A stretch of DNA of 64,000 nt from Anaerolineales bacterium (GTDB taxonomy: Bacteria > Chloroflexota > Anaerolineae > Anaerolineales > Anaerolineaceae): the NCBI GenBank assembly GCA_038206515.1, contig JBBRAT010000001.1:40089-104088 (forward strand), written 5' to 3'. The notes beneath the pieces are model-generated. The model did not search any database, was not told the origin of the DNA, and saw only the letters and a program-made list of their open reading frames with translations. The translations under genes were made by a program, and so were the position numbers. This document shows, piece after piece, positions 1 through 64,000 of this stretch; positions within the stretch are counted from its first letter, which is position 1, and each line of letters opens with the position of its first letter.

Positions 1-61
1 TAGCTGCCGGGCGCATCCCAAGCGAAGCAGAAATTACTGACTGGCTGAAGGCTTAATTTCG

Positions 62-100
62 TTAGGGCGGATTTATTAGGACCCGCCCTATATTTTTCTC
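62..100 (+). terminator. Rho-independent terminator for a plus-strand gene ending at about nt 56. Hairpin agggcgg...ccgccct followed by a T-run.
   Basis: Inverted repeat tagggcggatttattaggacccgcccta followed by tatttttctc, downstream of a TAA at 54-56. Confidence 0.5.
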
Positions 101-139
101 ACAACTTATTCAATCTATTGAATATTATAGGAATCTTGT

Positions 140-1186
140 ATGTACCAACCCCTCACACAACCCAACCAAAAGCCCCAATTGCGTACCTTTGCCCTGCTAG
201 CACTGATCACAGCTGCCTGGTTTGCGGCTTATAACCTCATCCAGCCGTTGGCTGATTGGATTTCCTACAGTGTATTCAACCTGACCCGCGGCTCTCATGT
301 GGGAGATGCAGTCGCATTCTTCCTGTATGACGTCCCAAAAATCATGCTGCTTCTATCTGGGATGATCTTCTTGATCTCGATTCTGCGCAGCTTCTTCAGC
401 CCAGAACGCACCCGCGCGCTGTTAGGCGGCAAGCGGCAGGGGATTGGCAACGTGCTGGCCGCTATGTTGGGGATTGTCACTCCGTTCTGTTCCTGTTCGG
501 CTGTGCCACTCTTTATCGGCTTCGTCGAAAGCGGCATCCCGCTGGGGGTGACGTTCTCGTTCCTGATTGCAGCGCCCACCATCAATGAAGTGGCAGTCGT
601 GATGCTCTTCGGCTTATTTGGTTGGAAAGTGGCTGGGTTATATATCGCCTCTGGACTGGTGATCGCCATCGTAGCCGGGATAGTGATCGGGCGATTAAAC
701 CTGGAACGCTATGTAGAAGATTTTGTATGGAAGATGCAGTCGAACGGGGTAGGCCTTACTGAAAAGCCGACTTGGACGGAGAGGATTGAGCGCGCCTGGG
801 ATTCGGTCAAAGAAATTGTCTACAAGGTCTGGCCGTATGTGCTGGTCGGGATCGCCATTGGGGCGGCTATTCACGGTTATGTGCCGGAGAGTGCCCTGGT
901 TGGGATCATGGGCAAGCAAGCCTGGTGGTCGGTGCCAGCGGCCGTGCTGCTGGGCGTACCGCTGTATTCAAACGCCGCCGGGGCCATTCCGATCGTCAGT
1001 GCCTTGATGGAAAAAGGCGCGTCGCTTGGGACTGTGCTGGCTTTCATGATGTCGGTTGTCGGTTTGAGCCTGCCGGAAGTAATCATCCTGCGCCGGGTAC
1101 TCAAACCCCAGCTCATCGCCGTGTTTGTTGGAACGGTGGCATTCGCAATTATCCTGACCGGGTATTTATTCAATTTAGTCTTATGA
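140..1186 (+). CDS. Predicted permease of the DUF318/ArsP-like family (COG0701-type), polytopic membrane protein with a CSCS motif.
   Basis: 348-aa hydrophobic ORF. The TPFCSCSAVPLF motif is typical of the COG0701 predicted-permease family. Two repeated halves with Gly/Ala-rich transmembrane segments. Confidence 0.6.
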   Translation: MYQPLTQPNQKPQLRTFALLALITAAWFAAYNLIQPLADWISYSVFNLTRGSHVGDAVAFFLYDVPKIMLLLSGMIFLISILRSFFSPERTRALLGGKRQGIGNVLAAMLGIVTPFCSCSAVPLFIGFVESGIPLGVTFSFLIAAPTINEVAVVMLFGLFGWKVAGLYIASGLVIAIVAGIVIGRLNLERYVEDFVWKMQSNGVGLTEKPTWTERIERAWDSVKEIVYKVWPYVLVGIAIGAAIHGYVPESALVGIMGKQAWWSVPAAVLLGVPLYSNAAGAIPIVSALMEKGASLGTVLAFMMSVVGLSLPEVIILRRVLKPQLIAVFVGTVAFAIILTGYLFNLVL

Positions 1187-1258
1187 TGTGATATCGGAAA
1201 GAGCCTGTAATCCACGTCCAGGAAGAATCTCAACATCATTGATAGCAATACCTACAGC

Positions 1259-1336
1259 AATACCTTCGCAAAAAAACATTCCTGTAGAGGTAGGGTTTGC
1301 CTTACTCCTACAGGAATGTTTTTTTGCGAAGGTATT
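1259..1336. terminator. Bidirectional rho-independent terminator between convergent genes: a perfect 29-bp stem with a 20-nt loop, containing A7/T7 runs.
   Basis: aataccttcgcaaaaaaacattcctgtag ... ctacaggaatgtttttttgcgaaggtatt are exact reverse complements. It lies between the permease (+, ends 1186) and the kinase (-, ends 1347). Confidence 0.6.
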
Positions 1337-1346
1337 GTACTGGATG

Positions 1347-2345
1347 TTATTTAAGGTTAAAGAGGGTAAATAACAAACTGAGCATTGCCAGTCCGGCTGT
1401 CACCCATAACAAGACGCGCTCTGGGTAGCCTTGCAGGTAACGCCGGATAGAAGGGGTGGGGCGGGCGGTATCGGAGGCGCGCAGAATGGGGTGATAATTC
1501 CCCAACAGGCTTTCGCGGAAGATTTGCACGTTCTGCGGGCGGTCATCGGGGTGCAGGGTCATCGCCCACAGGATAGCTTTCTCGGTGCGCTGGCCGATGT
1601 CTGCGTTAATCTGGCGCGGTGGGAGCAAACGCGCTGGGTCTAAGAAGCGTTCGCGCGCATCGGCGGGCGGTTGGTTGGTGAGCAGGTGATAGAGGGTTGC
1701 CCCAAAGGCGTAAATATCGGTGCGCGCGTCTGTGTGACCGCTATCGCCGCCATATTGCTCCAGGGGGGTATACAGGGCTGTCCCCTGCCCTTGCAGGATG
1801 GTGATGGTCACTTCGCCAGGGGCAAGCAGCTTCACCAGTCCAAAATCAACCAGTTTTAACAGTCCGCTGGGGGTTAACTTCAGGTTAGAGGGTTTAATGT
1901 CACGGTGCAGAATGGGCGGATTCTGACTATGCAGGTAGATCAGCGCATCCGCCAACTGGCTGGACCAGTTCAGCACGTCTTCTTCATCCAAAAATTGATT
2001 GGTCCGGCGAGCTTCAATCATCAAGGTACGCAGGTCTTTGCCAGGCACAAAATCCATCACCAGATAATCGCGGTTGCCAATGGAGAAAAAGTCAGAGACT
2101 TTGGGTAAATTCGGGTGATCCAGGCGCGCCAAAACAGTGGCTTCGCGTTGAAATTGCTCGCGAGCTTCGCGGATCATTTCCATTTGCAGCGACCGGTCGT
2201 GTTCGACTTCTTTGAGAGCGCAAGCGCGTCCTTCCAAACGCAAATCATCCGCCAGGTAAATACTCCCCATACCGCCCTGACCAATAATCCGCCGAATTTT
2301 ATACCGACCGCGCAGAATCTCCCCTGATTTGAGTGGGATAGGCAT
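1347..2345 (-). CDS. Ser/Thr protein kinase (Hanks-type) with a C-terminal transmembrane anchor.
   Basis: Gly-loop GQGGMGSIY, VAIK-like ALKE, catalytic HRDIKPSNL, DFG motif, and APE-like TPLE. C-terminal hydrophobic helix LLWVTAGLAMLSLLFTLF. Confidence 0.9.
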   Translation of the reverse strand: MPIPLKSGEILRGRYKIRRIIGQGGMGSIYLADDLRLEGRACALKEVEHDRSLQMEMIREAREQFQREATVLARLDHPNLPKVSDFFSIGNRDYLVMDFVPGKDLRTLMIEARRTNQFLDEEDVLNWSSQLADALIYLHSQNPPILHRDIKPSNLKLTPSGLLKLVDFGLVKLLAPGEVTITILQGQGTALYTPLEQYGGDSGHTDARTDIYAFGATLYHLLTNQPPADARERFLDPARLLPPRQINADIGQRTEKAILWAMTLHPDDRPQNVQIFRESLLGNYHPILRASDTARPTPSIRRYLQGYPERVLLWVTAGLAMLSLLFTLFNLK

Positions 2346-2565
2346 AGCGCGTCTTCTTTCTTTTCTCTCTTCTGGCTTTTGGGTAAGGCGACTGCCCGCT
2401 TACGAATAGAAAGATGGCGTTCTCCACTCGTGCTGATCTACGGCGTACTACCAGCCTTACCAAAAGGCAAATTATCTGCTATATTATACCTGAACTGCAC
2501 CGTATTTCACGATCAAGGCATAGGTTCGTTGGGGATTGGCGTAGTGATTTATAAGAAGTTATTTT

Positions 2566-2604
2566 CATATTTATTTTTGTCGTTCCGCGACAAAAATAAA
2601 TATG
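2566..2604. promoter_or_regulatory. Perfect AT-rich palindrome with 17-nt arms (catatttatttttgtcg ttccg cgacaaaaataaatatg) in the divergent kinase/FHA-regulator intergenic region. Candidate operator.
   Basis: Exact inverted repeat seen in the sequence. Located 40 nt upstream of the FHA-wHTH gene start and about 220 nt upstream of the kinase start. Confidence 0.4.
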
Positions 2605-2646
2605 AAAAAGAATTTTAGAATAGGCTTATTCTTGGGAGGGTGAGAG

Positions 2647-3327
2647 ATGGAGAGACGGGCGGGGGGAGGGGAATTACCAGTGTTAATCGGTCAAACCGGT
2701 CCGCTAAACGGTCAGCGATGGGCGGTGGGGCATGATTTAATCATTGGACGAGACGCCTCGTGCGATATTATCATCCCAGACCGGCAAATTTCCCGCTTCC
2801 ATGCCCGCTTTTCCCCCAAAGAGGAGGGCGTTCTACTGGAAGACCTGGGCAGCAAGAATGGCACGTATCACAACGGTCAACGGCTGGAAGGCGACCCGAT
2901 CTTATTAGGCGATGGTGATTTGGTTCAGGTGGCGCTGGTGCAGCATTTTGTCTTCCTTAGCTCGGATGCCACTATGCCGCTTGACCTGGAACCTCTGCCG
3001 GCAAAGAAACCTGCCCTGGCTGGAGGCTTAACTCTAGACATTCGCTCGCGGCGAGTGTGGGTCAATGACAAAGAAGTTCTGCCGCCGCTCTCTGTGCCTC
3101 AATTTCACCTGCTACAAACCCTCTATGAACAAGAAGGTCGCGTGGTAGAACGCCAAGACCTGATTGATATTATCTGGGGCGAAGATGAAGCGATTGGCGT
3201 TTCAGAGCAAGCCTTTGACGCCCTGGTGCGCCGCCTGCGTGATCGCCTGACCCTCATTGACCCAACTCATAATTACATTATCACCGTGCGCGGGCATGGA
3301 TTAAGGTTAGATCATTCGGGTGGGTAA
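2647..3327 (+). CDS. FHA-domain protein fused to a C-terminal OmpR/winged-helix (trans_reg_C) DNA-binding domain.
   Basis: FHA signature (GRDASCDIII...SRFHARF...GSKNGTYHNGQRL). C-terminal wHTH (LLQTLYEQEGRVVERQDLID...ITVRGHGLRL). RBS GGGAGGG upstream of the ATG. Confidence 0.8.
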   Translation: MERRAGGGELPVLIGQTGPLNGQRWAVGHDLIIGRDASCDIIIPDRQISRFHARFSPKEEGVLLEDLGSKNGTYHNGQRLEGDPILLGDGDLVQVALVQHFVFLSSDATMPLDLEPLPAKKPALAGGLTLDIRSRRVWVNDKEVLPPLSVPQFHLLQTLYEQEGRVVERQDLIDIIWGEDEAIGVSEQAFDALVRRLRDRLTLIDPTHNYIITVRGHGLRLDHSGG

Positions 3328-3335
3328 ACTTTCGT

Positions 3336-4118
3336 TTATTCCGTAATGGGCAATATTCCCCTACACTTTGGATAATTGACGCAACCATAAAATTGCTTGC
3401 CTGCCTGATTGCCGTTTTTAACAGTTCTCAGCACCATGGGCGTACCACACTTTGGGCAATTGGGGGGTTGCGTGCTGCCCTTTTCCTGTGTCAGAGGGGC
3501 AACTGATGCAGATTGTACTTCAGCAGGAGCGATTGCGCGCCCGGTCTGATTTTTTTGGATGACTCCTCGAAACAAAACGCCGAGTTCAGCGGTGTTATAA
3601 CTGGCGCGCACGGGAACGTGTAACAGCGGAAGATTTGCTGCTTCAAAGACGCCGTCCACGAATTCATCCCGTTCGATGCGATCCGGGCGGGTGTGGCTGC
3701 TATCATCCAATTCAATTGCAAAGACAGGAGTCATGGTTTGCGCATTGCAAATCAGAAAATCCACGTGCTTGCGGTCAATGCGGTTACGAGCGCTTTTATT
3801 TTCATTCGGGTTGGTCACATAAAAAATATCTGCCAGAGAAACCTTTGTGCAAAGCGTGAAGGTATTCCCCATTATCCCTTTGACAATCAGGTAAAAAGAT
3901 TTTTCGGCTGGTGAGAGAAAGTCGTCCCGTAGACGATATGGAAAAGTGTCTGCTTCTGCCGAGATTGTCTTTTCTTCCGTTTTCCCTCCAAACGGGTTAA
4001 AGAGCGCGGAGAGGCATCCCTTATTTTTCTCTGGCGAGGCATTTCTACTCATGGGCTTTTCTTTCTGACGTTCGGTAATCGCTTTTGGTCGAATGGGAGA
4101 AAAACTGATCTCCCACAC
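3336..4118 (-). CDS. DUF2726 (NERD/restriction-endonuclease-like) domain protein with a C-terminal topoisomerase-type C4 zinc ribbon.
   Basis: DUF2726-like core (FLSPAEKSFY...KVSLADIF...HVDFLICN). C-terminal CPKCGTPMVLR...FYGCVNYPKCRG matches a topo-IA-like zinc ribbon. Start is uncertain (GTG at 4118 or ATG at 4052). Confidence 0.6.
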   Translation of the reverse strand: MWEISFSPIRPKAITERQKEKPMSRNASPEKNKGCLSALFNPFGGKTEEKTISAEADTFPYRLRDDFLSPAEKSFYLIVKGIMGNTFTLCTKVSLADIFYVTNPNENKSARNRIDRKHVDFLICNAQTMTPVFAIELDDSSHTRPDRIERDEFVDGVFEAANLPLLHVPVRASYNTAELGVLFRGVIQKNQTGRAIAPAEVQSASVAPLTQEKGSTQPPNCPKCGTPMVLRTVKNGNQAGKQFYGCVNYPKCRGILPITE

Positions 4119-4157
4119 CGTAGGATGCAGGAGATCAGTTTTTTGGCATAATTCAGG

Positions 4158-5507
4158 CTACTTCTTCAGGTTATTTTCCATGGAGAAGCGCACCGCCGAG
4201 CGATAGACGCTCTGTAGTTGTTGCGCCATCTCTTTTTGCCCTTGTCCCTCCAGTTGGCTGACCAATTGGGAGAGCAGTTCCAAGAATTTTGGGGTCACGT
4301 CATCGGCGTGGGATTGCAAAATTTCTTTTCGCGCGGCTTCATCTTCTGCGCCCATTAATTCTTCCGCTAAATCCAACTCGGCAGGCGGGGTGGATGCGCG
4401 TTGAATGACCTCTACCACTTTTTGCAACTTTTCCATGCGAGCCATATCGCCTTTGCCGCGCGATTCTTCCAGTTCGGTGCGCAGCGCCTCAGCAAAGAAG
4501 TCATCCATGTTATTAAAGGCTTCGGTGGTGGCTTTTTCCACGTCCTCTGCCGTCAGGATTTGTTCCAGCAGCTTACGTGAAGCATCCAGCTGTTCTTTGA
4601 CACGCTTATCAATTTCTTCGATCAGCTTCAGCATGTGATCACGCAAGGTGGCGAGCTTTTCTTGTTCTTCGCCGGTCGCGGTGTCAACCCGCGTGGTGAG
4701 GACGTTGAAGAATTCATCATCCATACCCGAACGCGCCATGCTAATCATGGTGGTCAGCTGGGTCTCGCTGGGCGCGGAGATCATCAAGTCCAACAGTTTT
4801 TCACGGGTCAAGCCGCTTTCGCTGGCGGCTTGCAAAGATTTCACGGCTGTCTGCACATCCTGCGATTGCGCTTGCAGCTTGCGCCCAATTTCAGTCAGGG
4901 GCAAAATCTCTTGTTGGAGGGCAGCCAGGGCGCGGGCGGTGTTTTCATCGCCACTTTGGGAAGAGGCTTCAATGACGCGGTTCATAATTTCAAAGAAACG
5001 CTCATCGATCAGTTTTTCATCCTGGCGGATGATGTCCTGGCGCACTTCCGCGCTGGATGCGGTAATTAATCGCTGAAGAAGGTTCAGGCGCGCCTGAGAG
5101 GCTTCCATCATTTCGCGGGTGATGCCTTCGCCTTCCAGCACTTTGTCCATCATCAGCTGCAAGGTGAACATGGTCTGCGGGCGCAGCAGGTAGGCTTTGC
5201 GTTTTTCGGGGGGCAGAGCATTCAGCACCTTGGTAATCATGGGACCAATCAGGCGTTCCTGCTCGTTAACCGGCAGACCCAGGTCGGGTGGGAAGTAGGT
5301 CAACAGCAGTTCTTTCTCAGGGTCATGGTAGACGATCGGGGTACTGAGCGGGCCCTGATAGCCGCAATGAGGACAATTGGCAACGTTGGAGTTGCCGGAA
5401 AGAAAGCGCTGCTTGGCGCTTGGGTCTGCGCCGACATCAAATAACTGTTCCATCTCCGCCACAATGGGCTGTCGGCAACGTGGGCAACTGATCTGAACTT
5501 TAGCCAT
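4158..5507 (-). CDS. CpXC-domain protein: an N-terminal double CxxC zinc ribbon followed by a long helical region.
   Basis: N-terminal SCPRCRQ ... CPHCGY pair with CpXC-like spacing. The remaining 380 aa are acidic/helical and low-complexity. Confidence 0.55.
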   Translation of the reverse strand: MAKVQISCPRCRQPIVAEMEQLFDVGADPSAKQRFLSGNSNVANCPHCGYQGPLSTPIVYHDPEKELLLTYFPPDLGLPVNEQERLIGPMITKVLNALPPEKRKAYLLRPQTMFTLQLMMDKVLEGEGITREMMEASQARLNLLQRLITASSAEVRQDIIRQDEKLIDERFFEIMNRVIEASSQSGDENTARALAALQQEILPLTEIGRKLQAQSQDVQTAVKSLQAASESGLTREKLLDLMISAPSETQLTTMISMARSGMDDEFFNVLTTRVDTATGEEQEKLATLRDHMLKLIEEIDKRVKEQLDASRKLLEQILTAEDVEKATTEAFNNMDDFFAEALRTELEESRGKGDMARMEKLQKVVEVIQRASTPPAELDLAEELMGAEDEAARKEILQSHADDVTPKFLELLSQLVSQLEGQGQKEMAQQLQSVYRSAVRFSMENNLKK

Positions 5508-5560
5508 GCAATTCCCTCACTCTTAAATAAATTTAATCAGGCAGAATGCTGCCTGGGCTA

Positions 5561-7306
5561 TTATACTACCGCTTTTGGGGGTTGCACCCCGGCAGCGACT
5601 GGCAAAGAAAAGCAAATATTCGCGCCCTTGCCGGGAGCATTATCCACCCAAATACGCCCATCATGGGCTTCGATGAGGGCGCGCGCCAGGTAAAGCCCCA
5701 GTCCTGCGCCTTTGGTTTGCTTTGCCATTTCGGGGGCGCGGTAGAATCGGTCAAAAATGTGTGGAATATCCTGCGGGGCGATGCCTGGACCTTCATCGCT
5801 GACGCAGATAATCACATTATCACCGCGCGCCTGCCCGCTGATGCGAATTTCTCCGCCAGGGGCATATTTGATGGCGTTATTCACCAGGTTCGAAAGCACC
5901 TGCTCCAGCCGGACTTCATCCGCCAGGACGATGGGGAACTCGGGCGGAAAATCCACCACCAAAGTATGGCGGGTGGTCTGGATTTGCAAACGATTTGCCA
6001 CGCGCCTTGCCAGTGCATCCAACGCCAGGTCTGCTCGTTTGATGGCGAGCGCGCCAGCTTGCAGGCGAGAGGCGTCCAACAGGTTTTCAATCATGCCAGT
6101 CAGGCGATCCGCTTCTTCTTCGATAATCGCCAAGCTTTCCTGCACCATTTTGCCATCCCAATGGGCATCTTCCAGGCGCAGGGTGCTGACGTAGCCTTTA
6201 ATCAAGGCGACCGGCGTTTTCAACTCGTGGCTGATGATGGAAATAAACGTACCTTTTAGCTCATCCGCCTGCCGGAAGCGGGTAATATCGCGAACAGTGG
6301 CGACAATATTCAACAGCTTGCCATCTGGGGTCAGCAGGGGTGTATATGCCACGCCAACGGGCAAGGGCGGACGTTTTTCGCGCTTCAGGTCGCCTTCTAC
6401 GTAAAGATGCGCATGTGGGGTGAGGGGCCAGCCGCCTGATTCGGCTTGTTCCAGGGTCATGCCCTGGGGGTGACGATCCCACTGCATAAGTTGTTCATGG
6501 GGCTTGCCCTGAATTTGCTCCATCGGTAGCCCCACCAGGCGGGTAAAAGCCGGGTTACAGCGTTCGACCAGGTTGTCCGCGTTCAGGATAATGACTCCAT
6601 CTGCAAGTGAATCAAGCAGGGCATTCACCCGCTCCTTTTCGTGATTCACTTGCGCGTATAGCTGGGCGTTTTGTACGGCAATGGCTGCCTGGTTGGCAAA
6701 GCTGTTGAGCAGGGCGTAATCATTGGAGGAAAAGACGCCCGAATAGCTGCGGAAGACAAACAGCAGCCCCACCACCTTCTGCCGGGCGATTAGCGGCAGT
6801 CCGATGCTGGTGGGCAGGGATAAGCCGATGCTGTGGGTTAAATCATTGAGCAGGCGATTAATTTCAGAGAGTTCAAAGTGATCGGGGTTAACATCATCAG
6901 GGATTTGTTGCAGCAGGGTTTCGACCAGCTTGACGAACGGCTTTGGCATGTGATGAGAAACCACCACTTGCCAGGTATTGGCTTCAGAGCGCAGGGCGAT
7001 GAGACCGGCTTGCCCCGCCAGCATTTCAACCGCGATTTTTAAAATGCGCTCCAGGAGCTTATCCAGGTCAAGCTCTTGGGTGAGCGCGCGAGCAATTTCC
7101 AGAAGGTAATCACGCTGACGAATGCGAAAGTCAGGTAGCATCAAACTTTGCCCCCGATCTTTGTAAACGGCTGAAAGATTCTTAGCTGAAGGAACATCTT
7201 GACATCGTCGTTTCCTCAGGCATCGCTGCATTTGTAGTGGCTTCCAGCAGAGAGCCTGACAATGATCAGACAATTTCTGTTTTGCAGAGAATTGCTTGAA
7301 TATCAC
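5561..7306 (-). CDS. Sensor histidine kinase with GAF and PAS sensory domains (HisKA + HATPase_c). The real start is probably near 7145 (MLPDFRIRQ...).
   Basis: H-box SHELKTP. N, G1 and G2 boxes (NLVNNAIKYA, DEGPGI, GAGLGLYLA). The upstream 50 codons of the ORF overlap repeat element A and are probably not coding. Confidence 0.85.
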   Translation of the reverse strand: MIFKQFSAKQKLSDHCQALCWKPLQMQRCLRKRRCQDVPSAKNLSAVYKDRGQSLMLPDFRIRQRDYLLEIARALTQELDLDKLLERILKIAVEMLAGQAGLIALRSEANTWQVVVSHHMPKPFVKLVETLLQQIPDDVNPDHFELSEINRLLNDLTHSIGLSLPTSIGLPLIARQKVVGLLFVFRSYSGVFSSNDYALLNSFANQAAIAVQNAQLYAQVNHEKERVNALLDSLADGVIILNADNLVERCNPAFTRLVGLPMEQIQGKPHEQLMQWDRHPQGMTLEQAESGGWPLTPHAHLYVEGDLKREKRPPLPVGVAYTPLLTPDGKLLNIVATVRDITRFRQADELKGTFISIISHELKTPVALIKGYVSTLRLEDAHWDGKMVQESLAIIEEEADRLTGMIENLLDASRLQAGALAIKRADLALDALARRVANRLQIQTTRHTLVVDFPPEFPIVLADEVRLEQVLSNLVNNAIKYAPGGEIRISGQARGDNVIICVSDEGPGIAPQDIPHIFDRFYRAPEMAKQTKGAGLGLYLARALIEAHDGRIWVDNAPGKGANICFSLPVAAGVQPPKAVV

Positions 7307-7335
7307 CAGGTTCTCTGCTGGAAGCCACTACAAAG
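7231..7335. repeat. Copy A of a roughly 105-nt structured intergenic element: a 28-bp outer stem (tttgtagtggcttccagcagagagcctg / caggttctctgctggaagccactacaaag) enclosing a conserved about 50-nt core.
   Basis: About 80% identical to copy B at 19288-19390. The stems differ by compensatory changes. Lies between the ROK kinase and the histidine kinase. Confidence 0.5.
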
Positions 7336-7356
7336 CTTGGGATGATGGAGTGGCGA

Positions 7357-8319
7357 TCAATCGGAGAATGCTATTTTTTTGAGCGAGGTATGCGCCAATG
7401 CCAGGGCGCCGAGCAGACCAGCGTCATCCCCCAAAGCTGCGGTGGTAACCACCAGCCCCTGCATATATTCGGGGGAGATAACCGTTTCGGCGATGGCGAC
7501 ACGCATTGGGTCGAGTAAGAAGTGACCGCTGCGTGATACGCCGCCGCCAATGATAATAATGGTTGGGTTGAACAAGTGCAAATAATCCCCCACGGCGCGA
7601 CCGATGTAACCGCCAGCGCGCGCGAATGCCGACTGCGCCAGCTGATCGCCCTGTTCGGCGGCGATGCTAATATCTAACCCAGTGGGGTTTGCCAGCTCGG
7701 AGAGAGACGAGGGGACGCCTTGCGCCAGTTGTTCTTTGACAAAGCGACCAATGGCCGTGCCGGAAGCGTAAGCCTCCAGATGCCCACGATGACCGCAGCC
7801 ACACATGGGACCATCTGGTGAAACGGTGACATGCCCCATTTCAGCCGCCAAGCCGTGCGAGCCAAGCAGCAGCCGGTCGTCAACGATGACGCCACCGCCG
7901 ATACCCGTGCTGATGGTCAGGTAGATCAGGTCGTGATGACCTTGCCCTGCGCCGTAATACCACTCACCCAAAGCAGCCAGGTTTGCGTCATTGCCCAGAA
8001 AAACGGGGACTTGAAATCGCTCGTTAAGAATCTGAACAATGGGCAGCCGTTCCCAGCCAGGGATGTTTGGAGCAACGTAAATGATCCCCAATTGGGGGTT
8101 GCTTGGCCCCGGTGTGGCAACTGCAATGGCGCGCACAGTGTCATTGGCGGGCCAAATTTCGGCAATCAGATCGATTAATCGCTCCAGCGGTGACCCGCTT
8201 TTGCCCTGTGTGGGAACTCGCTTCTGTTTGGAAGGACGAGTTTCCTCGGCTGGATAAACAGCCGCGCGTATTTGGGTTCCCCCAATGTCAATGGCGATGA
8301 TTGTGTCCATACAAGTCAA
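7357..8319 (-). CDS. ROK-family sugar kinase (glucokinase-like).
   Basis: N-terminal IAIDIGGTQIR ATP-binding motif. ROK zinc motif CGCGHRGHLE. Family-typical ...GLGGGVI... pattern. Confidence 0.85.
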   Translation of the reverse strand: MTCMDTIIAIDIGGTQIRAAVYPAEETRPSKQKRVPTQGKSGSPLERLIDLIAEIWPANDTVRAIAVATPGPSNPQLGIIYVAPNIPGWERLPIVQILNERFQVPVFLGNDANLAALGEWYYGAGQGHHDLIYLTISTGIGGGVIVDDRLLLGSHGLAAEMGHVTVSPDGPMCGCGHRGHLEAYASGTAIGRFVKEQLAQGVPSSLSELANPTGLDISIAAEQGDQLAQSAFARAGGYIGRAVGDYLHLFNPTIIIIGGGVSRSGHFLLDPMRVAIAETVISPEYMQGLVVTTAALGDDAGLLGALALAHTSLKKIAFSD

Positions 8320-8357
8320 TATTATAGCATGATTTCACTTTTTTTTAGACCGCTTCG

Positions 8358-8386
8358 TTGACGTTTTTTTCAAAGACTGCTATGAT
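8358..8386 (+). promoter_or_regulatory. Sigma70-like promoter candidate TTGACG-17-TATGAT upstream of the yvcK-like gene.
   Basis: Hexamers and 17-nt spacing read directly from the sequence. The -10 is only 10 nt from the first ATG, so the start is leaderless or at a later Met. Confidence 0.4.
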
Positions 8387-8395
8387 GAACAGCGT

Positions 8396-9739
8396 ATGCA
8401 ACAAAAAGATCATCCGTTTGTCAGAAACGCCATGAAGAACAAAGACATCTTACGCAGAGCGCGGAAACGCATTGGTTGGTTGATGCCTGGGTTGAGGGTC
8501 AAGCGATGGGTTTTTGTGCTTTTAATGGGAACAACGCTGATTGGGGTGGGTTTTGCTATCCTGTTGCTGGATGTTTACCGCACTTCTGCGCCTTCCCTCT
8601 GGCTGACGCTGCTTTCCATTTTATCGCTTAACTTCATGGCGCGTCCATTACGCGCGCTGCTTTTTGGCGGGCTAGGGGTTGCCCTCACCTGGTATGGTAT
8701 TTGGGGGTTAAACCGATCCTTGCTGACGCCCTTTATGCAGCCGGGACGGAATGTGTTGGATACGGTGTCCACCTTTCGTAAGCGTGAACGCGGTCCGCGG
8801 ATTGTGGTCATTGGCGGCGGCACAGGGCTTTCTACCTTATTACGCGGGCTGAAGGCGCATAGTCACAACATTACCGCGATTGTTTCCGTGGCGGATGATG
8901 GCGGCTCGTCTGGCGAGTTGCGCCGCAGCATCGGCATTTTGCCCCCGGGTGATATTCGCAGCTGCCTGACGGCTCTGGCGGATGATGAAACCCTGATGGG
9001 GCAGATTTTTCAATATCGCTTTGCGGAGGGGAATGGTCTTGGTGGACATTCCCTGGGAAATCTACTGATTACCGCGTTGACGGAAATCACAGGCAGTTTT
9101 GAAGAAGGGGTGGCGGAATCAGGGCGCGTATTGGCGGTGCATGGGCGGGTCTTGCCTGCCTCGCTCCATGATGTGCGTTTGGTGGCGGACGTAGAAGTTT
9201 CAGCCACTCAGCATGAAGTGCGGGTGCGCGGGGAAAGCAAAATCCCAGAAGCTGCCGGGCGGATCAGACGAGTATGGCTGGAGCCAGATAACCCGCTGCC
9301 GTATCCGCCCACCATTCAGGCGATTCTTAATGCTGAATTGATTGTGATTGGTCCAGGCAGTTTGTATACCAGCCTGATCCCCAATTTACTCATCCCTGAT
9401 CTGGCGGATGCGCTCCGCTCCACTCGTGCGCTGAAGTTTTATGTTTGCAATGTTGCCACCCAACCCGGCGAGACCGATCATTATCAATGCGGCGACCACG
9501 CCAGCAATCTTGAAAAGCATGCAGGCAAAGGTGTTTTTGACACGATCATTGCCAATAATGTGTGGGAAGGCACGTTGCCGGAAGGGATTCAGTTTGTGAC
9601 CATTGAGCCGCAGTTGGAAGAAAGATATAGCATTTATGCAACCGATTTACTTGACAAAGATCGCATCTGGCGGCATGATTCAAATAAGCTAGCGCAGGTC
9701 ATCATGGATCTGTTTTATGAGCGTACCGGACCCCTATAG
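8396..9739 (+). CDS. YvcK/UPF0052-family protein (gluconeogenesis factor, CofD-like fold) with an N-terminal transmembrane extension.
   Basis: VVIGGGTGLSTLLRGLK ... AIVSVADDGGSSGELRR motifs characteristic of the YvcK/CofD family. Two N-terminal transmembrane helices. Confidence 0.85.
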   Translation: MQQKDHPFVRNAMKNKDILRRARKRIGWLMPGLRVKRWVFVLLMGTTLIGVGFAILLLDVYRTSAPSLWLTLLSILSLNFMARPLRALLFGGLGVALTWYGIWGLNRSLLTPFMQPGRNVLDTVSTFRKRERGPRIVVIGGGTGLSTLLRGLKAHSHNITAIVSVADDGGSSGELRRSIGILPPGDIRSCLTALADDETLMGQIFQYRFAEGNGLGGHSLGNLLITALTEITGSFEEGVAESGRVLAVHGRVLPASLHDVRLVADVEVSATQHEVRVRGESKIPEAAGRIRRVWLEPDNPLPYPPTIQAILNAELIVIGPGSLYTSLIPNLLIPDLADALRSTRALKFYVCNVATQPGETDHYQCGDHASNLEKHAGKGVFDTIIANNVWEGTLPEGIQFVTIEPQLEERYSIYATDLLDKDRIWRHDSNKLAQVIMDLFYERTGPL

Positions 9740-9822
9740 CGGATTTACTCCGGTCTACTAGGCTGTCAATCCATGCGTTGCATGGTAAAATAAATATATC
9801 ACATTCAGGAGGATAGGTTCTA

Positions 9823-10881
9823 ATGACAACGAAGATTGGTATCAATGGTTTTGGTCGTATTGGCCGTCAGGTTCTTAAAGCCATTATCGAGCGCTACCCG
9901 AACGAACTCGAAGTAGTCGCCATCAATGACTTGTTCGACAGCAAAACCAATGCGCACCTGCTGAAATATGATTCAAACTACGGCATCTTCCCCGGCACGG
10001 TCGAAGTAGATGCAGCTGGCACCGATTTAATCGTAAATGGCAAGACGATCAAAGTCTTTGCTGAAAAAGACCCGGGCAATTTACCCTGGCGCGATTTGGG
10101 TGTAGAAATTGTAATCGAATCGACCGGCATCTTCACGGATGCGAAGGGCGAGCCGGCGAAGGGCAAAGCGGGCGCGAACGTTCATATTGAAAAGGGCGGC
10201 GCCAAGAAGGTCATCATCACTGCCCCAGCCAAGAATGAAGACCTCACCCTGGTTTTGGGCGTCAATGATGCCATGTATGACCCCGCCAAGCATAACGTGG
10301 TCTCGAACGCATCCTGCACCACCAACTGCCTAGCTCCTGCCGCCAAGATCGTCAACGACAACTTCAAAATCGTGTCTGCGGTCATGACCACCATCCACTC
10401 TTACACCAATGACCAGGTTATTCTGGATCAGGGTCACAAGAAGGAACTGCGCCGCTCTCGCGCGGCGGGTCAGAATATCATCCCCACCAGCACCGGCGCT
10501 GCCAAGGCGGTTGCCCTGGTCATCCCCGAGCTGAAGGGCAAGTTTGACGGCTATTCTCTGCGCGTTCCCACCCCCACCGTCTCGGTCGTTGATTTCTCCG
10601 CCATTATCGAGAAACCCACCACCAAGGAAGAACTGAACAAGGTCTTCACCGATGCGGCAAACGGCGCGCTCAAGGGTATTTTGGGCGTCACCACCGGCGA
10701 ATACAACCAGCCGCTGGTTTCGATGGACTTCAAGGGCGACCCGCGCTCCTCGATTGTTGACCTGTCTTATAGCATGGTCATGGGCGGCACGCTCATCAAG
10801 GTCGTCACCTGGTACGATAACGAATGGGGTTATTCTTGCCGCACCGCTGACCTGGCGGCGAAGATGGCAAAGTCCCTCTAA
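9823..10881 (+). CDS. gap: Glyceraldehyde-3-phosphate dehydrogenase, type I.
   Basis: [13 protein letters not shown]-binding motif, catalytic [13 protein letters not shown]-terminal [19 protein letters not shown]. Confidence 0.95.
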
Positions 10882-10898
10882 ATCTCTTTTTAACTAGT

Positions 10899-10947
10899 CA
10901 GAGGGATTTGATTTTCGGTGATTTTTGCCCAGAATCAAATCCCTCTG
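10899..10947 (+). other. Intergenic 15-bp stem / 19-nt loop hairpin between gap and pgk (cagagggatttgatt ... aatcaaatccctctg). Possible partial terminator or processing site within a gap-pgk operon.
   Basis: Exact inverted repeat. No strong T-run follows. The pgk RBS GGAGG is just downstream. Confidence 0.4.
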
Positions 10948-10969
10948 CATTGTCCGACCGGAGGCTAGA

Positions 10970-12148
10970 ATGTTCAATAAAAAGACAGTCCGCGACATTG
11001 ATGTGAACGGCAAGCGTGTTCTGGTGCGGGTCGATTTTAACGTGCCGATCAAAGACGGCAAAGTGACCGATGATACGCGCATTCGCGCTGCCCTGCCGAC
11101 CATTGAGTATTTGCTGCAGCACGGCGCGGCGGTCATCCTGTTTTCGCATCTGGGTCGCCCCAAGAATGGTCCAGACCCGAAATATTCGATGAAGCCCGTC
11201 TCGGAATACCTGGCGAATATGGTCAAGGCTCCGGTGAAATTTGCTGAAGAAGCCGCTGGTCCCAAAGCCACCGAAGCCGCCAAAGCACTGAAACCCGGTG
11301 AGATTTTGGTGTTGGAAAATACGCGCTTTTACCCAGGTGAAGAAAAGAATGACCCTGACCTGGCGAAGCAGTTTGCCAGCCTGGCGGATATTTATGTGAT
11401 GGATGCTTTTGGCAGCGCGCACCGCGCCCACTCATCCACCGAAGGCGTAACACGATTCCTGCCTGCAGTTGCGGGTTTCCTGATGGAAAAAGAAATTCAG
11501 TACCTGGGTCAGGCAATCACTGACCCGAAACGCCCGTTTGTCGCCATTCTGGGCGGCGCGAAAATCTCCGATAAAATCGGCGTCATTAAAAACCTGCTCA
11601 CCAAAGCGGATTTCATCCTCATTGGCGGCGGCATGGCGAATACCTTCCTCAAGGCGAAGGGCATCGCGATGGCAGACTCGCTGGTGGAAAATGATGTGCT
11701 TGAACTGGCAAAGGAACTGCTGGGCGAGAGTGGCAAGAAGCTCGTCCTGCCGGTAGACCTGACCATTGCGCGCGGCGATCCCACCAACCCCGATGAGGTC
11801 AAAGTGATCCCTGTTGGCAATGTGCCGGAGGGTTGGAAGGCGCTGGATATTGGACCCGAAACGGTCAAAGCGTTCGGCAAAATCATTCATGAATCCAAGA
11901 CGGTGGTTTGGAATGGACCCATGGGCTATTTTGAAGCCCCGCGCTTTGCCGAAGGCACGTTTGGCGTTGCCAAAGCCTTAGCGGATAGCTCGGCGACCAC
12001 GATTGTGGGCGGCGGTGATTCTGCGGCTGCCATTCAGCAATCTGGCTTGGCGGATAAGATCACCCACATTTCTACAGGCGGTGGTGCATCGTTGGAAATG
12101 TTGGAAGGGATCACCCTGCCGGGTGTTGCCGCTCTGCAAGATAAGTAA
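10970..12148 (+). CDS. pgk: Phosphoglycerate kinase.
   Basis: N-terminal [16 protein letters not shown], and the C-terminal hinge-region [10 protein letters not shown] motif. The start is chosen at MFNKK with RBS GGAGG (the ORF track extends 15 codons upstream). Confidence 0.95.
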
Positions 12149-12164
12149 TTCATTGATGAACACA

Positions 12165-12219
12165 ACAGAGGGGCATTTTGGCAGCTTCTCACGTCAAAAA
12201 ACGCCCCTCTGTTCTTTTT
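12165..12219 (+). terminator. Rho-independent terminator of pgk (acagaggggc ... gcccctctgt + TTCTTTTT).
   Basis: 10-bp GC-rich stem followed by a T-tract, immediately after the pgk stop codon. Confidence 0.7.
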
Positions 12220-12233
12220 GAATCAGCAGCTGG

Positions 12234-12288
12234 CTGGGATTCTGGTAGATGAAAATTGTGGCGCAATTTTCATCTACCAGAATCCCAG
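12234..12288. repeat. Perfect 25-bp stem / 5-nt loop hairpin (ctgggattctggtagatgaaaattg tggcg caattttcatctaccagaatcccag) with no T-tract.
   Basis: Exact reverse-complement arms. Located between the pgk terminator and the rpsT promoter. The six-frame ORFs that overlap it are artefacts of the symmetry. Confidence 0.5.
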
Positions 12289-12300
12289 AGAAAAGCTCCC

Positions 12301-12329
12301 TAGACAAAACAGGGTCTATCGAGTACAAT
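12301..12329 (+). promoter_or_regulatory. Promoter candidate TAGACA-17-TACAAT for rpsT.
   Basis: Hexamers and spacing read from the sequence, 40 nt upstream of the rpsT TTG start (RBS GGAGG). Confidence 0.35.
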
Positions 12330-12369
12330 CTCAAACCGCACTTGTGAACTATTTTTTGGAGGAACGACT

Positions 12370-12630
12370 TTGGCAAATATTAAGTCTCAAATTAAGCGCA
12401 ACCGACAGAACGAAAAACTGCGCGTTAGCAATCGTGTATTTCGCGGGCGCGCCCGCACCTTTGTGGCTCGCGCTCGCGCCGCCATCACTGGGAATGCCGA
12501 AAACAGCAAAGAAGCGGTCGTCAAAGCGATCAGCGAATTAGATCGCGCTGCGCAAAAGGGCGTCATCCACAAGAACAACGCCGCCCGGCGCAAGAGCCGT
12601 CTGATGAAGCAGCTGGCTGAGCTTCAGTAA
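12370..12630 (+). CDS. rpsT: 30S ribosomal protein S20 (TTG start).
   Basis: MANIKSQIKRNRQNEK... is the canonical S20 N-terminus. Lys/Arg-rich, 86 aa. RBS GGAGG. Confidence 0.9.
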   Translation: MANIKSQIKRNRQNEKLRVSNRVFRGRARTFVARARAAITGNAENSKEAVVKAISELDRAAQKGVIHKNNAARRKSRLMKQLAELQ

Positions 12631-12688
12631 GCATTCCGTTTGTTTATCCAATGCCCAAAGCAATTTGGGCATTTCGGCTATCCTGATT

Positions 12689-12714
12689 GCGGGAGTGATT
12701 CGCTCCCGCTTTTG
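12689..12714 (+). terminator. Rho-independent terminator after rpsT (gcgggagtgattcgctcccgc + TTTT). A second hairpin lies upstream at 12651-12672.
   Basis: GC-rich 8-bp stem plus a T-run. The preceding atgcccaaagcaatttgggcat hairpin is also visible. Confidence 0.7.
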
Positions 12715-12859
12715 CGTTTCACCCTGCAAACTGACGTATTCTTGAGTCTTTGGGAATGAGCGTGGTGTTTGATCAAGGTTGGCGACTCTAACCCCGATCA
12801 AACATTACGCTCATTCGCCATGAACCTAATCCTTTGATATAATCAGGGTAGAGGAAATT

Positions 12860-14635
12860 ATGTTTAGAGCCGAACAACAACAACTCGATGCACAAATCCG
12901 CGCTTATGCCGCTGAACAGGGACTTCCTGAGCCTTCTCTGGCTTGGGGCTGGATTCCGTTCAGTGGGCAATGGGGCATTAGCACTTCTTTCTTTCAGCTT
13001 GCCGCCCAAGAAGCGCGCCTGACTGCCCAAGAAGGCAAGAAGATCAACGTAAACGAGCGCGCTGCTGAGTTGGCGCAAGCGGTGGCGGCGCATTTGGGCG
13101 TCCCCGTTGGCTTTGAACGAGTGGAAGCCAACAAGGCTTATCTCAACCTGTTTTTCTCTACCCCTGAATACGCCCAGCGCGTGGTTGACTCAGTTTTTGA
13201 GCAGGGCAAAGCCTATGGCTGCTCCGAACGCAACCACGAGCAGGTAATGGTGGAATTTTCGCAGCCGAATACGCATAAAGCCTTCCACGTGGGGCATTTG
13301 CGCAGCGCGATTTTAGGCGATGCCCTCTGCCGCATTCTGGAATGCGCCGGATATGACGTAGTACGCGCCAATTATCCAGGCGACATGGGCTTGCACGTGA
13401 TCAAGTGGCTATGGAATTATATGAACTTCCACGCTGGCGAGAAGCCGGTGAAGGATATTACCCATTGGATGGGCGTTATTTACGCCGAAGCCAACCGCCG
13501 CCTGGAAGCCAACCCTGAATTGGAAGCCGAAGTGCGTAAGCTATACATCCGCTGGGATCAGCGCGACCCGGCAGTGGTTGACCTCTGGCAGCGCACCCGG
13601 CAATGGTCACTGGATGGCTTTGACGAGATGTATGCCCGGTTGGACATCCGCTTTGACCGCTACTATTTCAACAGTCAGGCGGAGCAGCCCGGTAAGAAAG
13701 TCGTTGCGGAGCTGATCGAGAAAAAGATCGCCATAGACGAACGTCCAGAGGGCGCGGTGATCGTCAAGCTCGATGAATTGCTGGGATCGAAGGGCGAAAA
13801 GTATCGCGTGTTGGTGGTGCTGCGCTCGGATGGTACGGCATTATATGCCACCGAAGACCTTGCCTTGGCTTCCTTGAAGTTTACCGATTACCCCAACCTG
13901 AAAAAGTCCTATTACGTGGTGGATGTGCGCCAATCGCTGCATTTCCTACAGGTATTTAAGACGCTTGAACTGGCTGGGTATGAACATGCCAAAGATTGCC
14001 AGCATATTCCATATGAACTGGTGAATTTGCCGGGGAATGTGGTCATGGCATCCCGTGAAGGCACGGTGGTCTTGTTGGAAGACTTGCTACGGGAGGCTAC
14101 TCGGCGCGCGATGGAAGTGGTGGAACAGAAAAATCCTGACCTGCCGCTTGAGCAAAAGCAGGCAGTTGCCGAGGCAGTCGGCATTGGGGCAATTAAATAC
14201 CCCATGCTGGCGCGTGAAAACACCAAGATCGTCACCTTTGACTGGGAAACCGCGCTCGACTTTAACGGTCAGGCTGCCCCGTATATCCAATATGCGGCGG
14301 TGCGCGCCAACAGCATCTTGCGCAAGGCGGGGGGAACAATCCCTACGGAGCATTCTTACAATTATCCGCTGACCCAATCCGAGGTGCAGCTGATTGAGTT
14401 GATCTCACGCTTCCCGAAAGAGGTACAGCGTGCGGCGGCAGAAATGCGCCCGCTGTATATTGCCAGTCTGGCGTATGACATGGCAAAATCTTTTAGCGAT
14501 TTTTATAATGAATGTCCCGTTTTACAAGCGGAAGAACCGGTGCGCAGCGGACGCTTGCGCCTGGTCGCCGCAGCTCGTCAAGCGATGGCGAATGCCTTGG
14601 CTTTATTGGGCATCACAACCCCAGAAGCGATGTGA
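12860..14635 (+). CDS. argS: Arginine--tRNA ligase.
   Basis: Class I HIGH motif (PNTHKAFHVGHLRS). ArgRS add-1 N-terminal domain and C-terminal DALR anticodon-binding domain. The KMSKS motif is degenerate, as is typical for ArgRS. Confidence 0.95.
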   Translation: MFRAEQQQLDAQIRAYAAEQGLPEPSLAWGWIPFSGQWGISTSFFQLAAQEARLTAQEGKKINVNERAAELAQAVAAHLGVPVGFERVEANKAYLNLFFSTPEYAQRVVDSVFEQGKAYGCSERNHEQVMVEFSQPNTHKAFHVGHLRSAILGDALCRILECAGYDVVRANYPGDMGLHVIKWLWNYMNFHAGEKPVKDITHWMGVIYAEANRRLEANPELEAEVRKLYIRWDQRDPAVVDLWQRTRQWSLDGFDEMYARLDIRFDRYYFNSQAEQPGKKVVAELIEKKIAIDERPEGAVIVKLDELLGSKGEKYRVLVVLRSDGTALYATEDLALASLKFTDYPNLKKSYYVVDVRQSLHFLQVFKTLELAGYEHAKDCQHIPYELVNLPGNVVMASREGTVVLLEDLLREATRRAMEVVEQKNPDLPLEQKQAVAEAVGIGAIKYPMLARENTKIVTFDWETALDFNGQAAPYIQYAAVRANSILRKAGGTIPTEHSYNYPLTQSEVQLIELISRFPKEVQRAAAEMRPLYIASLAYDMAKSFSDFYNECPVLQAEEPVRSGRLRLVAAARQAMANALALLGITTPEAM

Positions 14636-14697
14636 CCCTTCGGGCGATTACCCGTAGGGCAAATACCTCTTATGAGACAAGGAGCTTAGTTCCATCT

Positions 14698-16020
14698 ATG
14701 ACCCCCATCAAAACCCTAATTATGGGCGCAGCCGGAAGAGACTTCCATAATTTCAACGTTTTCTTCCGTAATAACCCGAATTACAATGTGGTTGCGTTTA
14801 CCGCTACCCAGATTCCCAATATTGACGGGCGCAAATATCCCGCGCAGCTCGCTGGGGAACTCTACCCGGCGGGTATCCCCATTTACCCTGAAAGCGACCT
14901 GGAACGCCTGATTAAGGAGAATCAGATTGACCAGGTGGTCTTTGCTTACAGTGACGTGCCGAATGAATATGTGATGCACCGAGGCTCGGCGGTCATGGCT
15001 GCCGGGGCTGACTTTGTGCTGATGGGCATGCGACACACCCAGATTAAATCCACCAAGCCGGTGGTTTCGGTTTGCGCAGTGCGTACCGGCTCGGGCAAGA
15101 GTCAGACCACCCGGCGCGTCTCGCTGATCCTGCGCGAGATGGGCTACCGCGTGGCTGCTATCCGTCACCCCATGCCGTATGGCGACCTGGTGGCTCAGAA
15201 GGTGCAGCGTTTCGCCACCTATGCCGACCTGGATAAGCACGAATGCACCATCGAAGAGCGCGAAGAGTACGAACCGCATATTGATAACGGCGTGATCGTG
15301 TATGCCGGCGTGGATTACGAAGCCATTTTGCGTCAGGCTGAACAGGAAGTAGATATTGTCCTGTGGGATGGCGGCAACAATGACTTCTCCTTCTACCAGT
15401 CGGACCTGGCAATTGTGGTGGTAGACCCGCACCGCCCCGGTCACGAGCGATCTTATCACCCTGGTGAAACCAACGTGCGCTCGGCGGATGTGTTCGTCAT
15501 CAACAAAGTGGATACCGCTAACCCGGAGAGCGTGATGGCTGTGCGCGAATCCATCAGCGCATTGAACCCGAACGCGGTGATCATTGAGGCTGCCTCGCCT
15601 TTGTTCGTGGATGACCCGGCTGCCATTCGTGGCAAGCGCGTGTTGGTTATCGAAGACGGTCCTACCCTGACGCATGGCGAAATGACCTATGGCGCGGGGT
15701 GGGTGGCTGCGCGCCGCTTTGGTGCAGCTGAAATTGTGGATCCGCGCGCCTTTGCCGTTGGCAGCATTGCCGCGACCTACGCGAAATATCCTAAGACGGG
15801 CGCAATCCTGCCGGCGATGGGCTATGGCGATGAGATGGTGCACGACCTGGAAACCACGATCAATAATTCTGATGTAGACCTGGTGCTTTCAGGCACGCCG
15901 ATTGACCTGACGCGCATTATCAAGGTTAACAAACCCATGCAGCGCGTCCGTTATGAACTGCAAGAGATTGGCAAGCCAGATTTAGAAGATATTCTGAAGG
16001 CAAAGTTCGGCAAGAAGTAA
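14698..16020 (+). CDS. P-loop NTPase-family protein resembling cyclic 2,3-diphosphoglycerate synthetase (cpgS-like). Start taken at MTPIK (RBS AGGAG). The six-frame ORF extends upstream into argS.
   Basis: Walker A-like CAVRTGSGKSQTT in mid-protein. N-terminal LIMGAAGRDFHNFN. Overall architecture recalled from cpgS-like proteins. The family assignment is from memory, not a search. Confidence 0.55.
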   Translation: MTPIKTLIMGAAGRDFHNFNVFFRNNPNYNVVAFTATQIPNIDGRKYPAQLAGELYPAGIPIYPESDLERLIKENQIDQVVFAYSDVPNEYVMHRGSAVMAAGADFVLMGMRHTQIKSTKPVVSVCAVRTGSGKSQTTRRVSLILREMGYRVAAIRHPMPYGDLVAQKVQRFATYADLDKHECTIEEREEYEPHIDNGVIVYAGVDYEAILRQAEQEVDIVLWDGGNNDFSFYQSDLAIVVVDPHRPGHERSYHPGETNVRSADVFVINKVDTANPESVMAVRESISALNPNAVIIEAASPLFVDDPAAIRGKRVLVIEDGPTLTHGEMTYGAGWVAARRFGAAEIVDPRAFAVGSIAATYAKYPKTGAILPAMGYGDEMVHDLETTINNSDVDLVLSGTPIDLTRIIKVNKPMQRVRYELQEIGKPDLEDILKAKFGKK

Positions 16021-16140
16021 GGAAATTTTGCGTCTTTGGTTCATCAGGTGTAATGGGTTAGAGTAAATTCACTCTAACCCACTACACCGCTTTTCCGGGG
16101 GCGCAAAGCTGCCGTTGGAGGGGGACAAGGAAGGGTTGTT

Positions 16141-17403
16141 ATGTTTGTAGATGAAGCAGAAATTTATGTGCGCTCCGGCAAAGGTGGAGATGGCATGGTG
16201 CATTTCCATCGCGAAAAGTACGTCTCTCGGGGTGGCCCTGACGGCGGCGATGGCGGCAAAGGTGGGGATATTTTCTTGGAAGTAACTCCACACCTGAATA
16301 CGCTCTCTAATTTTCGTGAAAAACGGCGATATATTGCCGATGATGGCAACAAAGGTGGTCCAAACAATATGTCTGGGCGGTATGCCAAAGACCTGGTGAT
16401 TGCAGTTCCACCTGGAACGCTGGTATATGATTCGGTTAGTGGCAAGCTGCTCGGCGACCTAGTGGAAAATGGTCAGCGGATGACGATTGCAAAGGGTGGG
16501 CGCGGCGGCAAGGGCAACCAACATTATGCCACGTCCAGCCGTCAGACGCCGCGGATTGCTGAAAAAGGCGAACCGCCGGAAGAACATACCCTGCGCTTGG
16601 AACTTAAGCTTATTGCGGATGTTGGCATTGTGGGCATGCCCAACGCAGGCAAATCCAGCCTGCTGGCGGCTGTCTCCAACGCCAAGCCCAAGATTGCAGA
16701 CTATCCTTTTACCACGTTGGAGCCAAACCTGGGCGTGGTAGACCTCACCCTGGATGATTCGATGATCCTGGCAGATATTCCAGGATTGATCGAAGGGGCG
16801 CATCGGGGCGTGGGGTTGGGGGATGCCTTCCTTCGCCATGTACAGCGCACGCGGGTGCTGATTCACATGCTGGATGGCATGTCTGAAGACCCCATTGCGG
16901 ATTTTTCGCAAATCAACAGCGAATTGGCATTGTTTGACCCTGCCCTGGCGGATAAGCTGCAAGTGGTGGCTTTTAACAAGATTGATATGCCCGAAGCGCA
17001 GGAACGCTGGCCCAAGGTAAAGGCAGAACTGGAACAGCGCGGCTATCAACCGATGGCGATTTCCGCTCTGACGCGGATTGACTTGATGCCCCTGCTCTGG
17101 AAAGCCTTTGAACTGCTCAAAGTCGCTCCTGAGCCTGCGCCTGCGGCTGAAATGCCGGTATACCGTCCCGAGGCAGACCCGCAAGCCTTTACCATTGAAC
17201 GCACTTCGGATGGCGGGTATCGCGTGCGCGGAGCGTCTATTGAGCGCGCTGCTGCCATGACCTATTGGGAATACGAAGAAAACGTGCGCCGCTTCCACAA
17301 GATGATTGAAACCCTGGGCGTGGATAAAGCCTTGCGCCAGGCGGGCATTCAGGAAGGCGACACCGTCTATATCGGCGAATACGAATTGGAATGGCAGGAC
17401 TGA
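16141..17403 (+). CDS. obg: GTPase Obg/CgtA.
   Basis: Obg fold N-terminus (FVDEAEIYVRSGKGGDGMVHFHREK, Gly-rich). G1 GMPNAGKSSLL, G3 DIPG, G4 NKID. C-terminal OCT domain. Confidence 0.95.
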   Translation: MFVDEAEIYVRSGKGGDGMVHFHREKYVSRGGPDGGDGGKGGDIFLEVTPHLNTLSNFREKRRYIADDGNKGGPNNMSGRYAKDLVIAVPPGTLVYDSVSGKLLGDLVENGQRMTIAKGGRGGKGNQHYATSSRQTPRIAEKGEPPEEHTLRLELKLIADVGIVGMPNAGKSSLLAAVSNAKPKIADYPFTTLEPNLGVVDLTLDDSMILADIPGLIEGAHRGVGLGDAFLRHVQRTRVLIHMLDGMSEDPIADFSQINSELALFDPALADKLQVVAFNKIDMPEAQERWPKVKAELEQRGYQPMAISALTRIDLMPLLWKAFELLKVAPEPAPAAEMPVYRPEADPQAFTIERTSDGGYRVRGASIERAAAMTYWEYEENVRRFHKMIETLGVDKALRQAGIQEGDTVYIGEYELEWQD

Positions 17404-17407
17404 ACCT

Positions 17408-18022
17408 GTGCGGATTGGCATTTTTGGCGGTACATTTGACCCCCCTCACCTTGGACATCTGATTCTGGCGGCTGAAGCCTGTGATCAGATGTCCCTGGAT
17501 CGTATTTTGTGGGTGGTGACTCCGGTTCCGCCGCATAAAACCCGTAAACGCCATATCAGCCCGTTAGAGGCGCGCCTGACGATGACCGCCTTGACCGTTG
17601 CGGATGATCCTGCGTTTCAAATCTCGCGGGTGGAACTCGACCGCCCCGGTCCGCATTACACTGCGGATACCTTGCGACTACTGCAAGAGCAGTACCCTGG
17701 CGATGAATTATTTTTCTTGATGGGCGGCGACTCCCTGCATGATTTGCCCGGCTGGGTGCGCCCGCAGGAAATTTTGGCGAGCGTTGCTGGCATTGTGGTC
17801 ATGCGCCGCCCGCAGGACTTCGTAGATTTACCTGCTTTGGAAGGCGCGTTACCTGGAATTGTCGCCAAGGTGCATCTGGTGGATGCTCCATTGCTTGAAA
17901 TTTCCTCTACCAGCATTCGCCAGCGGGTAGCAGAGGGGCGGCACTTCCGCTATTTTCTGCCGGGCGCAGTTTATCAATATATTCAAGAGCAGAAGTTATA
18001 TCAGCCGGATGAAACCCAATAG
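17408..18022 (+). CDS. nadD: Nicotinate-nucleotide adenylyltransferase (GTG start 5 nt after the obg stop).
   Basis: GIFGGTFDPPHLGHL (HxGH nucleotidyltransferase motif). The conserved obg-nadD gene order. Confidence 0.9.
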   Translation: MRIGIFGGTFDPPHLGHLILAAEACDQMSLDRILWVVTPVPPHKTRKRHISPLEARLTMTALTVADDPAFQISRVELDRPGPHYTADTLRLLQEQYPGDELFFLMGGDSLHDLPGWVRPQEILASVAGIVVMRRPQDFVDLPALEGALPGIVAKVHLVDAPLLEISSTSIRQRVAEGRHFRYFLPGAVYQYIQEQKLYQPDETQ

Positions 18023-18072
18023 GGTATAATTTTGGTCTTGATCTATGTTCTATTTATTGGAGGGTAGTACGA

Positions 18073-18504
18073 ATGGCAACATCCCCTACAGACTTGCAGG
18101 GCTTATCTATTCTAGGCGGGCAGGCGCAGCCGAGTAAACATTTGGAGGCTTTCCCCAACCGTTCGGCAGATCGCTTTTACCTGGTGACGCTGGATACGGA
18201 AGAATTTACCTGCCTTTGCCCCAAGACCGGGCAGCCTGACTTTGCCAAAATTCGGGTACAGTATGTGCCTGACCAGAAGGTGGTTGAGTCCAAATCCTAT
18301 AAATTCTACCTCTGGTCGTATCGCAACGAAGGCGCGTTCCACGAACACGTGGTCAACCGGATTATGGATGACCTGGTGGCTGTGCTTGATCCGCATTGGA
18401 TTCGGGTGACAGGCGTGTTTAATGTGCGTGGCGGGGTGGGCATTACCGTGGATGCTGAACGCACCAAAACAGCTGACGCGCGCGCGCAGTGGTCAACGGA
18501 ATAG
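18073..18504 (+). CDS. queF: NADPH-dependent 7-cyano-7-deazaguanine (preQ0) reductase, type I.
   Basis: Catalytic Cys motif CPKTGQPDFA and the QueF motif E(S/L)K(S)YKFYLWSYRN. Confidence 0.9.
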   Translation: MATSPTDLQGLSILGGQAQPSKHLEAFPNRSADRFYLVTLDTEEFTCLCPKTGQPDFAKIRVQYVPDQKVVESKSYKFYLWSYRNEGAFHEHVVNRIMDDLVAVLDPHWIRVTGVFNVRGGVGITVDAERTKTADARAQWSTE

Positions 18505-18513
18505 GGGAAGATC

Positions 18514-19239
18514 ATGGCACGCAACGTTCCTTCGATCAACCCAAACCGCACGTACCGCTGGTTACCCCTGGTGACGGCAATTTTCGTCACCACGCTGATC
18601 TTATCCAATATCATCGCCGTCAAGCTGGTACAGATTTTCACGCTGACCTTGCCCGCGGCGGTGGTTCTCTTTCCGATTGCCTATATCTTCGGCGATGTAC
18701 TGACCGAAGTGTATGGTTTTGCCCAGGCGCGCCGCGTCATCTGGACGGGCTTTTTCTGCAACCTGCTGGCGGTCATCGCCATTTGGGTGGCGGGGATGCT
18801 ACCGGCAGCGTCCTTTTGGTCGGCGGGCGTTTTCACCAGCGCGGTGGATGCGCAGCACGCTTATGATGCCATCCTGGGCTTCACGCCGCGCTTGCTGTTG
18901 GCTTCCTTCCTGGCGTATTTGGTGGGAGAATTCCTCAACTCCTTCGTGCTGGCAAAGCTAAAGGTGCAGACGCAGGGGCGTTACCTGTGGGTGCGCACCA
19001 TTGGCTCCACCCTGGTTGGCGAAGGGGCAGATTCGCTGGTGTTCATCAGCATTGCCTTCTTTGGCATTTTACCCAACGGCGCTTTGCTGACCGCCATTCT
19101 CTCGCAATGGCTGTTCAAAGTAGGCTATGAGGTATTGGCAACCCCGCTGACGTATTGGGTGGTCAACGCCCTCAAGCGCGCCGAGGGGGAAGATTATTAC
19201 GACCGCAACACCGATTTTAGCCCGGTCGCTTTCCGCTAA
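18514..19239 (+). CDS. Queuosine-precursor transporter of the YhhQ/Vut_1 (DUF165) family.
   Basis: Six or seven transmembrane helices, PIAYIFGDVLTEVYG family motif. Adjacent to queF, which is a conserved functional linkage. Confidence 0.8.
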   Translation: MARNVPSINPNRTYRWLPLVTAIFVTTLILSNIIAVKLVQIFTLTLPAAVVLFPIAYIFGDVLTEVYGFAQARRVIWTGFFCNLLAVIAIWVAGMLPAASFWSAGVFTSAVDAQHAYDAILGFTPRLLLASFLAYLVGEFLNSFVLAKLKVQTQGRYLWVRTIGSTLVGEGADSLVFISIAFFGILPNGALLTAILSQWLFKVGYEVLATPLTYWVVNALKRAEGEDYYDRNTDFSPVAFR

Positions 19240-19287
19240 GTCTGAATTTATGCTTGGATGGTACGGTTTAGTCTTTCCTTTTCCGCG

Positions 19288-19390
19288 TAGTAGTTTCCGG
19301 CAGGAAGCCTGACAATCATCAAATAATTTCCGTTTCGCAGGGAGAATTGCTTGAATGCCATCAGGCTTCCTGCCAGAAGCCACTACAAAG
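19288..19390. repeat. Copy B of the structured intergenic element (outer stem ttccggcaggaagcctga / tcaggcttcctgccagaa, conserved core). In the 3' region of the yhhQ-like gene, before its terminator.
   Basis: About 80% identical to copy A (7231-7335). Compensatory stem changes against copy A. Terminal motif gaagccactacaaag is shared. Confidence 0.5.
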
Positions 19391-19417
19391 ATGCAATACA
19401 CCCAAGTGTTGCAGTAG

Positions 19418-19452
19418 GATGCCCTTTTCGTTTGAGAAGGGCATCTTTTTTT
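19418..19452 (+). terminator. Rho-independent terminator (gatgcccttttc...gaagggcatc + TTTTTTT).
   Basis: Hairpin plus a 7-T run, reaching the convergent thioesterase stop codon. Confidence 0.6.
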
Positions 19453-20206
19453 AATTCTTTTGCCAACCCAAAGCTGCCTCAAAGGCAATTTTGCCGCTGC
19501 TTTGATGGATGCCTACTATCGATGAGACGCATTCATCCCCTTCTTGCGTTTCCGCGCGGATCGAAAGAGCTTCCTCCGCCACCGCTTCGTTGATGTAATT
19601 GATTTGCAGCCAGCGCAGTGAATTTTGCCGCCATTCTTGCATGGAAAAGCAGTTGCAGACCCAATCTATATAGCGCGCGTTGTTGACGTGTCCCATCATG
19701 TCAATATCGCTGTAGCCGGGGGTCACCACCAGTTTTTCGGGCATCTCCACGCGCGGGTTGAGCTTATCGGGGATTTCCGTCATGGCAGCCAGACCGTCAT
19801 TATCCGGCAGATCACCGGTCATGGCGCTGGGGGGCAGTAAGCGGCGCACCTCTGGGTTGACCAGCACCCAGGCGGTGGTGGCTGTGGCGAAGTGTTGCCC
19901 ACTTTCGCCCTCTATTTCAAAATCACGCATGAAAAATAGGCGTTGGGCAATGCCTTTGGGCCAGGTGCGGAAGATGACTTTTTCATCCACTTGAGGGAAC
20001 GCATGAAATAAAATCTTGACTCGTGAAAGAATCCACACGGTTTTACGCGCCATGAGCGTCTCTAAAGGAAAGCCCATCTGCGCCGCGTGGTGGGTGGACG
20101 CTTCTTGCATGGCTTGGAAAAAAGAAGCCGGCTTCCAGCGTTTGGCATAATCCGTTTGATAATTTTTAACGATATTTTCTTCAATCCAGATCGAATGTGA
20201 CCCCAT
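19451..20206 (-). CDS. Acyl-ACP thioesterase (FatA/B-like hotdog family).
   Basis: Double-hotdog Acyl-ACP_TE signature including DMMGHVNNARYIDW. Start set at MGSHSIW with RBS AGGAG. The ORF track extends 45 codons further upstream. Confidence 0.75.
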   Translation of the reverse strand: MGSHSIWIEENIVKNYQTDYAKRWKPASFFQAMQEASTHHAAQMGFPLETLMARKTVWILSRVKILFHAFPQVDEKVIFRTWPKGIAQRLFFMRDFEIEGESGQHFATATTAWVLVNPEVRRLLPPSAMTGDLPDNDGLAAMTEIPDKLNPRVEMPEKLVVTPGYSDIDMMGHVNNARYIDWVCNCFSMQEWRQNSLRWLQINYINEAVAEEALSIRAETQEGDECVSSIVGIHQSSGKIAFEAALGWQKN

Positions 20207-20288
20207 GTTGGCTGCTCCTATGGAGGATGTCTTTGTTTGATGCGCCAAAAAGTTTACCACCTTTTTGGAGTGCGGTAAAATAGAGAGT

Positions 20289-21818
20289 ATGCCTTCACAA
20301 ACCATTCCCCAACGCTCTTCCGGTATTTTGTTACATCCCACCTCGCTGCCCAGCCCGTATGGGATTGGCGACCTGGGTCCAGACGCTTACCATTGGATTG
20401 ACCAGTTACAGCGCGCCCACCAACACTGGTGGCAGGTGTTACCCCTGACCCCCACCGGCTACGCGGATTCGCCCTATCAGTCGCTTTCCGCGTTCGCAGG
20501 CAACCCGAATTTGATCAGCCCTGATCTGTTGGTGCAGGACGGTCTGCTGCGCCGCGCGGATTTGCCCGCTGAGTCGTTTCCGGCGGGCTTTGTGGATTTC
20601 GACTCGGGACGGGTGATTGAATATAAGACCCACGCCCTCAGCCGCGCCTGGCAAAACTTTCAGATAGGCTCTGCGCCGCAGCTTCAGCCGTTGTTTATGG
20701 ATTTTATTGCCCAGCAAGCCAGCTGGTTGGATTCGTTCGCCCTGTATATGGCGCTCAAAGAAGCGCATAATATGGCAAGCTGGCTGGATTGGGGCGAGGA
20801 CTATCGCCTGCGCAAACCTGAAGCTCTGCAACGCGCCTCGGTAGAGATGCACGACCGCATCGCCGAGCATAAGTTTCGCCAATTTCTCTTTTCGCGCCAG
20901 TGGCAGGCGTTGCACCAATACGCTAACGCGCATGGGGTAGAGATCATTGGGGATGTGCCGATTTTCGTCTCGGGCGATTCGGCGGACGTGTGGGGCAACC
21001 CGCAGTTCTTCTTGCTGGATGAGGCGCGCCGTCCGAAGGCAGTGGCGGGCGTTCCACCGGATTATTTCAGCGCTACCGGGCAACTGTGGGGCAACCCGCT
21101 GTATGATTGGGCTGCCCTCAAAGCGGATGGCTACGCCTGGTGGGTTGCCCGCCTGCGTAAGGTGCTGGAGCAGATGGACGTGGTGCGCATTGACCACTTC
21201 CGCGGCTTTGAGGCATTTTGGGCTATTCCGTATCACAGCTTGACCGCTGTCAATGGACAGTGGATCAAAGGACCGTTGTTTGACCTATTTGACGTGCTGA
21301 AGGCACAGTTGGGCGATGAGGCGCGCATTATCGCCGAAGATTTGGGCATCATCACCCCGGAAGTGGAAGCCCTGCGCACCCATTACGGATTCCCAGGGAT
21401 GCGTATTCTGCAATTTGCCTTTTCTGGCGCCATTGAAAAACGCTTCTTGCCGCACAATTACGAGCGAAATACGGTGGTCTATACCGGCACGCACGATAAC
21501 GACACCACCCTGGGCTGGTACAAAGCTAGCTGCACACCAGAAGAAAAGGCGTTCCTGCGCCAATATATGGGGACGAATGACTGCGTCCGCGCGGATGGCT
21601 CGGAAATCAGCTGGGATATGATGCGCCTGGCGTGGGCTTCTGTGGCGGTATTGGCGGTTGCGCCCCTGCAAGATGTACTGTCGTTGGGGACGGAAGCGCG
21701 CATGAACCTGCCGGGTCAGCCTTCCGGGTGGTGGCGCTGGCGCTTCCCGAAAGAGCAGCTCACCGATGCGCTGCTTGAACGTCTGAAAATCCTGACAGAT
21801 ACATACGACCGCGCATAA
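20289..21818 (+). CDS. malQ: 4-alpha-glucanotransferase (amylomaltase, GH77).
   Basis: N-terminal RSSGILLHPTSLPSPYGIGDLG. GH77 catalytic regions (IIGDVPIFV, RIDHFRGF, IAEDLG). Start may be at 20265. Confidence 0.9.
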   Translation: MPSQTIPQRSSGILLHPTSLPSPYGIGDLGPDAYHWIDQLQRAHQHWWQVLPLTPTGYADSPYQSLSAFAGNPNLISPDLLVQDGLLRRADLPAESFPAGFVDFDSGRVIEYKTHALSRAWQNFQIGSAPQLQPLFMDFIAQQASWLDSFALYMALKEAHNMASWLDWGEDYRLRKPEALQRASVEMHDRIAEHKFRQFLFSRQWQALHQYANAHGVEIIGDVPIFVSGDSADVWGNPQFFLLDEARRPKAVAGVPPDYFSATGQLWGNPLYDWAALKADGYAWWVARLRKVLEQMDVVRIDHFRGFEAFWAIPYHSLTAVNGQWIKGPLFDLFDVLKAQLGDEARIIAEDLGIITPEVEALRTHYGFPGMRILQFAFSGAIEKRFLPHNYERNTVVYTGTHDNDTTLGWYKASCTPEEKAFLRQYMGTNDCVRADGSEISWDMMRLAWASVAVLAVAPLQDVLSLGTEARMNLPGQPSGWWRWRFPKEQLTDALLERLKILTDTYDRA

Positions 21819-22041
21819 GAGAGTGATCCTATTCAGGGAATCCTGCACTCAAGCATAAAGAGAGTACATATTATCCTGCAAAAAAAGGTGGCATAACAAG
21901 CATAATGTTCATCGGTTTCCATTGGGCGAACCAGTTTTAGACGTTATGCTTGTTATGCCCCTCTATTAGCATGGAGAATGTGCGCTTTCTTTCCCAGCAG
22001 CGCTTTTCCTGAATGCACATCGTAAGGTTTGGGCAGCTTCG

Positions 22042-23568
22042 TTATTTTGAGAAATACTTCTTGAGCAGCGGATGAATATCCTGCGAAGTGTGCTTTTGTA
22101 GGATGGTGAAGAAATCCGCTGAGGTGACAATCTTGCCGGAAAACTGCCCGGTGTAGTCTTTCAGGAAAGCAAAGAAGGTTTCATCCCCAACCGTTTTGCG
22201 CAATTCGTCTAAGAAGGTCGCCCCGTTGAGGTAAACGGCGTTGCGATAGAGCGCGTAGCTATCCCCTTGTCCTTGCTGATCGTATACGCTGCTATCCACC
22301 CACCCGCTGGGGTGATAATAGTTGACGCGCACATCCCACCACCATTGGGCGGCATCCGGCGCGTATTTTTCATCATAGAGCAGCTCGCAGTAGGTGGCGA
22401 GCGCCTCATCCAGCCAGGGTTGTTCCGCCTGATCGTTGCCGATTAGGGCGTAAAACCATTGATGCGCCGTCTCGTGGGTGACAATGGCGGTAAAGTAATC
22501 GGCGGATTTGCCCTGGTAGAGGTTATACATGGCTTTGCTGACGAAAATCAGCCCGTCATATTCCATCCCGTCCAGGAAATCCGCTTCCACCACTGCCAGG
22601 CTGCGGTGCGGATACAGGGCGAAGTGGTCACCGTAAAGCTGGATAGATTGGGCGGCGATTTGCGCGGCAGCTTTGCCGGATACTGCGTTCGCCGGGTAAT
22701 AGTAGCTGCTGATCTCAATGTTCCCCAGGGTAAATTTTTCTACCTGATATTGTGAGCTGATGGAAAGCGCAAAGGTACGCGCCGCTCTCATCTGATAATG
22801 ATAACTTTGCCCATTTTGCTCGGCAGCTGTGCTGGCGGCGACTTGTACCGCCTTTTGGCTGCTGATGGTCAGCTGCACGTCAAAGCGGTTCATCTCATAC
22901 GCCATGGATTCGCCATACGCGCTGAAAGGGTGCGCCAGCCAGCCTTTGCCGCTGACGTAAGGCGCAATAAACGGATACCAATCCACCAGGTTAAGCTGGC
23001 GGGCGGTGTAGCCAAAGGGGACGGGACGGCTGCCGGTGATTTTGGTGGCGGCGGGCATCCCCAAATGATAGTTGAGGGTCAATTGCGTGGTCGCTCCAGG
23101 CGCAAGCGCAGCGGAAAGCGGCACAGCTAACCAGCTGGATTCATAGTTCCGCGCTTTTATTTCTTGCCCATCCGCCCCTTGTAAAGATTTCAGGCTGAAT
23201 GCCTCGGGGTACGCCAGGGGTGGGATGACCAAGCGCACTTCGTTCAGGGTGTCAGTCGAAGTATTAATGTACTCGATCTTTTCCTGCACATCCGCGCTCT
23301 TCTGATCGTAATCCAGGGCAACCGAAAGGGTATAGGCGCTAAGGCGTGGCGCGGGCGGAACGGTCGCCGTAGCGGTCGCTGTAACGGTGGGGCTGGCGGT
23401 AGGCTCTAGGGTAGGCGTGACGCTGGGGAGAACGGTCGCCGTCACAGTAGGCGTGCTGCTGGGCAGAGCGGATGGCATCACCACGGGGGTGACGGGCGCA
23501 ACCGGGGCGCAGGCGGTGAGGATCAGGCAGAGCAGAAAAACGATATGGAGCGTGTGGGATGTGCGCAT
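22042..23568 (-). CDS. M1-family (aminopeptidase N-like) zinc metallopeptidase, lipoprotein with a Thr/Pro-rich linker.
   Basis: Signal peptide plus lipobox (LILTAC). Low-complexity PTVTATVLPSVTPT linker. HETAHQWF ... DEALATY (HExxH-x18-E zincin signature). Confidence 0.8.
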   Translation of the reverse strand: MRTSHTLHIVFLLCLILTACAPVAPVTPVVMPSALPSSTPTVTATVLPSVTPTLEPTASPTVTATATATVPPAPRLSAYTLSVALDYDQKSADVQEKIEYINTSTDTLNEVRLVIPPLAYPEAFSLKSLQGADGQEIKARNYESSWLAVPLSAALAPGATTQLTLNYHLGMPAATKITGSRPVPFGYTARQLNLVDWYPFIAPYVSGKGWLAHPFSAYGESMAYEMNRFDVQLTISSQKAVQVAASTAAEQNGQSYHYQMRAARTFALSISSQYQVEKFTLGNIEISSYYYPANAVSGKAAAQIAAQSIQLYGDHFALYPHRSLAVVEADFLDGMEYDGLIFVSKAMYNLYQGKSADYFTAIVTHETAHQWFYALIGNDQAEQPWLDEALATYCELLYDEKYAPDAAQWWWDVRVNYYHPSGWVDSSVYDQQGQGDSYALYRNAVYLNGATFLDELRKTVGDETFFAFLKDYTGQFSGKIVTSADFFTILQKHTSQDIHPLLKKYFSK

Positions 23569-23603
23569 AATAGAGGCAATCTTATCACCAAACGGGCTAA
23601 CTT

Positions 23604-26123
23604 TTAAGGCACTGCATACAGGCTGGTTTCGCCCTGCTGGAAGCGCAATTGCAGGATGGAATCAAACTTGCGTTCCGCTTGGAGAGGGTCGCAGCTCGTT
23701 TTCTGGCAGGTTTGGCGGATAAACTCCCTTTCCACCTTGCCGAGCGTCAGGTAACGGACCTGGCGGCGGTGGAGGGCATCTAACGCCACTTGTGCATCCG
23801 GTGTGATGTAGATGAGGGCTGCGTCCGCCACCCGTGCATTGATTTCGTTATTGACCCCTGCACCGCGCCATTGACTCTCATGCCCTACCCAGCCAATGAG
23901 TGTAGGCAAGCCAGTGAACGCGCTGATTCTGCCGTTCAGCTGATAATCTTCGCCAGGCGCTTCTAAGATCACCGGCGCGCCGGTGACGTTTGTTTGCAGC
24001 CAGCGGATAGCTGCCCAATCGTCCGAGGATGCCGCCCAGTGGGTAGGGTAATCGCCTGCCAGAGTCGCCGCCCCATCCAGGTGAGGGGGGAAAGCAAAAC
24101 CATGCACGCGGCTGTAGAGCGCGGTCAGGCTGTAGCTCAGGCACGCGGCTACCAGCATAATCACGATAACAAAGAATAGCTTTTTGATCCATCCGCTGCG
24201 CCAGCGGTGATTCCACATCCACCAACAGGCATACGCGCTGGCAATGGACATCCACACCCAGCCCTGAAAGTAAAATTTAAAGACGGAATTCATCCGCAGA
24301 CCAAAGTTATCTTGCAGGTAATAAAACTCTATGCCCAGGGTCATTGTCAGCCCGAGAGTGGCAATGATCAGCCCAAATAGGGTAGGGGAATCGAAGTCGC
24401 TGGATGCAGCCTCTTTTTGCATTCGCCACGCCGCTGCAATTCCTGGCGCAATCAGCCCTGAAAGCAGCAGGAAGGTGAAAGGGTCTTGCAGGCGTGCAAG
24501 CAAAATGCGCTCCAAGACTTGAGCGGCAGAAAGAATGGTTGTCTGGGTAGGCGCGCTTAATCCTAAGAGAATTTGCAGTTTCAGCGGATCGCTCCAGCCG
24601 CCGGGCAGGTTTGGCAGCCAGCCATTGGTGATGGCCGTCCATGCAGCGGCGCTGATCAGCAGATATGGCGCATAGCTGAGGAATACAATTCCCAGCCATG
24701 CAACGGCTGTGCTGCGCCAATGGGTATGACGCTGCGCCAGCAGGGTCAGGAAGGCAGCCAAAATTAGCAGGAACGGCGCAAACATCACCGCGTATTGAGG
24801 CAGGCGAGTAGGGGTGAATACGTAAGGCAGCACGCCGCCGGCTTGCGAGGAAAAATGCGTATAGAAAAGCGTATACAGCAACAAGCTCACTGCGCCGAAG
24901 CTTATGCCAAAGCCAAACGTCTTCCGCCAGGGGTGGGACTGCCCGCGCTGACGAATGAAAAAGACGATCACCGCCAGCAGCCCGCTGATGGGCATATCCC
25001 AGGTGTTTAAGAAGCCCAATGCACCTAAAGCCAGCGTATAAAAGCCGTAAAAGAACACCCAATCGCGTCCTTTTAACCCAGCCGGGCGGATGAGCAAGGT
25101 AAAGGCGAACCCGATGCAGAGGATCACAAAAGGCAAGGCAAATTTATGCGGGTGATTATCGCCCAAAAGGAAGCTAAAGAAAGGAAATTCGGTAATGTTC
25201 CCACTACCGAGCGGCGCGCCTGCCAGATTTTTATCCGCCACCACGCGCGAAGCTGCCCACCACCACCATTGGCGGAAATCATACCCAGGGTATAGACTGC
25301 CGATCTGTGGGGCGGCGGTCAGGAGGGGAATATCCAACCAGCGCAGGATTTTCATCGGCAGCTCGCCAGCCGATTGCAGCAGGTGAAAGATGCCCTCCAG
25401 GTTGCCCATCCCTTGCAGGAAAATAATTCCAAGGATGCCTGTGAGAGATGCAGCGAGCTTTGACCCCTTGCCTGCGCGGATGAGATTACGCAGCAGTCCA
25501 AAAACGCCTGCTGCGGTGAGCGCAAAAATGAGCGCGTCATAAAGCTCGAAGGCTGCGGTAGGCGATGCGCCAGAAACTCGCGTGAAGAGCGCCATCATCA
25601 CATAGCCAAAGTAATAATAAGAGATGCTATAGCCCGCCAGCCAGGGATCCAGGGGCGGAAAGCCAGGGCTGCGCAGGATGCCGTTCAGGAAGGCAAGCTC
25701 CATATATTGCTCGCCATACGCAAAAATGATCTTGCCTGGGGCGTATGCGCGCACAACCACCCAGCCGATCAACGCCAGGGTGAAAAGGAGTTCTGTGATG
25801 AGAAATGCGCTGCGCTGCGCCTGCCAAACCTGCCGCCATTGCCGCCAGGGGATGCGTTTGCGCGCGAAGAAGATGACCAGCAGGCTGATCGTTAATAGTC
25901 CTGCCCAGGCGATCCACATGCCGCTCAGGGTATTGGGTAGGATGCCGACCGAAGCGCCCATCCAAAACAAGTACGCCCAGATCAGCAGCCCCATGATTTT
26001 TGAAAAGGCGATGCCGCGGTCATCAAGGTGACGGAAAATCGCAGCGGTGATCGGCAGAGCCGTCAGCCCTACCCCCTGAGCGATCAGCCACCAGAGCAGC
26101 GTCTGGGTCAGCGCGGCAGGCAT
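23604..26123 (-). CDS. Large polytopic membrane protein with a Chlor_Arch_YYY / DUF2298-like (GT-C-like) domain.
   Basis: 839 aa, more than 15 predicted transmembrane helices. Motif LAGYSISYYYFGY matches the 'YYY' membrane-protein family known from Chloroflexi and Archaea. Family recalled from memory. Confidence 0.7.
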   Translation of the reverse strand: MPAALTQTLLWWLIAQGVGLTALPITAAIFRHLDDRGIAFSKIMGLLIWAYLFWMGASVGILPNTLSGMWIAWAGLLTISLLVIFFARKRIPWRQWRQVWQAQRSAFLITELLFTLALIGWVVVRAYAPGKIIFAYGEQYMELAFLNGILRSPGFPPLDPWLAGYSISYYYFGYVMMALFTRVSGASPTAAFELYDALIFALTAAGVFGLLRNLIRAGKGSKLAASLTGILGIIFLQGMGNLEGIFHLLQSAGELPMKILRWLDIPLLTAAPQIGSLYPGYDFRQWWWWAASRVVADKNLAGAPLGSGNITEFPFFSFLLGDNHPHKFALPFVILCIGFAFTLLIRPAGLKGRDWVFFYGFYTLALGALGFLNTWDMPISGLLAVIVFFIRQRGQSHPWRKTFGFGISFGAVSLLLYTLFYTHFSSQAGGVLPYVFTPTRLPQYAVMFAPFLLILAAFLTLLAQRHTHWRSTAVAWLGIVFLSYAPYLLISAAAWTAITNGWLPNLPGGWSDPLKLQILLGLSAPTQTTILSAAQVLERILLARLQDPFTFLLLSGLIAPGIAAAWRMQKEAASSDFDSPTLFGLIIATLGLTMTLGIEFYYLQDNFGLRMNSVFKFYFQGWVWMSIASAYACWWMWNHRWRSGWIKKLFFVIVIMLVAACLSYSLTALYSRVHGFAFPPHLDGAATLAGDYPTHWAASSDDWAAIRWLQTNVTGAPVILEAPGEDYQLNGRISAFTGLPTLIGWVGHESQWRGAGVNNEINARVADAALIYITPDAQVALDALHRRQVRYLTLGKVEREFIRQTCQKTSCDPLQAERKFDSILQLRFQQGETSLYAVP

Positions 26124-26129
26124 GCGCGC

Positions 26130-27251
26130 TCAGACATTCAGGGTGTCCATCCAGCGTCCACCCAGGGTGAGATAACGCTTCATCAAGGTCACCGTCAGGC
26201 AAGAGTGTGCGGGCAGGATGCACACCAGGTCGCCAATACGCAGGCGAGCCAGGTCAGCCTCGGGCAGATGAAGAATCCCATGCTCCTGTGAGAGGGAAGC
26301 CACATATGCCCCCGGCAAGGGCGCGCCCCAGTCGGTCTCTTGCGGCAGCGTCACCCAACCATAGGCGCGATGATCGTCCTCCATGAAGAAATCTTTGGAA
26401 AGATGTACTGCGCCGCCATAAATGACCGCCTCACTGCGTTCAGGGTGCAGGGCGACTACCGGGCAGGCAAGCGCCACGCCAATTTGGGCAGGCGTGCAAG
26501 AGCCGATGTGCGCCTGGGTGGCGTCATAAAAGACAAAGTTGCCGGGGCGGAGTTCATCAATCGCCCCCAGATCTGCGCACAGGCTGCTGGCGGGCGTATC
26601 CCCGACCGAAATGAGCAACGGAGTGATGCCGCCCGTCTGCAATGCCCGCCGCGCTGTGCTGATCCGCTCAATGCTTTGCGCATAGAGCTGACACACCTGC
26701 GCTGCCCCACGCGCGGTATAGGTATGCCCTGCGTGGGTGAGCAGTCCCTTCAGGCGCAGCAGTGGGGTATTTTGAATAGCCACTGCCACGCGCCGCGCCT
26801 GCTCCGTCTCAGTGGCGGGGATGCCAGTACGGTGCGCGCCCACGTCAATCTTGATCCATGCGTCAATGGGGGCACGTAATTTTGCGCTAATCTGCTGCAC
26901 CGATTCAATATTTTCAAATAATAGTCCCAGGTGGATTTTCTCTGCCAGCTGCGCAATTGTTTCCGCCTGACGCGGATTGGCGGAGAAAGCGATGGTAATA
27001 TCCCGCCAGCCGTGATCAGCGAAATAGAGCGCCATATCCACGGAAGAAACGGTGATGGCTTGCACGCCCGCCGCGCGGAACCATTCGCCAATTTCAGCGG
27101 ATTGGTGCGTCTTGAAATGGGGACGGAAGGCGATGCCTGCGGCGCGCGCTTTGGCGGTCATCCGCTCAATGTTAGCGCGTACCACTGCCTCATTCAGCAA
27201 AAGGGTTGGTTTTTGAATGTCGGTAAAGAGGTTCATCCTTTTATTATACAT
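26130..27251 (-). CDS. PLP-dependent alanine-racemase-fold enzyme of the DSD1 / D-threo-3-hydroxyaspartate dehydratase-like family (putative D-serine deaminase).
   Basis: PLP-lysine motif FRPHFKTHQS. Ala_racemase_N-like TIM-barrel region followed by a C-terminal beta domain. Confidence 0.7.
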   Translation of the reverse strand: MYNKRMNLFTDIQKPTLLLNEAVVRANIERMTAKARAAGIAFRPHFKTHQSAEIGEWFRAAGVQAITVSSVDMALYFADHGWRDITIAFSANPRQAETIAQLAEKIHLGLLFENIESVQQISAKLRAPIDAWIKIDVGAHRTGIPATETEQARRVAVAIQNTPLLRLKGLLTHAGHTYTARGAAQVCQLYAQSIERISTARRALQTGGITPLLISVGDTPASSLCADLGAIDELRPGNFVFYDATQAHIGSCTPAQIGVALACPVVALHPERSEAVIYGGAVHLSKDFFMEDDHRAYGWVTLPQETDWGAPLPGAYVASLSQEHGILHLPEADLARLRIGDLVCILPAHSCLTVTLMKRYLTLGGRWMDTLNV

Positions 27252-27466
27252 TTGGAGGAACTGCTCAATCGTCCCAATACACGGATTGGGATATGACCAC
27301 GATCATGGCAGCGCTTGAGCAATGACTATTTGGAATAGGAAGGAATTGCCTGGTGATTACCCACAAAAGAGAGGAGAAAGAGCGACCAAAAAATTGTAAT
27401 AATGGGATAGATTGTATAATAGTCAAACACAACCTCTCACAATCGCATCTACCTACGAGGTCTATC

Positions 27467-28270
27467 ATGATTTGCATCACACCCGCTCAGGTAACCCCTG
27501 CCGTTCGCTCTCTCTTTCGTACCGATGAAATGCAGGCGACCCGCTGCTTTGCTGTTCTGGAAGGATCGGTTCTCGCCGGGAAAATCCTGGTGGACGACCC
27601 CATTGAGCCTCACTGGGCCCTGGTTCAGGAACCAGGGGATATGTGCCTGTTTGTTGGCGGAAACGTGGATGCCACTGCATTTGCCGAAGCCTTTGCCGCA
27701 TTACGCCAGGAGGGAGACGTGCTGATCGGCATGCCGCCGGATGATCCCCGGCTTGCTTACCTCCCCCCGGATCCTTATTACGATGCTTGTGTACTGGAGT
27801 TCTATGATCGTCCCACCGGCCAGGGCCTTGAACCCTACCTGCGCCAGGTGCCCGCGGACTACATGATCCGCCGCCTGGATCGCGACCTGATACTGCGTAC
27901 TGAATGGGGTCCAAACGATGTAGCCTTTCACGGCGGCCTTGATAACTGGGAAAAAGCCTGTTTTGGCTATGTATTGATGCGTGGCGATGAAATCCTAAGT
28001 GAAGCAACGGTCGGGCCGTCCGCGTTGGGCTGCTATGAACCGGGCGTATTTACTCAGGAAAAACATCGTGGCAAAGGCTATGGGACCATAGTGACTGCCC
28101 ACCTTATCCAAGAGATCGAAGCGATGGGTAGGCGGACTTTTTGGAACTGTACCATTCAGAACGTAGCCTCCGCGGGCATAGCCCGCAAGCTAGGCTACAG
28201 GATTAAGAAAGAATTCTGCTGTTTGGCCTGGCACAAAACGGACAGCCATTTACCGGAAAAGATCATCTAA
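27467..28270 (+). CDS. GNAT-family N-acetyltransferase (start at MICITP, RBS ACGAGG).
   Basis: C-terminal acetyl-CoA-binding motif HRGKGYGTIVTAHLIQE...ARKLGY. Confidence 0.7.
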   Translation: MICITPAQVTPAVRSLFRTDEMQATRCFAVLEGSVLAGKILVDDPIEPHWALVQEPGDMCLFVGGNVDATAFAEAFAALRQEGDVLIGMPPDDPRLAYLPPDPYYDACVLEFYDRPTGQGLEPYLRQVPADYMIRRLDRDLILRTEWGPNDVAFHGGLDNWEKACFGYVLMRGDEILSEATVGPSALGCYEPGVFTQEKHRGKGYGTIVTAHLIQEIEAMGRRTFWNCTIQNVASAGIARKLGYRIKKEFCCLAWHKTDSHLPEKII

Positions 28271-28335
28271 CGATATCCTTCGCTCTTTAAACCCTTTCCT
28301 ATTGCCGAAATTACTTATGGGTAATCACCGAGGAA

Positions 28336-29595
28336 TTGCCTCTTGTAACGAATGAACGCAAGTTCTATAATAGAACTATGAACAGTCTTGCAAAGCTAGC
28401 ATCGGTAACGGAGGAAATGAGCCTGGAGGTGGAAGAAACGCCCTCCGCGCCTGATCATTTGCCTGGGCAGACTTCGCCCTCCCCGTTTAGCTTGGCGGGT
28501 ACAGCGGAATGTCCCTCTACAGGCAAAACGCACTCGAAAGAAAGCACCGCAGGGCTGCCAATCAGTATGGTGAGTACCCCTCGAGGTCCCATTCCCATCA
28601 TAAAATCCATGATGACCTCTGCCTGTGAGCGGAATTGTTATTACTGCCCTTTCCGTTCGGGACGGGACTTCCGGCGGATGACGTTTAAGCCAGATGAAAT
28701 GGCGGAAGCGGTGCAGCAGCTCAGTCAGGCAGGGGTGGTGCAGGGGGCGTTCGTCAGCTCTGGGATTGCAGGCGGAGGGGTGCGCACGCAGGATCAACTG
28801 TTAGATATGGCTGAAATCCTGCGGCATAAGTATCAATATCGCGGGTACTTGCATCTGAAGCTCATGCCAGGGGCGGAACAGGATCAGATTTTGCGCGCTA
28901 TGCAGCTGGCGGATCGCGTTTCGGTGAACTTGGAAGCGCCTAATACCCAACGCTTGTTAAGACTTGCGCCGCAAAAAGTGTTTTTGGAGGAGCTTTTACA
29001 ACCCTTGCGCACGGTGGAAGCCATCCGCAAAAGTCAGCCTGGAGCGCGGGGTTGGAAGGGTCGCTGGCCCTCCATGACCACGCAATTTGTGGTGGGCGCG
29101 GCGGGCGAAAATGACCTGGAAGTGCTGCAAACGGTGGATTATTTATACCGAAATTTACGTCTGGCGCGCGCGTACTTCTCTGGGTTTCATCCGGTGGCGC
29201 AAACTCCGCTGGAAGAACTGCCTGCCATTGTCCCCTGGCGGCAACACCGGTTGTATCAGGCTTCTTTCTTGCTGCGTGATTATGGCTTTGGGGTGGAAGA
29301 CTTGCCCTTCGAGGGGGATGGATTGCTGCCGCTCGGCGTTGACCCGAAGCTCGCCTGGGCGCGTAGCAACCTGAACGAAGCACCCATCGAGTTAAACAAA
29401 GCCAGCCGGCAGGACTTGCTCCGCATTCCGGGCATTGGTCCGAAGGGCGCGCAGGTGATTTTCACGTTCTTGCAGGGTGGTGGGCAGTTTAAACGGGTGG
29501 AGGATTTGAAGAACCTGGGGGTTTATAGCACCCGCGCTGCGCCGTTCATCTTGATTGACGGCAAACAAGCGCCTACACAGCTCAGTTTGTTTTAG
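28336..29595 (+). CDS. Radical SAM protein with a C-terminal ComEA-like helix-hairpin-helix DNA-binding motif (putative DNA modification/repair radical SAM family).
   Basis: CxxxCxxC cluster CERNCYYCPF. C-terminal LLRIPGIGPKGAQVI HhH. The N-terminal 90 aa are low-complexity, so the true start may be internal. Confidence 0.75.
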   Translation: MPLVTNERKFYNRTMNSLAKLASVTEEMSLEVEETPSAPDHLPGQTSPSPFSLAGTAECPSTGKTHSKESTAGLPISMVSTPRGPIPIIKSMMTSACERNCYYCPFRSGRDFRRMTFKPDEMAEAVQQLSQAGVVQGAFVSSGIAGGGVRTQDQLLDMAEILRHKYQYRGYLHLKLMPGAEQDQILRAMQLADRVSVNLEAPNTQRLLRLAPQKVFLEELLQPLRTVEAIRKSQPGARGWKGRWPSMTTQFVVGAAGENDLEVLQTVDYLYRNLRLARAYFSGFHPVAQTPLEELPAIVPWRQHRLYQASFLLRDYGFGVEDLPFEGDGLLPLGVDPKLAWARSNLNEAPIELNKASRQDLLRIPGIGPKGAQVIFTFLQGGGQFKRVEDLKNLGVYSTRAAPFILIDGKQAPTQLSLF

Positions 29596-29666
29596 GTTGT
29601 GGGCGTTCATCGCTTTGATTTCCCTATCTTTAACGAGGAAATTACGCCGAAACCGTGCGATATAGC

Positions 29667-29695
29667 TTGACTCCTCTATCACGATTCTTTATAAT
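29667..29695 (+). promoter_or_regulatory. Perfect consensus sigma70 promoter TTGACT-17-TATAAT driving the Hsp70-like operon.
   Basis: Hexamers and 17-nt spacer read directly from the sequence, about 100 nt upstream of the 29799 ATG, in an AT-rich intergenic region. Confidence 0.6.
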
Positions 29696-29798
29696 CTTTT
29701 TAAGATCAGCAATCCCCTTTTACAGAATATAATATTGGGTGGGGGTATATCTTCTTTATTTCCAGCAAGCTTTATTTAATCTTAGGAGATAATCTGTC

Positions 29799-31343
29799 AT
29801 GTCGGCAAATGTCACCGCCGTTGGTATTGATTTAGGCACCACATATTCAGCAGTAGCTATACTGGATGAACATGGGCATCCTGAAATACTTCCGTGTTCT
29901 GAAGGGGAACGTCTGGTCCCTTCGGCCGTTTTCTTCGACAATGACCAGGTGGTTGTCGGGCAAATTGCCAAGGACGCTGCAATCACAGACCCAGATAATG
30001 TTGTGTTATTCATCAAGCGCCAAATGGGAATGGCTGGTTGGCATTATTCTTATCAGGGTCAAAGCCTCACGCCTACAGACATCTCTGCATTCATTCTTAA
30101 AAAACTCAAAAAAGACGCTGAACAGGCATTAGATCACCCTATTACCCATGCGGTTGTTACGGTGCCGGCTTATTTTGATCCTGATCGGCGGCGCGCTACC
30201 CAATCTGCTGCTGAAATTGCGGGTTTCAAGGTTCTCACCCTTCTCAATGAGCCTACAGCCGCCGCAATTGCTTTTGGCGTTGAGCGCGCCACTAAGCCGG
30301 AAACTGTACTGGTTTACGATTTAGGTGGGGGAACTTTTGATGTTACCTTAATGCGCGTTGAGGGCAAAGAAATTACGATCCTGGCGACAGATGGCGACCA
30401 TCAATTGGGTGGGAAAGATTTCGATGATGCACTGATGCGTTTTTGTGTTCAGTGTTTTCGTGAAGAACATGGGTTTGACCCAACAGACGACCCCCATACG
30501 GAACAGATGATTCGGAAAGATGCTGAGAAACTCAAACGAGAGTTAAGCGTCCGCACAAAGACAGCCCTTCGAATAGCAGCGCAGGGGCATGTTAGCCGAA
30601 TTGAGATTGAACGCGAACGATTTGAGAGTTTAATCAAGGTTAAAATTGATATTACCCTGGCATTGGTACGCACATTGCTTCAGGAACAGAAAATGAGGCC
30701 CGAAGTGGTTGATCGCGTATTACTGATCGGCGGTAGTACACGTATCCCTGCAGTTCGTGCAGCACTGCATCAATATTTTGGGAAGCCACCCGATACCTCA
30801 ATTAACCCAGATGAGGCAGTCGCGCATGGCGCAGCTTTGATGGCGGCAAAGAAAATCAACGAGCTTTACCCAGAATCGGTCTCAGAGGCTGTGGCTGTGA
30901 AAACATCTGATCTCATGGTTGCAGATGTGACTTCGCATAGTCTTGGAATTGCAACTGTGCAACCAGGGAATCCACCGCGCAGGTATCATAGCATCCTCAT
31001 TCAACGAAATTCACCCATCCCGGCTGAAAGTTCACGGGATTTTCTGACTTCTGAGGCTGGCGCAACGGTGATCAAAGTGACTGTTTACCGGGGTGAGTCT
31101 ACTAAATTAGAAGATTGTAGCCCAGTAGGGGAATTTACATTGTCTGGGCTGCCCCCAAATCGTCCGCCGGGCAAACGCATTCGCGTTACGGTGGCTTGTG
31201 GGGAAAACGGGTTGGTTCAGGTCTCTGCGATAGATATTGAAACCGGATTACAGGCGCAAACAGAGGTGAGCTACCAGGATGGGCAGAATGCTCATCATGT
31301 ATCAGCGCGTCAACGCTGGATGCAGTCTCAGAAAGTAGAATAA
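29799..31343 (+). CDS. Non-canonical Hsp70-family ATPase (nucleotide-binding domain plus substrate-binding beta domain, no C-terminal helical lid). HscC/YegD-like.
   Basis: Hsp70 signatures IGIDLGTTYSAVA, DLGGGTFDV, LIGGSTRIPAVR. Only 514 aa, ending after the SBD-beta region. Confidence 0.85.
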   Translation: MSANVTAVGIDLGTTYSAVAILDEHGHPEILPCSEGERLVPSAVFFDNDQVVVGQIAKDAAITDPDNVVLFIKRQMGMAGWHYSYQGQSLTPTDISAFILKKLKKDAEQALDHPITHAVVTVPAYFDPDRRRATQSAAEIAGFKVLTLLNEPTAAAIAFGVERATKPETVLVYDLGGGTFDVTLMRVEGKEITILATDGDHQLGGKDFDDALMRFCVQCFREEHGFDPTDDPHTEQMIRKDAEKLKRELSVRTKTALRIAAQGHVSRIEIERERFESLIKVKIDITLALVRTLLQEQKMRPEVVDRVLLIGGSTRIPAVRAALHQYFGKPPDTSINPDEAVAHGAALMAAKKINELYPESVSEAVAVKTSDLMVADVTSHSLGIATVQPGNPPRRYHSILIQRNSPIPAESSRDFLTSEAGATVIKVTVYRGESTKLEDCSPVGEFTLSGLPPNRPPGKRIRVTVACGENGLVQVSAIDIETGLQAQTEVSYQDGQNAHHVSARQRWMQSQKVE

Positions 31344-31367
31344 TTATCTCATTTTAAAGGGGAATCC

Positions 31368-32633
31368 ATGAGTACCAATCGGCATACGCTCCAAAACAGT
31401 GAAATTGTCAAATTCTCAGAGTCGCTCGAAAAAGGACTTCCTATTTTCTTTCTCGAAAAAAAGCTTACCGTTGAGGATGGTTGGGTAGCTGTAATGACGG
31501 TTGGCGGTTCGTATCAAGAAACGCTTGCCGCTGGCACTCATTTTCTAGGGAAATACAAGATTAACCGAGAGCTTAAATCTACTCTGGTTGACATTCGTAT
31601 AAAAACCCTCAACGTTATCACAGACCGCGAGTTTAGCATTTCTCAGCCTGTCCCTGTGGAAGTGAATATTGATCTGGCTGTGGAATATAGGGTCGTAGAT
31701 GCGCGGCGCGTCGCCCTCGAAATGACAACACCGCTTACTAGCCTTTTTGATCGCGTGCTGCAAGCGTTGCGCGATGGCGTGGTAAATGCCACCCTGGATG
31801 AAATCCGCAGGCAGGGGGGCGGTATTGCCCAGGCGGTTCAGCATCATTTGCAGGCGATGAAATTGCCTCAGACTCTTGGGATGGAAGTCTTGAACGTAAT
31901 GACCACGCGGATTAAAGCCACCGATACTGGGGGTGATGCGCTGGCAACACGGCAATTAGAATGGTGGACGAGAATGCAGGATGCCGTGGTTAACGGAAAT
32001 ATTTACCAACATATTAACGTTACTCCCCAATACCTGATGTTGACCCAGCCGGACTTGTACGCCAAGTTAAATGCGGGTCATGTTGAAGTCTTGAAAGAAT
32101 TGATTGACAAGGGAATGCTTGACCCATCCGGGGTCATGAATCAGCCTACCCGATCAACTGGGGGTAACATGATGGACATGACGAACCTGCTTTTGGGTGG
32201 TTTGACGGGAATGGGTATTCAAAACGGTCCTACGCAGCCGACAGGGTATGCTGGTCAACCGTCATCTCCTTCTCCACAGATCACTTCTGGCGGGGCTGGC
32301 GCTTCCTCGGCGAAGGACATCCATGCCCGTATGGAGGAAGAAATTCGCTACCTGGAGCAAGTTCCAGGTGTAAAAGTGGAGGTTTCTCCGGGGGTGAATG
32401 GGCGTGGGATCGCGGATGGGTCCTATAACTTGCGGGTGTCGTTTAAAAGCAGCTCGTATGCTGCGCAATATGTATTGTATATTACCTGCCCACCTGGTTA
32501 TCCACAATCAACGCCTTCTATCGAATTGGCCCAAAATGAAGAGGAAGTCTCTTTTCAGTCAACCGTCTTAAGACGATGGGCTGGGCAGTGGTTGGTAGAG
32601 ATTGTTCGTGAAGTTCGTCAATATTTTAGTTAA
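31368..32633 (+). CDS. SPFH (band-7/prohibitin-like) domain protein with a Gly/Pro/Ser-rich linker and a C-terminal RWD/UBC-like (E2-fold, probably non-catalytic) domain.
   Basis: SPFH-like core (VEDGWVAVMTVGG...HFL...VDIRIKTLNV...IDLAVEYRVVD...TLDEIRRQ). C-terminus EEEIRYLEQV...YVLYITCPPGYPQSTPSIEL...LVEIVREV resembles the RWD/UEV pattern. The RWD call is an inference. Confidence 0.65.
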   Translation: MSTNRHTLQNSEIVKFSESLEKGLPIFFLEKKLTVEDGWVAVMTVGGSYQETLAAGTHFLGKYKINRELKSTLVDIRIKTLNVITDREFSISQPVPVEVNIDLAVEYRVVDARRVALEMTTPLTSLFDRVLQALRDGVVNATLDEIRRQGGGIAQAVQHHLQAMKLPQTLGMEVLNVMTTRIKATDTGGDALATRQLEWWTRMQDAVVNGNIYQHINVTPQYLMLTQPDLYAKLNAGHVEVLKELIDKGMLDPSGVMNQPTRSTGGNMMDMTNLLLGGLTGMGIQNGPTQPTGYAGQPSSPSPQITSGGAGASSAKDIHARMEEEIRYLEQVPGVKVEVSPGVNGRGIADGSYNLRVSFKSSSYAAQYVLYITCPPGYPQSTPSIELAQNEEEVSFQSTVLRRWAGQWLVEIVREVRQYFS

Positions 32634-32642
32634 AGGGGAGAT

Positions 32643-33329
32643 ATGACCAATAATCCGTTTGAACTGTTGAGGGTTGCCCCGGATACCGCTTTCGATGGGC
32701 TTCAGAATGCTTATCAATTGTGCCGCGCAAAGGCGATTGCCGAACAGGCTAACGATGAGACCTTACGAACGATTGATGAAGCATACCGCGCTGCGCTCGA
32801 AAGTTTATCTCAACGACAGGCATCTACCCATTTATCTGTCTTACCTACGCAGGCGGTAGCAGTGTATAACCCGCCCATGCAGCCCAAATCCTCTGCCTAT
32901 AATCCAACTGAGCTGCTCTCGCAGGCGCTTAAAGAACAGGTTAGTCCATCTACTTTTGCAACGATTGATTGCCCAAACTGTGGAATCCCTAACCCTGCTC
33001 AGGTTACCGTTTGTCAGCAATGCGGCAGCCAAATTAGTCGCACTTGCACAGTCTGCGCCGCGCAGATCCCCTTATATGCGTCTGTTTGCCAGCGTTGTGG
33101 CGCGCCGGTGAATGAAGTTGCAAAAAATAAGGCTCTTCAGGCAAATGATGCATCTCAGAAAATTGAACAAGAACGCTTTGAAGAAAATGAGCGTATCCTC
33201 CGCCATGAGCAGCGTCATGCTACGCGCGCTGTTTATGGGACCGTTTTCTGGCTAGTGGTTACTGTTGCCTTAGTAGCCCTTTGCGGATTGGCTTTGTTTG
33301 CGTATTGGTCTGCCTCGCAGTTGAGATGA
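32643..33329 (+). CDS. Membrane-anchored protein with a degenerate J-like N-terminal helical domain, a double zinc ribbon and a C-terminal transmembrane helix.
   Basis: NPFELLRV...AYQLCRAKA (weak J-like). CPNCG...CQQCG and CTVCA...CQRCG ribbons. C-terminal transmembrane helix. Its stop overlaps the next start (ATGA). Confidence 0.55.
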   Translation: MTNNPFELLRVAPDTAFDGLQNAYQLCRAKAIAEQANDETLRTIDEAYRAALESLSQRQASTHLSVLPTQAVAVYNPPMQPKSSAYNPTELLSQALKEQVSPSTFATIDCPNCGIPNPAQVTVCQQCGSQISRTCTVCAAQIPLYASVCQRCGAPVNEVAKNKALQANDASQKIEQERFEENERILRHEQRHATRAVYGTVFWLVVTVALVALCGLALFAYWSASQLR

Positions 33330-34144
33330 CTCAGGAAACAGACTCTCAGTCTCGTTCGGATTTAACGGCTTGCCCCAATTGTGGCAACATGAACCGCCCG
33401 AATGTGCTGATTTGCCCAGCTTGTGGGGTGCGCGTTGACCTCTTTGAGAGCGCCCAAGAAGCCTTGGATGCTAAAAGTCAGGCAGTTCAGGTGCAGCGCC
33501 GGGCGGTATTTGCTGAAACTGCCACCAAAGAGGAAGAGGAAGAGCAGCAAAACGTGCGCCGGAAGCTGTGGCGTTTCTGGCTTCCCATCGTGTTATTGGC
33601 TACAGGCTTGTTAGCTTTACCCATCTGGTTGTTTGCTTCCAATGCCGGCGCCAGTGAGCGGCAGAAGAAAGAAATGCTTCAATCGCTTTTGCTGAAAGCG
33701 GAAGATTGTATCAAAGCACAAGATTTTTCCTGTGCCAGGGATACCTATACTGAACTCATCCAGTTAGACCCACTCAATGAGGTTGCCAGGAAGGGATTAT
33801 GGTCAGCGCAAGTGGGGTTGGCTCGGGATTTGGCAAAGAAAGGGCAAATTGATGGAGCGATTGAGGCGCTAACCCCAGCGCGCAAAGCCACGCCCCAAGA
33901 TGAGGCGTTGATTGACCTGGAAGTATCACTTCGGGGTCAGAAAGCGAATCAGCTCGCGCGTAAAGGGGATTGGCGCGCCGCGATTGATATGCAGTCTGCC
34001 GCATTAGAGCTTAAACCCAATGACTCAGGTGTGCGTAACCAAATTCGCACGTTTTTCGACCAGTGGATTGTTTTTGAACGCGCCAAGGGGAATATTACCC
34101 AGGCGGTGATGTTGCAAATCGAAAAGAAAGCAAGATTCCCATAA
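33326..34144 (+). CDS. Zinc-ribbon / transmembrane / TPR-like repeat protein.
   Basis: CPNCGNMNRPNVLICPACG ribbon, an acidic stretch, a transmembrane helix (WLPIVLLATGLLALPIWLF), then helical TPR-like repeats. Confidence 0.55.
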   Translation: MTQETDSQSRSDLTACPNCGNMNRPNVLICPACGVRVDLFESAQEALDAKSQAVQVQRRAVFAETATKEEEEEQQNVRRKLWRFWLPIVLLATGLLALPIWLFASNAGASERQKKEMLQSLLLKAEDCIKAQDFSCARDTYTELIQLDPLNEVARKGLWSAQVGLARDLAKKGQIDGAIEALTPARKATPQDEALIDLEVSLRGQKANQLARKGDWRAAIDMQSAALELKPNDSGVRNQIRTFFDQWIVFERAKGNITQAVMLQIEKKARFP

Positions 34145-34212
34145 AAATCGGGGAATGACGGAGTTAAACGGAATTTCGCACTATTGTTTAATACGATTAT
34201 GTTTGAGGAGAA

Positions 34213-35172
34213 ATGATTATGGCAAATTATTATGAACTGCTTCAGGTTCCACCGACTTCCAGCCCCCAAGAAATTGAGGTCTCTCTTGATCGCTTATATA
34301 ACGAAACGCGCCGTAAGGTGACTAATTTTGATCCGCAAATTGCAACCCAGGCGAATCAGGCGCTCCAATTGCTGGAGCAAATGCGCTCAATTCTTCTTTC
34401 GCCGGATAAGCGCAATGCTTATGATACGGCCTTGGGGATTGGCGCAAATGCGGGTGGATTGGTAGACCCCGAAGCGATATTCCGTTCCCCCGCTCCTCCT
34501 GCTGGGCCTGTATTAGGCATGCCAACGGTTGGGATGCAATTCGGGCAACCCATGCCCCAATCCCAGGTAGCGCAGCCCGCAGTCCGCACGGATGCGTGGA
34601 CTTGCCCAACCTGTCACCATCCGAACCTTGTGGGGGCGCAATTCTGTGCGAAAGATGGGGTGAAGATTGGTCATCCTTGCCCCAAGTGTGAACAGATGGC
34701 TGAATTGGCAAATAATTTTTGCCCCGCCTGTGGAGCTGACAAACGGAAGGTGTACGAACAAAAACAACAAGCAGAAATTGAGAAATTGCATGTAAGAATC
34801 AATGGCATCAATGCGCAAATAGAACAGATTCGCAAAGTTGCCAGCCTCAGTTCAAGTGGAAGCCTGCGAGGGGCAGATTTGACCGTTTATAAAGAGCTAC
34901 GTCAGGGGAGCAGTTCGGGATGTGCCTGGATGGTCGCGATTATATTATTTATTACCATCTCGGCAGTTTTCACTAGCATGGGGGCTGCTCAAATCTTTTA
35001 TATCCTTTTTGCTCTTGGGATTTCTGCTCTCGTAGGATGGTTCGTCTATTCGAGTGGCAAAAAATCGCATATAGATACTCAGGCAAAAAAGCGCATCAGT
35101 GAGTTGCAAAGCCAGCTTCCTGGGCTTCAACAGCAAATCAGCGAAGTACAGTCGCACCAATACCCCAATTAA
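34213..35172 (+). CDS. J-domain-like protein with HPD replaced by FDP, plus a double zinc ribbon, a coiled coil and two C-terminal transmembrane helices.
   Basis: NYYELLQV...SPQEIEVSLDRLYNETRRKV TNFDPQ ...ALQLLEQMRSILLSPDKRNAYD aligns with the canonical J domain (DYYEILGV...YHPDKN...AYEVLSDPEKRAAYD), with the catalytic HPD lost. CPTCHH...CAKDG and CPKCE...CPACG ribbons. Confidence 0.7.
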   Translation: MIMANYYELLQVPPTSSPQEIEVSLDRLYNETRRKVTNFDPQIATQANQALQLLEQMRSILLSPDKRNAYDTALGIGANAGGLVDPEAIFRSPAPPAGPVLGMPTVGMQFGQPMPQSQVAQPAVRTDAWTCPTCHHPNLVGAQFCAKDGVKIGHPCPKCEQMAELANNFCPACGADKRKVYEQKQQAEIEKLHVRINGINAQIEQIRKVASLSSSGSLRGADLTVYKELRQGSSSGCAWMVAIILFITISAVFTSMGAAQIFYILFALGISALVGWFVYSSGKKSHIDTQAKKRISELQSQLPGLQQQISEVQSHQYPN

Positions 35173-35184
35173 CAGGACAATTCC

Positions 35185-36594
35185 ATGCCCAATTACTATG
35201 AGACCCTCCACGTTATTCCAACTGCAACTGCGCAAGAGATTGAGCCCGTTATCGATCGGTTATATAACGAGACGCGCCGCAAAGTAACCAATTTCGATCC
35301 ACAAGTTGCGGCGCAAGCCAATCAGGCTTTGCTGGTATTGGAACAAATGCGGACGACCTTGCTTAATCCGCAATTGCGCGCTGAATATGATAAAACTTTA
35401 GACTTGAATATGCAGATGGGAGGGCTGCTTGACCCAGACTCTCCTCCGGTAGCTATTCCCTCAGCCTCCTCATTGGGAATGCCTTCTGGTAATATGGCCT
35501 TTGGGTCAATCTCCGCCGGAACATCGCAGGGAAGACAGTCCCCGCAGGTTGCCCCTCAGGGGATCATTGCACCCAAAACAACCTGGACTTGTCCCCAATG
35601 CCATGTTGAAAATCCGCCGCAAACGCTTTTCTGTAAGAGCTGTGGGGGCGAAGTGGGTTTAACTTGCCCTAAATGTCATAAAACCTATGAGGTAGCCACT
35701 ACTCAGTTTTGTTCAAGCTGCGGTAGCCACCTTGCGACTGAGGTACACCGCAAAAGACTTCAGGACCGCCTCTCCCTGGCTGAAAATGATTTACAGACCA
35801 CTCAGGCAACAGATCCAAGACGAGATAACGAACTCAGTCTGTTACGAGCTGCCATTTTGCAGTCTTTTGCCTGGGTAGCTCTCTTGATTGTCTTTCGGTT
35901 GATTGGCATCCCAATCTTAAATGCACTTAGGGTTAGGTTGGATACTACTGATATTTTTGTAGGAAATGGCATGCGCTATGCTGCCCTATGGGGTGGTTTA
36001 GCGGTAGTTACGATTGCTTTTGCCATACTCCTTCGGGCGCGATGGACAGCAGCGTGGGGCGCGCTGTTTGCCGCCTTCCTATGGGGATCAACGAGTCTCT
36101 TTCTCTTTCTGGAAGCCTATTACAATAATTCGTATAGCGATACATCCTATGGCTACTCGGGCTATCGAGATGTACAGCTTGGGGTTGCTGTTCTTCTCTT
36201 GCTCGTTGACCTCGTTTTAGCTGCGCAACCACGCAAATTCGCCAAATCTTTTACGGAATGGATTAACAAGCCAAAAGGAATCGTGACGATTTCGCATGTA
36301 TTTGGCTGGATTTTTGCTTTAATCGTGGCTGCTCAAATGGGGACATGGCTATCTCCGTACTATTTCCGCTTGGGTGATCCGCTCGGCATTTACATGATAA
36401 CTACATTTCTGCACACGGGAATCTATTGTGTATTGGGTGTGATTCTGTTGTGGCAAGGTGTTTTTGGCTTGGGCATTGTGAATAAAGTGAATAATCAGGT
36501 GCGGAATGCCTTGCTTACTCAGACGCAACGCATCAAGGAATTAACGAGTGAGGTAGAAAGCCTGAAACAGGACTTGACGCATATATCGCGCTAA
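35185..36594 (+). CDS. Paralogous J-like (FDP instead of HPD) zinc-ribbon protein with a multi-spanning membrane C-terminal half.
   Basis: NYYETLHV...AQEIEPVIDRLYNETRRKVTNFDPQ...LRAEYD. CPQCH...CKSCGG and CPKCH...CSSCGS ribbons. At least six transmembrane helices. Confidence 0.7.
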   Translation: MPNYYETLHVIPTATAQEIEPVIDRLYNETRRKVTNFDPQVAAQANQALLVLEQMRTTLLNPQLRAEYDKTLDLNMQMGGLLDPDSPPVAIPSASSLGMPSGNMAFGSISAGTSQGRQSPQVAPQGIIAPKTTWTCPQCHVENPPQTLFCKSCGGEVGLTCPKCHKTYEVATTQFCSSCGSHLATEVHRKRLQDRLSLAENDLQTTQATDPRRDNELSLLRAAILQSFAWVALLIVFRLIGIPILNALRVRLDTTDIFVGNGMRYAALWGGLAVVTIAFAILLRARWTAAWGALFAAFLWGSTSLFLFLEAYYNNSYSDTSYGYSGYRDVQLGVAVLLLLVDLVLAAQPRKFAKSFTEWINKPKGIVTISHVFGWIFALIVAAQMGTWLSPYYFRLGDPLGIYMITTFLHTGIYCVLGVILLWQGVFGLGIVNKVNNQVRNALLTQTQRIKELTSEVESLKQDLTHISR

Positions 36595-36596
36595 TA

Positions 36597-39500
36597 GTGG
36601 AGAGGCGAGGCGAAAAATTGGCGAACTTTCAGATTCCCATGCCCTATATCTATATCTCGCCGCGTGTATTGATCCGCGAAGAGGTAGATTTTGATAACGA
36701 TCAAGGCATCCATTATCAAGAGGCAGGTGGGGAGCATGCCATTTGGGCAGCCCGTATCCCATTTTTGCCTGCAATGGTATCTGAGGATTTTACGCGCCTG
36801 GGCGTAAGGCGCATTGGGTTAATCCAGCAGCGACAATTTCGTTTTATTAATGATTTGGCGCGCGCGCGTGAAAGCCGCGCCACTTTTGAATTGCGCTTTA
36901 TCTCAACGCCGAATTCTACCCCCGGACAGCCGAACCTGATTGACGTTGTGTTTCTTGGAAAAGTCTTTAGCAAACGACAGGGTGGCGCGTTACAGCCTGC
37001 AAAAAATTTGTGGGAAAAATTTGTTAGCAATTTCCCTCTTGAAGACCCGTTTGGGTATCCGCTAGAGCCAGTAGAGAACGAAACAGATTTTAGACGTTAC
37101 TACGAACCCATCTCTTTCGAGGGTCTTCATTTAGACAATATGCTTGAAATCCGCAAATTTGAAGAAATGCCGATCCCCTCGATGGCGCCGTTGGGTCGCG
37201 TGGAGCGCAAAGGCGATTATATTGCCCATCCCTTTGTCCCAAGCGAAGACTTTAACCCAATGGGGCGTTTCTTTGTAGCCTTGGCGAGTCAACCGCAAAA
37301 ATGTTATGCGGGGATTTCTATTCGCCCAATCAGAATGTACAATCAAGAAATCCACAATATTAGCTTTATGATCGGGCAGTTTAAAAAGACCGCAACGGAA
37401 GATGACGATGTTACCGAAGAATACATCCGCACGCGCTCGAAGATTGGCATCTATGTATATCGAAAGATCATGCAATCTCGTGAACAGTTGATGACCGTCC
37501 GTGTTCACTTGATTGGAAAAGAGAAAGCGCCACGCGGTTTGGCTGAGGCGTTAGGTTCTGAAATGATGGGCAATGCTGAAAATACCTACCCCACCATGTG
37601 GTCTGCGGCGCAGCCGGTTGATGAACAAGAATTGGCGGCTGCGTTGAATAATCTCCGCTATCTGGAGCAGGATATTTGGGGACACAGCATTGCCCCCCAG
37701 GTACATACTCGGCTGCGCTATCTGGCAACGGCTGAAGAGGCTTACGGCGCTTTTCGATTGCCTGTACCGCCTGAGTCCGGTTTTATGCCGGGAATTTTGG
37801 TTAAGAATGAGCCTTTTGTAGCGCCTGCCGATGAATTAGAGCTGCGTGACCATGCGCGCGCCAATCAGAATGATGAAATGCTTGAGTCGCGTCAATTCGC
37901 TGCCCAGAAAAAGATTGACCTGGGGTACGTTTATCATCGCGGCAAAATTACTCCGGGGCGTTTTACCCTGAATGTCTCTGATCTGACTCGCCATGCGCTG
38001 ATTGCTGGCTCAACTGGGTCAGGCAAGAGTACCACTCTGAAACATATCCTTTCGCAGCTTTGGATTCGTCACCACGTGCCTTTTTTGGTGCTTTACCCAC
38101 TCAATAAAACAGATTACCGCGATCTGTTGGGTTTTGATCAGCTTAAGGATGATCTTTTAATTTTTACTCTTGGAGATGAAAACGTCTCACCTTTTCGCTT
38201 CAATCCCTTTGAAGTTCCTGATGGAGTATTGTTAAAGACGCATTTATCGCGCTTGATGGGTGTGTTTACGACCAGTTTTCATTTAGCAGACCCATTGCCA
38301 ATGGTTTATCGCACTGCCCTTCGCAAGGTCTATCAAGATAAGGGATGGGATACCGTCACCGGCAAAGGTGATCCGAACCGGGAAGCGCCGGTGATGTCAG
38401 AGTTTTTAACGGCGATCCGAACTGTGACCGAGTCTCTCAAATATGGGCGCGAAGTAGGCGATAATGTGCGCCAGGCTTCGGTTATCCGCATCGAAGATCT
38501 GCTCGAAAACACGCGCCACATCCTGAATGTCCGCAGTTCCATGGATATCCGCGTGGTATTGGAAAGACCTACGGTGATGGAATTGGGTCGAATTGGCTCT
38601 ACAGACGATATTACATTGCTGATGGGGTTTTTACTGATGCGATTTGCGGAAGAAGTGGAACGCCACCCTCGCCCGGCTGATTTACCCCATATTACGGTGG
38701 TCGAAGAAGCACATCGCTTAATGGCTGAAAGCTCACCGGTGAACAATGATGCAGGGAATCCACGTGGTTCAGCTGGGGATGATTTTGCCAATATTTTAGC
38801 CGAGGTGCGTGGATATGGCGAAGGAATTTTAATTGCCGAACAAATTCCTACCCTCTTGGTTAAGGGCGCTATTGGTAACACCTACATAAAAATTATGCAC
38901 TGGCTCGAAGATGCGCCCAGCTATAACTTATTTTGTAACATCACAAATTTGAATGAGGTCCAGCGGAATTATGCGCGCACCCTGACCCCCGGCTTTGCGG
39001 TCGTGCGCAGCCCATTTGGTCGCCCAGTACACGTAAAAGTCCCTGAGTTTGGGGATCAACCTGGATATTCCAAACCGGATCAGACTGACTTACAGGATGA
39101 CGCGATTGCAAATTGGATGCAAATGCGGCGATCCAACATGTCGTTAAACGATGTGCCGGTATTACAATCGCAGGCAACCGCCGAGATGAGTACGGTTCAA
39201 ACTGCCCCAGCCATACCCGTTGGACCATGGGCAGTAAATTCAGCGGCTCAAACCTTCATGAATCGCCTTCCTATGCAAACTTGTTTGTTTTGCGTACCTT
39301 TTAATAAAAAACCAGGAGATTGCCCATACGGGATACGAGTAAGAAACCGACTGATCCACGGAACAGAACCAAGTTTTCATCGTGCAGCCAGCGAATCGCT
39401 GGAATTGGCGTTGCGTTCAGCCGATCATCAATCGGTTTGGGTTCAGATAAGTGACTTACGAAGCGAAGTACAAAACCGCATGGTTGGGCTAACCCCGGAA

Positions 39501-39644
39501 CAAATCAATGGCGTGTTGTATTGCTATCTTGCGCATTGGTCGGACGTTTTTGTGCATGATTTGGCAGAGCAGAAGGATGGTACTGCTCTGCGTACCCGTG
39601 TACGCCATATCCTGGCAGAGTTTCTTTCTCATATAGGGTCGTGA
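36597..39644 (+). CDS. HerA/FtsK-superfamily (DUF87/AAA_10-like) P-loop ATPase, 1015 aa, with a C-terminal Cys-cluster domain. GTG start 2 nt after the upstream stop.
   Basis: Walker A IAGSTGSGKSTT. Walker B-like ITVVEEAHRL. HerA/VirB4-like sensor motifs. C-terminal CLFCVPFNKKPGDCPYG. Confidence 0.75.
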   Translation: MERRGEKLANFQIPMPYIYISPRVLIREEVDFDNDQGIHYQEAGGEHAIWAARIPFLPAMVSEDFTRLGVRRIGLIQQRQFRFINDLARARESRATFELRFISTPNSTPGQPNLIDVVFLGKVFSKRQGGALQPAKNLWEKFVSNFPLEDPFGYPLEPVENETDFRRYYEPISFEGLHLDNMLEIRKFEEMPIPSMAPLGRVERKGDYIAHPFVPSEDFNPMGRFFVALASQPQKCYAGISIRPIRMYNQEIHNISFMIGQFKKTATEDDDVTEEYIRTRSKIGIYVYRKIMQSREQLMTVRVHLIGKEKAPRGLAEALGSEMMGNAENTYPTMWSAAQPVDEQELAAALNNLRYLEQDIWGHSIAPQVHTRLRYLATAEEAYGAFRLPVPPESGFMPGILVKNEPFVAPADELELRDHARANQNDEMLESRQFAAQKKIDLGYVYHRGKITPGRFTLNVSDLTRHALIAGSTGSGKSTTLKHILSQLWIRHHVPFLVLYPLNKTDYRDLLGFDQLKDDLLIFTLGDENVSPFRFNPFEVPDGVLLKTHLSRLMGVFTTSFHLADPLPMVYRTALRKVYQDKGWDTVTGKGDPNREAPVMSEFLTAIRTVTESLKYGREVGDNVRQASVIRIEDLLENTRHILNVRSSMDIRVVLERPTVMELGRIGSTDDITLLMGFLLMRFAEEVERHPRPADLPHITVVEEAHRLMAESSPVNNDAGNPRGSAGDDFANILAEVRGYGEGILIAEQIPTLLVKGAIGNTYIKIMHWLEDAPSYNLFCNITNLNEVQRNYARTLTPGFAVVRSPFGRPVHVKVPEFGDQPGYSKPDQTDLQDDAIANWMQMRRSNMSLNDVPVLQSQATAEMSTVQTAPAIPVGPWAVNSAAQTFMNRLPMQTCLFCVPFNKKPGDCPYGIRVRNRLIHGTEPSFHRAASESLELALRSADHQSVWVQISDLRSEVQNRMVGLTPEQINGVLYCYLAHWSDVFVHDLAEQKDGTALRTRVRHILAEFLSHIGS

Positions 39645-39709
39645 GTCAATGGATATTGCCAAAGTAAAAACATATTGTTAGCGCAACTGACGCAAAAGAA
39701 GGAGTCATT

Positions 39710-40072
39710 ATGACAGAAGATATGAACGATCTCCCAGCAGAAGATTCATCTTCAGGTGCATTCGATTATGTAGAACAACCAGACCCCCTCGAAGCTGATT
39801 TTTATGAAACGCCAGATATTCCGGATGAGTCTGGATCAGCATCAGAAGTAACCCCATCTTTTTCTGTGGATCATCCTCAAGATTCCGATAATATTCCTCC
39901 AAAACCACAGGATACTCCAAGCGTTCTTACTCCCCAACCTGAGGATGTGACATATCACCCGCGCACTGGTGGACCAGAAGCTTTGCCGGATGAAGAGGGA
40001 GAGCCACTGGTAGAACCCCATAGCCCTGAAGCGCCTGCTCCATTCCGTGGTAATCCGGAACATGGCGGCTAA
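39710..40072 (+). CDS. Highly acidic, Pro/Asp/Glu-rich, probably disordered protein.
   Basis: RBS AAGGAG. 120 aa with a very strong acidic bias. Lower GC than the window average. Confidence 0.5.
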   Translation: MTEDMNDLPAEDSSSGAFDYVEQPDPLEADFYETPDIPDESGSASEVTPSFSVDHPQDSDNIPPKPQDTPSVLTPQPEDVTYHPRTGGPEALPDEEGEPLVEPHSPEAPAPFRGNPEHGG

Positions 40073-40080
40073 AAGGCGAT

Positions 40081-40659
40081 ATGGATAACCAATTAGAAAC
40101 CCAAGATACGGATGAGGTTGTAGAAACCCCATCAGATTCATCGAATGATTTACAGTCTGAAACACAACTTCAGGAGCAAGAAGGCGTGGCGCGCTTGCGC
40201 GACATGCCTGCGCTTACCCCCGAAGGGTGGGCGCAGCTTGACATAGGTGGTCGGCTTGAGGCTCTCAACAACGTTGAAGCAACCATGGCTGAAATTCAAG
40301 GTCGCCCCAGTGTTCCGGTTGAAACCGCTCCGATGGGAGAAACGACCTTTGGCGGTTATGACGGCAGTCGTATCTTGCTTAATGAAGAGCATCTGAGAAG
40401 AAACGAGTTGCCTGTCCGTGAGTTTGTAGATACGATTGTACATGAAGGGCGGCACGCTTATCAGGATGCGGCGGTGAAGAACCCAGACCTGGCTGGGAAC
40501 GCGCCCGAAGTTCAGGCTTGGGCTGAGAATATGCAAAATTATTTATCTCTTGAACAGTATGGTCAAGAGATATATCAAAGTCAACCGGTTGAAGCAGATG
40601 CCTGGAACTATGCTGCCCAGATTACCAATGGATTGTACGGCTCTGCTGGAAAGGAATAA
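40081..40659 (+). CDS. Protein with an acidic N-terminus and an HExxH motif (IVHEGRHAYQD). Putative minimal zincin-like metallopeptidase domain.
   Basis: HExxH with downstream Glu and Asp residues. No family assignment was possible by eye. Confidence 0.45.
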   Translation: MDNQLETQDTDEVVETPSDSSNDLQSETQLQEQEGVARLRDMPALTPEGWAQLDIGGRLEALNNVEATMAEIQGRPSVPVETAPMGETTFGGYDGSRILLNEEHLRRNELPVREFVDTIVHEGRHAYQDAAVKNPDLAGNAPEVQAWAENMQNYLSLEQYGQEIYQSQPVEADAWNYAAQITNGLYGSAGKE

Positions 40660-40663
40660 GCAA

Positions 40664-40966
40664 TTGACTGACAGATTTGATCCTATTGACCGCCGCCTCA
40701 TGGAAGAATTGAGTTATCCACCTGCTGGGGCAACCTTGATTATTGCTAAACTACGCGGCGCCGCGCCCCTCATTCAAGAGGCGTTCTGGCAGTGGTGGGA
40801 AGATGGGATTCTGCCCGACTTGACTGTTGCTGGCATAACCTTCCAAACTTTGGTTACGGATCATGGCATGAATCCGATAGCCGCCCTGTTGACGATTGAC
40901 TGGCTAATACGTGATCCAAACGCAGCCTTGCGTTCATTGAAGAAGGGTCACGACATTCACAAGTAA
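40664..40966 (+). CDS. Hypothetical protein (TTG start after RBS GGAAAGGA; alternative ATG at 40700).
   Basis: An ORF continuing the operon. No recognisable domain. Confidence 0.35.
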   Translation: MTDRFDPIDRRLMEELSYPPAGATLIIAKLRGAAPLIQEAFWQWWEDGILPDLTVAGITFQTLVTDHGMNPIAALLTIDWLIRDPNAALRSLKKGHDIHK

Positions 40967-40992
40967 TGAATGATTCGCCTGAGTAATTACGT

Positions 40993-41367
40993 ATGGAAAC
41001 GGATTCCTGGCAGATGGGGTTTATTGACGAACCGATAGAGGTGCACTTCTACCGCCCTCCCATGCTATCCAAAACGCCACCTTGCCCGGATGCATTCACC
41101 TGGCGGGAGGAGCTTTTTGCTGTTGCCGAAATGCTTGCTGAATGGGTGGATTTTCGGCGGCGCGGGCGCGCTGCGCGGAATATGCAACCTGGGCATTTGG
41201 CTTCGGCGGCGCGGCGTGGGTCTTGGGGAGTGGGGCGGTTTTATTTCCGCGTGCGCACGGAAGGGGGGCGCGTGTTTGAGTTGTATTTTGATCGCACCCC
41301 TGGCAATGCAGATGACCGCGCCGGTCATTGGGTATTGTTTGGTGAGCGTAAGCAAATTATTTCATAA
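40993..41367 (+). CDS. Hypothetical Arg-rich protein.
   Basis: 124-aa ORF, no recognisable domain. Followed by an AT-rich intergenic region. Confidence 0.4.
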   Translation: METDSWQMGFIDEPIEVHFYRPPMLSKTPPCPDAFTWREELFAVAEMLAEWVDFRRRGRAARNMQPGHLASAARRGSWGVGRFYFRVRTEGGRVFELYFDRTPGNADDRAGHWVLFGERKQIIS

Positions 41368-41533
41368 TAATTTATTTACGTATTATTAATTCTTAAATTA
41401 ACTCGTTTTTTACTCACAAATATTTTATTTGCGTTATCCTTTGGGTACATTCTTTACGATAGATCAGCCTCGATTGTGGAGGAAATTGACAATCCACATT
41501 CGACCTAATGAAAACTCAAAGGAGAGAGTAGCT

Positions 41534-41923
41534 ATGCATCACATTACGCCAAATGCTGCAAAAAACCGCCTATATTTGATTTTCGATGGAAAAATAGATG
41601 CCGCTGAAGCCAAGGCGATCAAAGATGAGGTTTCACGCGCTTTAAAGAGTTTAAAGTCAGGATTTTGCGTTGTGACCGATTTGACCAAACTAAGTCCGCT
41701 TGCCGAAGATGCGCGCACCATCATCCAGGATTCGATGACTGAATGCCATAAAAAGGGCATGAAGCTGGTGATCCGCCTGGTGGGGGATGCGGTCGTGACG
41801 GGCAATCAGTTCCAACGCACGTCACGCGCTGCTGGCTATACCGCCTCGGAGGCGCTGAGTGTTGCAGAAGCGGATAAGGCGATTACGTATCACTTGATGG
41901 GGTATTCAAAGGTTGCCGCCTAA
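41534..41923 (+). CDS. STAS-like (anti-sigma-factor-antagonist-like) small protein.
   Basis: RBS GGAGAGAG. Pattern LYLIFDGKIDAAEAKAI...GFCVVTDLTKLSPL resembles the STAS/SpoIIAA fold. Low certainty. Confidence 0.45.
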   Translation: MHHITPNAAKNRLYLIFDGKIDAAEAKAIKDEVSRALKSLKSGFCVVTDLTKLSPLAEDARTIIQDSMTECHKKGMKLVIRLVGDAVVTGNQFQRTSRAAGYTASEALSVAEADKAITYHLMGYSKVAA

Positions 41924-42108
41924 CGCTGCTCCCAGAGCAGAGTAGGTTTATAGGTGTTTTATTCGTAGAAGAATGCGTTTTAGTGGTAATGGAACCGGGC
42001 AAGCAATTGTCCGGTTTTTGATTCTTTCGGGCAAACTCAAAGAAACTTGAAAATTTAACACGCAATCTCAATATTCCACATAGATTATAAATATATTCAA
42101 TTTGCCTA

Positions 42109-42136
42109 TTGACAAAATTAAATATTGAGCTATGAT
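42109..42136 (+). promoter_or_regulatory. Near-consensus sigma70 promoter TTGACA-16-TATGAT with an approximately 190-nt leader before the 42329 ORF.
   Basis: Hexamers read from the sequence, in an AT-rich region. Confidence 0.45.
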
Positions 42137-42328
42137 TAGTTTAGAAAAGAGAAGAGAGCGCGAGAAATCTAAAGAGCGATCTTTTCTCACCCAATTCATC
42201 CACCCTTTTCAGCGCACCCCAGAGGTTTAGCGGGCGGTTTGTATCATTTGCTTGGCGTTGCCAGGCAGTGCAGCTTTGCTATGCCGAAATGACTGAAAGC
42301 GGAGTTTACCCAAAAGGAGAAAACAGCG

Positions 42329-42769
42329 ATGGCATCCCAAGAAGAACGAATGCGTATTTTGAACATGTTGCAGGAAGGCACGGTCAGCCCGGAGCAGGCG
42401 GCGCAACTATTGCAAGCGATTGATGACACGCCCAGTGCGAAGCGTGGCGCGGCGCGTGAAGTACCTCCCACACCGGCTCCGGCGGCAACCCCAAGCATCA
42501 ACTTCCCCCCGGCTGGTGAACCTGGTCAGCCGCCGCGCTGGCTGCGGGTACGTGTTTCATCTATGGAAACTGGTCGCCCCAAGGTGAATATCCGCCTGCC
42601 CATCAGCCTGGTAGGAGTAGGGTTGAAGATGGGCAAGCACTTTGCCCCCGAAATGGAAGGGATTGATGTGAATGAATTGCTCGAAGCGATTCAATCCGGC
42701 GAATCCGGCACGTTTGTTGACGTGACCGATGAAAATGACGGCGAACACGTTGAAATCTTCTTGGAGTGA
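42329..42769 (+). CDS. Small protein with an N-terminal SHOCT-like motif (RMRILNMLQEGTVSPEQAAQLLQAI) and an acidic C-terminus.
   Basis: RBS AAGGAG. The motif is typical of short SHOCT/DUF-type N-termini in Firmicutes and Chloroflexi. Function unknown. Confidence 0.5.
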   Translation: MASQEERMRILNMLQEGTVSPEQAAQLLQAIDDTPSAKRGAAREVPPTPAPAATPSINFPPAGEPGQPPRWLRVRVSSMETGRPKVNIRLPISLVGVGLKMGKHFAPEMEGIDVNELLEAIQSGESGTFVDVTDENDGEHVEIFLE

Positions 42770-42860
42770 TGAGGGCGTGATTGTTCTGTAAAAATCAAAA
42801 AGAGGCTCCAGTTTGGGAACCTCTTTTTGATCTACCAATAAACGATGAATACGGATGAGC

Positions 42861-44036
42861 TTACTTCAGAACCGGGGCGCCGCTGCAGGTGACTTTCGCC
42901 ATCTGGTCGAGAACCATCTTTTGAACAGCGGTGGGCAGGACAGCGTAACCAAGACCAGCGGCGGCTTTCGCGGCGGCGGCATCAGTCAATGTCCAGCGCA
43001 TGTATTCGAGGATTTTCTGCGCCTTGACACAATCGGTCATCGAGGTGCTGTGCAGGACGATGTAGGTGTAACCAGCGATGGGCCAGCTCTTCTCACCGGG
43101 GGCGTCCACAATGGTGTTGGTCAGTTTGGGCGTGAACTTGTCGGCGAAATCAGCCATGGTAGCGTTGATGCTATCAGAATTTGCCACAACGGTCTTGCCA
43201 GCTTTGTTGACCAGGGAGGCATAGGCAATTTTGTTCGAGAGGGCGTAAGAAAGTTCAACGTAGCCGATGGAGTTGGGGGTGTTGGTGACGGAAGCGGCGA
43301 CACCAGGGTTGCCTTTGCCACCAATGCCGTTACCGGCTTTGTCAACGGGCCATTCCACAGCAGAAGCGCCGCCCGCTTTCCAGTCAGCGCTGAAGGAAGT
43401 CAACGCTTTGGTGAACAGTTCGGTCGTGCCAGAGCCATCTGAGCGATGGACAGCGGTGATCTTGGCAGCGGGCAGCAGGTCTTTCAGGTCAGGATTGAGG
43501 GCGACAATCGCGGCATCGTTCCACATTTTGATGGTGCCATTGTAGATGCCAACCAGGGTTTTGCCATCCAGAACGAGGACGACGTTATTCTTGTTTTCAG
43601 CTTTCCAGGTGATGTTGTAAATCGGCACAACGGCGCCCGCTAAAGCGGGGAACATCTGGAGATCTTTGCCTTGGGTATATTCGGCATCGGTCACGAGCGA
43701 ATCGGAACCGGCGAAATCAACGGTGCCATCAATGATGGATTTCTTGCCGCCGCCAGAGCCAGTCCCCTGGTAGTTGATGCTGACGGAAGGGTCAACATAT
43801 TGATAAGCGTAGGTCCATTCGGTGTAAACCGGCAGGGGGAAGGTTGCGCCCGCGCCATTAATCTGGACAGAGCCAGCCGGAAGGTCGGTTGCCTTGGCAG
43901 ACGCAGTGGCATCCGCAGCAGGTGCGGTGGTGGGGGCAGTGGTTGCGGTTGCGCAGGCGCTCAACAGCATCGCAACAGCTGTCAGGGCAGAAAGAACTAC
44001 AAGTAACTTGGAACGCATAATCTTTTTTCTCCTCAT
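42861..44036 (-). CDS. pstS: Phosphate ABC transporter substrate-binding lipoprotein PstS (orphan; no pstCAB genes adjacent).
   Basis: Lipobox LLSAC. GATFPLPVY...YQGTGSGGG PstS signature. Confidence 0.9.
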   Translation of the reverse strand: MRRKKIMRSKLLVVLSALTAVAMLLSACATATTAPTTAPAADATASAKATDLPAGSVQINGAGATFPLPVYTEWTYAYQYVDPSVSINYQGTGSGGGKKSIIDGTVDFAGSDSLVTDAEYTQGKDLQMFPALAGAVVPIYNITWKAENKNNVVLVLDGKTLVGIYNGTIKMWNDAAIVALNPDLKDLLPAAKITAVHRSDGSGTTELFTKALTSFSADWKAGGASAVEWPVDKAGNGIGGKGNPGVAASVTNTPNSIGYVELSYALSNKIAYASLVNKAGKTVVANSDSINATMADFADKFTPKLTNTIVDAPGEKSWPIAGYTYIVLHSTSMTDCVKAQKILEYMRWTLTDAAAAKAAAGLGYAVLPTAVQKMVLDQMAKVTCSGAPVLK

Positions 44037-44168
44037 AAATGTTTATTTCTAGTTCATAATAGCATCTCAACTTTAAGAGACGATAGACAGCGCCTTAATA
44101 ACCCTTTAATAAAGGGTAAAGGAAAGGTTATCAAAAAATTATTCCCAATTGATTAGTATAATTAACCT

Positions 44169-46121
44169 ATGCAAGCGGGAGATATTTCTGAGGAAATCAG
44201 CAAGTTAATTGACCAAAGCCGCGCTCTTGAAGCAGTTGGGGAGGTTGGCGGCGCATTTCAACATGCTAATCAGGCAGTTCAGCTGGCGCGCAGTGTGGCA
44301 GATGGTTTTGCTGACCAGGCTGCCGCGCTGTTGGGGCTGGCGTTTATTCATTTTCGCTTAGGACATGACGCTGAGGTAATCACGCTTGCCAGGCAGGCGT
44401 TGGAACTCGCCCCGCCGGATAGCCGCTGGAAGGTGGACGCGCTGATGATGTTGGGCGCAGCAGGAGAGGGGGAAGATTATATGCTCCAGCGCAAGCAGCG
44501 TTATTTGCAGGTGATTGATCTTGCTCGTCAGATTGGTTATCACCGCGCCCTGGTGCGTGGACTGCATAACCTGGCTGCTGGGGTGTATATGCCCTGGGGC
44601 CAGTTTGAATTGGCTCTGTCCGCTGACCGAGAGGCGGCGAAGTTGGCGCAAACCTACCAGATGGATGATCTTACCTGGGGACCACTGCATACGATGGGCT
44701 GGATTCTCTGGTTGACTCATCACCCAGACGAAGCGCGCGCGGTGGTGGATCAGCTCGCGGACTGTTCTCAACCCGATTCGATGGGGGATGCTTACGTTTC
44801 GTTGATCCGCGCCAATTTGCTTACAGATGATGAGAATTTTCAGGAGGCGCGCTGCGCGTATGAGCGTTCACGCGGCATTGGGGAAAAGAATGGCTCGCCA
44901 GAAGTGGGTATTTTTGTTCGCCTGGGATTGAGCAAGGTGGAGCGTTCCCTGGGGAATGGCGCTGCTGCACGCGCCTGGGCGGAAGATGCCCTTGAATTAA
45001 CCCGCCGGGTGCAATACCCGCATCAAGAAGGCAACGCGCTGATCGCGTGCGGGCGGGCTGCCTGGTGCGCAGGCGACCTTGCTGCTGCCGAGACTTATTT
45101 GCAAGAGGCAATCGCCTTGCTGAAGCCCTTGCGGGCAGCTTTCGAGGTGACGCGCGCTAGCTTATGTCTGGCTGCCTTGTGGCATGAGGTCGCTCATCCA
45201 CAGGCGATGACCGTCTGGATAAAAAGTGTGTCGCTCATTCTGGAAAATGGGTATGATTTCTTGCTCCAACAGGAACGTTCCCTTATTTTGCCTCTGATTG
45301 CCAGCGGGTTGGATGCGCCTGATGCAGATATACGCAAAATGAGCAGAGACCTGGCGGAACGGTTGCAATGCGCCCCCGCAGAAGCCCTGCGCGTGCAAAT
45401 GTTGGGTCAGTTTTCTGTGCAAATTGGCGTACTTCAGGTAACGAAAGAATCTTTGCGTCAACGCCGCGCGGGCGAGGTTTTGGCGCTGTTGTTGACCAGC
45501 CCTGGCTATGGGCTGACCTACCAGCAAGTGACGGAAGCTATCTGCCCTGAAAAAGACCCGGATGCTGCCCTGCATTTTTATCATCACGCCATTTCTGCGC
45601 TGCGCCATCTGCTTGAGCCTGATTTGTCAGATCGCCGTTTTGCTTGCCGCTACCTGGATGTGGACGAGGAACGGGTGAACCTTCGTTTGCCGCCTGCCTC
45701 CAGCGTGGATTTTGTGGAGTTTGAGTCTGCATGCAAGGCAAAGGATTGGCAAAAAGCCATCAGTCAATACGGCGGTGAATTTTTACCCAACCTCCCTTAT
45801 GCGGAGTGGACTCTTCCCATCCGCCAACACTTAGCGGATGAGTACGAAAGCGCTTTGCTTGCCCTGGCAGAGGAAAGATGGCAAAACGCAGAATCCGCCG
45901 AGTGCTTGTCCCTGTGTCGCAAGGCGCTGCTGCATAACCCCTGGCAAGAAAGGGCGGCGCTGATGGGCATGCGCGCCGCCGTTGCTCTGGATGATCGCAT
46001 CGCTGCTCTGCAATTGTATCAACGGCTGGAAAAAGTCCTGTTGAAAGAATTGGGCATTGCTCCACAAAAAGAACTTCAGCAGTTATACGCAACCCTAAAA
46101 AAAGGTACACCCAAAGCATAA
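44169..46121 (+). CDS. Transcriptional regulator with N-terminal TPR repeats and a C-terminal SARP-type winged helix plus BTAD domain.
   Basis: TPR-like helical repeats throughout the N-terminus. RVQMLGQFSVQI...RRAGEVLALLL wHTH. BTAD-like C-terminus (LCRKALLHNPWQERAALMGMRAAVALDDR...LQLYQRLEKVLLKELGIAP). Confidence 0.7.
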   Translation: MQAGDISEEISKLIDQSRALEAVGEVGGAFQHANQAVQLARSVADGFADQAAALLGLAFIHFRLGHDAEVITLARQALELAPPDSRWKVDALMMLGAAGEGEDYMLQRKQRYLQVIDLARQIGYHRALVRGLHNLAAGVYMPWGQFELALSADREAAKLAQTYQMDDLTWGPLHTMGWILWLTHHPDEARAVVDQLADCSQPDSMGDAYVSLIRANLLTDDENFQEARCAYERSRGIGEKNGSPEVGIFVRLGLSKVERSLGNGAAARAWAEDALELTRRVQYPHQEGNALIACGRAAWCAGDLAAAETYLQEAIALLKPLRAAFEVTRASLCLAALWHEVAHPQAMTVWIKSVSLILENGYDFLLQQERSLILPLIASGLDAPDADIRKMSRDLAERLQCAPAEALRVQMLGQFSVQIGVLQVTKESLRQRRAGEVLALLLTSPGYGLTYQQVTEAICPEKDPDAALHFYHHAISALRHLLEPDLSDRRFACRYLDVDEERVNLRLPPASSVDFVEFESACKAKDWQKAISQYGGEFLPNLPYAEWTLPIRQHLADEYESALLALAEERWQNAESAECLSLCRKALLHNPWQERAALMGMRAAVALDDRIAALQLYQRLEKVLLKELGIAPQKELQQLYATLKKGTPKA

Positions 46122-46151
46122 CTTGCCTACTTTCTCAATCTCTTCATTTTG

Positions 46152-46230
46152 ATTCTGTGTGGATTGTAGTGGTTAAGAGAGGCGATCTTCCCTTCTTAAC
46201 CACTACAATCCACACAGAATCCTCTTTATT
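46152..46230 (+). terminator. Rho-independent terminator: perfect 26-bp stem (attctgtgtggattgtagtggttaag) with a 17-nt loop and a following T-rich tract.
   Basis: Exact inverted repeat immediately after the regulator stop. Shares the 9-mer ttgtagtgg/ccactacaa with elements A and B. Confidence 0.6.
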
Positions 46231-46283
46231 TTGGCAAAGGTTTGGCAATGGTATTTGTTATGGTAATTGCAGCGGAGAAGACA

Positions 46284-46502
46284 ATGCGATTTACCAAAAC
46301 ATTTCTTTTGCATCTCTACATGGATTCAGACGCACCGGAAAGGATATGCGGTGATTTGCGTCCGCTGGAGGATTCGGAGCGTTATTCATTTAAGGACTTT
46401 AAAGAATTACAGGAGTTGATACGTGATTTTGTTAAGAAAGCCCTTTTGTCATCCTGTGCGGCAGTAGAAATTTCTACAGATACAGAGATTAAGCATTCTT
46501 AA
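46284..46502 (+). CDS. Small hypothetical protein (72 aa).
   Basis: ATG preceded by GGAGAAG. Ends 13 nt before the RBS of the RCC1 gene. No domain recognised. Confidence 0.3.
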   Translation: MRFTKTFLLHLYMDSDAPERICGDLRPLEDSERYSFKDFKELQELIRDFVKKALLSSCAAVEISTDTEIKHS

Positions 46503-46515
46503 AGAGGAGGAGAGA

Positions 46516-48117
46516 TTGAATACCAAATGGATTTCGTATTTGACTTTGTTCTTTTTGCTTATCGTGGTTGTCCCTCATGTAGAAGCAAAGCAAGATGAGA
46601 AATTGCCTCAACTGCAAATGAGCGAATTTGTAACGAACATTAGCCCGCATGATTTTTCTGCCTGCGGGTTGACGAATTTAGGAAATGTGTATTGTTGGGG
46701 AATGGATTTTAATTATGTTGACCACAACACGCCGTATTTTGTTTCTGGGTTAGGCGTTTCTACCCAAATTGCCGTGGGAACTGGGTACGCCTGCGCATTG
46801 GGCGCGGATGGCAAAGTACGTTGCTGGGGAAATAACAATGACGCGCAGCTAGGGCGTGATCCTTCCCAAACTTTGCGTTCGGATACGCCATTAGAGGTGC
46901 CGGGTATTTCTCAGGTGAAGGCGATTGCGGTGGGGAATAATCACAGTTGCGCGGTAAAAATAGATGGTTCTTTGTATTGTTGGGGAAATAACCAGTATGG
47001 GAAAGTAGGTACGGGAAATACCCATCTGCAAATTGCACCTTATAAGGTCACTTTCCCTGAAGCGGTAAAAGATGTGGTTGCCAGTAAATATAATACTTGC
47101 GCCCTGTCAGATGTTATCGGAAGGGTTTACTGCTGGGGAAATAATGCAGTTGGGCAAGTAGGCATTGGTTTTAGCTCTCAGGAAGCATCGTTGCTGCCCC
47201 AAGGCGTAAGCATCGCTGGCATTAAAAAGTTAGTGATGGATGAAGCCCATGTATGCGCTATTACCATCGCGAACGGGGTGTTATGCTGGGGCGGAAATTA
47301 TGCCGGGGAGCTTGGGCATGACCCTAAGTTGGATGAATTCCCTGACCCCGGTTCCCCAAGTAAGCAAGATAATATCATTCCAATTCCGGTAGATATTGGC
47401 GCAGGGTTGGTGTTGGATGTCTCTACGGGGCATCAATTTACGTGTTACGTTATGCTGGGGGGTGGGGTACGCTGCCTGGGTAATAATAATGGCTCGTTAG
47501 GCACTTTGGGGAACGGGGGATACCTGATTTACACCTACCAACCGGTGCGTGTTTACAATATTCGTGGCGGCATGGCAAAACTGGTCTCTAGTGAAGGCAA
47601 TACGTATGCGATTACGAGCAGCGGCAGTATTTATTGTTGGGGGAGCTGCTATCGGGGGGATGGTTCTGTGCGCAGCGACCATACCACCCCTATCCACTTT
47701 ACGGGGATGCTCGGGGTTCCTTCTTTAGGCTCGAATTACCTCGATGGGCAGGATGGCAGCATCTTTTCAATTTCTGGGCAGGGCTTTGGGGATAACCTGG
47801 ATGTGGGATTGACAGCCAATAGTAATGTATTATCGCCAGATATGAAGATCAAAACGTCCAGCGAAGGACAGTTTACTTTTGATCTTAATCTTTTTGGCAC
47901 TTCTGGCTTGGCACATCATATGACAGCGCATAAAGATGGGAGTTATCGAATTATGATGACGGTTGGAGGACAATCTGCCAGCGTAATCTTGAAAGTTTCA
48001 GCTCTTGCCCCTAAACGGGCATTGGAAGAGCCAGCGTCATCCGTTATGCTCATCCTTCCAACATTTGTAAACCCGCTCTCTGATATTTCTGTCTTCTTAC
48101 CCTTTGCTTATAAATAA
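46516..48117 (+). CDS. Secreted RCC1-like repeat (beta-propeller) protein. TTG start, RBS AAGAGGAGG.
   Basis: Signal peptide. At least six repeats of the (V/L)YCWGNN..GQ(L/V)G type (RCC1/BLIP-II signature). Confidence 0.85.
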   Translation: MNTKWISYLTLFFLLIVVVPHVEAKQDEKLPQLQMSEFVTNISPHDFSACGLTNLGNVYCWGMDFNYVDHNTPYFVSGLGVSTQIAVGTGYACALGADGKVRCWGNNNDAQLGRDPSQTLRSDTPLEVPGISQVKAIAVGNNHSCAVKIDGSLYCWGNNQYGKVGTGNTHLQIAPYKVTFPEAVKDVVASKYNTCALSDVIGRVYCWGNNAVGQVGIGFSSQEASLLPQGVSIAGIKKLVMDEAHVCAITIANGVLCWGGNYAGELGHDPKLDEFPDPGSPSKQDNIIPIPVDIGAGLVLDVSTGHQFTCYVMLGGGVRCLGNNNGSLGTLGNGGYLIYTYQPVRVYNIRGGMAKLVSSEGNTYAITSSGSIYCWGSCYRGDGSVRSDHTTPIHFTGMLGVPSLGSNYLDGQDGSIFSISGQGFGDNLDVGLTANSNVLSPDMKIKTSSEGQFTFDLNLFGTSGLAHHMTAHKDGSYRIMMTVGGQSASVILKVSALAPKRALEEPASSVMLILPTFVNPLSDISVFLPFAYK

Positions 48118-48244
48118 AGGTTCACTGCGAATTGGCGTGGAAATTCGCAGTGAACCTAAATAAGTGGGCATAATGTTTTGAAAATTGTGTCGCTGTTAAG
48201 CGGTTTGGTGTTATGAAGACGAGAATGGGTAGTGAATCGCTTTT

Positions 48245-49219
48245 TCAGGAAGCGATTTGTCGTTGCTCTAATTCCTGATTGCGTTGCTGAATGCGGCGAT
48301 AATCGAGCGCGTTTCCGAGCGCCTGTGACACCTGAGAGCAAAAGTTGGTCGCCAGGGCGACCTCTTCTCGATTAAAACTTGCTCCTGAAAGGCGCGCCAG
48401 AGTAAACATGCCCATTAAGCGATCCGATTTGATTAATGGCAAGCCAAGCCACGAGCTAGGTTGCAATGTGCTGCGTTTCAGGATGCGCGGGGCATGCATG
48501 GCGTTGACCATCACCAGTGGCTGACGGGTAAGCCGAATTTCTTCGTAGGCATCGTGATCGTGCGCTTCGACGGTTTGGTCTTGCGTACCGCGAATTGGAC
48601 CATAGGCTGCTGCTATTTTCAGTTGCTCGTCTTCTTCCAGCAAAATCATTGCCTGGTCATTTGGAATTAATTCTACGGATAACTTAAAGATTTGATTGAC
48701 CAGCTCATTCCATTCTAAAACCCCAAAAAGCGTTCTTTCGGCTTTCACTTGATGTTGGATCACCTGGTTTGCCTGGGTTAACAACCTGGATTGTGCCAGC
48801 AACAAGGAATGCAGAACAATAATATGCATCTGATTATCTTCATCCATCACCAACACAGGTTCATAAATTTCTGAAGCAGGGCGAAACAAACATAAGCGAA
48901 CCGCCTGATCAATGGGCGTTCGCGCGGCGAGAGGCGTTTGAGCGCCTTCGATTTTCTCCAACAGCACTTGAACAGAGCGGCGTAGAAAGACTTCTACCCC
49001 AAAGGGGCGACCTAATTGCTCAAAACAACGCTGCCGTGAAACCATGCCCGCATAGCGATTACCCACCAGAACAATGACCCCCGGATAATCTGGGTGGTCA
49101 TTTAACACTTTGACCACTTTGGCTACAGTTGCGGCGGATTGAACGCTAAATGAACAACAGGGTAAGTGTCCAATTTCATCGGGTAGAATTTCAAGCGGGG
49201 AGCCAGCATAAATACTCAT
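48245..49219 (-). CDS. GAF-domain regulatory protein.
   Basis: C-terminal GAF-like region (...SWLGLPLIKSDRLMGMFTLARLSG...). N-terminal domain unassigned. Confidence 0.55.
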   Translation of the reverse strand: MSIYAGSPLEILPDEIGHLPCCSFSVQSAATVAKVVKVLNDHPDYPGVIVLVGNRYAGMVSRQRCFEQLGRPFGVEVFLRRSVQVLLEKIEGAQTPLAARTPIDQAVRLCLFRPASEIYEPVLVMDEDNQMHIIVLHSLLLAQSRLLTQANQVIQHQVKAERTLFGVLEWNELVNQIFKLSVELIPNDQAMILLEEDEQLKIAAAYGPIRGTQDQTVEAHDHDAYEEIRLTRQPLVMVNAMHAPRILKRSTLQPSSWLGLPLIKSDRLMGMFTLARLSGASFNREEVALATNFCSQVSQALGNALDYRRIQQRNQELEQRQIAS

Positions 49220-49558
49220 AGATCACAGCACCTTTAAGTGAGCTAGTCACAACAATTTGAATATACCTTGCCGATGTTAAAGCAAGTCGAAAGATAGGTT
49301 GATAATTTGTTAGCTTTGGCTAGTTTATAAAGAAAGGATTTGGGAATAAACTGGTGATATTCGTTAGAAATAATATACAAGGCGCAATAACTTTTTAGGG
49401 AAGGCAAAATTGCAATGAAATTGCAATGAAAATGGGCTTGTAATTTTCTTTCAGCTCGCCTATAATGATGTCGGTTTACAACGAACAACACTTATCTGTA
49501 GTAACATTACATCGAGCTTATAGGCTGTATTAACGGTTGGTATCATTCTTATCGGTAG

Positions 49559-49591
49559 TTATTGGTAAACTTATTGGTTAACTTTATTGGT
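49559..49591. promoter_or_regulatory. Three TTATTGGT repeats spaced 12-13 nt apart (helical phasing) in a 510-nt AT-rich divergent intergenic region. Candidate regulator-binding array.
   Basis: ttattggtaaac ttattggttaact ttattggt read directly. An additional tandem 11-mer attgcaatgaa x2 lies at 49408-49429. Confidence 0.35.
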
Positions 49592-49731
49592 TGTAAACCA
49601 ACACCCGGAGGGTTTTGTCTAGTACAATTACCGGTAGAAAAAGACCCTCTGGGTGTGTCGTTTTAATAGCATTCAGGGTTTTTGGCGTCTCTTGTTCTTA
49701 ATTGTAGGTTTGAAGCGTATAGAAAGTCCGT

Positions 49732-50604
49732 ATGACTGAGCCAGCTGTCTCCTTATCTGATGTCCTCTCGCGGATGCGCGCTGCGTATCCTTCTCTCTCT
49801 CCCTCTGAACGCAAGGTCGTGGATTACGTTCTGCAAAATTTTGAGGAAGTGATCCGCATGACGTTGGCTGAACTCGCGCAGCACAGCGGGGTCAGTGATG
49901 CTACGGTAGTGCGCGTTTGCCGTTCCTTAGATTTTAACAATTTCTTTGAGTTGAAAATTTCCCTGACGCGCTCGGTCAGTGATGATGCCCCGCGCTTGAT
50001 TCATGATGACGTGCGCGAAGGCGATTCCTCGGGGGTGGTAGCGCGCAAGGTGTTGCGTACTGCCATTCAGGCGGTGCAAGATACCCTGCAAATGATCGAT
50101 GACGAAGCCTTCGCCAAGGCGGTTGAGATGCTTTACAATGCGGATCGCATCTTGATCGTGGGGGTTGGCACGTCCGGCCCGCTGGCGCACGAATTATTTA
50201 ACCGCCTGATCCGCATGCGGATGAACTGCCACGTCCACACCGATATTTATCTGCAAATTGTGGATGCCGCTCTGATGACTTCGAAGGATGTGGTGGTGGC
50301 GATTTCACAAAATGGCAGCTCGATTGGTCCGGTTCGGACGGCAACCGAGGCGCGCCGCAAAGGGGCAAAGGTTGTTTCGATCACTGGTAACCCAGAATCT
50401 GAATTAACTGCGGCTTCTGATGTGGTTCTGCTGACCGTTTCGCACGAAACCCGCCTTGAATCGATTGATTCGCGGGTTGCCCAACATGCGCTCATTCAGG
50501 CGTTATACGTCGCCCTTGCCATGCGGATGATTAGCACTGCCAACGAGAGCGAGCGGCTTATTTGGGAAGCCCTGCTGCGTACGCCTACCAGCGCTACGCT
50601 GTAA
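49732..50604 (+). CDS. RpiR/MurR-family transcriptional regulator (HTH_6 + SIS domain).
   Basis: N-terminal HTH (TLAELAQHSGVSDATVVRVCRSL). SIS domain (ILIVGVGTSG...). Confidence 0.85.
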   Translation: MTEPAVSLSDVLSRMRAAYPSLSPSERKVVDYVLQNFEEVIRMTLAELAQHSGVSDATVVRVCRSLDFNNFFELKISLTRSVSDDAPRLIHDDVREGDSSGVVARKVLRTAIQAVQDTLQMIDDEAFAKAVEMLYNADRILIVGVGTSGPLAHELFNRLIRMRMNCHVHTDIYLQIVDAALMTSKDVVVAISQNGSSIGPVRTATEARRKGAKVVSITGNPESELTAASDVVLLTVSHETRLESIDSRVAQHALIQALYVALAMRMISTANESERLIWEALLRTPTSATL

Positions 50605-50709
50605 AAGGTATTGCGTAAAATACGCAACGATTCAGACGACCCCACCCCTAGCCTTTCCCCGCAAGCAGGGAGGGGAAGAAAACCGTTTCCCCCAGTAACA
50701 TTCTTTGAT

Positions 50710-51216
50710 TTATCGACGGGTTAGCGCCAGAATGATCTCTTTTGCAATTGGGTATTGGGCGAATAACGCTTCGCGCTGCCCGGCTTCATAATCCCCGGCG
50801 GTAAACCCAGGCGACATGGTTGTGCCAACCAGTGCATATTCTCCGTCCGGCTCTACCCTTGACCCCTGCCACACACCGGCGGGTACAACAAACTGTGGAA
50901 CTTCCCCTGCGAGCAAATTTGCGCCCAAGATCACCGTTTGTACCTGCCCATCCGGGTGGAGCAAGGTCAGTTCGAGCGGATCCCCTAGATAAAAGTGATA
51001 AATTTCATCGGTTGGCAGACGATGCAGCGCGGAAAATGAATCTGCTGCATGGGTCAGCAGATAGAGGATGGCGGTCGCCAGGGGTTTGTTGCCCTCATCC
51101 GTGCGCCATGTTTGGGGGGAGCAGTAACTCTGCACGAACAGCCCGCCTTCTTCAGGCAACGGCTGCAAGTGGAAACGCGCTATGATCTGTTCAATGGTTG
51201 GGCGCGGAAGGGGCAT
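50710..51216 (-). CDS. Cupin-superfamily protein (DUF985-like).
   Basis: MPLPRPTIEQIIARFHLQPLPEEGG... is a typical DUF985 cupin N-terminus. Translationally coupled to the upstream gene. Confidence 0.65.
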   Translation of the reverse strand: MPLPRPTIEQIIARFHLQPLPEEGGLFVQSYCSPQTWRTDEGNKPLATAILYLLTHAADSFSALHRLPTDEIYHFYLGDPLELTLLHPDGQVQTVILGANLLAGEVPQFVVPAGVWQGSRVEPDGEYALVGTTMSPGFTAGDYEAGQREALFAQYPIAKEIILALTRR

Positions 51217-52060
51217 ATCCCTCTCTCATCTGATCAGCATATTCGAGCGCATAGCGCAGGAATTCCAGGGTTATCGCAAAATCCGCCGGATCCGCTTTTT
51301 GCCGCGCCTTTGAGGTGGGGTCAGGGCGTTGCTGCCAGGCGTGTTCAATCAAATCGCGCCAGCGTTCATCCAGCGTGGTTTGCGCCCACCGCGCCCCAGC
51401 TAGTTTCGAAACCACAGCACCGGATTGTAATGTTTTCAACATTCTGCAAAAACTCAGCACGGCGTAAGGTTGATACCAGCCGTTATCCAATTCTGGCGGA
51501 TCGCGAAAAACTTCATCTGCCCACCATTTCATCCTCGCCAAAACTTCGCGGCGCAAATTAACCGTAGGGACGGGGTCAATAAGCAGGTGTGGGTCTATCC
51601 CTGCCAGGGTAATGCCTCGTTCCCGTAAAATCCAACGCAGCACCAGGGTATTATCATGCGGGGAGCGGATCAGCTCGCGGCTGGTGTTATCCAGATACCA
51701 AAGTTCGTGATGAGCAACATCCTCTTTTGCTAGATATTCCTTGGGGAAGTACGACCCATCCAGATGTTTTGCCCAATGGGTGGGCTGGTCATAAAGCTGC
51801 CCGTGCAAGACCTGCAACGCGGATATTTCTGCCTCGCTGAGGTCTCCCTCCATCACTACCAGAAAGTCAACATCGCTATCTTCATCCCAATCGCCAATGG
51901 CAAAGGAGCCTTGCAAATATGCGCCCACGAAGTGACCGCCCAAAATACGCTGCGCATTGCGAACCAGGTCATGCAAAAGGGCGTTCAATTCAGCGTCTGG
52001 CGTAGGCGAGAAGTCGGGGTTTAAGTTCAAAGATTGCTCCTTATCGAATGTGCCTGTCAC
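51191..52060 (-). CDS. Nucleotidyltransferase-domain protein of the AadA/ANT(3'')-like family (NTase + DUF4111-like C-terminus).
   Basis: GSFAIGDWDEDSDVDFLVV (GS...D.D minimal-nucleotidyltransferase motif). C-terminal helical domain. Confidence 0.65.
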   Translation of the reverse strand: MTGTFDKEQSLNLNPDFSPTPDAELNALLHDLVRNAQRILGGHFVGAYLQGSFAIGDWDEDSDVDFLVVMEGDLSEAEISALQVLHGQLYDQPTHWAKHLDGSYFPKEYLAKEDVAHHELWYLDNTSRELIRSPHDNTLVLRWILRERGITLAGIDPHLLIDPVPTVNLRREVLARMKWWADEVFRDPPELDNGWYQPYAVLSFCRMLKTLQSGAVVSKLAGARWAQTTLDERWRDLIEHAWQQRPDPTSKARQKADPADFAITLEFLRYALEYADQMREGYAPSAPNH

Positions 52061-53052
52061 GAATTCGGCAGAATCATCACTTTCTTCACCTGATCGCGTC
52101 CACTACGGATGGACTCGATCCCTTGCTCAAATTCTTCCAAGGGCAAGCGGTGTGAAATCAACTCGCTGACGCGCACCCGCTCGGTGCGTAACAACTCTAC
52201 CGCCTGATAGGAGTTGCGCACAGAGGTGTAGGAAGAGAGCAGGGTTAAGCCTTTGCGGAAAATCTGGAAGGCATCCAGCGGCAGGTCTTTGCCAGCGGGC
52301 GGCACGCCAAACAGCAGAATCTTGCCGCCTGGGCGCGCCAGGCTGACGGTGCGCTGCATGAGGGCGATTGCGCCTGAAGCGTCAATGACTGCGTCATAAC
52401 CATCTTTTTGCAGGTCATTGAGATCCGTCAGGCAAGCATCCGCGCCCATTTCCTTGGCAAATTGCGCGCGGAAGGCGTTTTTATCCACCATCGTGATCTG
52501 ACTTGCGCCATACAGCCGCGCCACCTGCATCAGCAGCAGCCCGATGGGACCCGCGCCCAAAATGGCAATGTGGTCAGCGACTTTCGGCGAGAGGCGTTCC
52601 ATGCCATGCAATACGCACGAGAGCGGCTCCACGAATGCGCCTTGTTCAAAGGGCAGTTCGCCAATATCAAAGACAGCTTTTTCGGGCGCGGTGGTATATT
52701 GTGCCATGCCGCCGGGTCGGGTGACGCCCACCGCCTGCCAGTTCAGACAGAAGTTTTGGCGATTATTCAGGCAGTTAACACAGTTATCACAGGCGATATT
52801 GGGTTCAACTGCCACGCGGCTGCCCACCTTAAAACGGGTGACGTCCGATCCCACGGCTTCCACCACGCCAGAAAACTCGTGACCGGGGATAATGGGATAA
52901 TCGCCTAAATATTCACCTTGAAAAATATGTACATCCGTACCGCAAATGCCGCTTGCCATGACCTTGATTAACACTTCCCCTGCCGCGGGGGTAGGGGTGG
53001 GTGTTTGGATCACTTCCAATACGCCTGCTTTTTGAATCTGAGCTGCTTTCAT
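52057..53052 (-). CDS. Zinc-dependent medium-chain alcohol/polyol dehydrogenase (threonine/sorbitol dehydrogenase-like).
   Basis: GICGTDVH...GHEFSGVV zinc-binding signature. Structural-zinc Cys cluster CDNCVNC. GAGPIGL NAD motif. RBS GAGGG. Confidence 0.9.
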   Translation of the reverse strand: MKAAQIQKAGVLEVIQTPTPTPAAGEVLIKVMASGICGTDVHIFQGEYLGDYPIIPGHEFSGVVEAVGSDVTRFKVGSRVAVEPNIACDNCVNCLNNRQNFCLNWQAVGVTRPGGMAQYTTAPEKAVFDIGELPFEQGAFVEPLSCVLHGMERLSPKVADHIAILGAGPIGLLLMQVARLYGASQITMVDKNAFRAQFAKEMGADACLTDLNDLQKDGYDAVIDASGAIALMQRTVSLARPGGKILLFGVPPAGKDLPLDAFQIFRKGLTLLSSYTSVRNSYQAVELLRTERVRVSELISHRLPLEEFEQGIESIRSGRDQVKKVMILPNS

Positions 53053-53099
53053 CGTCCCTCGTTGTCGTTAAGATTTTTCGTGACCCGTTCGTTCCCCCA

Positions 53100-53366
53100 T
53101 TATTTGTATTGAAACCAGATATTCTCCCGCAGTATAGAATAAGGAAGAGCCTCCTTGCCTTGTTCTTTGATTTTCTCTTCCATATAATCCCGCAGTCGCC
53201 ATACTCTTTCTCCCCCGGCTTTGGATCCAACGTTCAGAATTTCTTCCAACTGCTGAGGGTTGAACCCTAAGGCAGTCTGAATATCTTCTGGGGTTAATCC
53301 AGAAATCTGGTAATTTATCTTTAATTCCTTGCTTGTTTGCTTTCGTTGCGCAGTATTTAAACTCAT
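53100..53366 (-). CDS. Small hypothetical protein (88 aa), first gene of the ADH/NTase/cupin operon.
   Basis: ORF with a conserved-looking helical sequence. No confident family. Confidence 0.45.
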   Translation of the reverse strand: MSLNTAQRKQTSKELKINYQISGLTPEDIQTALGFNPQQLEEILNVGSKAGGERVWRLRDYMEEKIKEQGKEALPYSILRENIWFQYK

Positions 53367-53505
53367 ATTTTCACCTTGGAATGTATTTCTTGCCTGAGAT
53401 GAAGTTCTCAGGGCATTGGCGCGATGTTCGTGAAGTGAGGATCATCGCTCTTCACTTCACGAACATCTTATAGATTCCCAAAATTGCAGGGAATGGCGTA
53501 AATCC

Positions 53506-54501
53506 TTAGCGGATACGGGCTTTCATCCAATCGTTGCTATTGTGGAAGTCTGCCACCACGTTGCCGGGGTGAACCAGCTCATCGAATTTCTCGGTCTCTT
53601 CTGGGCTGAGTTTCAAATCCATGACGGGCAAGAAATCCTCAATGTGCTGCATGGTGCGCGGACCGACAATGGGAGCGGTGACCGCCGGTTGACTCATGCA
53701 CCATAGCAGTGCGTATTGGGCGGTGGTCAGTCCACGCGCTTTTGCCATCAAGCCGACCTGACGGGCAACCTCAATGCCGGTTTCGGTCATGCGCTCGCGG
53801 AAGAATGCGCCAGACCGTTCTGCGCGCGACCCTTCCGGCACGCCCTGATCATATCGCCCGGCTAAAATGCCGCCTGCCAGCGGCGACCAGGGCAGCAGCG
53901 CGAGGTTATATTTAAGAGCCAGCGGCACAAGCTCATTTTCGATGCGCCGATCCAGCAGGTTATAGGGTGGCTGCTCGCTCACATAGCGCACCAGGTTCAT
54001 TTTCTCGCTGACGGCTAACCCTTCCATCACCATCCAGGCGGGGAAGGTGGAACTGCCGATGTAAATGACCTTTCCCGCGCTCACCAGGTCATCCAAGGCG
54101 CGCAGGGTGTCATCTTGCGGAATTTCCTGCGAGGGGCGATGCAGTTGATATAGGTCAATGTGATCGGTTTGCAGGCGGAGCAGGCTGTCTTCGCAGGCTT
54201 TTACGATGTGATAGCGCGAAATGCCGCGTTCATTGATGCCATTGCCCATTGCGCCGTTGACTTTGGTCGCCAGCACGATCTGATCGCGTTTGCCGTTGGC
54301 TTTTAATGCCTTACCGACAATCCGCTCGCTTTCGCCGGCATTATAGACGTTGGCAGTATCTATAAAGTTGATGCCGCCATCCAGCGCGCGGTTGATGATC
54401 TGCACCGATTCATCTTCGGTGGTAGGACCGCCAAAATTCATTGCCCCCAGGCATAGGGGAGATACCTTGACACCGGTTCGACCTAAATTGCGGAATTCCA
54501 T
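53506..54501 (-). CDS. Aldo/keto reductase (start at MEFRNLG).
   Basis: AKR signatures NLGRTG...LCLGAMNFG, IDTANVY, and C-terminal IVGPRTMQH. Confidence 0.9.
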   Translation of the reverse strand: MEFRNLGRTGVKVSPLCLGAMNFGGPTTEDESVQIINRALDGGINFIDTANVYNAGESERIVGKALKANGKRDQIVLATKVNGAMGNGINERGISRYHIVKACEDSLLRLQTDHIDLYQLHRPSQEIPQDDTLRALDDLVSAGKVIYIGSSTFPAWMVMEGLAVSEKMNLVRYVSEQPPYNLLDRRIENELVPLALKYNLALLPWSPLAGGILAGRYDQGVPEGSRAERSGAFFRERMTETGIEVARQVGLMAKARGLTTAQYALLWCMSQPAVTAPIVGPRTMQHIEDFLPVMDLKLSPEETEKFDELVHPGNVVADFHNSNDWMKARIR

Positions 54502-54530
54502 TTTTGCTCCTTGTGCGAATTTGCGGAAAG

Positions 54531-55277
54531 TTACCCCCTCTCCGCGCAAATGATGTCTTCATTATATGCCATTCCCATGCGTTCGCCGGGTTGCAAGACG
54601 AGGAAATCTTTGTTCCAATCGCCATTAAGCAGGCGGCGAATAAGGATGAGATCACCTTCCACGCGCTCAAAGTTCCAACCACGCCGGGTGGCTTCCTCGC
54701 GTGCCTGATTTTCCACCGTTTTGTTTTGGCTCAGATTCAGATCAATATAGGCGGCACGGTTATAATGTTCGCGCCATGCGCCCATGACCTCCATGAGGTA
54801 ATCGGCGTTATCTTTGCCGTATTTTTCCACATATTCCTGAAAAACCACGTCCATATCACGGTCATCGTCCTCCATGCCTGCGCCTAACACCACCTTTTGC
54901 CCGTCTTGATAGCCGCGCTCGATGTAATCTTGCGAATACCAGTAGGTGCCGGGCGATTTTTCATGCTCCTGGGTGTAGCGTTCGCGGCTGCCCAAAAATA
55001 AGGTGATGCAATCATGGGCGCGGGGGATGACCAGCGGCACGTCTCGCGCAGTCAGTCCGGCAGTGGCTTTGCCGCACAACCCATACGCCATGATGATGGC
55101 ATCATACCCTTGCCCCTGCACTGCGTCAATTTCGGCTTGCAAGCGCATTTGCAGGGATCCCGGCTTGAGGTGCAGTCCTAATTGAAACAGGGTGACATCC
55201 ACAATATGCGGCGATTGGGCGGCCGCCAGGTATACCATTCGCGCCAGGGCATCACAACCAAAGCATTTTAATCGCAT
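54531..55277 (-). CDS. DUF1638-family protein.
   Basis: N-terminal MRLKCFGCDAL... and the AYGLCG motif recalled as characteristic of DUF1638. Assignment from memory. Confidence 0.55.
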   Translation of the reverse strand: MRLKCFGCDALARMVYLAAAQSPHIVDVTLFQLGLHLKPGSLQMRLQAEIDAVQGQGYDAIIMAYGLCGKATAGLTARDVPLVIPRAHDCITLFLGSRERYTQEHEKSPGTYWYSQDYIERGYQDGQKVVLGAGMEDDDRDMDVVFQEYVEKYGKDNADYLMEVMGAWREHYNRAAYIDLNLSQNKTVENQAREEATRRGWNFERVEGDLILIRRLLNGDWNKDFLVLQPGERMGMAYNEDIICAERG

Positions 55278-55414
55278 AGGGGCGGTTCGCTTTCTTTTTA
55301 AAGATTGCTGTGATTATAAATCCAAATTTTTGCATTTACGGGAATTTGAATAGGCAAATCTGTATCAAGCCTTGATGAATATTCTCTTGTTCACCTCTGG
55401 TACAATCCACAGGT

Positions 55415-57448
55415 ATGATAAACAATTTATCTGGGGAAGAATGGGGACACCCTACGACATTTGATTTTAGCTGGTTAAATGCCATTGATGCCCCCATCTT
55501 TGTACTTGATGAAAATAAGATTTACTATGCCAATCAGAATGCGCTGGCTCTGGCCGGCGTTTCTTTGCTTGACATGGTAGATCAGGATTTTGGGCGCTGG
55601 CTCGTGGCGCGCAACGATGAAGAAACGTCTTGCCTGGAAGACTTAACGCCGCTCCTCAGCGAAGGCGATTGCCGCACCCATTTTCTGACCCAACATAATG
55701 GCATGCTGCCGGTACGGATTTCCATTCGCCCGTTACTCGCGCCTACGGATGATTCTGCCTCTTTGCGGAAATCCCTTAAAATTGTCACCCTGCGAGATGT
55801 CCCCGCCGAGGAGCTTTCCTTGCAGCAGCATACTCAGGAATTAATCGCCGAGCTTTCGCAGCGCCGCCGTGAATTAGAGGCGTTGGTGACGGTGGCTTCT
55901 GCGCTGCATAATACCATTGTCCAGGAAGAAATGTTTCCCATTATTTTGGATCAATTTTCTAACCAGTTCAAAGCGGATGGGGCAAGTTTGTTGCTGCCTA
56001 ACCCGAACCACGAAGAAATTACCGTGGCGTTGGCAGTGGGGGAGTGGAAAGAAACTACCGGTCAGCATTTAGCGCGCGGACAGGGCATCAGCTGGCAGGT
56101 GATTGATAAAGGCAATTTATACGTTAACAATGCCATCCAAAATGAGCCTGACCTGGCGCGCACCGTGTTTGCGGGCGGGCTGCCGTGCGGGGTATGCGTG
56201 CCGTTGCGCTCGCACAGCACTTTGTTAGGTCTTGTCTGGTTAGGTCGCAACGACCCCTTTGGCGAAGATGATATTCGCTTGCTGGCTGGCATTGCGGATA
56301 TTTCCGCCAGCAACGTCTACCGCGCGCGTCTGTTTGAGCAGACGCAGGAACGCTTTCAACGCCTGAGTGGCTTGCACAGCATTGATATGGCAATTACTTC
56401 CAGCCTTGACCTGAAGCTCACCCTGGATGTTCTTTTGGATCAGGTGGTGGCGCAAATGCAGGTGAACGCTGCGGATATTTTGCTCTTTGACCCTGGCTTA
56501 TATTGGTTGGAGTTTGCCGCCGGGCGCGGATTTGTTCATGCAATCCGCACCCATGCGCCACGCAGTTTAAATGATAGCCCTGCCGGGCAAGTTGCCCTGG
56601 AACGTCAGATGATTTCTATCCCAGACCTTGCCAAAGCGAATATTTCAACCGAATATTGGTTCTCCCCTGATGAGGGCTTTCAATCTTATTTTGCTGCGCC
56701 ATTAATCGCCAAAGGTCACGTGAAGGGGGTGCTTGAACTGTATCATCGCCACCCCTATCAACCCGATAGTGAATGGCTGGCATTTCTGGAAACGCTGGCG
56801 ACCCAGGCGGCGATTGCCATTGATAACGCAGAATTATTTGAACATTTGCAGCGTTCCAACGAAGAATTGAGCATGGCGTATGATGCCACGATTGAAGGCT
56901 GGTCGCATGCTTTAGAATTGCGCGATCAGGAGACGCATGGTCACGCCCAGCGCGTTACCGACCTAACGGTTCGCCTGGCGCGCCAGATGGGGGTGCGGGA
57001 TGAGGAAATTCAATACTACCGGCGCGGGGTTTTATTGCACGATATTGGCAAAATGGCGATCCCTGACCGGATTTTATTCAAAGAAGGTCCCCTCACGTCC
57101 GCCGAGCAGGAAATTATGCGCCAACATCCCTCCTATGCTTATGAGCTGCTCCTCCCCATTGGCTATTTGCGCCCATCATTGGATATTCCTTATGCGCATC
57201 ATGAATGGTGGGATGGCACAGGCTACCCAAGGCAACTGAAGGGGGAAAAAATTCCGCTGGCGGCGCGCATTTTTGCCGTGGTAGATGTGTGGGATGCACT
57301 GCGCAACAAGCGTAGTTATCGCCCCGCCTGGGGTTTCCGCAAGGTCAAAGAACATATTCTTTCCCTCTCTGGCACGCATTTTGACCCACTGGTCGTGCGT
57401 GAATTTATGCGCATGATCTCTTCTGATGAACAATTTACTCGTGAATGA
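55415..57448 (+). CDS. Cyclic-di-GMP phosphodiesterase-type signalling protein: N-terminal PAS-like region, two GAF domains, and a C-terminal HD-GYP domain.
   Basis: HD motif (HGHAQRV...LLHDIGK) and GYP motif (HHEWWDGTGYP). GAF-like regions precede it. Confidence 0.85.
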   Translation: MINNLSGEEWGHPTTFDFSWLNAIDAPIFVLDENKIYYANQNALALAGVSLLDMVDQDFGRWLVARNDEETSCLEDLTPLLSEGDCRTHFLTQHNGMLPVRISIRPLLAPTDDSASLRKSLKIVTLRDVPAEELSLQQHTQELIAELSQRRRELEALVTVASALHNTIVQEEMFPIILDQFSNQFKADGASLLLPNPNHEEITVALAVGEWKETTGQHLARGQGISWQVIDKGNLYVNNAIQNEPDLARTVFAGGLPCGVCVPLRSHSTLLGLVWLGRNDPFGEDDIRLLAGIADISASNVYRARLFEQTQERFQRLSGLHSIDMAITSSLDLKLTLDVLLDQVVAQMQVNAADILLFDPGLYWLEFAAGRGFVHAIRTHAPRSLNDSPAGQVALERQMISIPDLAKANISTEYWFSPDEGFQSYFAAPLIAKGHVKGVLELYHRHPYQPDSEWLAFLETLATQAAIAIDNAELFEHLQRSNEELSMAYDATIEGWSHALELRDQETHGHAQRVTDLTVRLARQMGVRDEEIQYYRRGVLLHDIGKMAIPDRILFKEGPLTSAEQEIMRQHPSYAYELLLPIGYLRPSLDIPYAHHEWWDGTGYPRQLKGEKIPLAARIFAVVDVWDALRNKRSYRPAWGFRKVKEHILSLSGTHFDPLVVREFMRMISSDEQFTRE

Positions 57449-57600
57449 AGCTCTGCAATTTCTATACAATCCGTTTGTGTGAATAGTCGTTTTTTTGGCA
57501 AAAGGCTATAATAAAATCATAGTGAATGTAGGCTGAGGAATGATCTTCGTTTAAAAATAGCTTACTTGTTCGGCGGAGATGAATATAGGGAGGAAACAGC

Positions 57601-58017
57601 GTGGAAAATATCCGTGTGGTGATTGCAGACGATCACGCCGTTATGCGAGTGGGCATCCGCAATATCCTTGCCCGTTCCAAAGAGATTGTCATTGTGGGGG
57701 AAGCGAGCAATGGAAAAGAAGCGCTCGATTTGGTTTGTGTGAAAAACCCTGATGTTTTAATTTTGGATATGGAAATGCCCGTGATGAGCGGGGTAGAAGC
57801 GGCGCGCCAATTGCAGGAACAACGGTCACCGGTGCGAATTCTGGTATTGAGCGCGTATGATGATCGTCAATATATCCTGGAAATGCTGAATATGGGCGCG
57901 GCTGGTTATCTGATTAAGGACGAAGCCCCTGAAATCATTGTGGAAGCCGTCAAGGGCGTAGCGCAAGGCGAAACGGGCTGGGTTTCTCGCCGCGCCGCGG
58001 CTCACCTGCACAAATAA
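57601..58017 (+). CDS. Stand-alone response-regulator receiver domain (NarL-type REC without an HTH).
   Basis: VVIADDH...D(54-equivalent) LILDMEMP...K motif set. Ends at 138 aa with no output domain. Confidence 0.85.
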   Translation: MENIRVVIADDHAVMRVGIRNILARSKEIVIVGEASNGKEALDLVCVKNPDVLILDMEMPVMSGVEAARQLQEQRSPVRILVLSAYDDRQYILEMLNMGAAGYLIKDEAPEIIVEAVKGVAQGETGWVSRRAAAHLHK

Positions 58018-58038
58018 TCTGGTTCATCGGGAATGGAT

Positions 58039-58092
58039 GTAGGTAGGAATAGAGGAGCGGGATGACCATCCCGCTCCTCTATTCCTACCTAC
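58039..58092. terminator. Perfect 24-bp stem / 6-nt loop hairpin between the convergent REC gene and feoA (bidirectional terminator candidate).
   Basis: gtaggtaggaatagaggagcggga tgacca tcccgctcctctattcctacctac are exact reverse complements. Confidence 0.6.
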
Positions 58093-58113
58093 GCAAAATC
58101 CCAGAGAGCCTTT

Positions 58114-58398
58114 TTATTCAACCATGATTTGCCGGGCAATTTCCGTCTCAAACGCCAATTCGGTCTGTTCAATCAGAATGATGGTGACGGGGCGCTGTGA
58201 TAAAACTTGCACAGTGCGCCCTGCCAGCATCCCATAGGCTTGTAAATGTTGACGCTGGGTGGCGGATAATTTACCAAAACTACTGATTTTTACCACAGAG
58301 CCTGATCTGGCTTCGGATAACAGGCGGGGGTGAGCAGCATCTTTGGGCAAGGCGAGACCTTTCGGGGTGGCAGCAGTCCAGAATAAGAAATTAAACAT
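58114..58398 (-). CDS. feoA: Ferrous iron transport protein A (SH3-like).
   Basis: Small FeoA-like protein (LSEARSGSVVKISSFG...LAGRTVQVL pattern). Located in the feo operon. Confidence 0.85.
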   Translation of the reverse strand: MFNFLFWTAATPKGLALPKDAAHPRLLSEARSGSVVKISSFGKLSATQRQHLQAYGMLAGRTVQVLSQRPVTIILIEQTELAFETEIARQIMVE

Positions 58399-58612
58399 GT
58401 TTGCCTCTCAGGAATGTTTTCATCCAGGTAGCCAGTTTTGAACCGGCCGGGTTGATATTGGATGCGCCGCAGTTTGGGCAGCAAGCCATGGAGCAGTCCG
58501 CGTGCATAGGGCAGGTAGCGCAGGAAGAAGGGTTTGCCTGCGGATCAAAGCTGTGTCCACACACCACGCAGGTGATCCATTCTACTTCTTGGGGAACGGA
58601 TAAGCGATTCAT
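58391..58612 (-). CDS. Small Cys-rich (about 10 Cys) zinc-ribbon protein between feoB and feoA. Possible FeoC-like or metal-binding accessory protein.
   Basis: MNRLSVPQEVEWITCVVCGHSFDP...CATCPMHADCSMACCPNCGAS. Starts 5 nt after the feoB stop. Confidence 0.5.
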   Translation of the reverse strand: MNRLSVPQEVEWITCVVCGHSFDPQANPSSCATCPMHADCSMACCPNCGASNINPAGSKLATWMKTFLRGKHV

Positions 58613-58616
58613 GGGT

Positions 58617-60593
58617 TTAGCCCTTCCAGCCGACCAGCAGTAAGATGCGATACAAAACGCCGCCGACCAGCATAGCAAAGGGGAAGATAAACACCACCAT
58701 AGCAACAGCCATTTTTACCCCGCGCTCTTTGACAATCATCATCAGGCTGGCAATGCACGGAATAAACAGGGTGATGGTGACAATGGATACCAGGGTCTGA
58801 ATGGGTGTCAGCAGCCCTTTGGATTGCATTGCGAACAGCCCGGTAGCTGCAAAATCACGCCGCAGCAAGCCCAGCAGGAAAGCAGAAGTTGCTTCTGGCG
58901 GCAGTCCTAACCAACCGGTGATCAAGGGCTCGCCTGCGTGGATCAGGATGGGCAGAATGTGGAACCAATCCAGGAAGAAGAGCAGCAGCGTCCCGCCTAA
59001 GAACAGCGGCACCGCTTCTTTTACGTACCACTCCAGCCGCGCGGCGGTCTTCATCAACACATTGGACATGACAGGCATCCGCAGCGGAGGCAGCTCCACC
59101 ACCAGCGGAGCGCGATCGCCGGGCATCAGTTTGGCAGCCAACCAGCCAACCAGGAACAGGATCAGCAAGGTAATGACGCCCCAGATCAGTGCGGCGCTAA
59201 ACGAAATGCCCGCTAACAAACCTACCACCACGCCCAACTGCGCCGAACAGGGTACGGCAAGCGCGAGCAGCAGTGTCACCAAAATCCGGTCGCGGCGCGA
59301 ATTGAGAATGCGGGTGGTCATGGTTGCCATGGTGACGCAACCTAACCCCAGGATCATTGGCAGCACCGCCTGACCGTTCAAGCCCATCATGGTGAAAATG
59401 CGGTTCGACATCACCGCTAGGCGCGGTAAGTAACCGGAATCTTCCAATATGCCGAAGGTGATGAAAAACGTAATCACAATGGGCAGCAGCAATGCCAACG
59501 CATAAGTGACACCCATCGTCCACAACCCATACGGTCCCACCAGAATCTGACTAATAAACGTGATAGGGATCAAATGCTCTACCTGCACCGTCAGCCAGGG
59601 GTTGATGATCTGCCCGAACAGGTTTTTTTCGATCAAATTGACCAACACGCCCGACCCAAAGACGCCCACGAACCAATACATGGCATACAGTACCACCGCC
59701 AGGATAGGCAGTCCCCAGAGCGGGTGGGTGGAGAGTCGCCCAACCTGTACCGCAAAGCTGGGATGCCCGGCGTTGCGATCTGTTAGCGCGCGCAGGGCGA
59801 TCTTTTCAACAAAGACATCTCGCGTGCGTTGAATGAGTTGCGCGGCAGATTCGGTAGAAGCGTCCATCCCATCGCGTAAGGTCAAGGCGGATTGAATGGT
59901 TTGCGCGGAAGCATGTTCCTTAATCCAGCTTTCACTGGCAGAGTCGTGGCTCAGATAGAGCAGCCCTAACGAGCGTGCGGTGATATGCGCTTCGGGCAGC
60001 AGCCCTTGTAAGGCAGTCAGCGCGGATTCGATGGTGGCGGGATAATGCACTTGCAGGGTGGAACGTGCTGCTCCGCCCAACGATTGTAGCAAATCCGTTA
60101 CACCCTGCCCGCGCGTGGCAATGGTAGCCACGACAGGCAGTTCGAGCGCATGGGATAAAACCTCTATGTCTAATGATAAGCCGCGCGCGCGGGCTTCATC
60201 CATCATATTTAATGCCAGCGCCATCGGCAAGCCCATTTCGGCAAGCTGGACCGCCAGATGCAAGGTGCGGCGGATATTTTTTGCGTCCCCTACTTGAATG
60301 AGGGCGCGCAAATCCTCTTGCAGCAGTACGCGCGCAGTGACGGCTTCATCTTCGCTGCGCGGGGGGAAAGCTACGATGCCGGGCGTGTCTATAATCACCA
60401 CGTCCGCCATGCCGTGCGGTTTCAGCGTGCCACGCGCCACTTCTACGGTGGTGCCGGGATAGTTGGAAACAATCACATACTGCCCCGTCAGGCGGTGAAA
60501 CAACATGGACTTGCCTACATTTGGGTTGCCTACCAGGGCAATGGAACTGCCCGCCAGTAGGTTGAACGAGGGAAGCGCCTGGGTCATTTGCAT
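58617..60593 (-). CDS. feoB: Ferrous iron transporter B (N-terminal G-domain plus membrane permease).
   Basis: G1 GNPNVGKS, G3 DTPG. Large C-terminal polytopic Gate/nucleoside-recognition domains. Confidence 0.95.
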   Translation of the reverse strand: MQMTQALPSFNLLAGSSIALVGNPNVGKSMLFHRLTGQYVIVSNYPGTTVEVARGTLKPHGMADVVIIDTPGIVAFPPRSEDEAVTARVLLQEDLRALIQVGDAKNIRRTLHLAVQLAEMGLPMALALNMMDEARARGLSLDIEVLSHALELPVVATIATRGQGVTDLLQSLGGAARSTLQVHYPATIESALTALQGLLPEAHITARSLGLLYLSHDSASESWIKEHASAQTIQSALTLRDGMDASTESAAQLIQRTRDVFVEKIALRALTDRNAGHPSFAVQVGRLSTHPLWGLPILAVVLYAMYWFVGVFGSGVLVNLIEKNLFGQIINPWLTVQVEHLIPITFISQILVGPYGLWTMGVTYALALLLPIVITFFITFGILEDSGYLPRLAVMSNRIFTMMGLNGQAVLPMILGLGCVTMATMTTRILNSRRDRILVTLLLALAVPCSAQLGVVVGLLAGISFSAALIWGVITLLILFLVGWLAAKLMPGDRAPLVVELPPLRMPVMSNVLMKTAARLEWYVKEAVPLFLGGTLLLFFLDWFHILPILIHAGEPLITGWLGLPPEATSAFLLGLLRRDFAATGLFAMQSKGLLTPIQTLVSIVTITLFIPCIASLMMIVKERGVKMAVAMVVFIFPFAMLVGGVLYRILLLVGWKG

Positions 60594-60596
60594 CCG

Positions 60597-61082
60597 TTAT
60601 TTTTCCTCACAAGTCTTGCATACCCCATAAAAAATCAGGCTGGCGCTTTCGATATGCCCGCCAAATTGTTGTTGATAGGCTGCCTTGATGGTTTCTACGC
60701 CTGGGTTCATAAATTCAAAAATTTGATTGCAAACGCGGCAGCGAAAGTGTGAATGATCTATATTCTCCGGGTTTACCGGGTCGAAACGTTCCTGATGATG
60801 TTCGTCATCAAACCAGCGTGGCGAGACCAAGCCTTCTTCTGCCAGCCAGCGCATGGTGCGATACACCGTAGAAAGGTGGAGAGAGTTATCTTGCTGGTGG
60901 GCGCGCTTGAAAATATCTTCCGCAGTGGGGTGATCTTCACATTCAGACAGCGACTCGATAATGAGGCGGCGCTGGGTGGTCATGCGCCCACCCTGATTGC
61001 GCAGGCGGTTGGTGGCGAGGGTAAGTAAAGTAGGTTCAAGGATCATTTTGGTCTCTTTATTGCGAGAGATTTGCAATAACAA
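60597..61082 (-). CDS. fur: Fur-family metalloregulator, immediately upstream of feoB.
   Basis: Fur wHTH (RMTTQRRLIIESL...HPTAEDIF). Metal-site motifs (HHQ, HSHFRCRVC, CxxC at the C-terminus). Confidence 0.9.
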   Translation of the reverse strand: MLLQISRNKETKMILEPTLLTLATNRLRNQGGRMTTQRRLIIESLSECEDHPTAEDIFKRAHQQDNSLHLSTVYRTMRWLAEEGLVSPRWFDDEHHQERFDPVNPENIDHSHFRCRVCNQIFEFMNPGVETIKAAYQQQFGGHIESASLIFYGVCKTCEEK

Positions 61083-61393
61083 TTCGCATTCATTTTATTC
61101 TAAATTTAGGGTTAACTAAAGTGACATTTGTCTTTTCCCCATCCCCTGAATGTCACCCGATCCGCTTTCTCTCTCCCCAAATGCTCATCATTGTCAGGTA
61201 TCCCAATTTGTGTAGCGGCGCACTGCGTGCGCCATCGATGGATAAGGATTATCGTATTCATGCGAGCAAAATAACCCGCATCAGCTTAGGTGCACGCAGC
61301 GCGCCGCTACACAAATCGGGATGCCTGCACAGGCGCTATTGTTTTATAATGTAAGGCGATGAAAAATCAGTGTAGAGAGCGGGTCTGGCAGCA

Positions 61394-62134
61394 ATGGCGC
61401 AAAAGAAAAATTATTATGTAGTGCGGAAAGGGCGCAAGCCGGGCATTTATCCCCTGTGGGAGGGCAGTCAGGGGGCGAAGGCACAGGTGGATGGCTTTAC
61501 CGGCGCGCAGTTTCGCGGATTTGCCACTTTGCCCGAAGCCGAAGCCTACCTGGCAGGCAAAGAGCTTGCGCCGGCTGCGTCATCTTATCCCCCTCCATTG
61601 CTTATTGGAACGGAAACGCAGGCTGACTTAACTGTACCTGAAGTAGACCCAGATACGATTGTCATCTTTACGGATGGCGCCTGTTCCGGCAACCCGGGTC
61701 CAGGGGGATATGGGGCGATTGTTCGTATGGATGGGAAGGAAATGGAGCTTTCAGGCGGATTTGGCTGTACGACCAATAACCGCATGGAGATGATGGCTTG
61801 CATTATGGCGTTGCAAAGTATTAAGCAGCCCAGTAAAGTTTCGCTCTACAGTGATTCAAGTTACGTGGTGAATGCCGTTCAAAAAGGGTGGGCAAAACGT
61901 TGGAAGGCAAATGCCTGGGTGCGTACTCAGACCAAAGCGGGTGAAAAACAAATGGCTGAAAATAGCGACCTGTGGCAAAAAATGCTTGACGTGCTGGTCA
62001 TCCATCAGGTGACTTTCTTTTGGGTGCGCGGACATGCTCATCACCCTGAAAATGAACGCTGTGACCGGTTGGCGGTGGCGGCTTCTCTGCAAATGGGGTT
62101 GCCCACTGACCCAGGCTTTACGCGCAGATGTTAA
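61394..62134 (+). CDS. rnhA: Ribonuclease HI with an N-terminal Cauli_VI-type dsRNA/hybrid-binding domain.
   Basis: N-terminal YYVVRKGRKPGIY...W (dsRHbd). RNase H catalytic residues in IFTDGACSGNPGPGGYG, MEMMA, YSDSSYV, WVRGHAHHPENERCDRLA. Confidence 0.9.
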   Translation: MAQKKNYYVVRKGRKPGIYPLWEGSQGAKAQVDGFTGAQFRGFATLPEAEAYLAGKELAPAASSYPPPLLIGTETQADLTVPEVDPDTIVIFTDGACSGNPGPGGYGAIVRMDGKEMELSGGFGCTTNNRMEMMACIMALQSIKQPSKVSLYSDSSYVVNAVQKGWAKRWKANAWVRTQTKAGEKQMAENSDLWQKMLDVLVIHQVTFFWVRGHAHHPENERCDRLAVAASLQMGLPTDPGFTRRC

Positions 62135-63222
62135 AAGCTATCGCGCTCTGTTAAATATTCCTGGTCAAAGGAAAGCGCCTGTTCAATCACATCCCCAGGG
62201 GCAAATAATTCGCGCAGACCGGTCAAGGCAGCGGTGCGGGTGGATTCACCCAACTCTGGCATCTCAAACGCGCGTTTGCCATAATCCCCCAATTCTTGCA
62301 CGCACCATTCATAACGATAATAGCCCAGAGTAACGGCATCTACATCTACCGTGCCATAGCCTGCCAGGAAAGCCTGCTCCTGCGGGTTCTCCGCTTGCGC
62401 GGGTCTGCCGGGGGTATTGAGCATAAACATGAGGTCACGCTCTTTGGGGGCATGTAAGGGCTGATCCCAGTCTACGATGTGCAGCCGATTTACTTCATCC
62501 ACTAACACGTTGGCGGTGTGAATATCTGTATGACATAGGCAGAAGTCGGGCGGACGCTGGCATAAGAGTCTTCCCAGAGCTTCTGCACGCGCCAATACTT
62601 GCCCAATCACGGACTTTTTTTCTTCCCAATATTGCCTACTTTCTGCATGAATCGCATCCTTATCGGGCAGTTTTGGCGGTTGATTGAGCAGTTTGTGGAC
62701 TTCTGCGCCCCAGGCGGGTTGAAACGTCTCTCTTTTGAGTTGTGCAAGGAGTTGAGCGGGGAGTGGGGTGTAGTGAATCTTATGCAGCGACTTGCCCAGT
62801 TCTGACCATTGCGCCAAGCTAAGTCCCTGCTCCATGCCGGTCTGCCCCTGGATAAATGGGTAAAGGATCAGCGTAAAACCGTCTAGCATCGCGCTTAACT
62901 CGCTTTCAAGGGTGAAGATGGGCGCAACGACTTGTTCAATCCCTAGATTCTGTAAAAATTGTGGAATTTCCAGGGCAGAACGAGGGACGGGGTTCGCTTT
63001 TATTTTAAGGAAGAAAGTATTCGCATCTTTCTCGGTCACCTTGAACACCCAAGTATTGGATTCATTGCCGAGTGGTAAAAAGCAAAGAGAATCCACATAC
63101 AGGCGATAATTTTGGGCAATGCAGGCGCAAATTTGTTCATCAGAAAGAGCAGGTTTTTCAATCATTTCGTTATTATAAAGGGAAGGATGATCAAAAATGG
63201 AGGAAAAAGGTACGAATTTCAT
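62131..63222 (-). CDS. APH/choline-kinase-family phosphotransferase.
   Basis: Brenner motif CHTDIHTANVLVD and the VDWDQ (DxD) catalytic motif. Confidence 0.8.
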   Translation of the reverse strand: MKFVPFSSIFDHPSLYNNEMIEKPALSDEQICACIAQNYRLYVDSLCFLPLGNESNTWVFKVTEKDANTFFLKIKANPVPRSALEIPQFLQNLGIEQVVAPIFTLESELSAMLDGFTLILYPFIQGQTGMEQGLSLAQWSELGKSLHKIHYTPLPAQLLAQLKRETFQPAWGAEVHKLLNQPPKLPDKDAIHAESRQYWEEKKSVIGQVLARAEALGRLLCQRPPDFCLCHTDIHTANVLVDEVNRLHIVDWDQPLHAPKERDLMFMLNTPGRPAQAENPQEQAFLAGYGTVDVDAVTLGYYRYEWCVQELGDYGKRAFEMPELGESTRTAALTGLRELFAPGDVIEQALSFDQEYLTERDSF

Positions 63223-63362
63223 AAACTTCTTTTAATCTTGCCTTAATCTAAATTTTGCCGTACAATGGTTAAAGTCCCCAATCCTTCTCTTGTAAGTAGA
63301 GATTACCAAGAGAGGATGTCTGATCCGGTTTTTGGTATAGGTAAAATAATGAAAAGAGGAGA

Positions 63363-64000
63363 ATGCAAACTTCTATGACCAAGCGAATTGTTCCCCTGTT
63401 CGTCAGCTTGGCTGTGATAGCGATCATGGGATTGGCTTTGGCGGCATGTAGTACGGCCACCACCCCCGCGCCCACGACTGCCCCACAGTCAACCGATACG
63501 GTCGCTGCGCCCACAGCGTCCGCTACGACTGCCGCAACTGCCACTACGGCAGCCACGGCGACTTCTGCGGCAACGGCGACAACTGCCGCCACCGCAACCA
63601 CAGCAGCTACGGCGACTGTGGCGGCTCCCAAACCGACTGCCACCCAGGTGCCTTTCACTGCCCAGATTAAAATCCTGCCGATTAACCCTGACCAGAAGGT
63701 CATGGTGAAAAAGGTAGATGACGCGACCAAGAGCATCCCGCTCTTCACCACGGGCAAAAATGTTGTTCCCCCAGGTGTACCGCAGTATTTAGCAGCGGGC
63801 GCTGTCAGCCTGGCGAAAGATGCCAAGATTGCTAAAGCGGACTGGAAACTGACCGCCAAGCCTTCTGGCTCGAATGCCACTCTGGCTGCCTCTACTGCTG
63901 ATCCGAAGACCGGTGTGCCCGCGGGCGCGTTTGTATTCACCCCCGATATGGTGGGTGAATACACCGTCAACGTTGTTGTTACTGACAATGCCGGAAAAGC
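63363..64000 (+). CDS. Lipoprotein with a long Ala/Thr-rich low-complexity linker. Partial; continues past the window end.
   Basis: RBS AGGAG, then MQTSMTKRIVPLFVSLAVIAIMGLALAAC (signal peptide plus lipobox), then AT-repeat linker and a beta-rich domain. The ORF track shows only the antisense shadow (63269-63988, minus strand). Confidence 0.6.
   Translation, partial: MQTSMTKRIVPLFVSLAVIAIMGLALAACSTATTPAPTTAPQSTDTVAAPTASATTAATATTAATATSAATATTAATATTAATATVAAPKPTATQVPFTAQIKILPINPDQKVMVKKVDDATKSIPLFTTGKNVVPPGVPQYLAAGAVSLAKDAKIAKADWKLTAKPSGSNATLAASTADPKTGVPAGAFVFTPDMVGEYTVNVVVTDNAGK

What the first reader, a model, noticed from the sequence alone, without database searches (positions are those of the whole stretch)
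7231..7335. Structured roughly 105-nt intergenic element present in two copies, with compensatory stem changes (second copy at 19288-19390)
Copies A and B share a conserved core (cctgacaatNatcaNaNaatttcNgtttNgcagNgagaattgcttgaatNNcaNcagg) and the terminal motif gaagccactacaaag. Their outer stems of 18-28 bp differ: A has cagcagagag / ctctgctg, B has cggcaggaag / cttcctgcc. Pairing is preserved in both, which is a covariation signature of a selected structure.

Both copies are on the same strand. A lies upstream of a GAF/PAS histidine kinase, antisense to its flanking genes. B lies in the 3' end of the queuosine-precursor transporter gene, before its terminator. It could be a small-RNA or riboregulator family, or a miniature mobile hairpin element.
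Basis: seen in the sequence. Interest (0 to 1): 0.72.

Follow-up and report, generated by a model that had tools for sequence, protein, structure and literature searches.

The report
GTAG-tagged palindromic intergenic repeat (REPIN-like)
The two 105-base hairpins are real copies of a small palindromic DNA repeat that looks like the known REP/REPIN "junk-DNA" hairpins of bacteria, sitting in gene spacers of an uncultured Anaerolineaceae bacterium. They do not look like a dedicated regulatory RNA gene, and the finding is fairly ordinary.

Summary
Copies A (7231-7335) and B (19284/19287-19390) align over about 105 nt (84 of 107 columns identical). Each is a near-perfect long hairpin, and three stem pairs changed on both sides with pairing kept.

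Three details were wrong:
- B lies 47 nt after the transporter's stop codon, not inside the gene.
- The "conserved core" is no more conserved than the arms.
- The "terminal motif" is simply the right arm of the palindrome.

The evidence favours a dispersed palindromic DNA repeat of the GTAG-tagged REP-dimer/REPIN kind:
- The two strands show no consistent folding preference.
- A and B face opposite ways relative to host transcription.
- Neither has its own consensus promoter, and no terminator is assignable to the element alone.
- Homology stops at the hairpin base, with no target-site duplication.
- Every arm starts with GTAG.
- Both lie just downstream of an ORF.
- A syntenic relative has only a 60-nt ROK-kinase spacer without the element.
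- A third copy starts a neighbouring contig about 6 kb upstream.

Rfam, plasmid, phage, genome, metagenome, viral and six-frame protein searches found no other relatives. Genome-wide copy number and the mobilising enzyme could not be tested. Verdict: new member of a known kind, low to moderate interest.

The parts
7231..7335 (+). Copy A of the palindromic repeat (105 nt). It sits in the 215-nt spacer between the ROK gene (stop at 7357, minus strand) and the GAF/PAS histidine kinase gene (start 7141, minus strand).
   Evidence: (I2). The kinase start codon is fixed by alignment with relative L019.
7231..7258 (+). Copy A left arm. GTAG tag at 7234-7237, within TGTAGTGG at 7233-7240.
   Evidence: Pairs with 7307-7334.
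7259..7306 (+). Copy A apical spacer, itself a degenerate palindrome (helix 2 of the consensus fold).
7307..7335 (+). Copy A right arm. CTAC at 7328-7331, which reads GTAG on the minus strand.
19284..19390 (+). Copy B of the repeat. Homology to A begins at 19287 and the left end is degenerate. It lies 47 nt after the Vut_1/queuosine-precursor-transporter stop codon (19239) and 25 nt before an intrinsic terminator.
   Evidence: (D3, D5, I13).
19287..19312 (+). Copy B left arm. GTAG at 19287-19290. It has three mismatches or wobbles against the right arm.
   Evidence: (I13).
19361..19390 (+). Copy B right arm. CTAC at 19383-19386. Read on the minus strand it is GTAG-T-GGCTTC-TGGCAG-GAAGCC, a REP-like monomer with a perfect 6-bp local stem.
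   Evidence: The local palindrome was read directly from the sequence.
19416..19447 (+). Context only, not part of the repeat: an intrinsic terminator (14-bp stem plus T-run) between the convergent Vut_1 and acyl-ACP thioesterase genes.

Best explanation
A and B, together with a third partial copy about 6 kb upstream of the window, are copies of a roughly 105-bp palindromic dispersed DNA repeat. They belong to the GTAG-tagged REP-dimer / REPIN kind of miniature non-autonomous mobile DNA, in an uncultured Anaerolineaceae (Chloroflexota) genome.

Anatomy (shown): each copy is two inverted arms of about 28 nt. Each arm begins with (T)GTAG on its own strand. The arms are separated by a spacer of about 48 nt that is itself a degenerate palindrome. 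Either DNA strand, or an RNA copy of either strand, folds into one long hairpin.

Mechanism (inferred, not shown): the single-stranded DNA hairpin with its GTAG tags is recognised and moved by a HUH/Y1 tyrosine transposase of the RAYT / IS200-IS605 type encoded elsewhere in the genome. Insertion leaves no target-site duplication. Copies survive mainly in the tolerant space just downstream of ORFs. The two arms co-evolve because the hairpin is the unit that is copied, or because mismatches are corrected within the hairpin. That would produce the compensatory changes.

Once inserted, the copies are transcribed passively with the neighbouring mRNA: A as the minus strand between ROK and the kinase, B as the plus strand in the Vut_1 3' UTR. 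They may incidentally stabilise or attenuate those transcripts, but that is not what maintains the family.
For: 1. Palindrome with no consistent strand preference. MFE on the + / - strand is -68.2 / -67.2 for A and -49.2 / -57.9 for B. The ssDNA folds have z-scores of -9.9 and -5.1.
2. Homology between A and B ends at the hairpin base and the flanks are unrelated.
3. No target-site duplication at either copy for any boundary within +/-6 nt.
4. All four arms, and the partial copy C, carry GTAG/CTAC at the outer end.
5. (T)GTAG is the most enriched k-mer in the arms of the window's 22 independent long hairpins. GTAG occurs in 9 against 1.8 expected (Bonferroni p = 0.03). TGTAG occurs in 6 against 0.42 expected (Bonferroni p = 0.006). 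TGTAGYGG occurs 8 times against 2.0 expected, reached by 0 of 100 shuffles.
6. Location matches what is reported for REPs. A is 21 nt after the stop codon of the upstream ORF between unidirectional genes. B is 47 nt after a stop codon between convergent genes (PMC3733652).
7. Lineage-specific presence. In syntenic relative ERZ25039483 (about 75% nucleotide identity) the ROK-kinase spacer is 60 nt with no element, against 215 nt here. In another relative the Vut_1-thioesterase spacer is 91 nt against 211 nt (coordinates only). The covariance model finds nothing in 107 kb of relatives' loci.
8. Third copy. Logan contig L012, the upstream neighbour of the window, begins with gccggaagccactaca, which is the right arm.
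9. A and B are in opposite orientation relative to host transcription.
10. Literature. REPs are 20-50-nt palindromes preceded by GTAG (PMC8266576). GTAG REPs are known in Chloroflexi, dimers have 20-100-bp spacers and can fold into one large stem-loop (PMC3733652). REPINs are 71-110 bp and show common compensatory changes (PMC3116915).
Against: - Only three copies are documented, all within about 70 kb. Genome-wide copy number is unknown.
- No RAYT or any other transposase is found among 47 window ORFs scanned.
- No further copies turned up in the genome, metagenome or viral pattern scans, in plasmid or phage BLAST, or in six-frame peptide searches.
- A and B are only about 80% identical, lower than typical active REPIN populations.
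- The REP-monomer palindrome inside an arm is perfect in only one of four arms.
- In canonical REPs the GTAG is unpaired within the monomer, whereas here GTAG pairs with CTAC in the long hairpin.
- The relatives used for the empty-site test are distant, so absence could also reflect spacer turnover.
Confidence: 0.55

Rival explanations
1. A classical MITE: an internally deleted insertion sequence whose terminal inverted repeats are bound by a DDE transposase encoded by a full-length IS elsewhere in the genome.
For: - It has inverted termini, a small size of about 105 bp and an intergenic location.
- It is absent at the orthologous site of a relative.
- Copy C lies at a contig break.
Against: - There is no target-site duplication at A or B.
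- The palindrome runs through the whole element rather than only the termini.
- The ends carry the GTAG tag typical of REPs.
- No IS or transposase in the window shares the ends.
Confidence: 0.15
2. A selected structured RNA. This could be a cis-acting mRNA element (a 3'-UTR or intercistronic hairpin that stabilises, processes or attenuates the transcript) or a small-RNA gene family, with the covariation reflecting selection on RNA structure.
For: - The hairpins are very stable.
- Three compensatory pairs are present.
- Both copies lie in regions that are probably transcribed, just downstream of ORFs.
- B is followed 25 nt later by an intrinsic terminator, so a 3'-UTR-derived RNA is conceivable.
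Against: - No Rfam family matches at gathering threshold. At E<=1 only generic miRNA-precursor hairpin hits far below threshold appear.
- No sigma-70-like promoter lies at either copy, and A has no terminator.
- Host transcription would produce opposite strands of the element at A and B.
- Neither strand is consistently favoured, and G-U pairs are not concentrated on one strand.
- The element is not conserved at the orthologous loci of relatives.
- Covariation from two sequences cannot separate RNA selection from DNA-hairpin selection.
Confidence: 0.12
3. Ordinary gene-end hairpins (terminator or 3'-stabiliser type), which are abundant in this genome. Two of them happen to be related through a local duplication or gene conversion rather than transposition.
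For: - The window holds about 23 long intergenic hairpins, most of them unique. Several are clearly terminator-like, for example 1258-1337 and 19416-19447.
- Relatives have the same habit.
Against: - A and B have no T-run after the stem on either strand.
- B already has a separate terminator 25 nt downstream.
- A, B and C lie 12 kb and about 13 kb apart with unrelated flanks. That fits dispersal of a discrete unit, not segmental duplication.
Confidence: 0.06

Closest known systems
[quoted passage not shown] 2013, PMC3733652
   Same: - Two inverted arms, each tagged by GTAG, are separated by a spacer in the 20-100-bp range.
- The whole unit of about 70-110 bp folds into one long hairpin in ssDNA or RNA.
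- Compensatory changes occur across the hairpin.
- The location is extragenic, just downstream of ORFs between unidirectional or convergent genes.
- There is no target-site duplication.
- GTAG REPs have already been reported in Chloroflexi (Thermomicrobium roseum).
   Different: - Only 3 copies have been seen, and copy number could not be measured.
- No RAYT gene was seen.
- The copies are only about 80% identical.
- The monomer-level palindrome inside each arm is weak (perfect in 1 of 4 arms).
- The GTAG tags are themselves base-paired in the long hairpin.
- The host is an Anaerolineaceae, for which I found no description of such repeats.
MITEs of bacteria, such as Correia/NEMIS, RUP and the cyanobacterial Nezha element (named from my own knowledge)
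   Same: Small, non-coding, structured and intergenic, with inverted ends. They are often co-transcribed with neighbouring genes.
   Different: Classical MITEs have target-site duplications and ends matching a DDE-transposase IS. Here no TSD is present and no parent IS was seen.
ERIC/IRU elements of Enterobacteriaceae, 127-bp imperfect palindromes (from my own knowledge)
   Same: An imperfect palindrome of about 100-130 bp spans the whole element, in transcribed intergenic regions, with low to moderate copy number.
   Different: There is no sequence similarity, and Rfam and BLAST searches gave nothing. ERIC elements lack the GTAG tag.

Membership tests
GTAG-tagged REP dimer / REPIN | A conserved GTAG tetranucleotide at one end of each REP unit | tested here: met
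   GTAG is at 7234-7237 and 19287-19290. CTAC is at 7328-7331 and 19383-19386. Copy C ends ...GAAGCCACTACA. (T)GTAG is the top enriched k-mer in hairpin arms of the window.
GTAG-tagged REP dimer / REPIN | Each unit is itself a short palindrome (stem 5-13 bp, loop 2-20 nt) next to the tag | tested here: inconclusive
   Read from the sequence, GGCTTC-N6-GAAGCC is a perfect 6-bp stem only in B's right arm. It is 5 of 6 (with a wobble) in B's left arm and A's left arm, and 4 of 6 in A's right arm. This could be chance.
GTAG-tagged REP dimer / REPIN | Two units in inverted orientation plus a spacer of 20-100 bp, folding into one long hairpin | tested here: met
   The arms are about 28 nt, the spacer about 48 nt, and the total 105 nt.
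GTAG-tagged REP dimer / REPIN | Tens to thousands of copies dispersed in extragenic space | not testable with these tools
   There are 3 copies in about 70 kb. The genome is absent from genome contigs and from the JGI metagenomes. Only window proteins can be used to fetch contigs.
GTAG-tagged REP dimer / REPIN | A cognate RAYT (Y1/HUH transposase) gene, usually flanked by the repeats | not testable with these tools
   None of the 47 window ORFs scanned in Pfam is a transposase.
GTAG-tagged REP dimer / REPIN | Located mostly downstream of ORFs, between unidirectional or convergent genes | tested here: met
   A is 21 nt after the ROK stop codon (unidirectional genes). B is 47 nt after the Vut_1 stop codon (convergent genes). 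Copy C lies about 140 nt upstream of a gene start, and its other neighbour is unknown.
Classical MITE (DDE transposase) | Target-site duplication flanking the element | tested here: not met
   No direct repeat of 4 nt or more was found for any boundary within +/-6 nt. Only two 3-nt chance matches appeared at A and none at B.
Classical MITE (DDE transposase) | Terminal inverted repeats shared with an autonomous IS | not testable with these tools
   Inverted ends exist, but no IS or other occurrence of the end motif is present in the window.
Known RNA family (Rfam 15) | A match at or above a family's gathering score | tested here: not met
   One search gave 0 hits. One search gave only sub-threshold generic hairpin (miRNA precursor) hits, for example 29.9 bits against a gathering score of 92 at 7233-7332.
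Independent small-RNA gene | Its own promoter and terminator, with consistent orientation relative to the flanking transcription | tested here: not met
   No consensus promoter lies at either copy, and A has no terminator. Relative to host transcription the two copies are in opposite orientation. The promoter scan covers only sigma-70-type consensus.
Intrinsic terminator | A G+C-rich hairpin directly followed by a T-run | tested here: not met
   Neither copy is called as a terminator. The terminator near B is a separate hairpin at 19416-19447.

The most novel reading that the evidence does not exclude
This Anaerolineaceae lineage may carry a previously undescribed REP-like system. In it, (T)GTAG-tagged hairpins with many different, mostly single-copy stems populate the ends of genes and double as terminator or stabiliser hairpins. 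The A/B/C family would be the only recently amplified member. Alternatively, the A/B hairpin may be a genuinely selected RNA structure. Either reading would extend REP/RAYT biology, or structured-RNA families, to Anaerolineae and link selfish hairpins to transcript-end formation.
Probability: 0.12. Interest if true: 0.55.

Novelty: new member of a known kind. Interest (0 to 1): 0.3.

Why it matters
If correct, it adds an Anaerolineaceae example to the GTAG-tagged REP/REPIN superfamily. That superfamily is documented mainly in Proteobacteria and Cyanobacteria, with one Chloroflexi case.

It is also a caution for covariation-based RNA discovery. Compensatory changes in a two-copy palindrome do not by themselves indicate an RNA gene.

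The practical value is modest:
- It explains contig breaks in assemblies of this organism.
- It flags hairpins that may affect the 3' ends of the ROK and Vut_1 transcripts.

Tried and rejected
Searches that found no further copies:
- Genome-contig scan with AGAATTGCTTGAATNNCANCAG: 10 loci, all chance matches limited to the pattern.
- Metagenome-contig scan with GAGAATTGCTTGAATNNCANCAGG: 3 chance hits.
- Two viral-contig scans, one for the core and one for the arm: 33 loci, all chance.
- blastn against plasmids and phages: no match.
- A concatenated query of all open six-frame peptides of A and B against 5.8 billion proteins: nothing at E<=10.
- The open-frame peptide of B against 1.84 billion representatives: two unrelated repeat proteins.

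Attempts to reach more of the genome:
- Walking by exact-protein look-ups gave only L012 on the left. Three proteins near the right end of the window were not on record.

Readings considered and rejected:
- The covariance model R1 picks up other long hairpins in the window at 24-30 bits. These are generic hairpin scores, not family members.
- No tRNA genes are in the window, so a tRNA-associated element was not pursued.
- attC site: the ends lack the RYYYAAC/GTTRRRY motifs (by eye; motif from my own knowledge).
- IHF site in the spacer: no WATCAANNNNTTR match in both copies (by eye; motif from my own knowledge).
- Promoter inside the element: nothing convincing (by eye).

Full report
**Observation**

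Reading the sequence and aligning the two regions confirms two same-strand copies of an element of about 105 nt. A is at 7231-7335 and B at 19284-19390, with homology to A starting at 19287. Of 107 aligned columns, 84 are identical.

Each copy is a nearly perfect long hairpin:
- As RNA, A folds at -68.2 kcal/mol (z = -11.1) and B at -49.2 (z = -6.6).
- As ssDNA, the z-scores are -9.9 and -5.1.
- The reverse strands fold comparably (-67.2 and -57.9), so neither strand is consistently favoured.

RNAalifold gives 34 consensus pairs. Three changed on both sides with pairing kept: columns 16:91, 21:86 and 22:85. Given 8 left-arm and 6 right-arm differences among 29 positions, three or more compensatory double changes have a probability of about 0.01. 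With two sequences the built-in shuffle control cannot reach significance (53/500).

No further copy exists in the window.

- B is not inside the transporter gene. The Vut_1 ORF ends at 19239, and B lies 47 nt downstream and 25 nt upstream of a separate intrinsic terminator at 19416-19447.
- The 'conserved core' is not more conserved than the arms: 10 of 50 against 13 of 57 differing columns.
- The 'terminal motif' is simply the right arm of the palindrome.

**Context**

The window comes from an uncultured Anaerolineaceae-like Chloroflexota genome. The nearest Vut_1 and ROK homologues are 77-79% identical, many are labelled Anaerolineaceae or Chloroflexi MAGs, and Anaerolinea thermophila ROK is about 65% identical.

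A lies in the 215-nt spacer between two minus-strand genes:
- ROK, with its stop at 7357. A is 21 nt downstream of it.
- A GAF/PAS histidine kinase, starting at 7141. The start is fixed by alignment with a relative.

B lies between the convergent Vut_1 and acyl-ACP thioesterase genes.

If transcribed with their hosts, A is copied as the minus strand and B as the plus strand of the element. Neither has a sigma-70-like promoter, and A has no terminator. Rfam gives nothing at gathering threshold. At E<=1 it gives only generic miRNA-precursor hairpin matches far below threshold.

**Is it mobile or dispersed DNA?**

1. Homology ends exactly at the base of the hairpin and the flanks are unrelated.
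2. A third copy exists. The Logan contig that adjoins the window on the left (L012; window position = L012 position - 6251) begins with gccggaagccactaca, the right arm of the element. It then continues into unrelated sequence, so the assembly broke inside a copy about 6.25 kb upstream of the window.
3. Orthologous sites in relatives lack it.
   - In ENA sample ERZ25039483, loci L016 and L019 are syntenic with the window at about 75% nucleotide identity. There the ROK-kinase spacer is 60 nt with no element.
   - In the contig of P0002 the Vut_1-thioesterase spacer is 91 nt against 211 nt here (coordinates only).
   - In L055 Vut_1 is followed after 49 nt by another gene.
   - A covariance model built from A and B finds nothing in 107 kb of relatives' loci.
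4. There is no target-site duplication at A or B for any boundary choice.

**What kind?**

Every arm starts with GTAG on its own strand. This is TGTAGTGG in three of four arms and in copy C.

This tag is not peculiar to A and B. Among 22 independent long hairpins of the window, counting A/B once:
- GTAG occurs in the arms of 9, against 1.8 expected (Bonferroni p = 0.03).
- TGTAG occurs in 6, against 0.42 expected (Bonferroni p = 0.006).
- Each is the top-ranked k-mer of its length.
- TGTAGYGG occurs 8 times against 2.0 expected (0 of 100 shuffles reach this). Seven of the eight lie in hairpin arms and the eighth abuts a hairpin.

One of these hairpins, 61195-61327, has arms reading GTAG-C-GGCGCAC-TGC-GTGCGCC. 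That is a textbook REP monomer, duplicated in inverted orientation around a 55-nt spacer.

The literature defines the following:
- GTAG REPs occur in Proteobacteria, Cyanobacteria, Chloroflexi and the PVC group. They commonly form dimers with 20-100-bp spacers that can fold into one large stem-loop. They are located mostly just downstream of ORFs between unidirectional or convergent genes (PMC3733652).

A and B meet the tag, dimer-hairpin, location, no-TSD and compensatory-change criteria. The monomer-level palindrome is weak: GGCTTC-N6-GAAGCC is perfect in only one of four arms.

Copy number and the presence of a RAYT could not be tested.

**Searches for relatives elsewhere**

All were negative:
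- Genome, metagenome and viral pattern scans gave only chance matches.
- Plasmid and phage BLAST gave none.
- Six-frame peptides of the element hit nothing in 5.8 billion proteins.
- Against 1.84 billion representatives they hit only two unrelated repeat proteins.

The family therefore appears confined to this little-sampled lineage. This also means its abundance remains unknown.

**Verdict**

The best explanation (confidence about 0.55) is a REP-dimer/REPIN-like palindromic repeat. The sequence features are shown here. Mobilisation by a Y1/HUH transposase through an ssDNA hairpin is inferred from the family resemblance.

Rivals:
- Classical DDE-type MITE (0.15). The absent TSD argues against it.
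- Selected RNA structure (0.12). Opposite transcriptional orientation, the lack of a consistent strand preference, no own signals and no conservation in relatives argue against it.
- Related gene-end hairpins without transposition (0.06).

The compensatory changes are real, but they are expected for DNA hairpin repeats and do not establish an RNA gene. Novelty: new member of a known kind. Interest is low to moderate.

Noticed in passing
L012:1-16 (about 6.25 kb upstream of window position 1): A third, partial copy (C) of the repeat. The neighbouring Logan contig starts with gccggaagccactaca, the right arm, then runs into unrelated sequence about 140 nt upstream of an AAA-family gene. The assembly broke inside the copy.
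   Followed up: partly
window 61195-61327: A 133-nt hairpin lies between the divergent Fur-family (60597-61082, minus) and RNase H (61394-62134, plus) genes. Each arm reads GTAG-C-GGCGCAC-TGC-GTGCGCC, a textbook REP monomer, so the whole looks like a REPIN of a different family. It is single copy in the window.
   Followed up: partly
window 1258-1337, 12234-12288, 16047-16088, 46151-46221, 58039-58092: These are long, near-perfect, single-copy intergenic hairpins whose arms carry (T)GTAG / CTAC(A). GTAG and TGTAG are the most enriched 4-mer and 5-mer in hairpin arms of the window. 46151-46221 shares TTGTAGTGG with copy A.
   Followed up: partly
L016:14880-14942 and 15762-15816; L019:4756-4810 and 4847-4901; L017:19074-19106; L020:15499-15546: Relatives (Anaerolineaceae MAG contigs) also have long intergenic hairpins. 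Some are GTAG-tagged, for example TTTGTAGT...ACTACAAA in L016. There are small two-copy hairpin families near each other, so hairpin repeats seem to be a habit of the clade.
   Followed up: no
window 2562-2608: A 47-nt perfect AT-rich palindrome (21-bp arms). Both Logan contigs covering this region end here (L012's end and the start of the L001 contig), so it breaks de Bruijn assemblies.
   Followed up: no
window 46819-47162 (within ORF 46516-48117): A direct repeat with a period of about 155 nt falls inside a gene encoding RCC1-like repeats (Pfam RCC1 / WD40_RLD). It is a coding repeat and is unrelated to the finding.
   Followed up: yes
L016:10742-14866: In the syntenic relative, a 1374-aa ORF with no Pfam hit on record is inserted between Vut_1 and the thioesterase gene. 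This is where the window has copy B and the terminator.
   Followed up: no
window 32643-36594: A run of four adjacent ORFs with double-zinc-ribbon (DZR) domains, one of them with a DnaJ domain. They are preceded by Hsp70-like and SPFH genes and followed by a 1015-aa HerA/FtsK-like ATPase. This is an unusual cluster of unknown role.
   Followed up: no

What the first reader, a model, noticed from the sequence alone, without database searches (positions are those of the whole stretch)
31368..32633. SPFH/band-7 domain fused to a C-terminal RWD/UBC-like (E2-fold) domain
The N-terminal 190 aa follow the SPFH pattern. After a Gly/Pro/Ser/Thr-rich linker, the last 100 aa show the RWD/UEV hallmark (EEEIRYLEQV...YVLYITCPPGYPQSTPSIEL...acidic...LVEIVREV) with no catalytic Cys in the expected position.

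E2-fold domains outside ubiquitin-like conjugation operons are uncommon in bacteria. I do not recall an SPFH-RWD fusion being described. It may mediate protein-protein docking within the Hsp70-like system.
Basis: inference. Interest (0 to 1): 0.6.

Follow-up and report, generated by a model that had tools for sequence, protein, structure and literature searches.

The report
SPFH scaffold with tethered E2-fold domain
This gene really does encode a band-7/SPFH scaffold protein carrying a ubiquitin-E2-shaped but apparently non-catalytic (RWD-like) domain on a flexible tether, and it marks a conserved, apparently undescribed bacterial gene cluster that pairs it with a HerA-type ATPase plus either an Hsp70 chaperone module (as here) or, in relatives, a ubiquitin-like E1/E2/JAB module.

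Summary

The fusion is conserved in at least 57 full-length homologues (Chloroflexota). Operon order is fixed in about 30 loci: lidless Hsp70, SPFH-RWD, 2-9 membrane-anchored J-like/zinc-ribbon paralogues, ZnR-TPR, HerA-like ATPase.

The invariant core is SPFH-RWD plus the HerA-like ATPase. Distant relatives replace Hsp70/J with E2-CBASS + JAB + ThiF E1, or add a caspase-like peptidase. The same RWD-like domain is also fused to TIR and JAB domains, and one SPFH-TIR-RWD gene sits on a conjugative element.

Best reading (inferred): an SPFH ring displays tethered, non-catalytic E2-fold adaptors within an accessory conflict or immunity system. No paper describing it was found in the searchable library. 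A near-invariant Ser at the E2 active-site position leaves a small chance of Bub-like oxyester catalysis.

The parts
29799..31343 (+). Hsp70 paralogue (514 aa): NBD plus beta-SBD, no alpha-helical lid. First gene of the operon.
   Evidence: Pfam HSP70 E 2.5e-132, matching profile positions 1-510 of 599. It scores below the NCBIfam DnaK/HscA equivalog cutoffs. It lies upstream of SPFH-RWD in every locus that extends far enough.
31368..32633 (+). SPFH-RWD protein (421 aa), the finding itself.
31467..31943 (+). SPFH/band-7 domain (residues 34-192). No transmembrane segment precedes it.
   Evidence: Pfam Band_7 35.3 bits. PDB profile hit to HflK at E 4e-7. Foldseek E 8.7e-10 to HflK, stomatin and prohibitin over about 250-280 columns, including the following helix. 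A hydropathy scan finds no TM segment.
31938..32138 (+). Helical region after the SPFH domain (residues about 191-257; long helix 191-215), equivalent to the coiled-coil wall of SPFH cages.
   Evidence: AF2 secondary structure. Foldseek alignments to HflK/C, stomatin and prohibitin extend through it.
32130..32312 (+). Low-complexity G/P/S/T/Q-rich disordered tether (residues about 255-315).
   Evidence: pLDDT <50 for residues 255-315. Length and sequence vary across homologues. In P0074 and P0087 a TIR domain is inserted between the SPFH and RWD domains.
32313..32630 (+). C-terminal RWD/UEV-like E2-fold domain (residues 316-421): alpha1, beta1-4(5), short helix, C-terminal helix. Motifs: YPQSTP (YPxxxP), the family 'SGG' (E2 xGG), W404. 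No HPN and no catalytic Cys.
32643..33329 (+). J-like N-terminus, double zinc ribbon and a C-terminal TM anchor (228 aa).
   Evidence: Pfam DZR. TM at residues 193-225. It always follows SPFH-RWD.
33281..34144 (+). Zinc ribbon, TM and TPR protein (287 aa as listed; the true start is probably the internal ATG near 33329).
   Evidence: Pfam Zn_ribbon and TPR hits. TM at residues 96-122. Its position is conserved.
34213..35172 (+). J-like domain (NFDP in place of HPD), double zinc ribbon and 2 TM segments (319 aa).
   Evidence: Pfam DZR; DnaJ 21.8 bits, below the cutoff. Alignment to E. coli DnaJ. TM segments.
35185..36594 (+). J-like domain, double zinc ribbon and a multi-TM region (469 aa); paralogue of the previous gene.
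   Evidence: Copy number of this paralogue class varies 2-9 per operon.
36597..39644 (+). HerA/FtsK-type ATPase (1015 aa) with a family-specific N-terminal domain of about 430 aa. Walker A is GSTGSGKS at 471; Walker B-like is VVEEAH.
   Evidence: Pfam DUF87 and FtsK. PADLOC HerA and mad8. Walker A. It co-occurs with SPFH-RWD in all operon types.
40081..40966 (+). Two small downstream genes often conserved with the operon: a 192-aa protein with a HEGRH (HExxH) motif (40081-40659) and a 138-aa protein (40550-40966).
   Evidence: tblastn hits downstream of the HerA-like gene in L001, L023, L027-L029, L033, L038 and L041. No Pfam family.

Best explanation
What is shown. The gene encodes a soluble SPFH/band-7 scaffold with no membrane anchor. 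After a coiled-coil-like helix and a disordered tether of about 60 residues, it ends in a 105-residue E2-fold domain of the RWD/UEV type. That domain keeps the E2 core (alpha1, xGG, beta-meander, YPxxxP, Trp) but has lost the HPN/Cys catalytic loop.

The gene is the signature of a conserved operon. The operon's invariant core is this protein plus a HerA/FtsK-type ATPase of about 1000 aa. To that core, one of two interchangeable ATP-driven modules is attached:
- here, a lidless Hsp70 with membrane-anchored J-like/zinc-ribbon paralogues;
- in distant relatives, an E2-CBASS + JAB + ThiF-E1 set, sometimes with a caspase-like peptidase.

What is inferred about mechanism. Like every structurally solved SPFH protein, the N-terminal part assembles into a large ring or cage. 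This displays many tethered RWD domains, which act as non-catalytic docking modules. By analogy with RWD/UEV domains that dimerise or bind E2s or ubiquitin, they would bring the HerA-like hexameric motor and the regulatory module (Hsp70/J, or E1/E2/JAB) together at the membrane-anchored J-like/ZnR proteins.

The assembly is most likely an accessory biological-conflict (anti-invader or abortive-infection type) system. The reasons are that the same SPFH...RWD frame carries a TIR effector in some relatives, and that oligomerisation-driven activation fits TIR and caspase effectors.

Confidence by sub-claim: domain and fold assignment about 0.9; conserved SPFH-RWD/HerA-like system about 0.85; conflict-system role about 0.6; RWD as a non-catalytic adaptor on an SPFH ring about 0.5.
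For: Fold and motifs. SPFH fold, including the post-SPFH helix aligned to the cage-forming HflK/C, stomatin, prohibitin, erlin and flotillin.

Fusion conserved in 57 full-length homologues.

Fixed gene order Hsp70 - (J) - SPFH-RWD - J1 - ZnR/TPR - J2..n - HerA-like in 6 genome loci, 24 metagenome loci and 2 further loci. A reciprocal search with the HerA-like N-domain returns the same operon.

SPFH-RWD directly followed by the HerA-like gene, with E2-CBASS/JAB/ThiF upstream, in L011 and L013. With Peptidase_C14 + Hsp70 in L012 and L019.

RWD-like domain fused to TIR (P0115), inserted as SPFH-TIR-RWD (P0074, P0087) and fused to Prok-JAB (P0099, P0125, P0139). At least four, probably five, RWD-bearing proteins in one operon (L011) suggest a shared adaptor role.

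Accessory or mobile character:
- P0087 lies among TraG/T4CP, topoisomerase and SSB genes.
- L047 and L012 are flanked by TIR, STAND or helicase genes.
- Only 6 loci were found among 185,579 species genomes.
- Operon GC is about 0.48-0.50 against 0.53-0.58 in the flanks.
- J-like paralogue number varies 2-9.
Against: The window operon has no recognisable toxin or effector domain, and no PADLOC model matches anything except the HerA-like ATPase. The immediate flanks in this window look like housekeeping genes, with no integrase or tRNA. No relatives were found on viral contigs.

The SPFH part lacks the N-terminal membrane anchor that all characterised cage-forming SPFH proteins have, so ring formation is an extrapolation.

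Standalone SPFH-TIR-RWD genes keep the RWD domain without an adjacent HerA-like gene or Hsp70. The RWD domain may therefore have an intrinsic role (sensor, autoinhibition, self-association) rather than docking those partners.

Near-invariant Ser398 at the active-site-equivalent position is not explained by a pure adaptor role.
Confidence: 0.55

Rival explanations
1. Housekeeping membrane-proteostasis machine. The SPFH-RWD ring would regulate a hexameric ATPase (HerA-like) at the membrane in the way HflK/C regulates FtsH or prohibitin regulates m-AAA proteases. Hsp70 and membrane J-like proteins would handle membrane-protein clients. There would be no role in conflict or immunity.
For: The pairing of an SPFH protein with a hexameric ATPase parallels HflK/C-FtsH (PDB hits 7vhp and 9cz2). 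The operon is built of chaperone-type parts. Gene order is stable across Anaerolineae and Roseiflexaceae. The window operon has no toxin domain and no PADLOC match other than HerA. The flanks are housekeeping genes.
Against: The distribution is very sparse: 6 of 185,579 species genomes by pattern scan. GC is lower than in the flanks. Relatives carry TIR, caspase-like, or E1/E2/JAB modules, sit on a conjugative element, or lie next to STAND/TIR/helicase genes. J-like paralogue copy number expands and contracts 2-9 fold. HerA-like ATPases are not proteases.
Confidence: 0.2
2. The RWD-like domain is a sensor or regulatory domain intrinsic to the SPFH protein. It would bind an invader-derived ligand or autoinhibit assembly, rather than dock the operon's own partners.
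For: SPFH-TIR-RWD occurs as a single gene flanked by opposite-strand genes (L007-L010). It also occurs as cargo of a conjugative element without an adjacent HerA-like gene or Hsp70 (L020/L021). TIR-RWD two-domain proteins exist (P0115). C-terminal domains of single-gene defence proteins are commonly sensors (general knowledge).
Against: The domain is well conserved (mean column identity 54%, with invariant R321, P379, P383 and W404) rather than diversifying as many sensors do. Several different proteins in one operon carry it (L011), which suits a common adaptor better.
Confidence: 0.15
3. The domain is a catalytically active non-cysteine E2 that forms a Ubl~Ser oxyester, like BubB of the Bub (6E/DUF6527) operons.
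For: Ser398 is present in at least 90% of the 57 close homologues. It lies immediately before the short helix 399-402 that follows beta4/5, the topological place of the E2 Cys. Bub E2s once thought inactive use an invariant Ser there (preprint 10.1101/2024.11.21.623953). Relatives are encoded next to an E1.
Against: This operon, and about 30 orthologous loci, have no E1 and no Ubl. E1-linked relatives carry their own Cys-containing E2-CBASS. There is no accompanying invariant His, Lys or Asp as in BubB. Ser is replaced by P-D, P-N or Ala in divergent members (P0129, P0144, P0173, P0087), a pattern typical of a helix N-cap. The catalytic loop is about 7 residues shorter than in UBE2D2 (direct sequence comparison of the domain with UBE2D2), and the HPN motif is absent.
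Confidence: 0.07

Closest known systems
Eukaryotic RWD domains (GCN2, RWDD1-3, FANCL; Pfam PF05773) and UEV domains (Mms2/UEV1, Tsg101)
   Different: This domain is bacterial (Chloroflexota). It is fused to SPFH, TIR or JAB domains and encoded with Hsp70/HerA-like or E1/E2/JAB genes. It retains an E2-like xGG motif and a near-invariant Ser before the post-beta4 helix. RWD proper was regarded as a eukaryotic (FECA-LECA) radiation with a single Asgard relative (10.1101/514885).
Bacterial 'inactive E2/RWD-like' domains of 6e operons (Iyer et al. 2006, PMC1779556), now BubB of Bub operons (10.1101/2024.11.21.623953)
   Same: A bacterial UBC-fold domain lacking the catalytic Cys, recovered with RWD/E2 as best profile hits. 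Some relatives of the present family sit in E1/JAB operons.
   Different: Bub operons have polyUbl, a JAB-E1 or E2-E1 fusion and a DUF6527 protease, and BubB has an invariant Ser-x-His active site. Here there is no Ubl, E1 or DUF6527. In E1-linked relatives a separate Cys-bearing E2-CBASS is present and the RWD-like domain is additional. The SPFH fusion and the Hsp70/HerA-like context are not described in those papers.
SPFH cage assemblies partnered with hexameric machines (HflK/C-FtsH, prohibitin-m-AAA, QmcA-YbbJ, stomatin, erlin, flotillin)
   Same: An SPFH domain followed by a helix, aligned over about 250-280 columns. The gene is encoded with a hexamer-type P-loop ATPase.
   Different: There is no N-terminal membrane anchor. 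The partner is a HerA/FtsK-type ATPase rather than an AAA+ protease or NfeD. The C-terminus carries an E2-fold domain on a long tether.
NTP/chaperone-regulated conflict systems of multicellular bacteria (Kaur et al. 2020, PMC7159879) and HerA-scaffolded defence systems (SIR2-HerA, DUF4297-HerA)
   Same: A modular operon in filamentous or multicellular-type phyla, with ATP-driven regulators (Hsp70, HerA-like), swappable effectors (TIR, caspase-like), expanding paralogous TM or repeat proteins, and adaptor domains shared among components.
   Different: That paper's Hsp70 systems are coupled to GTPases/tubulin or GAP1-N2. It mentions neither RWD nor an SPFH component. PADLOC HerA models match only weakly and no SIR2 or DUF4297 partner is present.

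Membership tests
SPFH / band-7 (Pfam PF01145) | Sequence match above the curated threshold | tested here: met
   35.3 bits against a cutoff of 23.6, residues 34-192. The family profile hits HflK at E 4e-7.
SPFH / band-7 (Pfam PF01145) | SPFH alpha/beta fold followed by a long helix | tested here: met
   Foldseek E 8.7e-10 to 1e-6 to HflK/C, stomatin, prohibitin, erlin and QmcA over 240-290 columns. Model pLDDT is >90 in this region.
SPFH / band-7 (Pfam PF01145) | N-terminal membrane anchor (TM or hairpin), as in characterised cage-forming members | tested here: not met
   No hydrophobic segment was found by hydropathy scan. The N-terminus is polar and conserved.
SPFH / band-7 (Pfam PF01145) | Large homo- or hetero-oligomeric ring or cage | not testable with these tools
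   Only single-chain prediction was available.
RWD domain (Pfam PF05773) | Sequence match at or above the gathering score | tested here: met
   The isolated domain scores 23.8 bits against 22.8 (E 5.2e-5). 19/39 members match at E<=0.01, best 5.8e-6. In the whole-protein scan the score is 21.2 bits, just below the cutoff.
RWD domain (Pfam PF05773) | alpha-beta4-alpha-alpha UBC-type fold of about 100-110 residues | tested here: met
RWD domain (Pfam PF05773) | YPxxxP turn between beta3 and beta4 | tested here: met
   Y378-P-Q-S-T-P383; P379 and P383 are invariant in 57 sequences.
RWD domain (Pfam PF05773) | No catalytic Cys or HPN | tested here: met
   The only Cys (C374) aligns with the core Phe of the UBE2D2 'HFPTDYP' strand. 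No His-Pro-Asn is present, and the segment between beta4 and Trp has no Cys or His.
Catalytic E2 (UBC, Pfam PF00179 / E2-CBASS PF26395) | HPN motif and catalytic Cys in the loop after beta4 | tested here: not met
   Both are absent. There is no UQ_con or E2-CBASS Pfam hit for any of the 39 members. hhalign to the co-family E2-CBASS of L011 covers only beta2-beta3-YPxxPP.
Catalytic E2 (UBC, Pfam PF00179 / E2-CBASS PF26395) | Co-encoded E1 and Ubl | tested here: not met
   No tblastn hit of the L011 E1, E2 or JAB proteins in the window or in L001-L006. None was seen in 24 metagenome loci.
Bub-type serine E2 (BubB) | Invariant Ser at the Cys-equivalent position, with invariant His+Asp or Lys+His | tested here: inconclusive
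   Ser398 is conserved in at least 90% of the close family and precedes helix 399-402. No partner His or Lys is present. It is replaced by P-D, P-N or Ala in distant members. No 3D superposition was possible.
Bub-type serine E2 (BubB) | Operon with polyUbl, a JAB-E1 or E2-E1 fusion and a DUF6527 protease | tested here: not met
   Pfam scans of the operon genes show none of these.
Known anti-phage systems (PADLOC-DB v2.0) | Match of the component proteins to a system's models | tested here: not met
   There are no hits for Hsp70, SPFH-RWD or most J-like/ZnR proteins. One J-like protein gives only marginal LmuB hits (E 1e-3 to 2e-3). The ATPase gives only weak HerA and mad8 hits.
J-domain proteins (Pfam PF00226) | J-domain fold with the HPD tripeptide | tested here: inconclusive
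   The window paralogues score 21.8 bits, below the 27.8 cutoff. They carry NFDP where relatives have HHDP and DnaJ has HPD. Roseiflexaceae orthologues have precomputed Pfam DnaJ hits at E<=1e-5.

The most novel reading that the evidence does not exclude
SPFH-RWD plus the HerA-like ATPase would define a new family of bacterial immune or conflict systems. In it, an SPFH cage decorated with E2-fold adaptor domains is regulated by either an Hsp70/J-protein module or a ubiquitin-like E1-E2-JAB module, used interchangeably, with TIR or caspase-like effectors plugged in.

This would be a prokaryotic precedent for two eukaryotic couplings: chaperone triage with ubiquitin-type conjugation, and SPFH microdomains with ubiquitin machinery. 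It would also be a bacterial reservoir of bona fide RWD-type domains, which were thought to be a eukaryotic radiation.
Probability: 0.35. Interest if true: 0.85.

Novelty: new variant of a known kind. Interest (0 to 1): 0.68.

Why it matters
Non-catalytic E2-fold (RWD/UEV) domains are central adaptors in eukaryotic ubiquitin signalling, kinetochores and stress sensing. Their pre-eukaryotic history is thin. Here a bacterial family matches the RWD model itself and is wired into three contexts:
- an SPFH scaffold;
- an Hsp70/J-like chaperone set;
- in relatives, E1/E2/JAB enzymes and TIR or caspase-like effectors.

If the operon is an immune system, it would add an unrecognised class built on an SPFH assembly. 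It would also show that Hsp70 and ubiquitin-like conjugation modules are evolutionarily exchangeable regulators of the same core. Finally, it gives a compact, testable model for what RWD domains dock onto.

Tried and rejected

Searches that found nothing:
- The viral-contig scan found no relative.
- PADLOC gave nothing specific.
- Eight full-text literature searches were completed (two further attempts failed on term length). They combined SPFH, RWD, Hsp70, HerA, TIR, JAB and E2-like terms and found no description of this fusion or operon. The library is incomplete, so absence is not proof.

Ideas considered and rejected:
- I considered that the conserved C-terminal Gly (47/57 homologues) marks the protein itself as an E1 substrate, like CD-NTases in type II CBASS. 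I rejected this as the main idea because the Gly-ending proteins have no E1 in their operon, while the E1-linked relatives end in Ser or Glu.
- Many of the 148 profile hits are giant proteins matching only profile positions about 25-80 repeatedly. I treated these as beta-hairpin repeat noise and did not count them.
- P0065 (RWD followed by a death/EAD-like tail) starts with MCIRDS (adaptor-derived) and repeats MIDKGMLNT, so I judged it a chimeric assembly and did not use it.
- The search with the HerA-like N-domain returned only 13, mostly truncated, proteins.
Full report
**1. The observation**

Coordinates 31368..32633 (+) hold an ATG-initiated ORF of 421 codons. The opposite strand is closed by many stops. 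The quoted motifs are present. The start codon is supported by invariant M1, N4 and R5 across homologues.

A single-sequence Pfam scan gives Band_7/SPFH for residues 34-192 (E 1.5e-8, 35.3 bits against a cutoff of 23.6). It gives RWD for residues 323-391 (E 3.4e-4, 21.2 bits against 22.8).

**2. The two domains**

A search of 5.8 billion proteins returned 59 relatives. Nearly all are full length (about 400-430 aa) and 36-70% identical. The few that carry names are labelled Anaerolineae or Chloroflexota.

The 57-sequence alignment shows strong conservation at both ends and a gappy, low-complexity middle. AlphaFold2 on this alignment gives:
- pLDDT >90 for residues 1-190 and 316-421;
- a helical segment 191-257;
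- an unstructured stretch 255-315 with pLDDT <50.

Foldseek aligns the N-terminal 240-290 residues to HflK/C, stomatin, prohibitin, erlin, QmcA and flotillin at E 9e-10 to 1e-5. The family profile finds HflK in the PDB at E 4e-7. There is no hydrophobic segment anywhere in the protein. So this is an SPFH protein without the usual N-terminal membrane anchor.

The C-terminal domain was modelled alone from a 39-sequence alignment (pLDDT 92.2, pTM 0.83). It has the order helix, four to five strands, short helix, long helix.
- Foldseek agrees, with probability about 1.0 and TM 0.55-0.74.
- At sequence level, the isolated domain passes the Pfam RWD gathering score (23.8 against 22.8). 19 of 39 family members hit RWD at E <= 0.01, and none hits UQ_con.
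- The family profile's weak PDB hits are almost exclusively E2, UEV and RWD chains.
It aligns alpha1, the family 'SGG' with the E2 'QGG', and 'CPxGYPxxPP' with 'FPTDYPFKPP'.

Downstream of beta4, the E2 catalytic loop (HPN...Cys) is missing. By direct comparison of the domain sequence with UBE2D2, about 15 residues instead of about 22 separate beta4 from the conserved Trp (W404). That stretch contains no Cys or His. The single Cys (C374) occupies a buried strand position.

The domain is a non-canonical, Cys-less E2 fold of the RWD/UEV type.

**3. A caveat on 'inactive'**

Bub (6E/DUF6527) operons contain E2-like proteins long called inactive. A preprint (10.1101/2024.11.21.623953) shows that they transfer a Ubl through a Ser oxyester, with an invariant Ser-x-His at the Cys-equivalent position.

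In the present family, Ser398 ('FQS-x-x-LRRW') is conserved in at least 90% of sequences. It sits just before the short helix 399-402, which is topologically where the E2 Cys lies.

Several observations argue against catalysis:
- There is no conserved partner His, Lys or Asp.
- In divergent members the Ser is replaced by P-D, P-N or Ala (P0129, P0144, P0173, P0183, P0087), the pattern expected for a helix N-cap.
- No E1 or Ubl is encoded in this operon or in about 30 orthologous loci.
- E1-linked relatives have their own Cys-bearing E2.

I could not superpose coordinates, so this stays open at low probability.

**4. Genomic context in the window**

The gene lies in a tightly packed co-directional cluster with gaps of 2-70 nt.

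| Coordinates | Product |
|---|---|
| 29799-31343 | Hsp70 paralogue; Pfam match ends at profile position 510/599, so no helical lid; below the DnaK/HscA equivalog cutoffs |
| 31368-32633 | SPFH-RWD |
| 32643-33329 | J-like, double zinc ribbon, TM |
| 33281-34144 | Zinc ribbon, TM, TPR |
| 34213-35172 | J-like, double zinc ribbon, TM paralogue |
| 35185-36594 | J-like, double zinc ribbon, multi-TM paralogue |
| 36597-39644 | 1015-aa HerA/FtsK-type ATPase with an intact Walker A |

The J-like domains score below the Pfam DnaJ cutoff. They carry NFDP (HHDP in relatives) where DnaJ has HPD. Roseiflexaceae orthologues have strong precomputed Pfam DnaJ hits.

Operon GC is 0.48-0.50 against 0.53-0.58 in the flanks. 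No tRNA was found in the window. The flanking genes look like housekeeping genes.

**5. Conservation of the operon**

The same gene order recurs in three independent sets of loci:
- six loci from GTDB species genomes (Chloroflexota/Anaerolineae, plus one short contig binned as Nitrosomonadales);
- 24 metagenome loci;
- two loci reached from the HerA-like side, one of them from Roseiflexaceae.

The order is Hsp70 - (optional J-like) - SPFH-RWD - J-like/DZR/TM - ZnR/TPR - one to several J-like/DZR/TM paralogues - HerA-like. It is often followed by a 192-aa HExxH protein and a 138-aa protein.

Every contig that extends far enough upstream has the Hsp70 gene. Every contig that extends far enough downstream has the HerA-like gene, except two (L003 and L034, identical in layout), which end within a run of eight J-like paralogues. 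The number of J-like paralogues ranges from 2 to 9.

**6. Wider family of the RWD-like domain**

A profile of the C-terminal domain was run with HMMER against 1.84 billion representative proteins. It gave 148 hits at E <= 1e-3, of which 41 were at E <= 1e-10. I discounted giant repeat proteins that match only the hairpin part of the profile. The full-domain, single-match hits fall into five groups:
- (a) more divergent SPFH-RWD proteins;
- (b) SPFH-TIR-RWD proteins (P0074, P0087), in which a TIR_2 domain (E 1e-17 to 1e-19) is inserted between the SPFH and RWD domains;
- (c) TIR-RWD (P0115);
- (d) Prok-JAB-RWD proteins, some with a TM and an extracellular part (P0125, P0127, P0139) and one with two RWD copies (P0099, Pfam RWD 36.4 bits);
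- (e) small standalone proteins.

Their neighbourhoods are informative.

*L011.* This locus encodes, in order:
- JAB-RWD-TM;
- two TM-RWD proteins;
- a 59-aa ORF;
- a Cys-containing E2-CBASS;
- a second JAB protein with an RWD-like tail (seen by eye only; hhalign gave it just 2% probability);
- a ThiF E1;
- an SPFH-RWD protein;
- directly after it, a HerA-like ATPase whose N-terminal domain is 38% identical to the window's.

*L013.* It repeats E2-CBASS - JAB - ThiF - SPFH-RWD - HerA-like, with the HerA-like protein 41% identical over 705 residues.

*L012 and L019.* They encode Peptidase_C14 (caspase-like) - Hsp70 - divergent SPFH-RWD, followed in L012 by a HerA-like ATPase and in L019 by a truncated gene at the contig end. 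In L012 a later gene starts with a J-like N-terminus, and a TIR-STAND-TPR gene lies nearby.

*L014 and L015.* They have JAB-RWD-RWD, two large TPR proteins, a 55-aa ORF homologous to the L011 59-aa ORF, ThiF and E2-CBASS.

*P0074 and P0087.* P0074 is a single gene flanked by opposite-strand genes. P0087 lies in a conjugative-element context with topoisomerase, TraG/T4CP, SSB and ThiF + Prok-E2_D genes.

*L047.* The Hsp70-type operon here is followed by a TIR fragment and by ResIII-helicase and HATPase_c_3 genes.

**7. Interpretation**

Shown:
- an SPFH-RWD fusion conserved over large divergence;
- an invariant genomic pairing with a HerA-like ATPase that has a family-specific N-terminal domain;
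- exchange of the accompanying module between Hsp70/J-like and E1/E2/JAB;
- recurrent association of the RWD-like domain with TIR, JAB and caspase-like proteins;
- sparse phyletic distribution and an occasional mobile-element or defence-gene neighbourhood.

Inferred:
- The SPFH part oligomerises into a ring or cage, as all solved SPFH proteins do. This would present many RWD domains on tethers of about 60 residues.
- The RWD-like domain is a non-catalytic docking module. Precedents from established knowledge are RWD/UEV dimerisation at kinetochores, RWDD3-Ubc9, Mms2-Ubc13 and Tsg101-ubiquitin. The presence of at least four, probably five, RWD-bearing proteins in one operon (L011) fits a shared adaptor.
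- The assembly couples a HerA-like hexameric motor to a regulatory ATP-driven module at membrane-anchored J-like/ZnR proteins.
- The system serves in biological conflict. Effector activation by oligomerisation is a natural fit for the TIR and caspase-like variants.

The pairing of an SPFH protein with a hexameric ATPase also recalls HflK/C-FtsH. That analogy underlies the main rival, a housekeeping membrane-proteostasis machine. The rival is weakened by the sparse distribution, the modular effector content and the mobile contexts. It is not excluded for the effector-less version in this window.

**8. Comparison with the literature**

- Iyer et al. 2006 (PMC1779556) described bacterial 'inactive E2/RWD-like' domains in 6e operons.
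- The Bub preprint characterises those operons.
- Kaur et al. 2020 (PMC7159879) describes Hsp70-containing conflict systems tied to GTPases. It has no mention of RWD, and cites SPFH and HerA only in its reference list.
- The CoCoNuT paper uses Hsp70-like domains in a different context.
- Tromer et al. (10.1101/514885) treat RWD proper as a eukaryotic radiation with one Asgard relative.
- None of the eight completed full-text searches found an SPFH-RWD or SPFH-TIR fusion, or an Hsp70/SPFH/HerA operon. PADLOC-DB v2 has no matching models.

The library is incomplete, so prior description elsewhere cannot be ruled out.

**9. Verdict**

The finding is correct as stated. On follow-up it is more interesting than a lone odd fusion: it is the marker of a conserved, modular and apparently undescribed system.

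I class it as a new variant of a known kind (non-catalytic E2-fold adaptor in a modular prokaryotic conflict-type operon). There is a substantial chance that the system as a whole deserves recognition as a new family.

Interest is 0.68. Mechanistic claims beyond the domain and synteny level are inferences.

Noticed in passing
window 40081-40966: A 192-aa protein with a HEGRH (HExxH, zincin-like) motif and an overlapping 138-aa ORF follow the HerA-like gene. They are conserved at that position in at least 9 loci, but neither matches any Pfam family. They could be an effector/partner pair of the operon.
   Followed up: partly
window 32625-32633 (C-terminus of the SPFH-RWD protein); alignment A2: 47 of 57 close homologues end exactly in Gly (...KQYFG), reminiscent of E1 substrates, yet these operons have no E1. 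The window protein ends in ...QYFS, and the E1-linked relatives end in Ser or Glu.
   Followed up: partly
window 34213-34440 and 35185-35410; L001-L006: The J-like domains carry NFDP (window) or HHDP (most relatives) where canonical J domains have HPD. Paralogue number per operon varies from 2 to 9.
   Followed up: partly
L011 4924-5103 and L014 16939-17106: A conserved 55-59-aa ORF (33% identity) lies just upstream of the E1/E2 genes in two unrelated RWD-containing operons. It is hydrophilic and does not look beta-grasp-like. It is a candidate small modifier or regulator.
   Followed up: no
L011 650-9529: One operon encodes at least four, probably five, proteins with the RWD-like domain: JAB-RWD-TM, two TM-RWD proteins, SPFH-RWD, and a JAB protein whose RWD-like tail was seen by eye only. 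It also encodes an active-looking Cys E2-CBASS, a ThiF E1 and a HerA-like ATPase.
   Followed up: partly
L020 6147-8156 / L021 4509-6518: The SPFH-TIR-RWD gene (P0087) sits inside a conjugative-element-like region with topoisomerase, TraG/T4CP, SSB, HU and ThiF + Prok-E2_D genes.
   Followed up: no
window 29000-42000: GC content dips to 0.48-0.50 across the operon, against 0.53-0.58 in the flanks. This is consistent with horizontal acquisition. There is no tRNA in the window.
   Followed up: partly
window 28336-29595: Immediately upstream is a radical-SAM + helix-hairpin-helix protein matching TIGR03916 (the radical SAM family linked to UDG-type DNA repair genes). It is not conserved next to the operon in other loci, so it is probably unrelated.
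   Followed up: partly
window 40993-41367, 41429-41923 and 42329-42769: Three small genes lie downstream: a DUF6504 protein (E 1e-31), a weak STAS-like protein and a SHOCT-like-domain protein. None is conserved with the operon elsewhere.
   Followed up: partly
P0065: A 418-aa predicted protein joins an RWD-like domain to a C-terminal segment that resembles effector-associated/death-like adaptor domains. It starts with MCIRDS (adaptor-derived) and repeats a 9-residue string, so it is probably a chimeric assembly.
   Followed up: no
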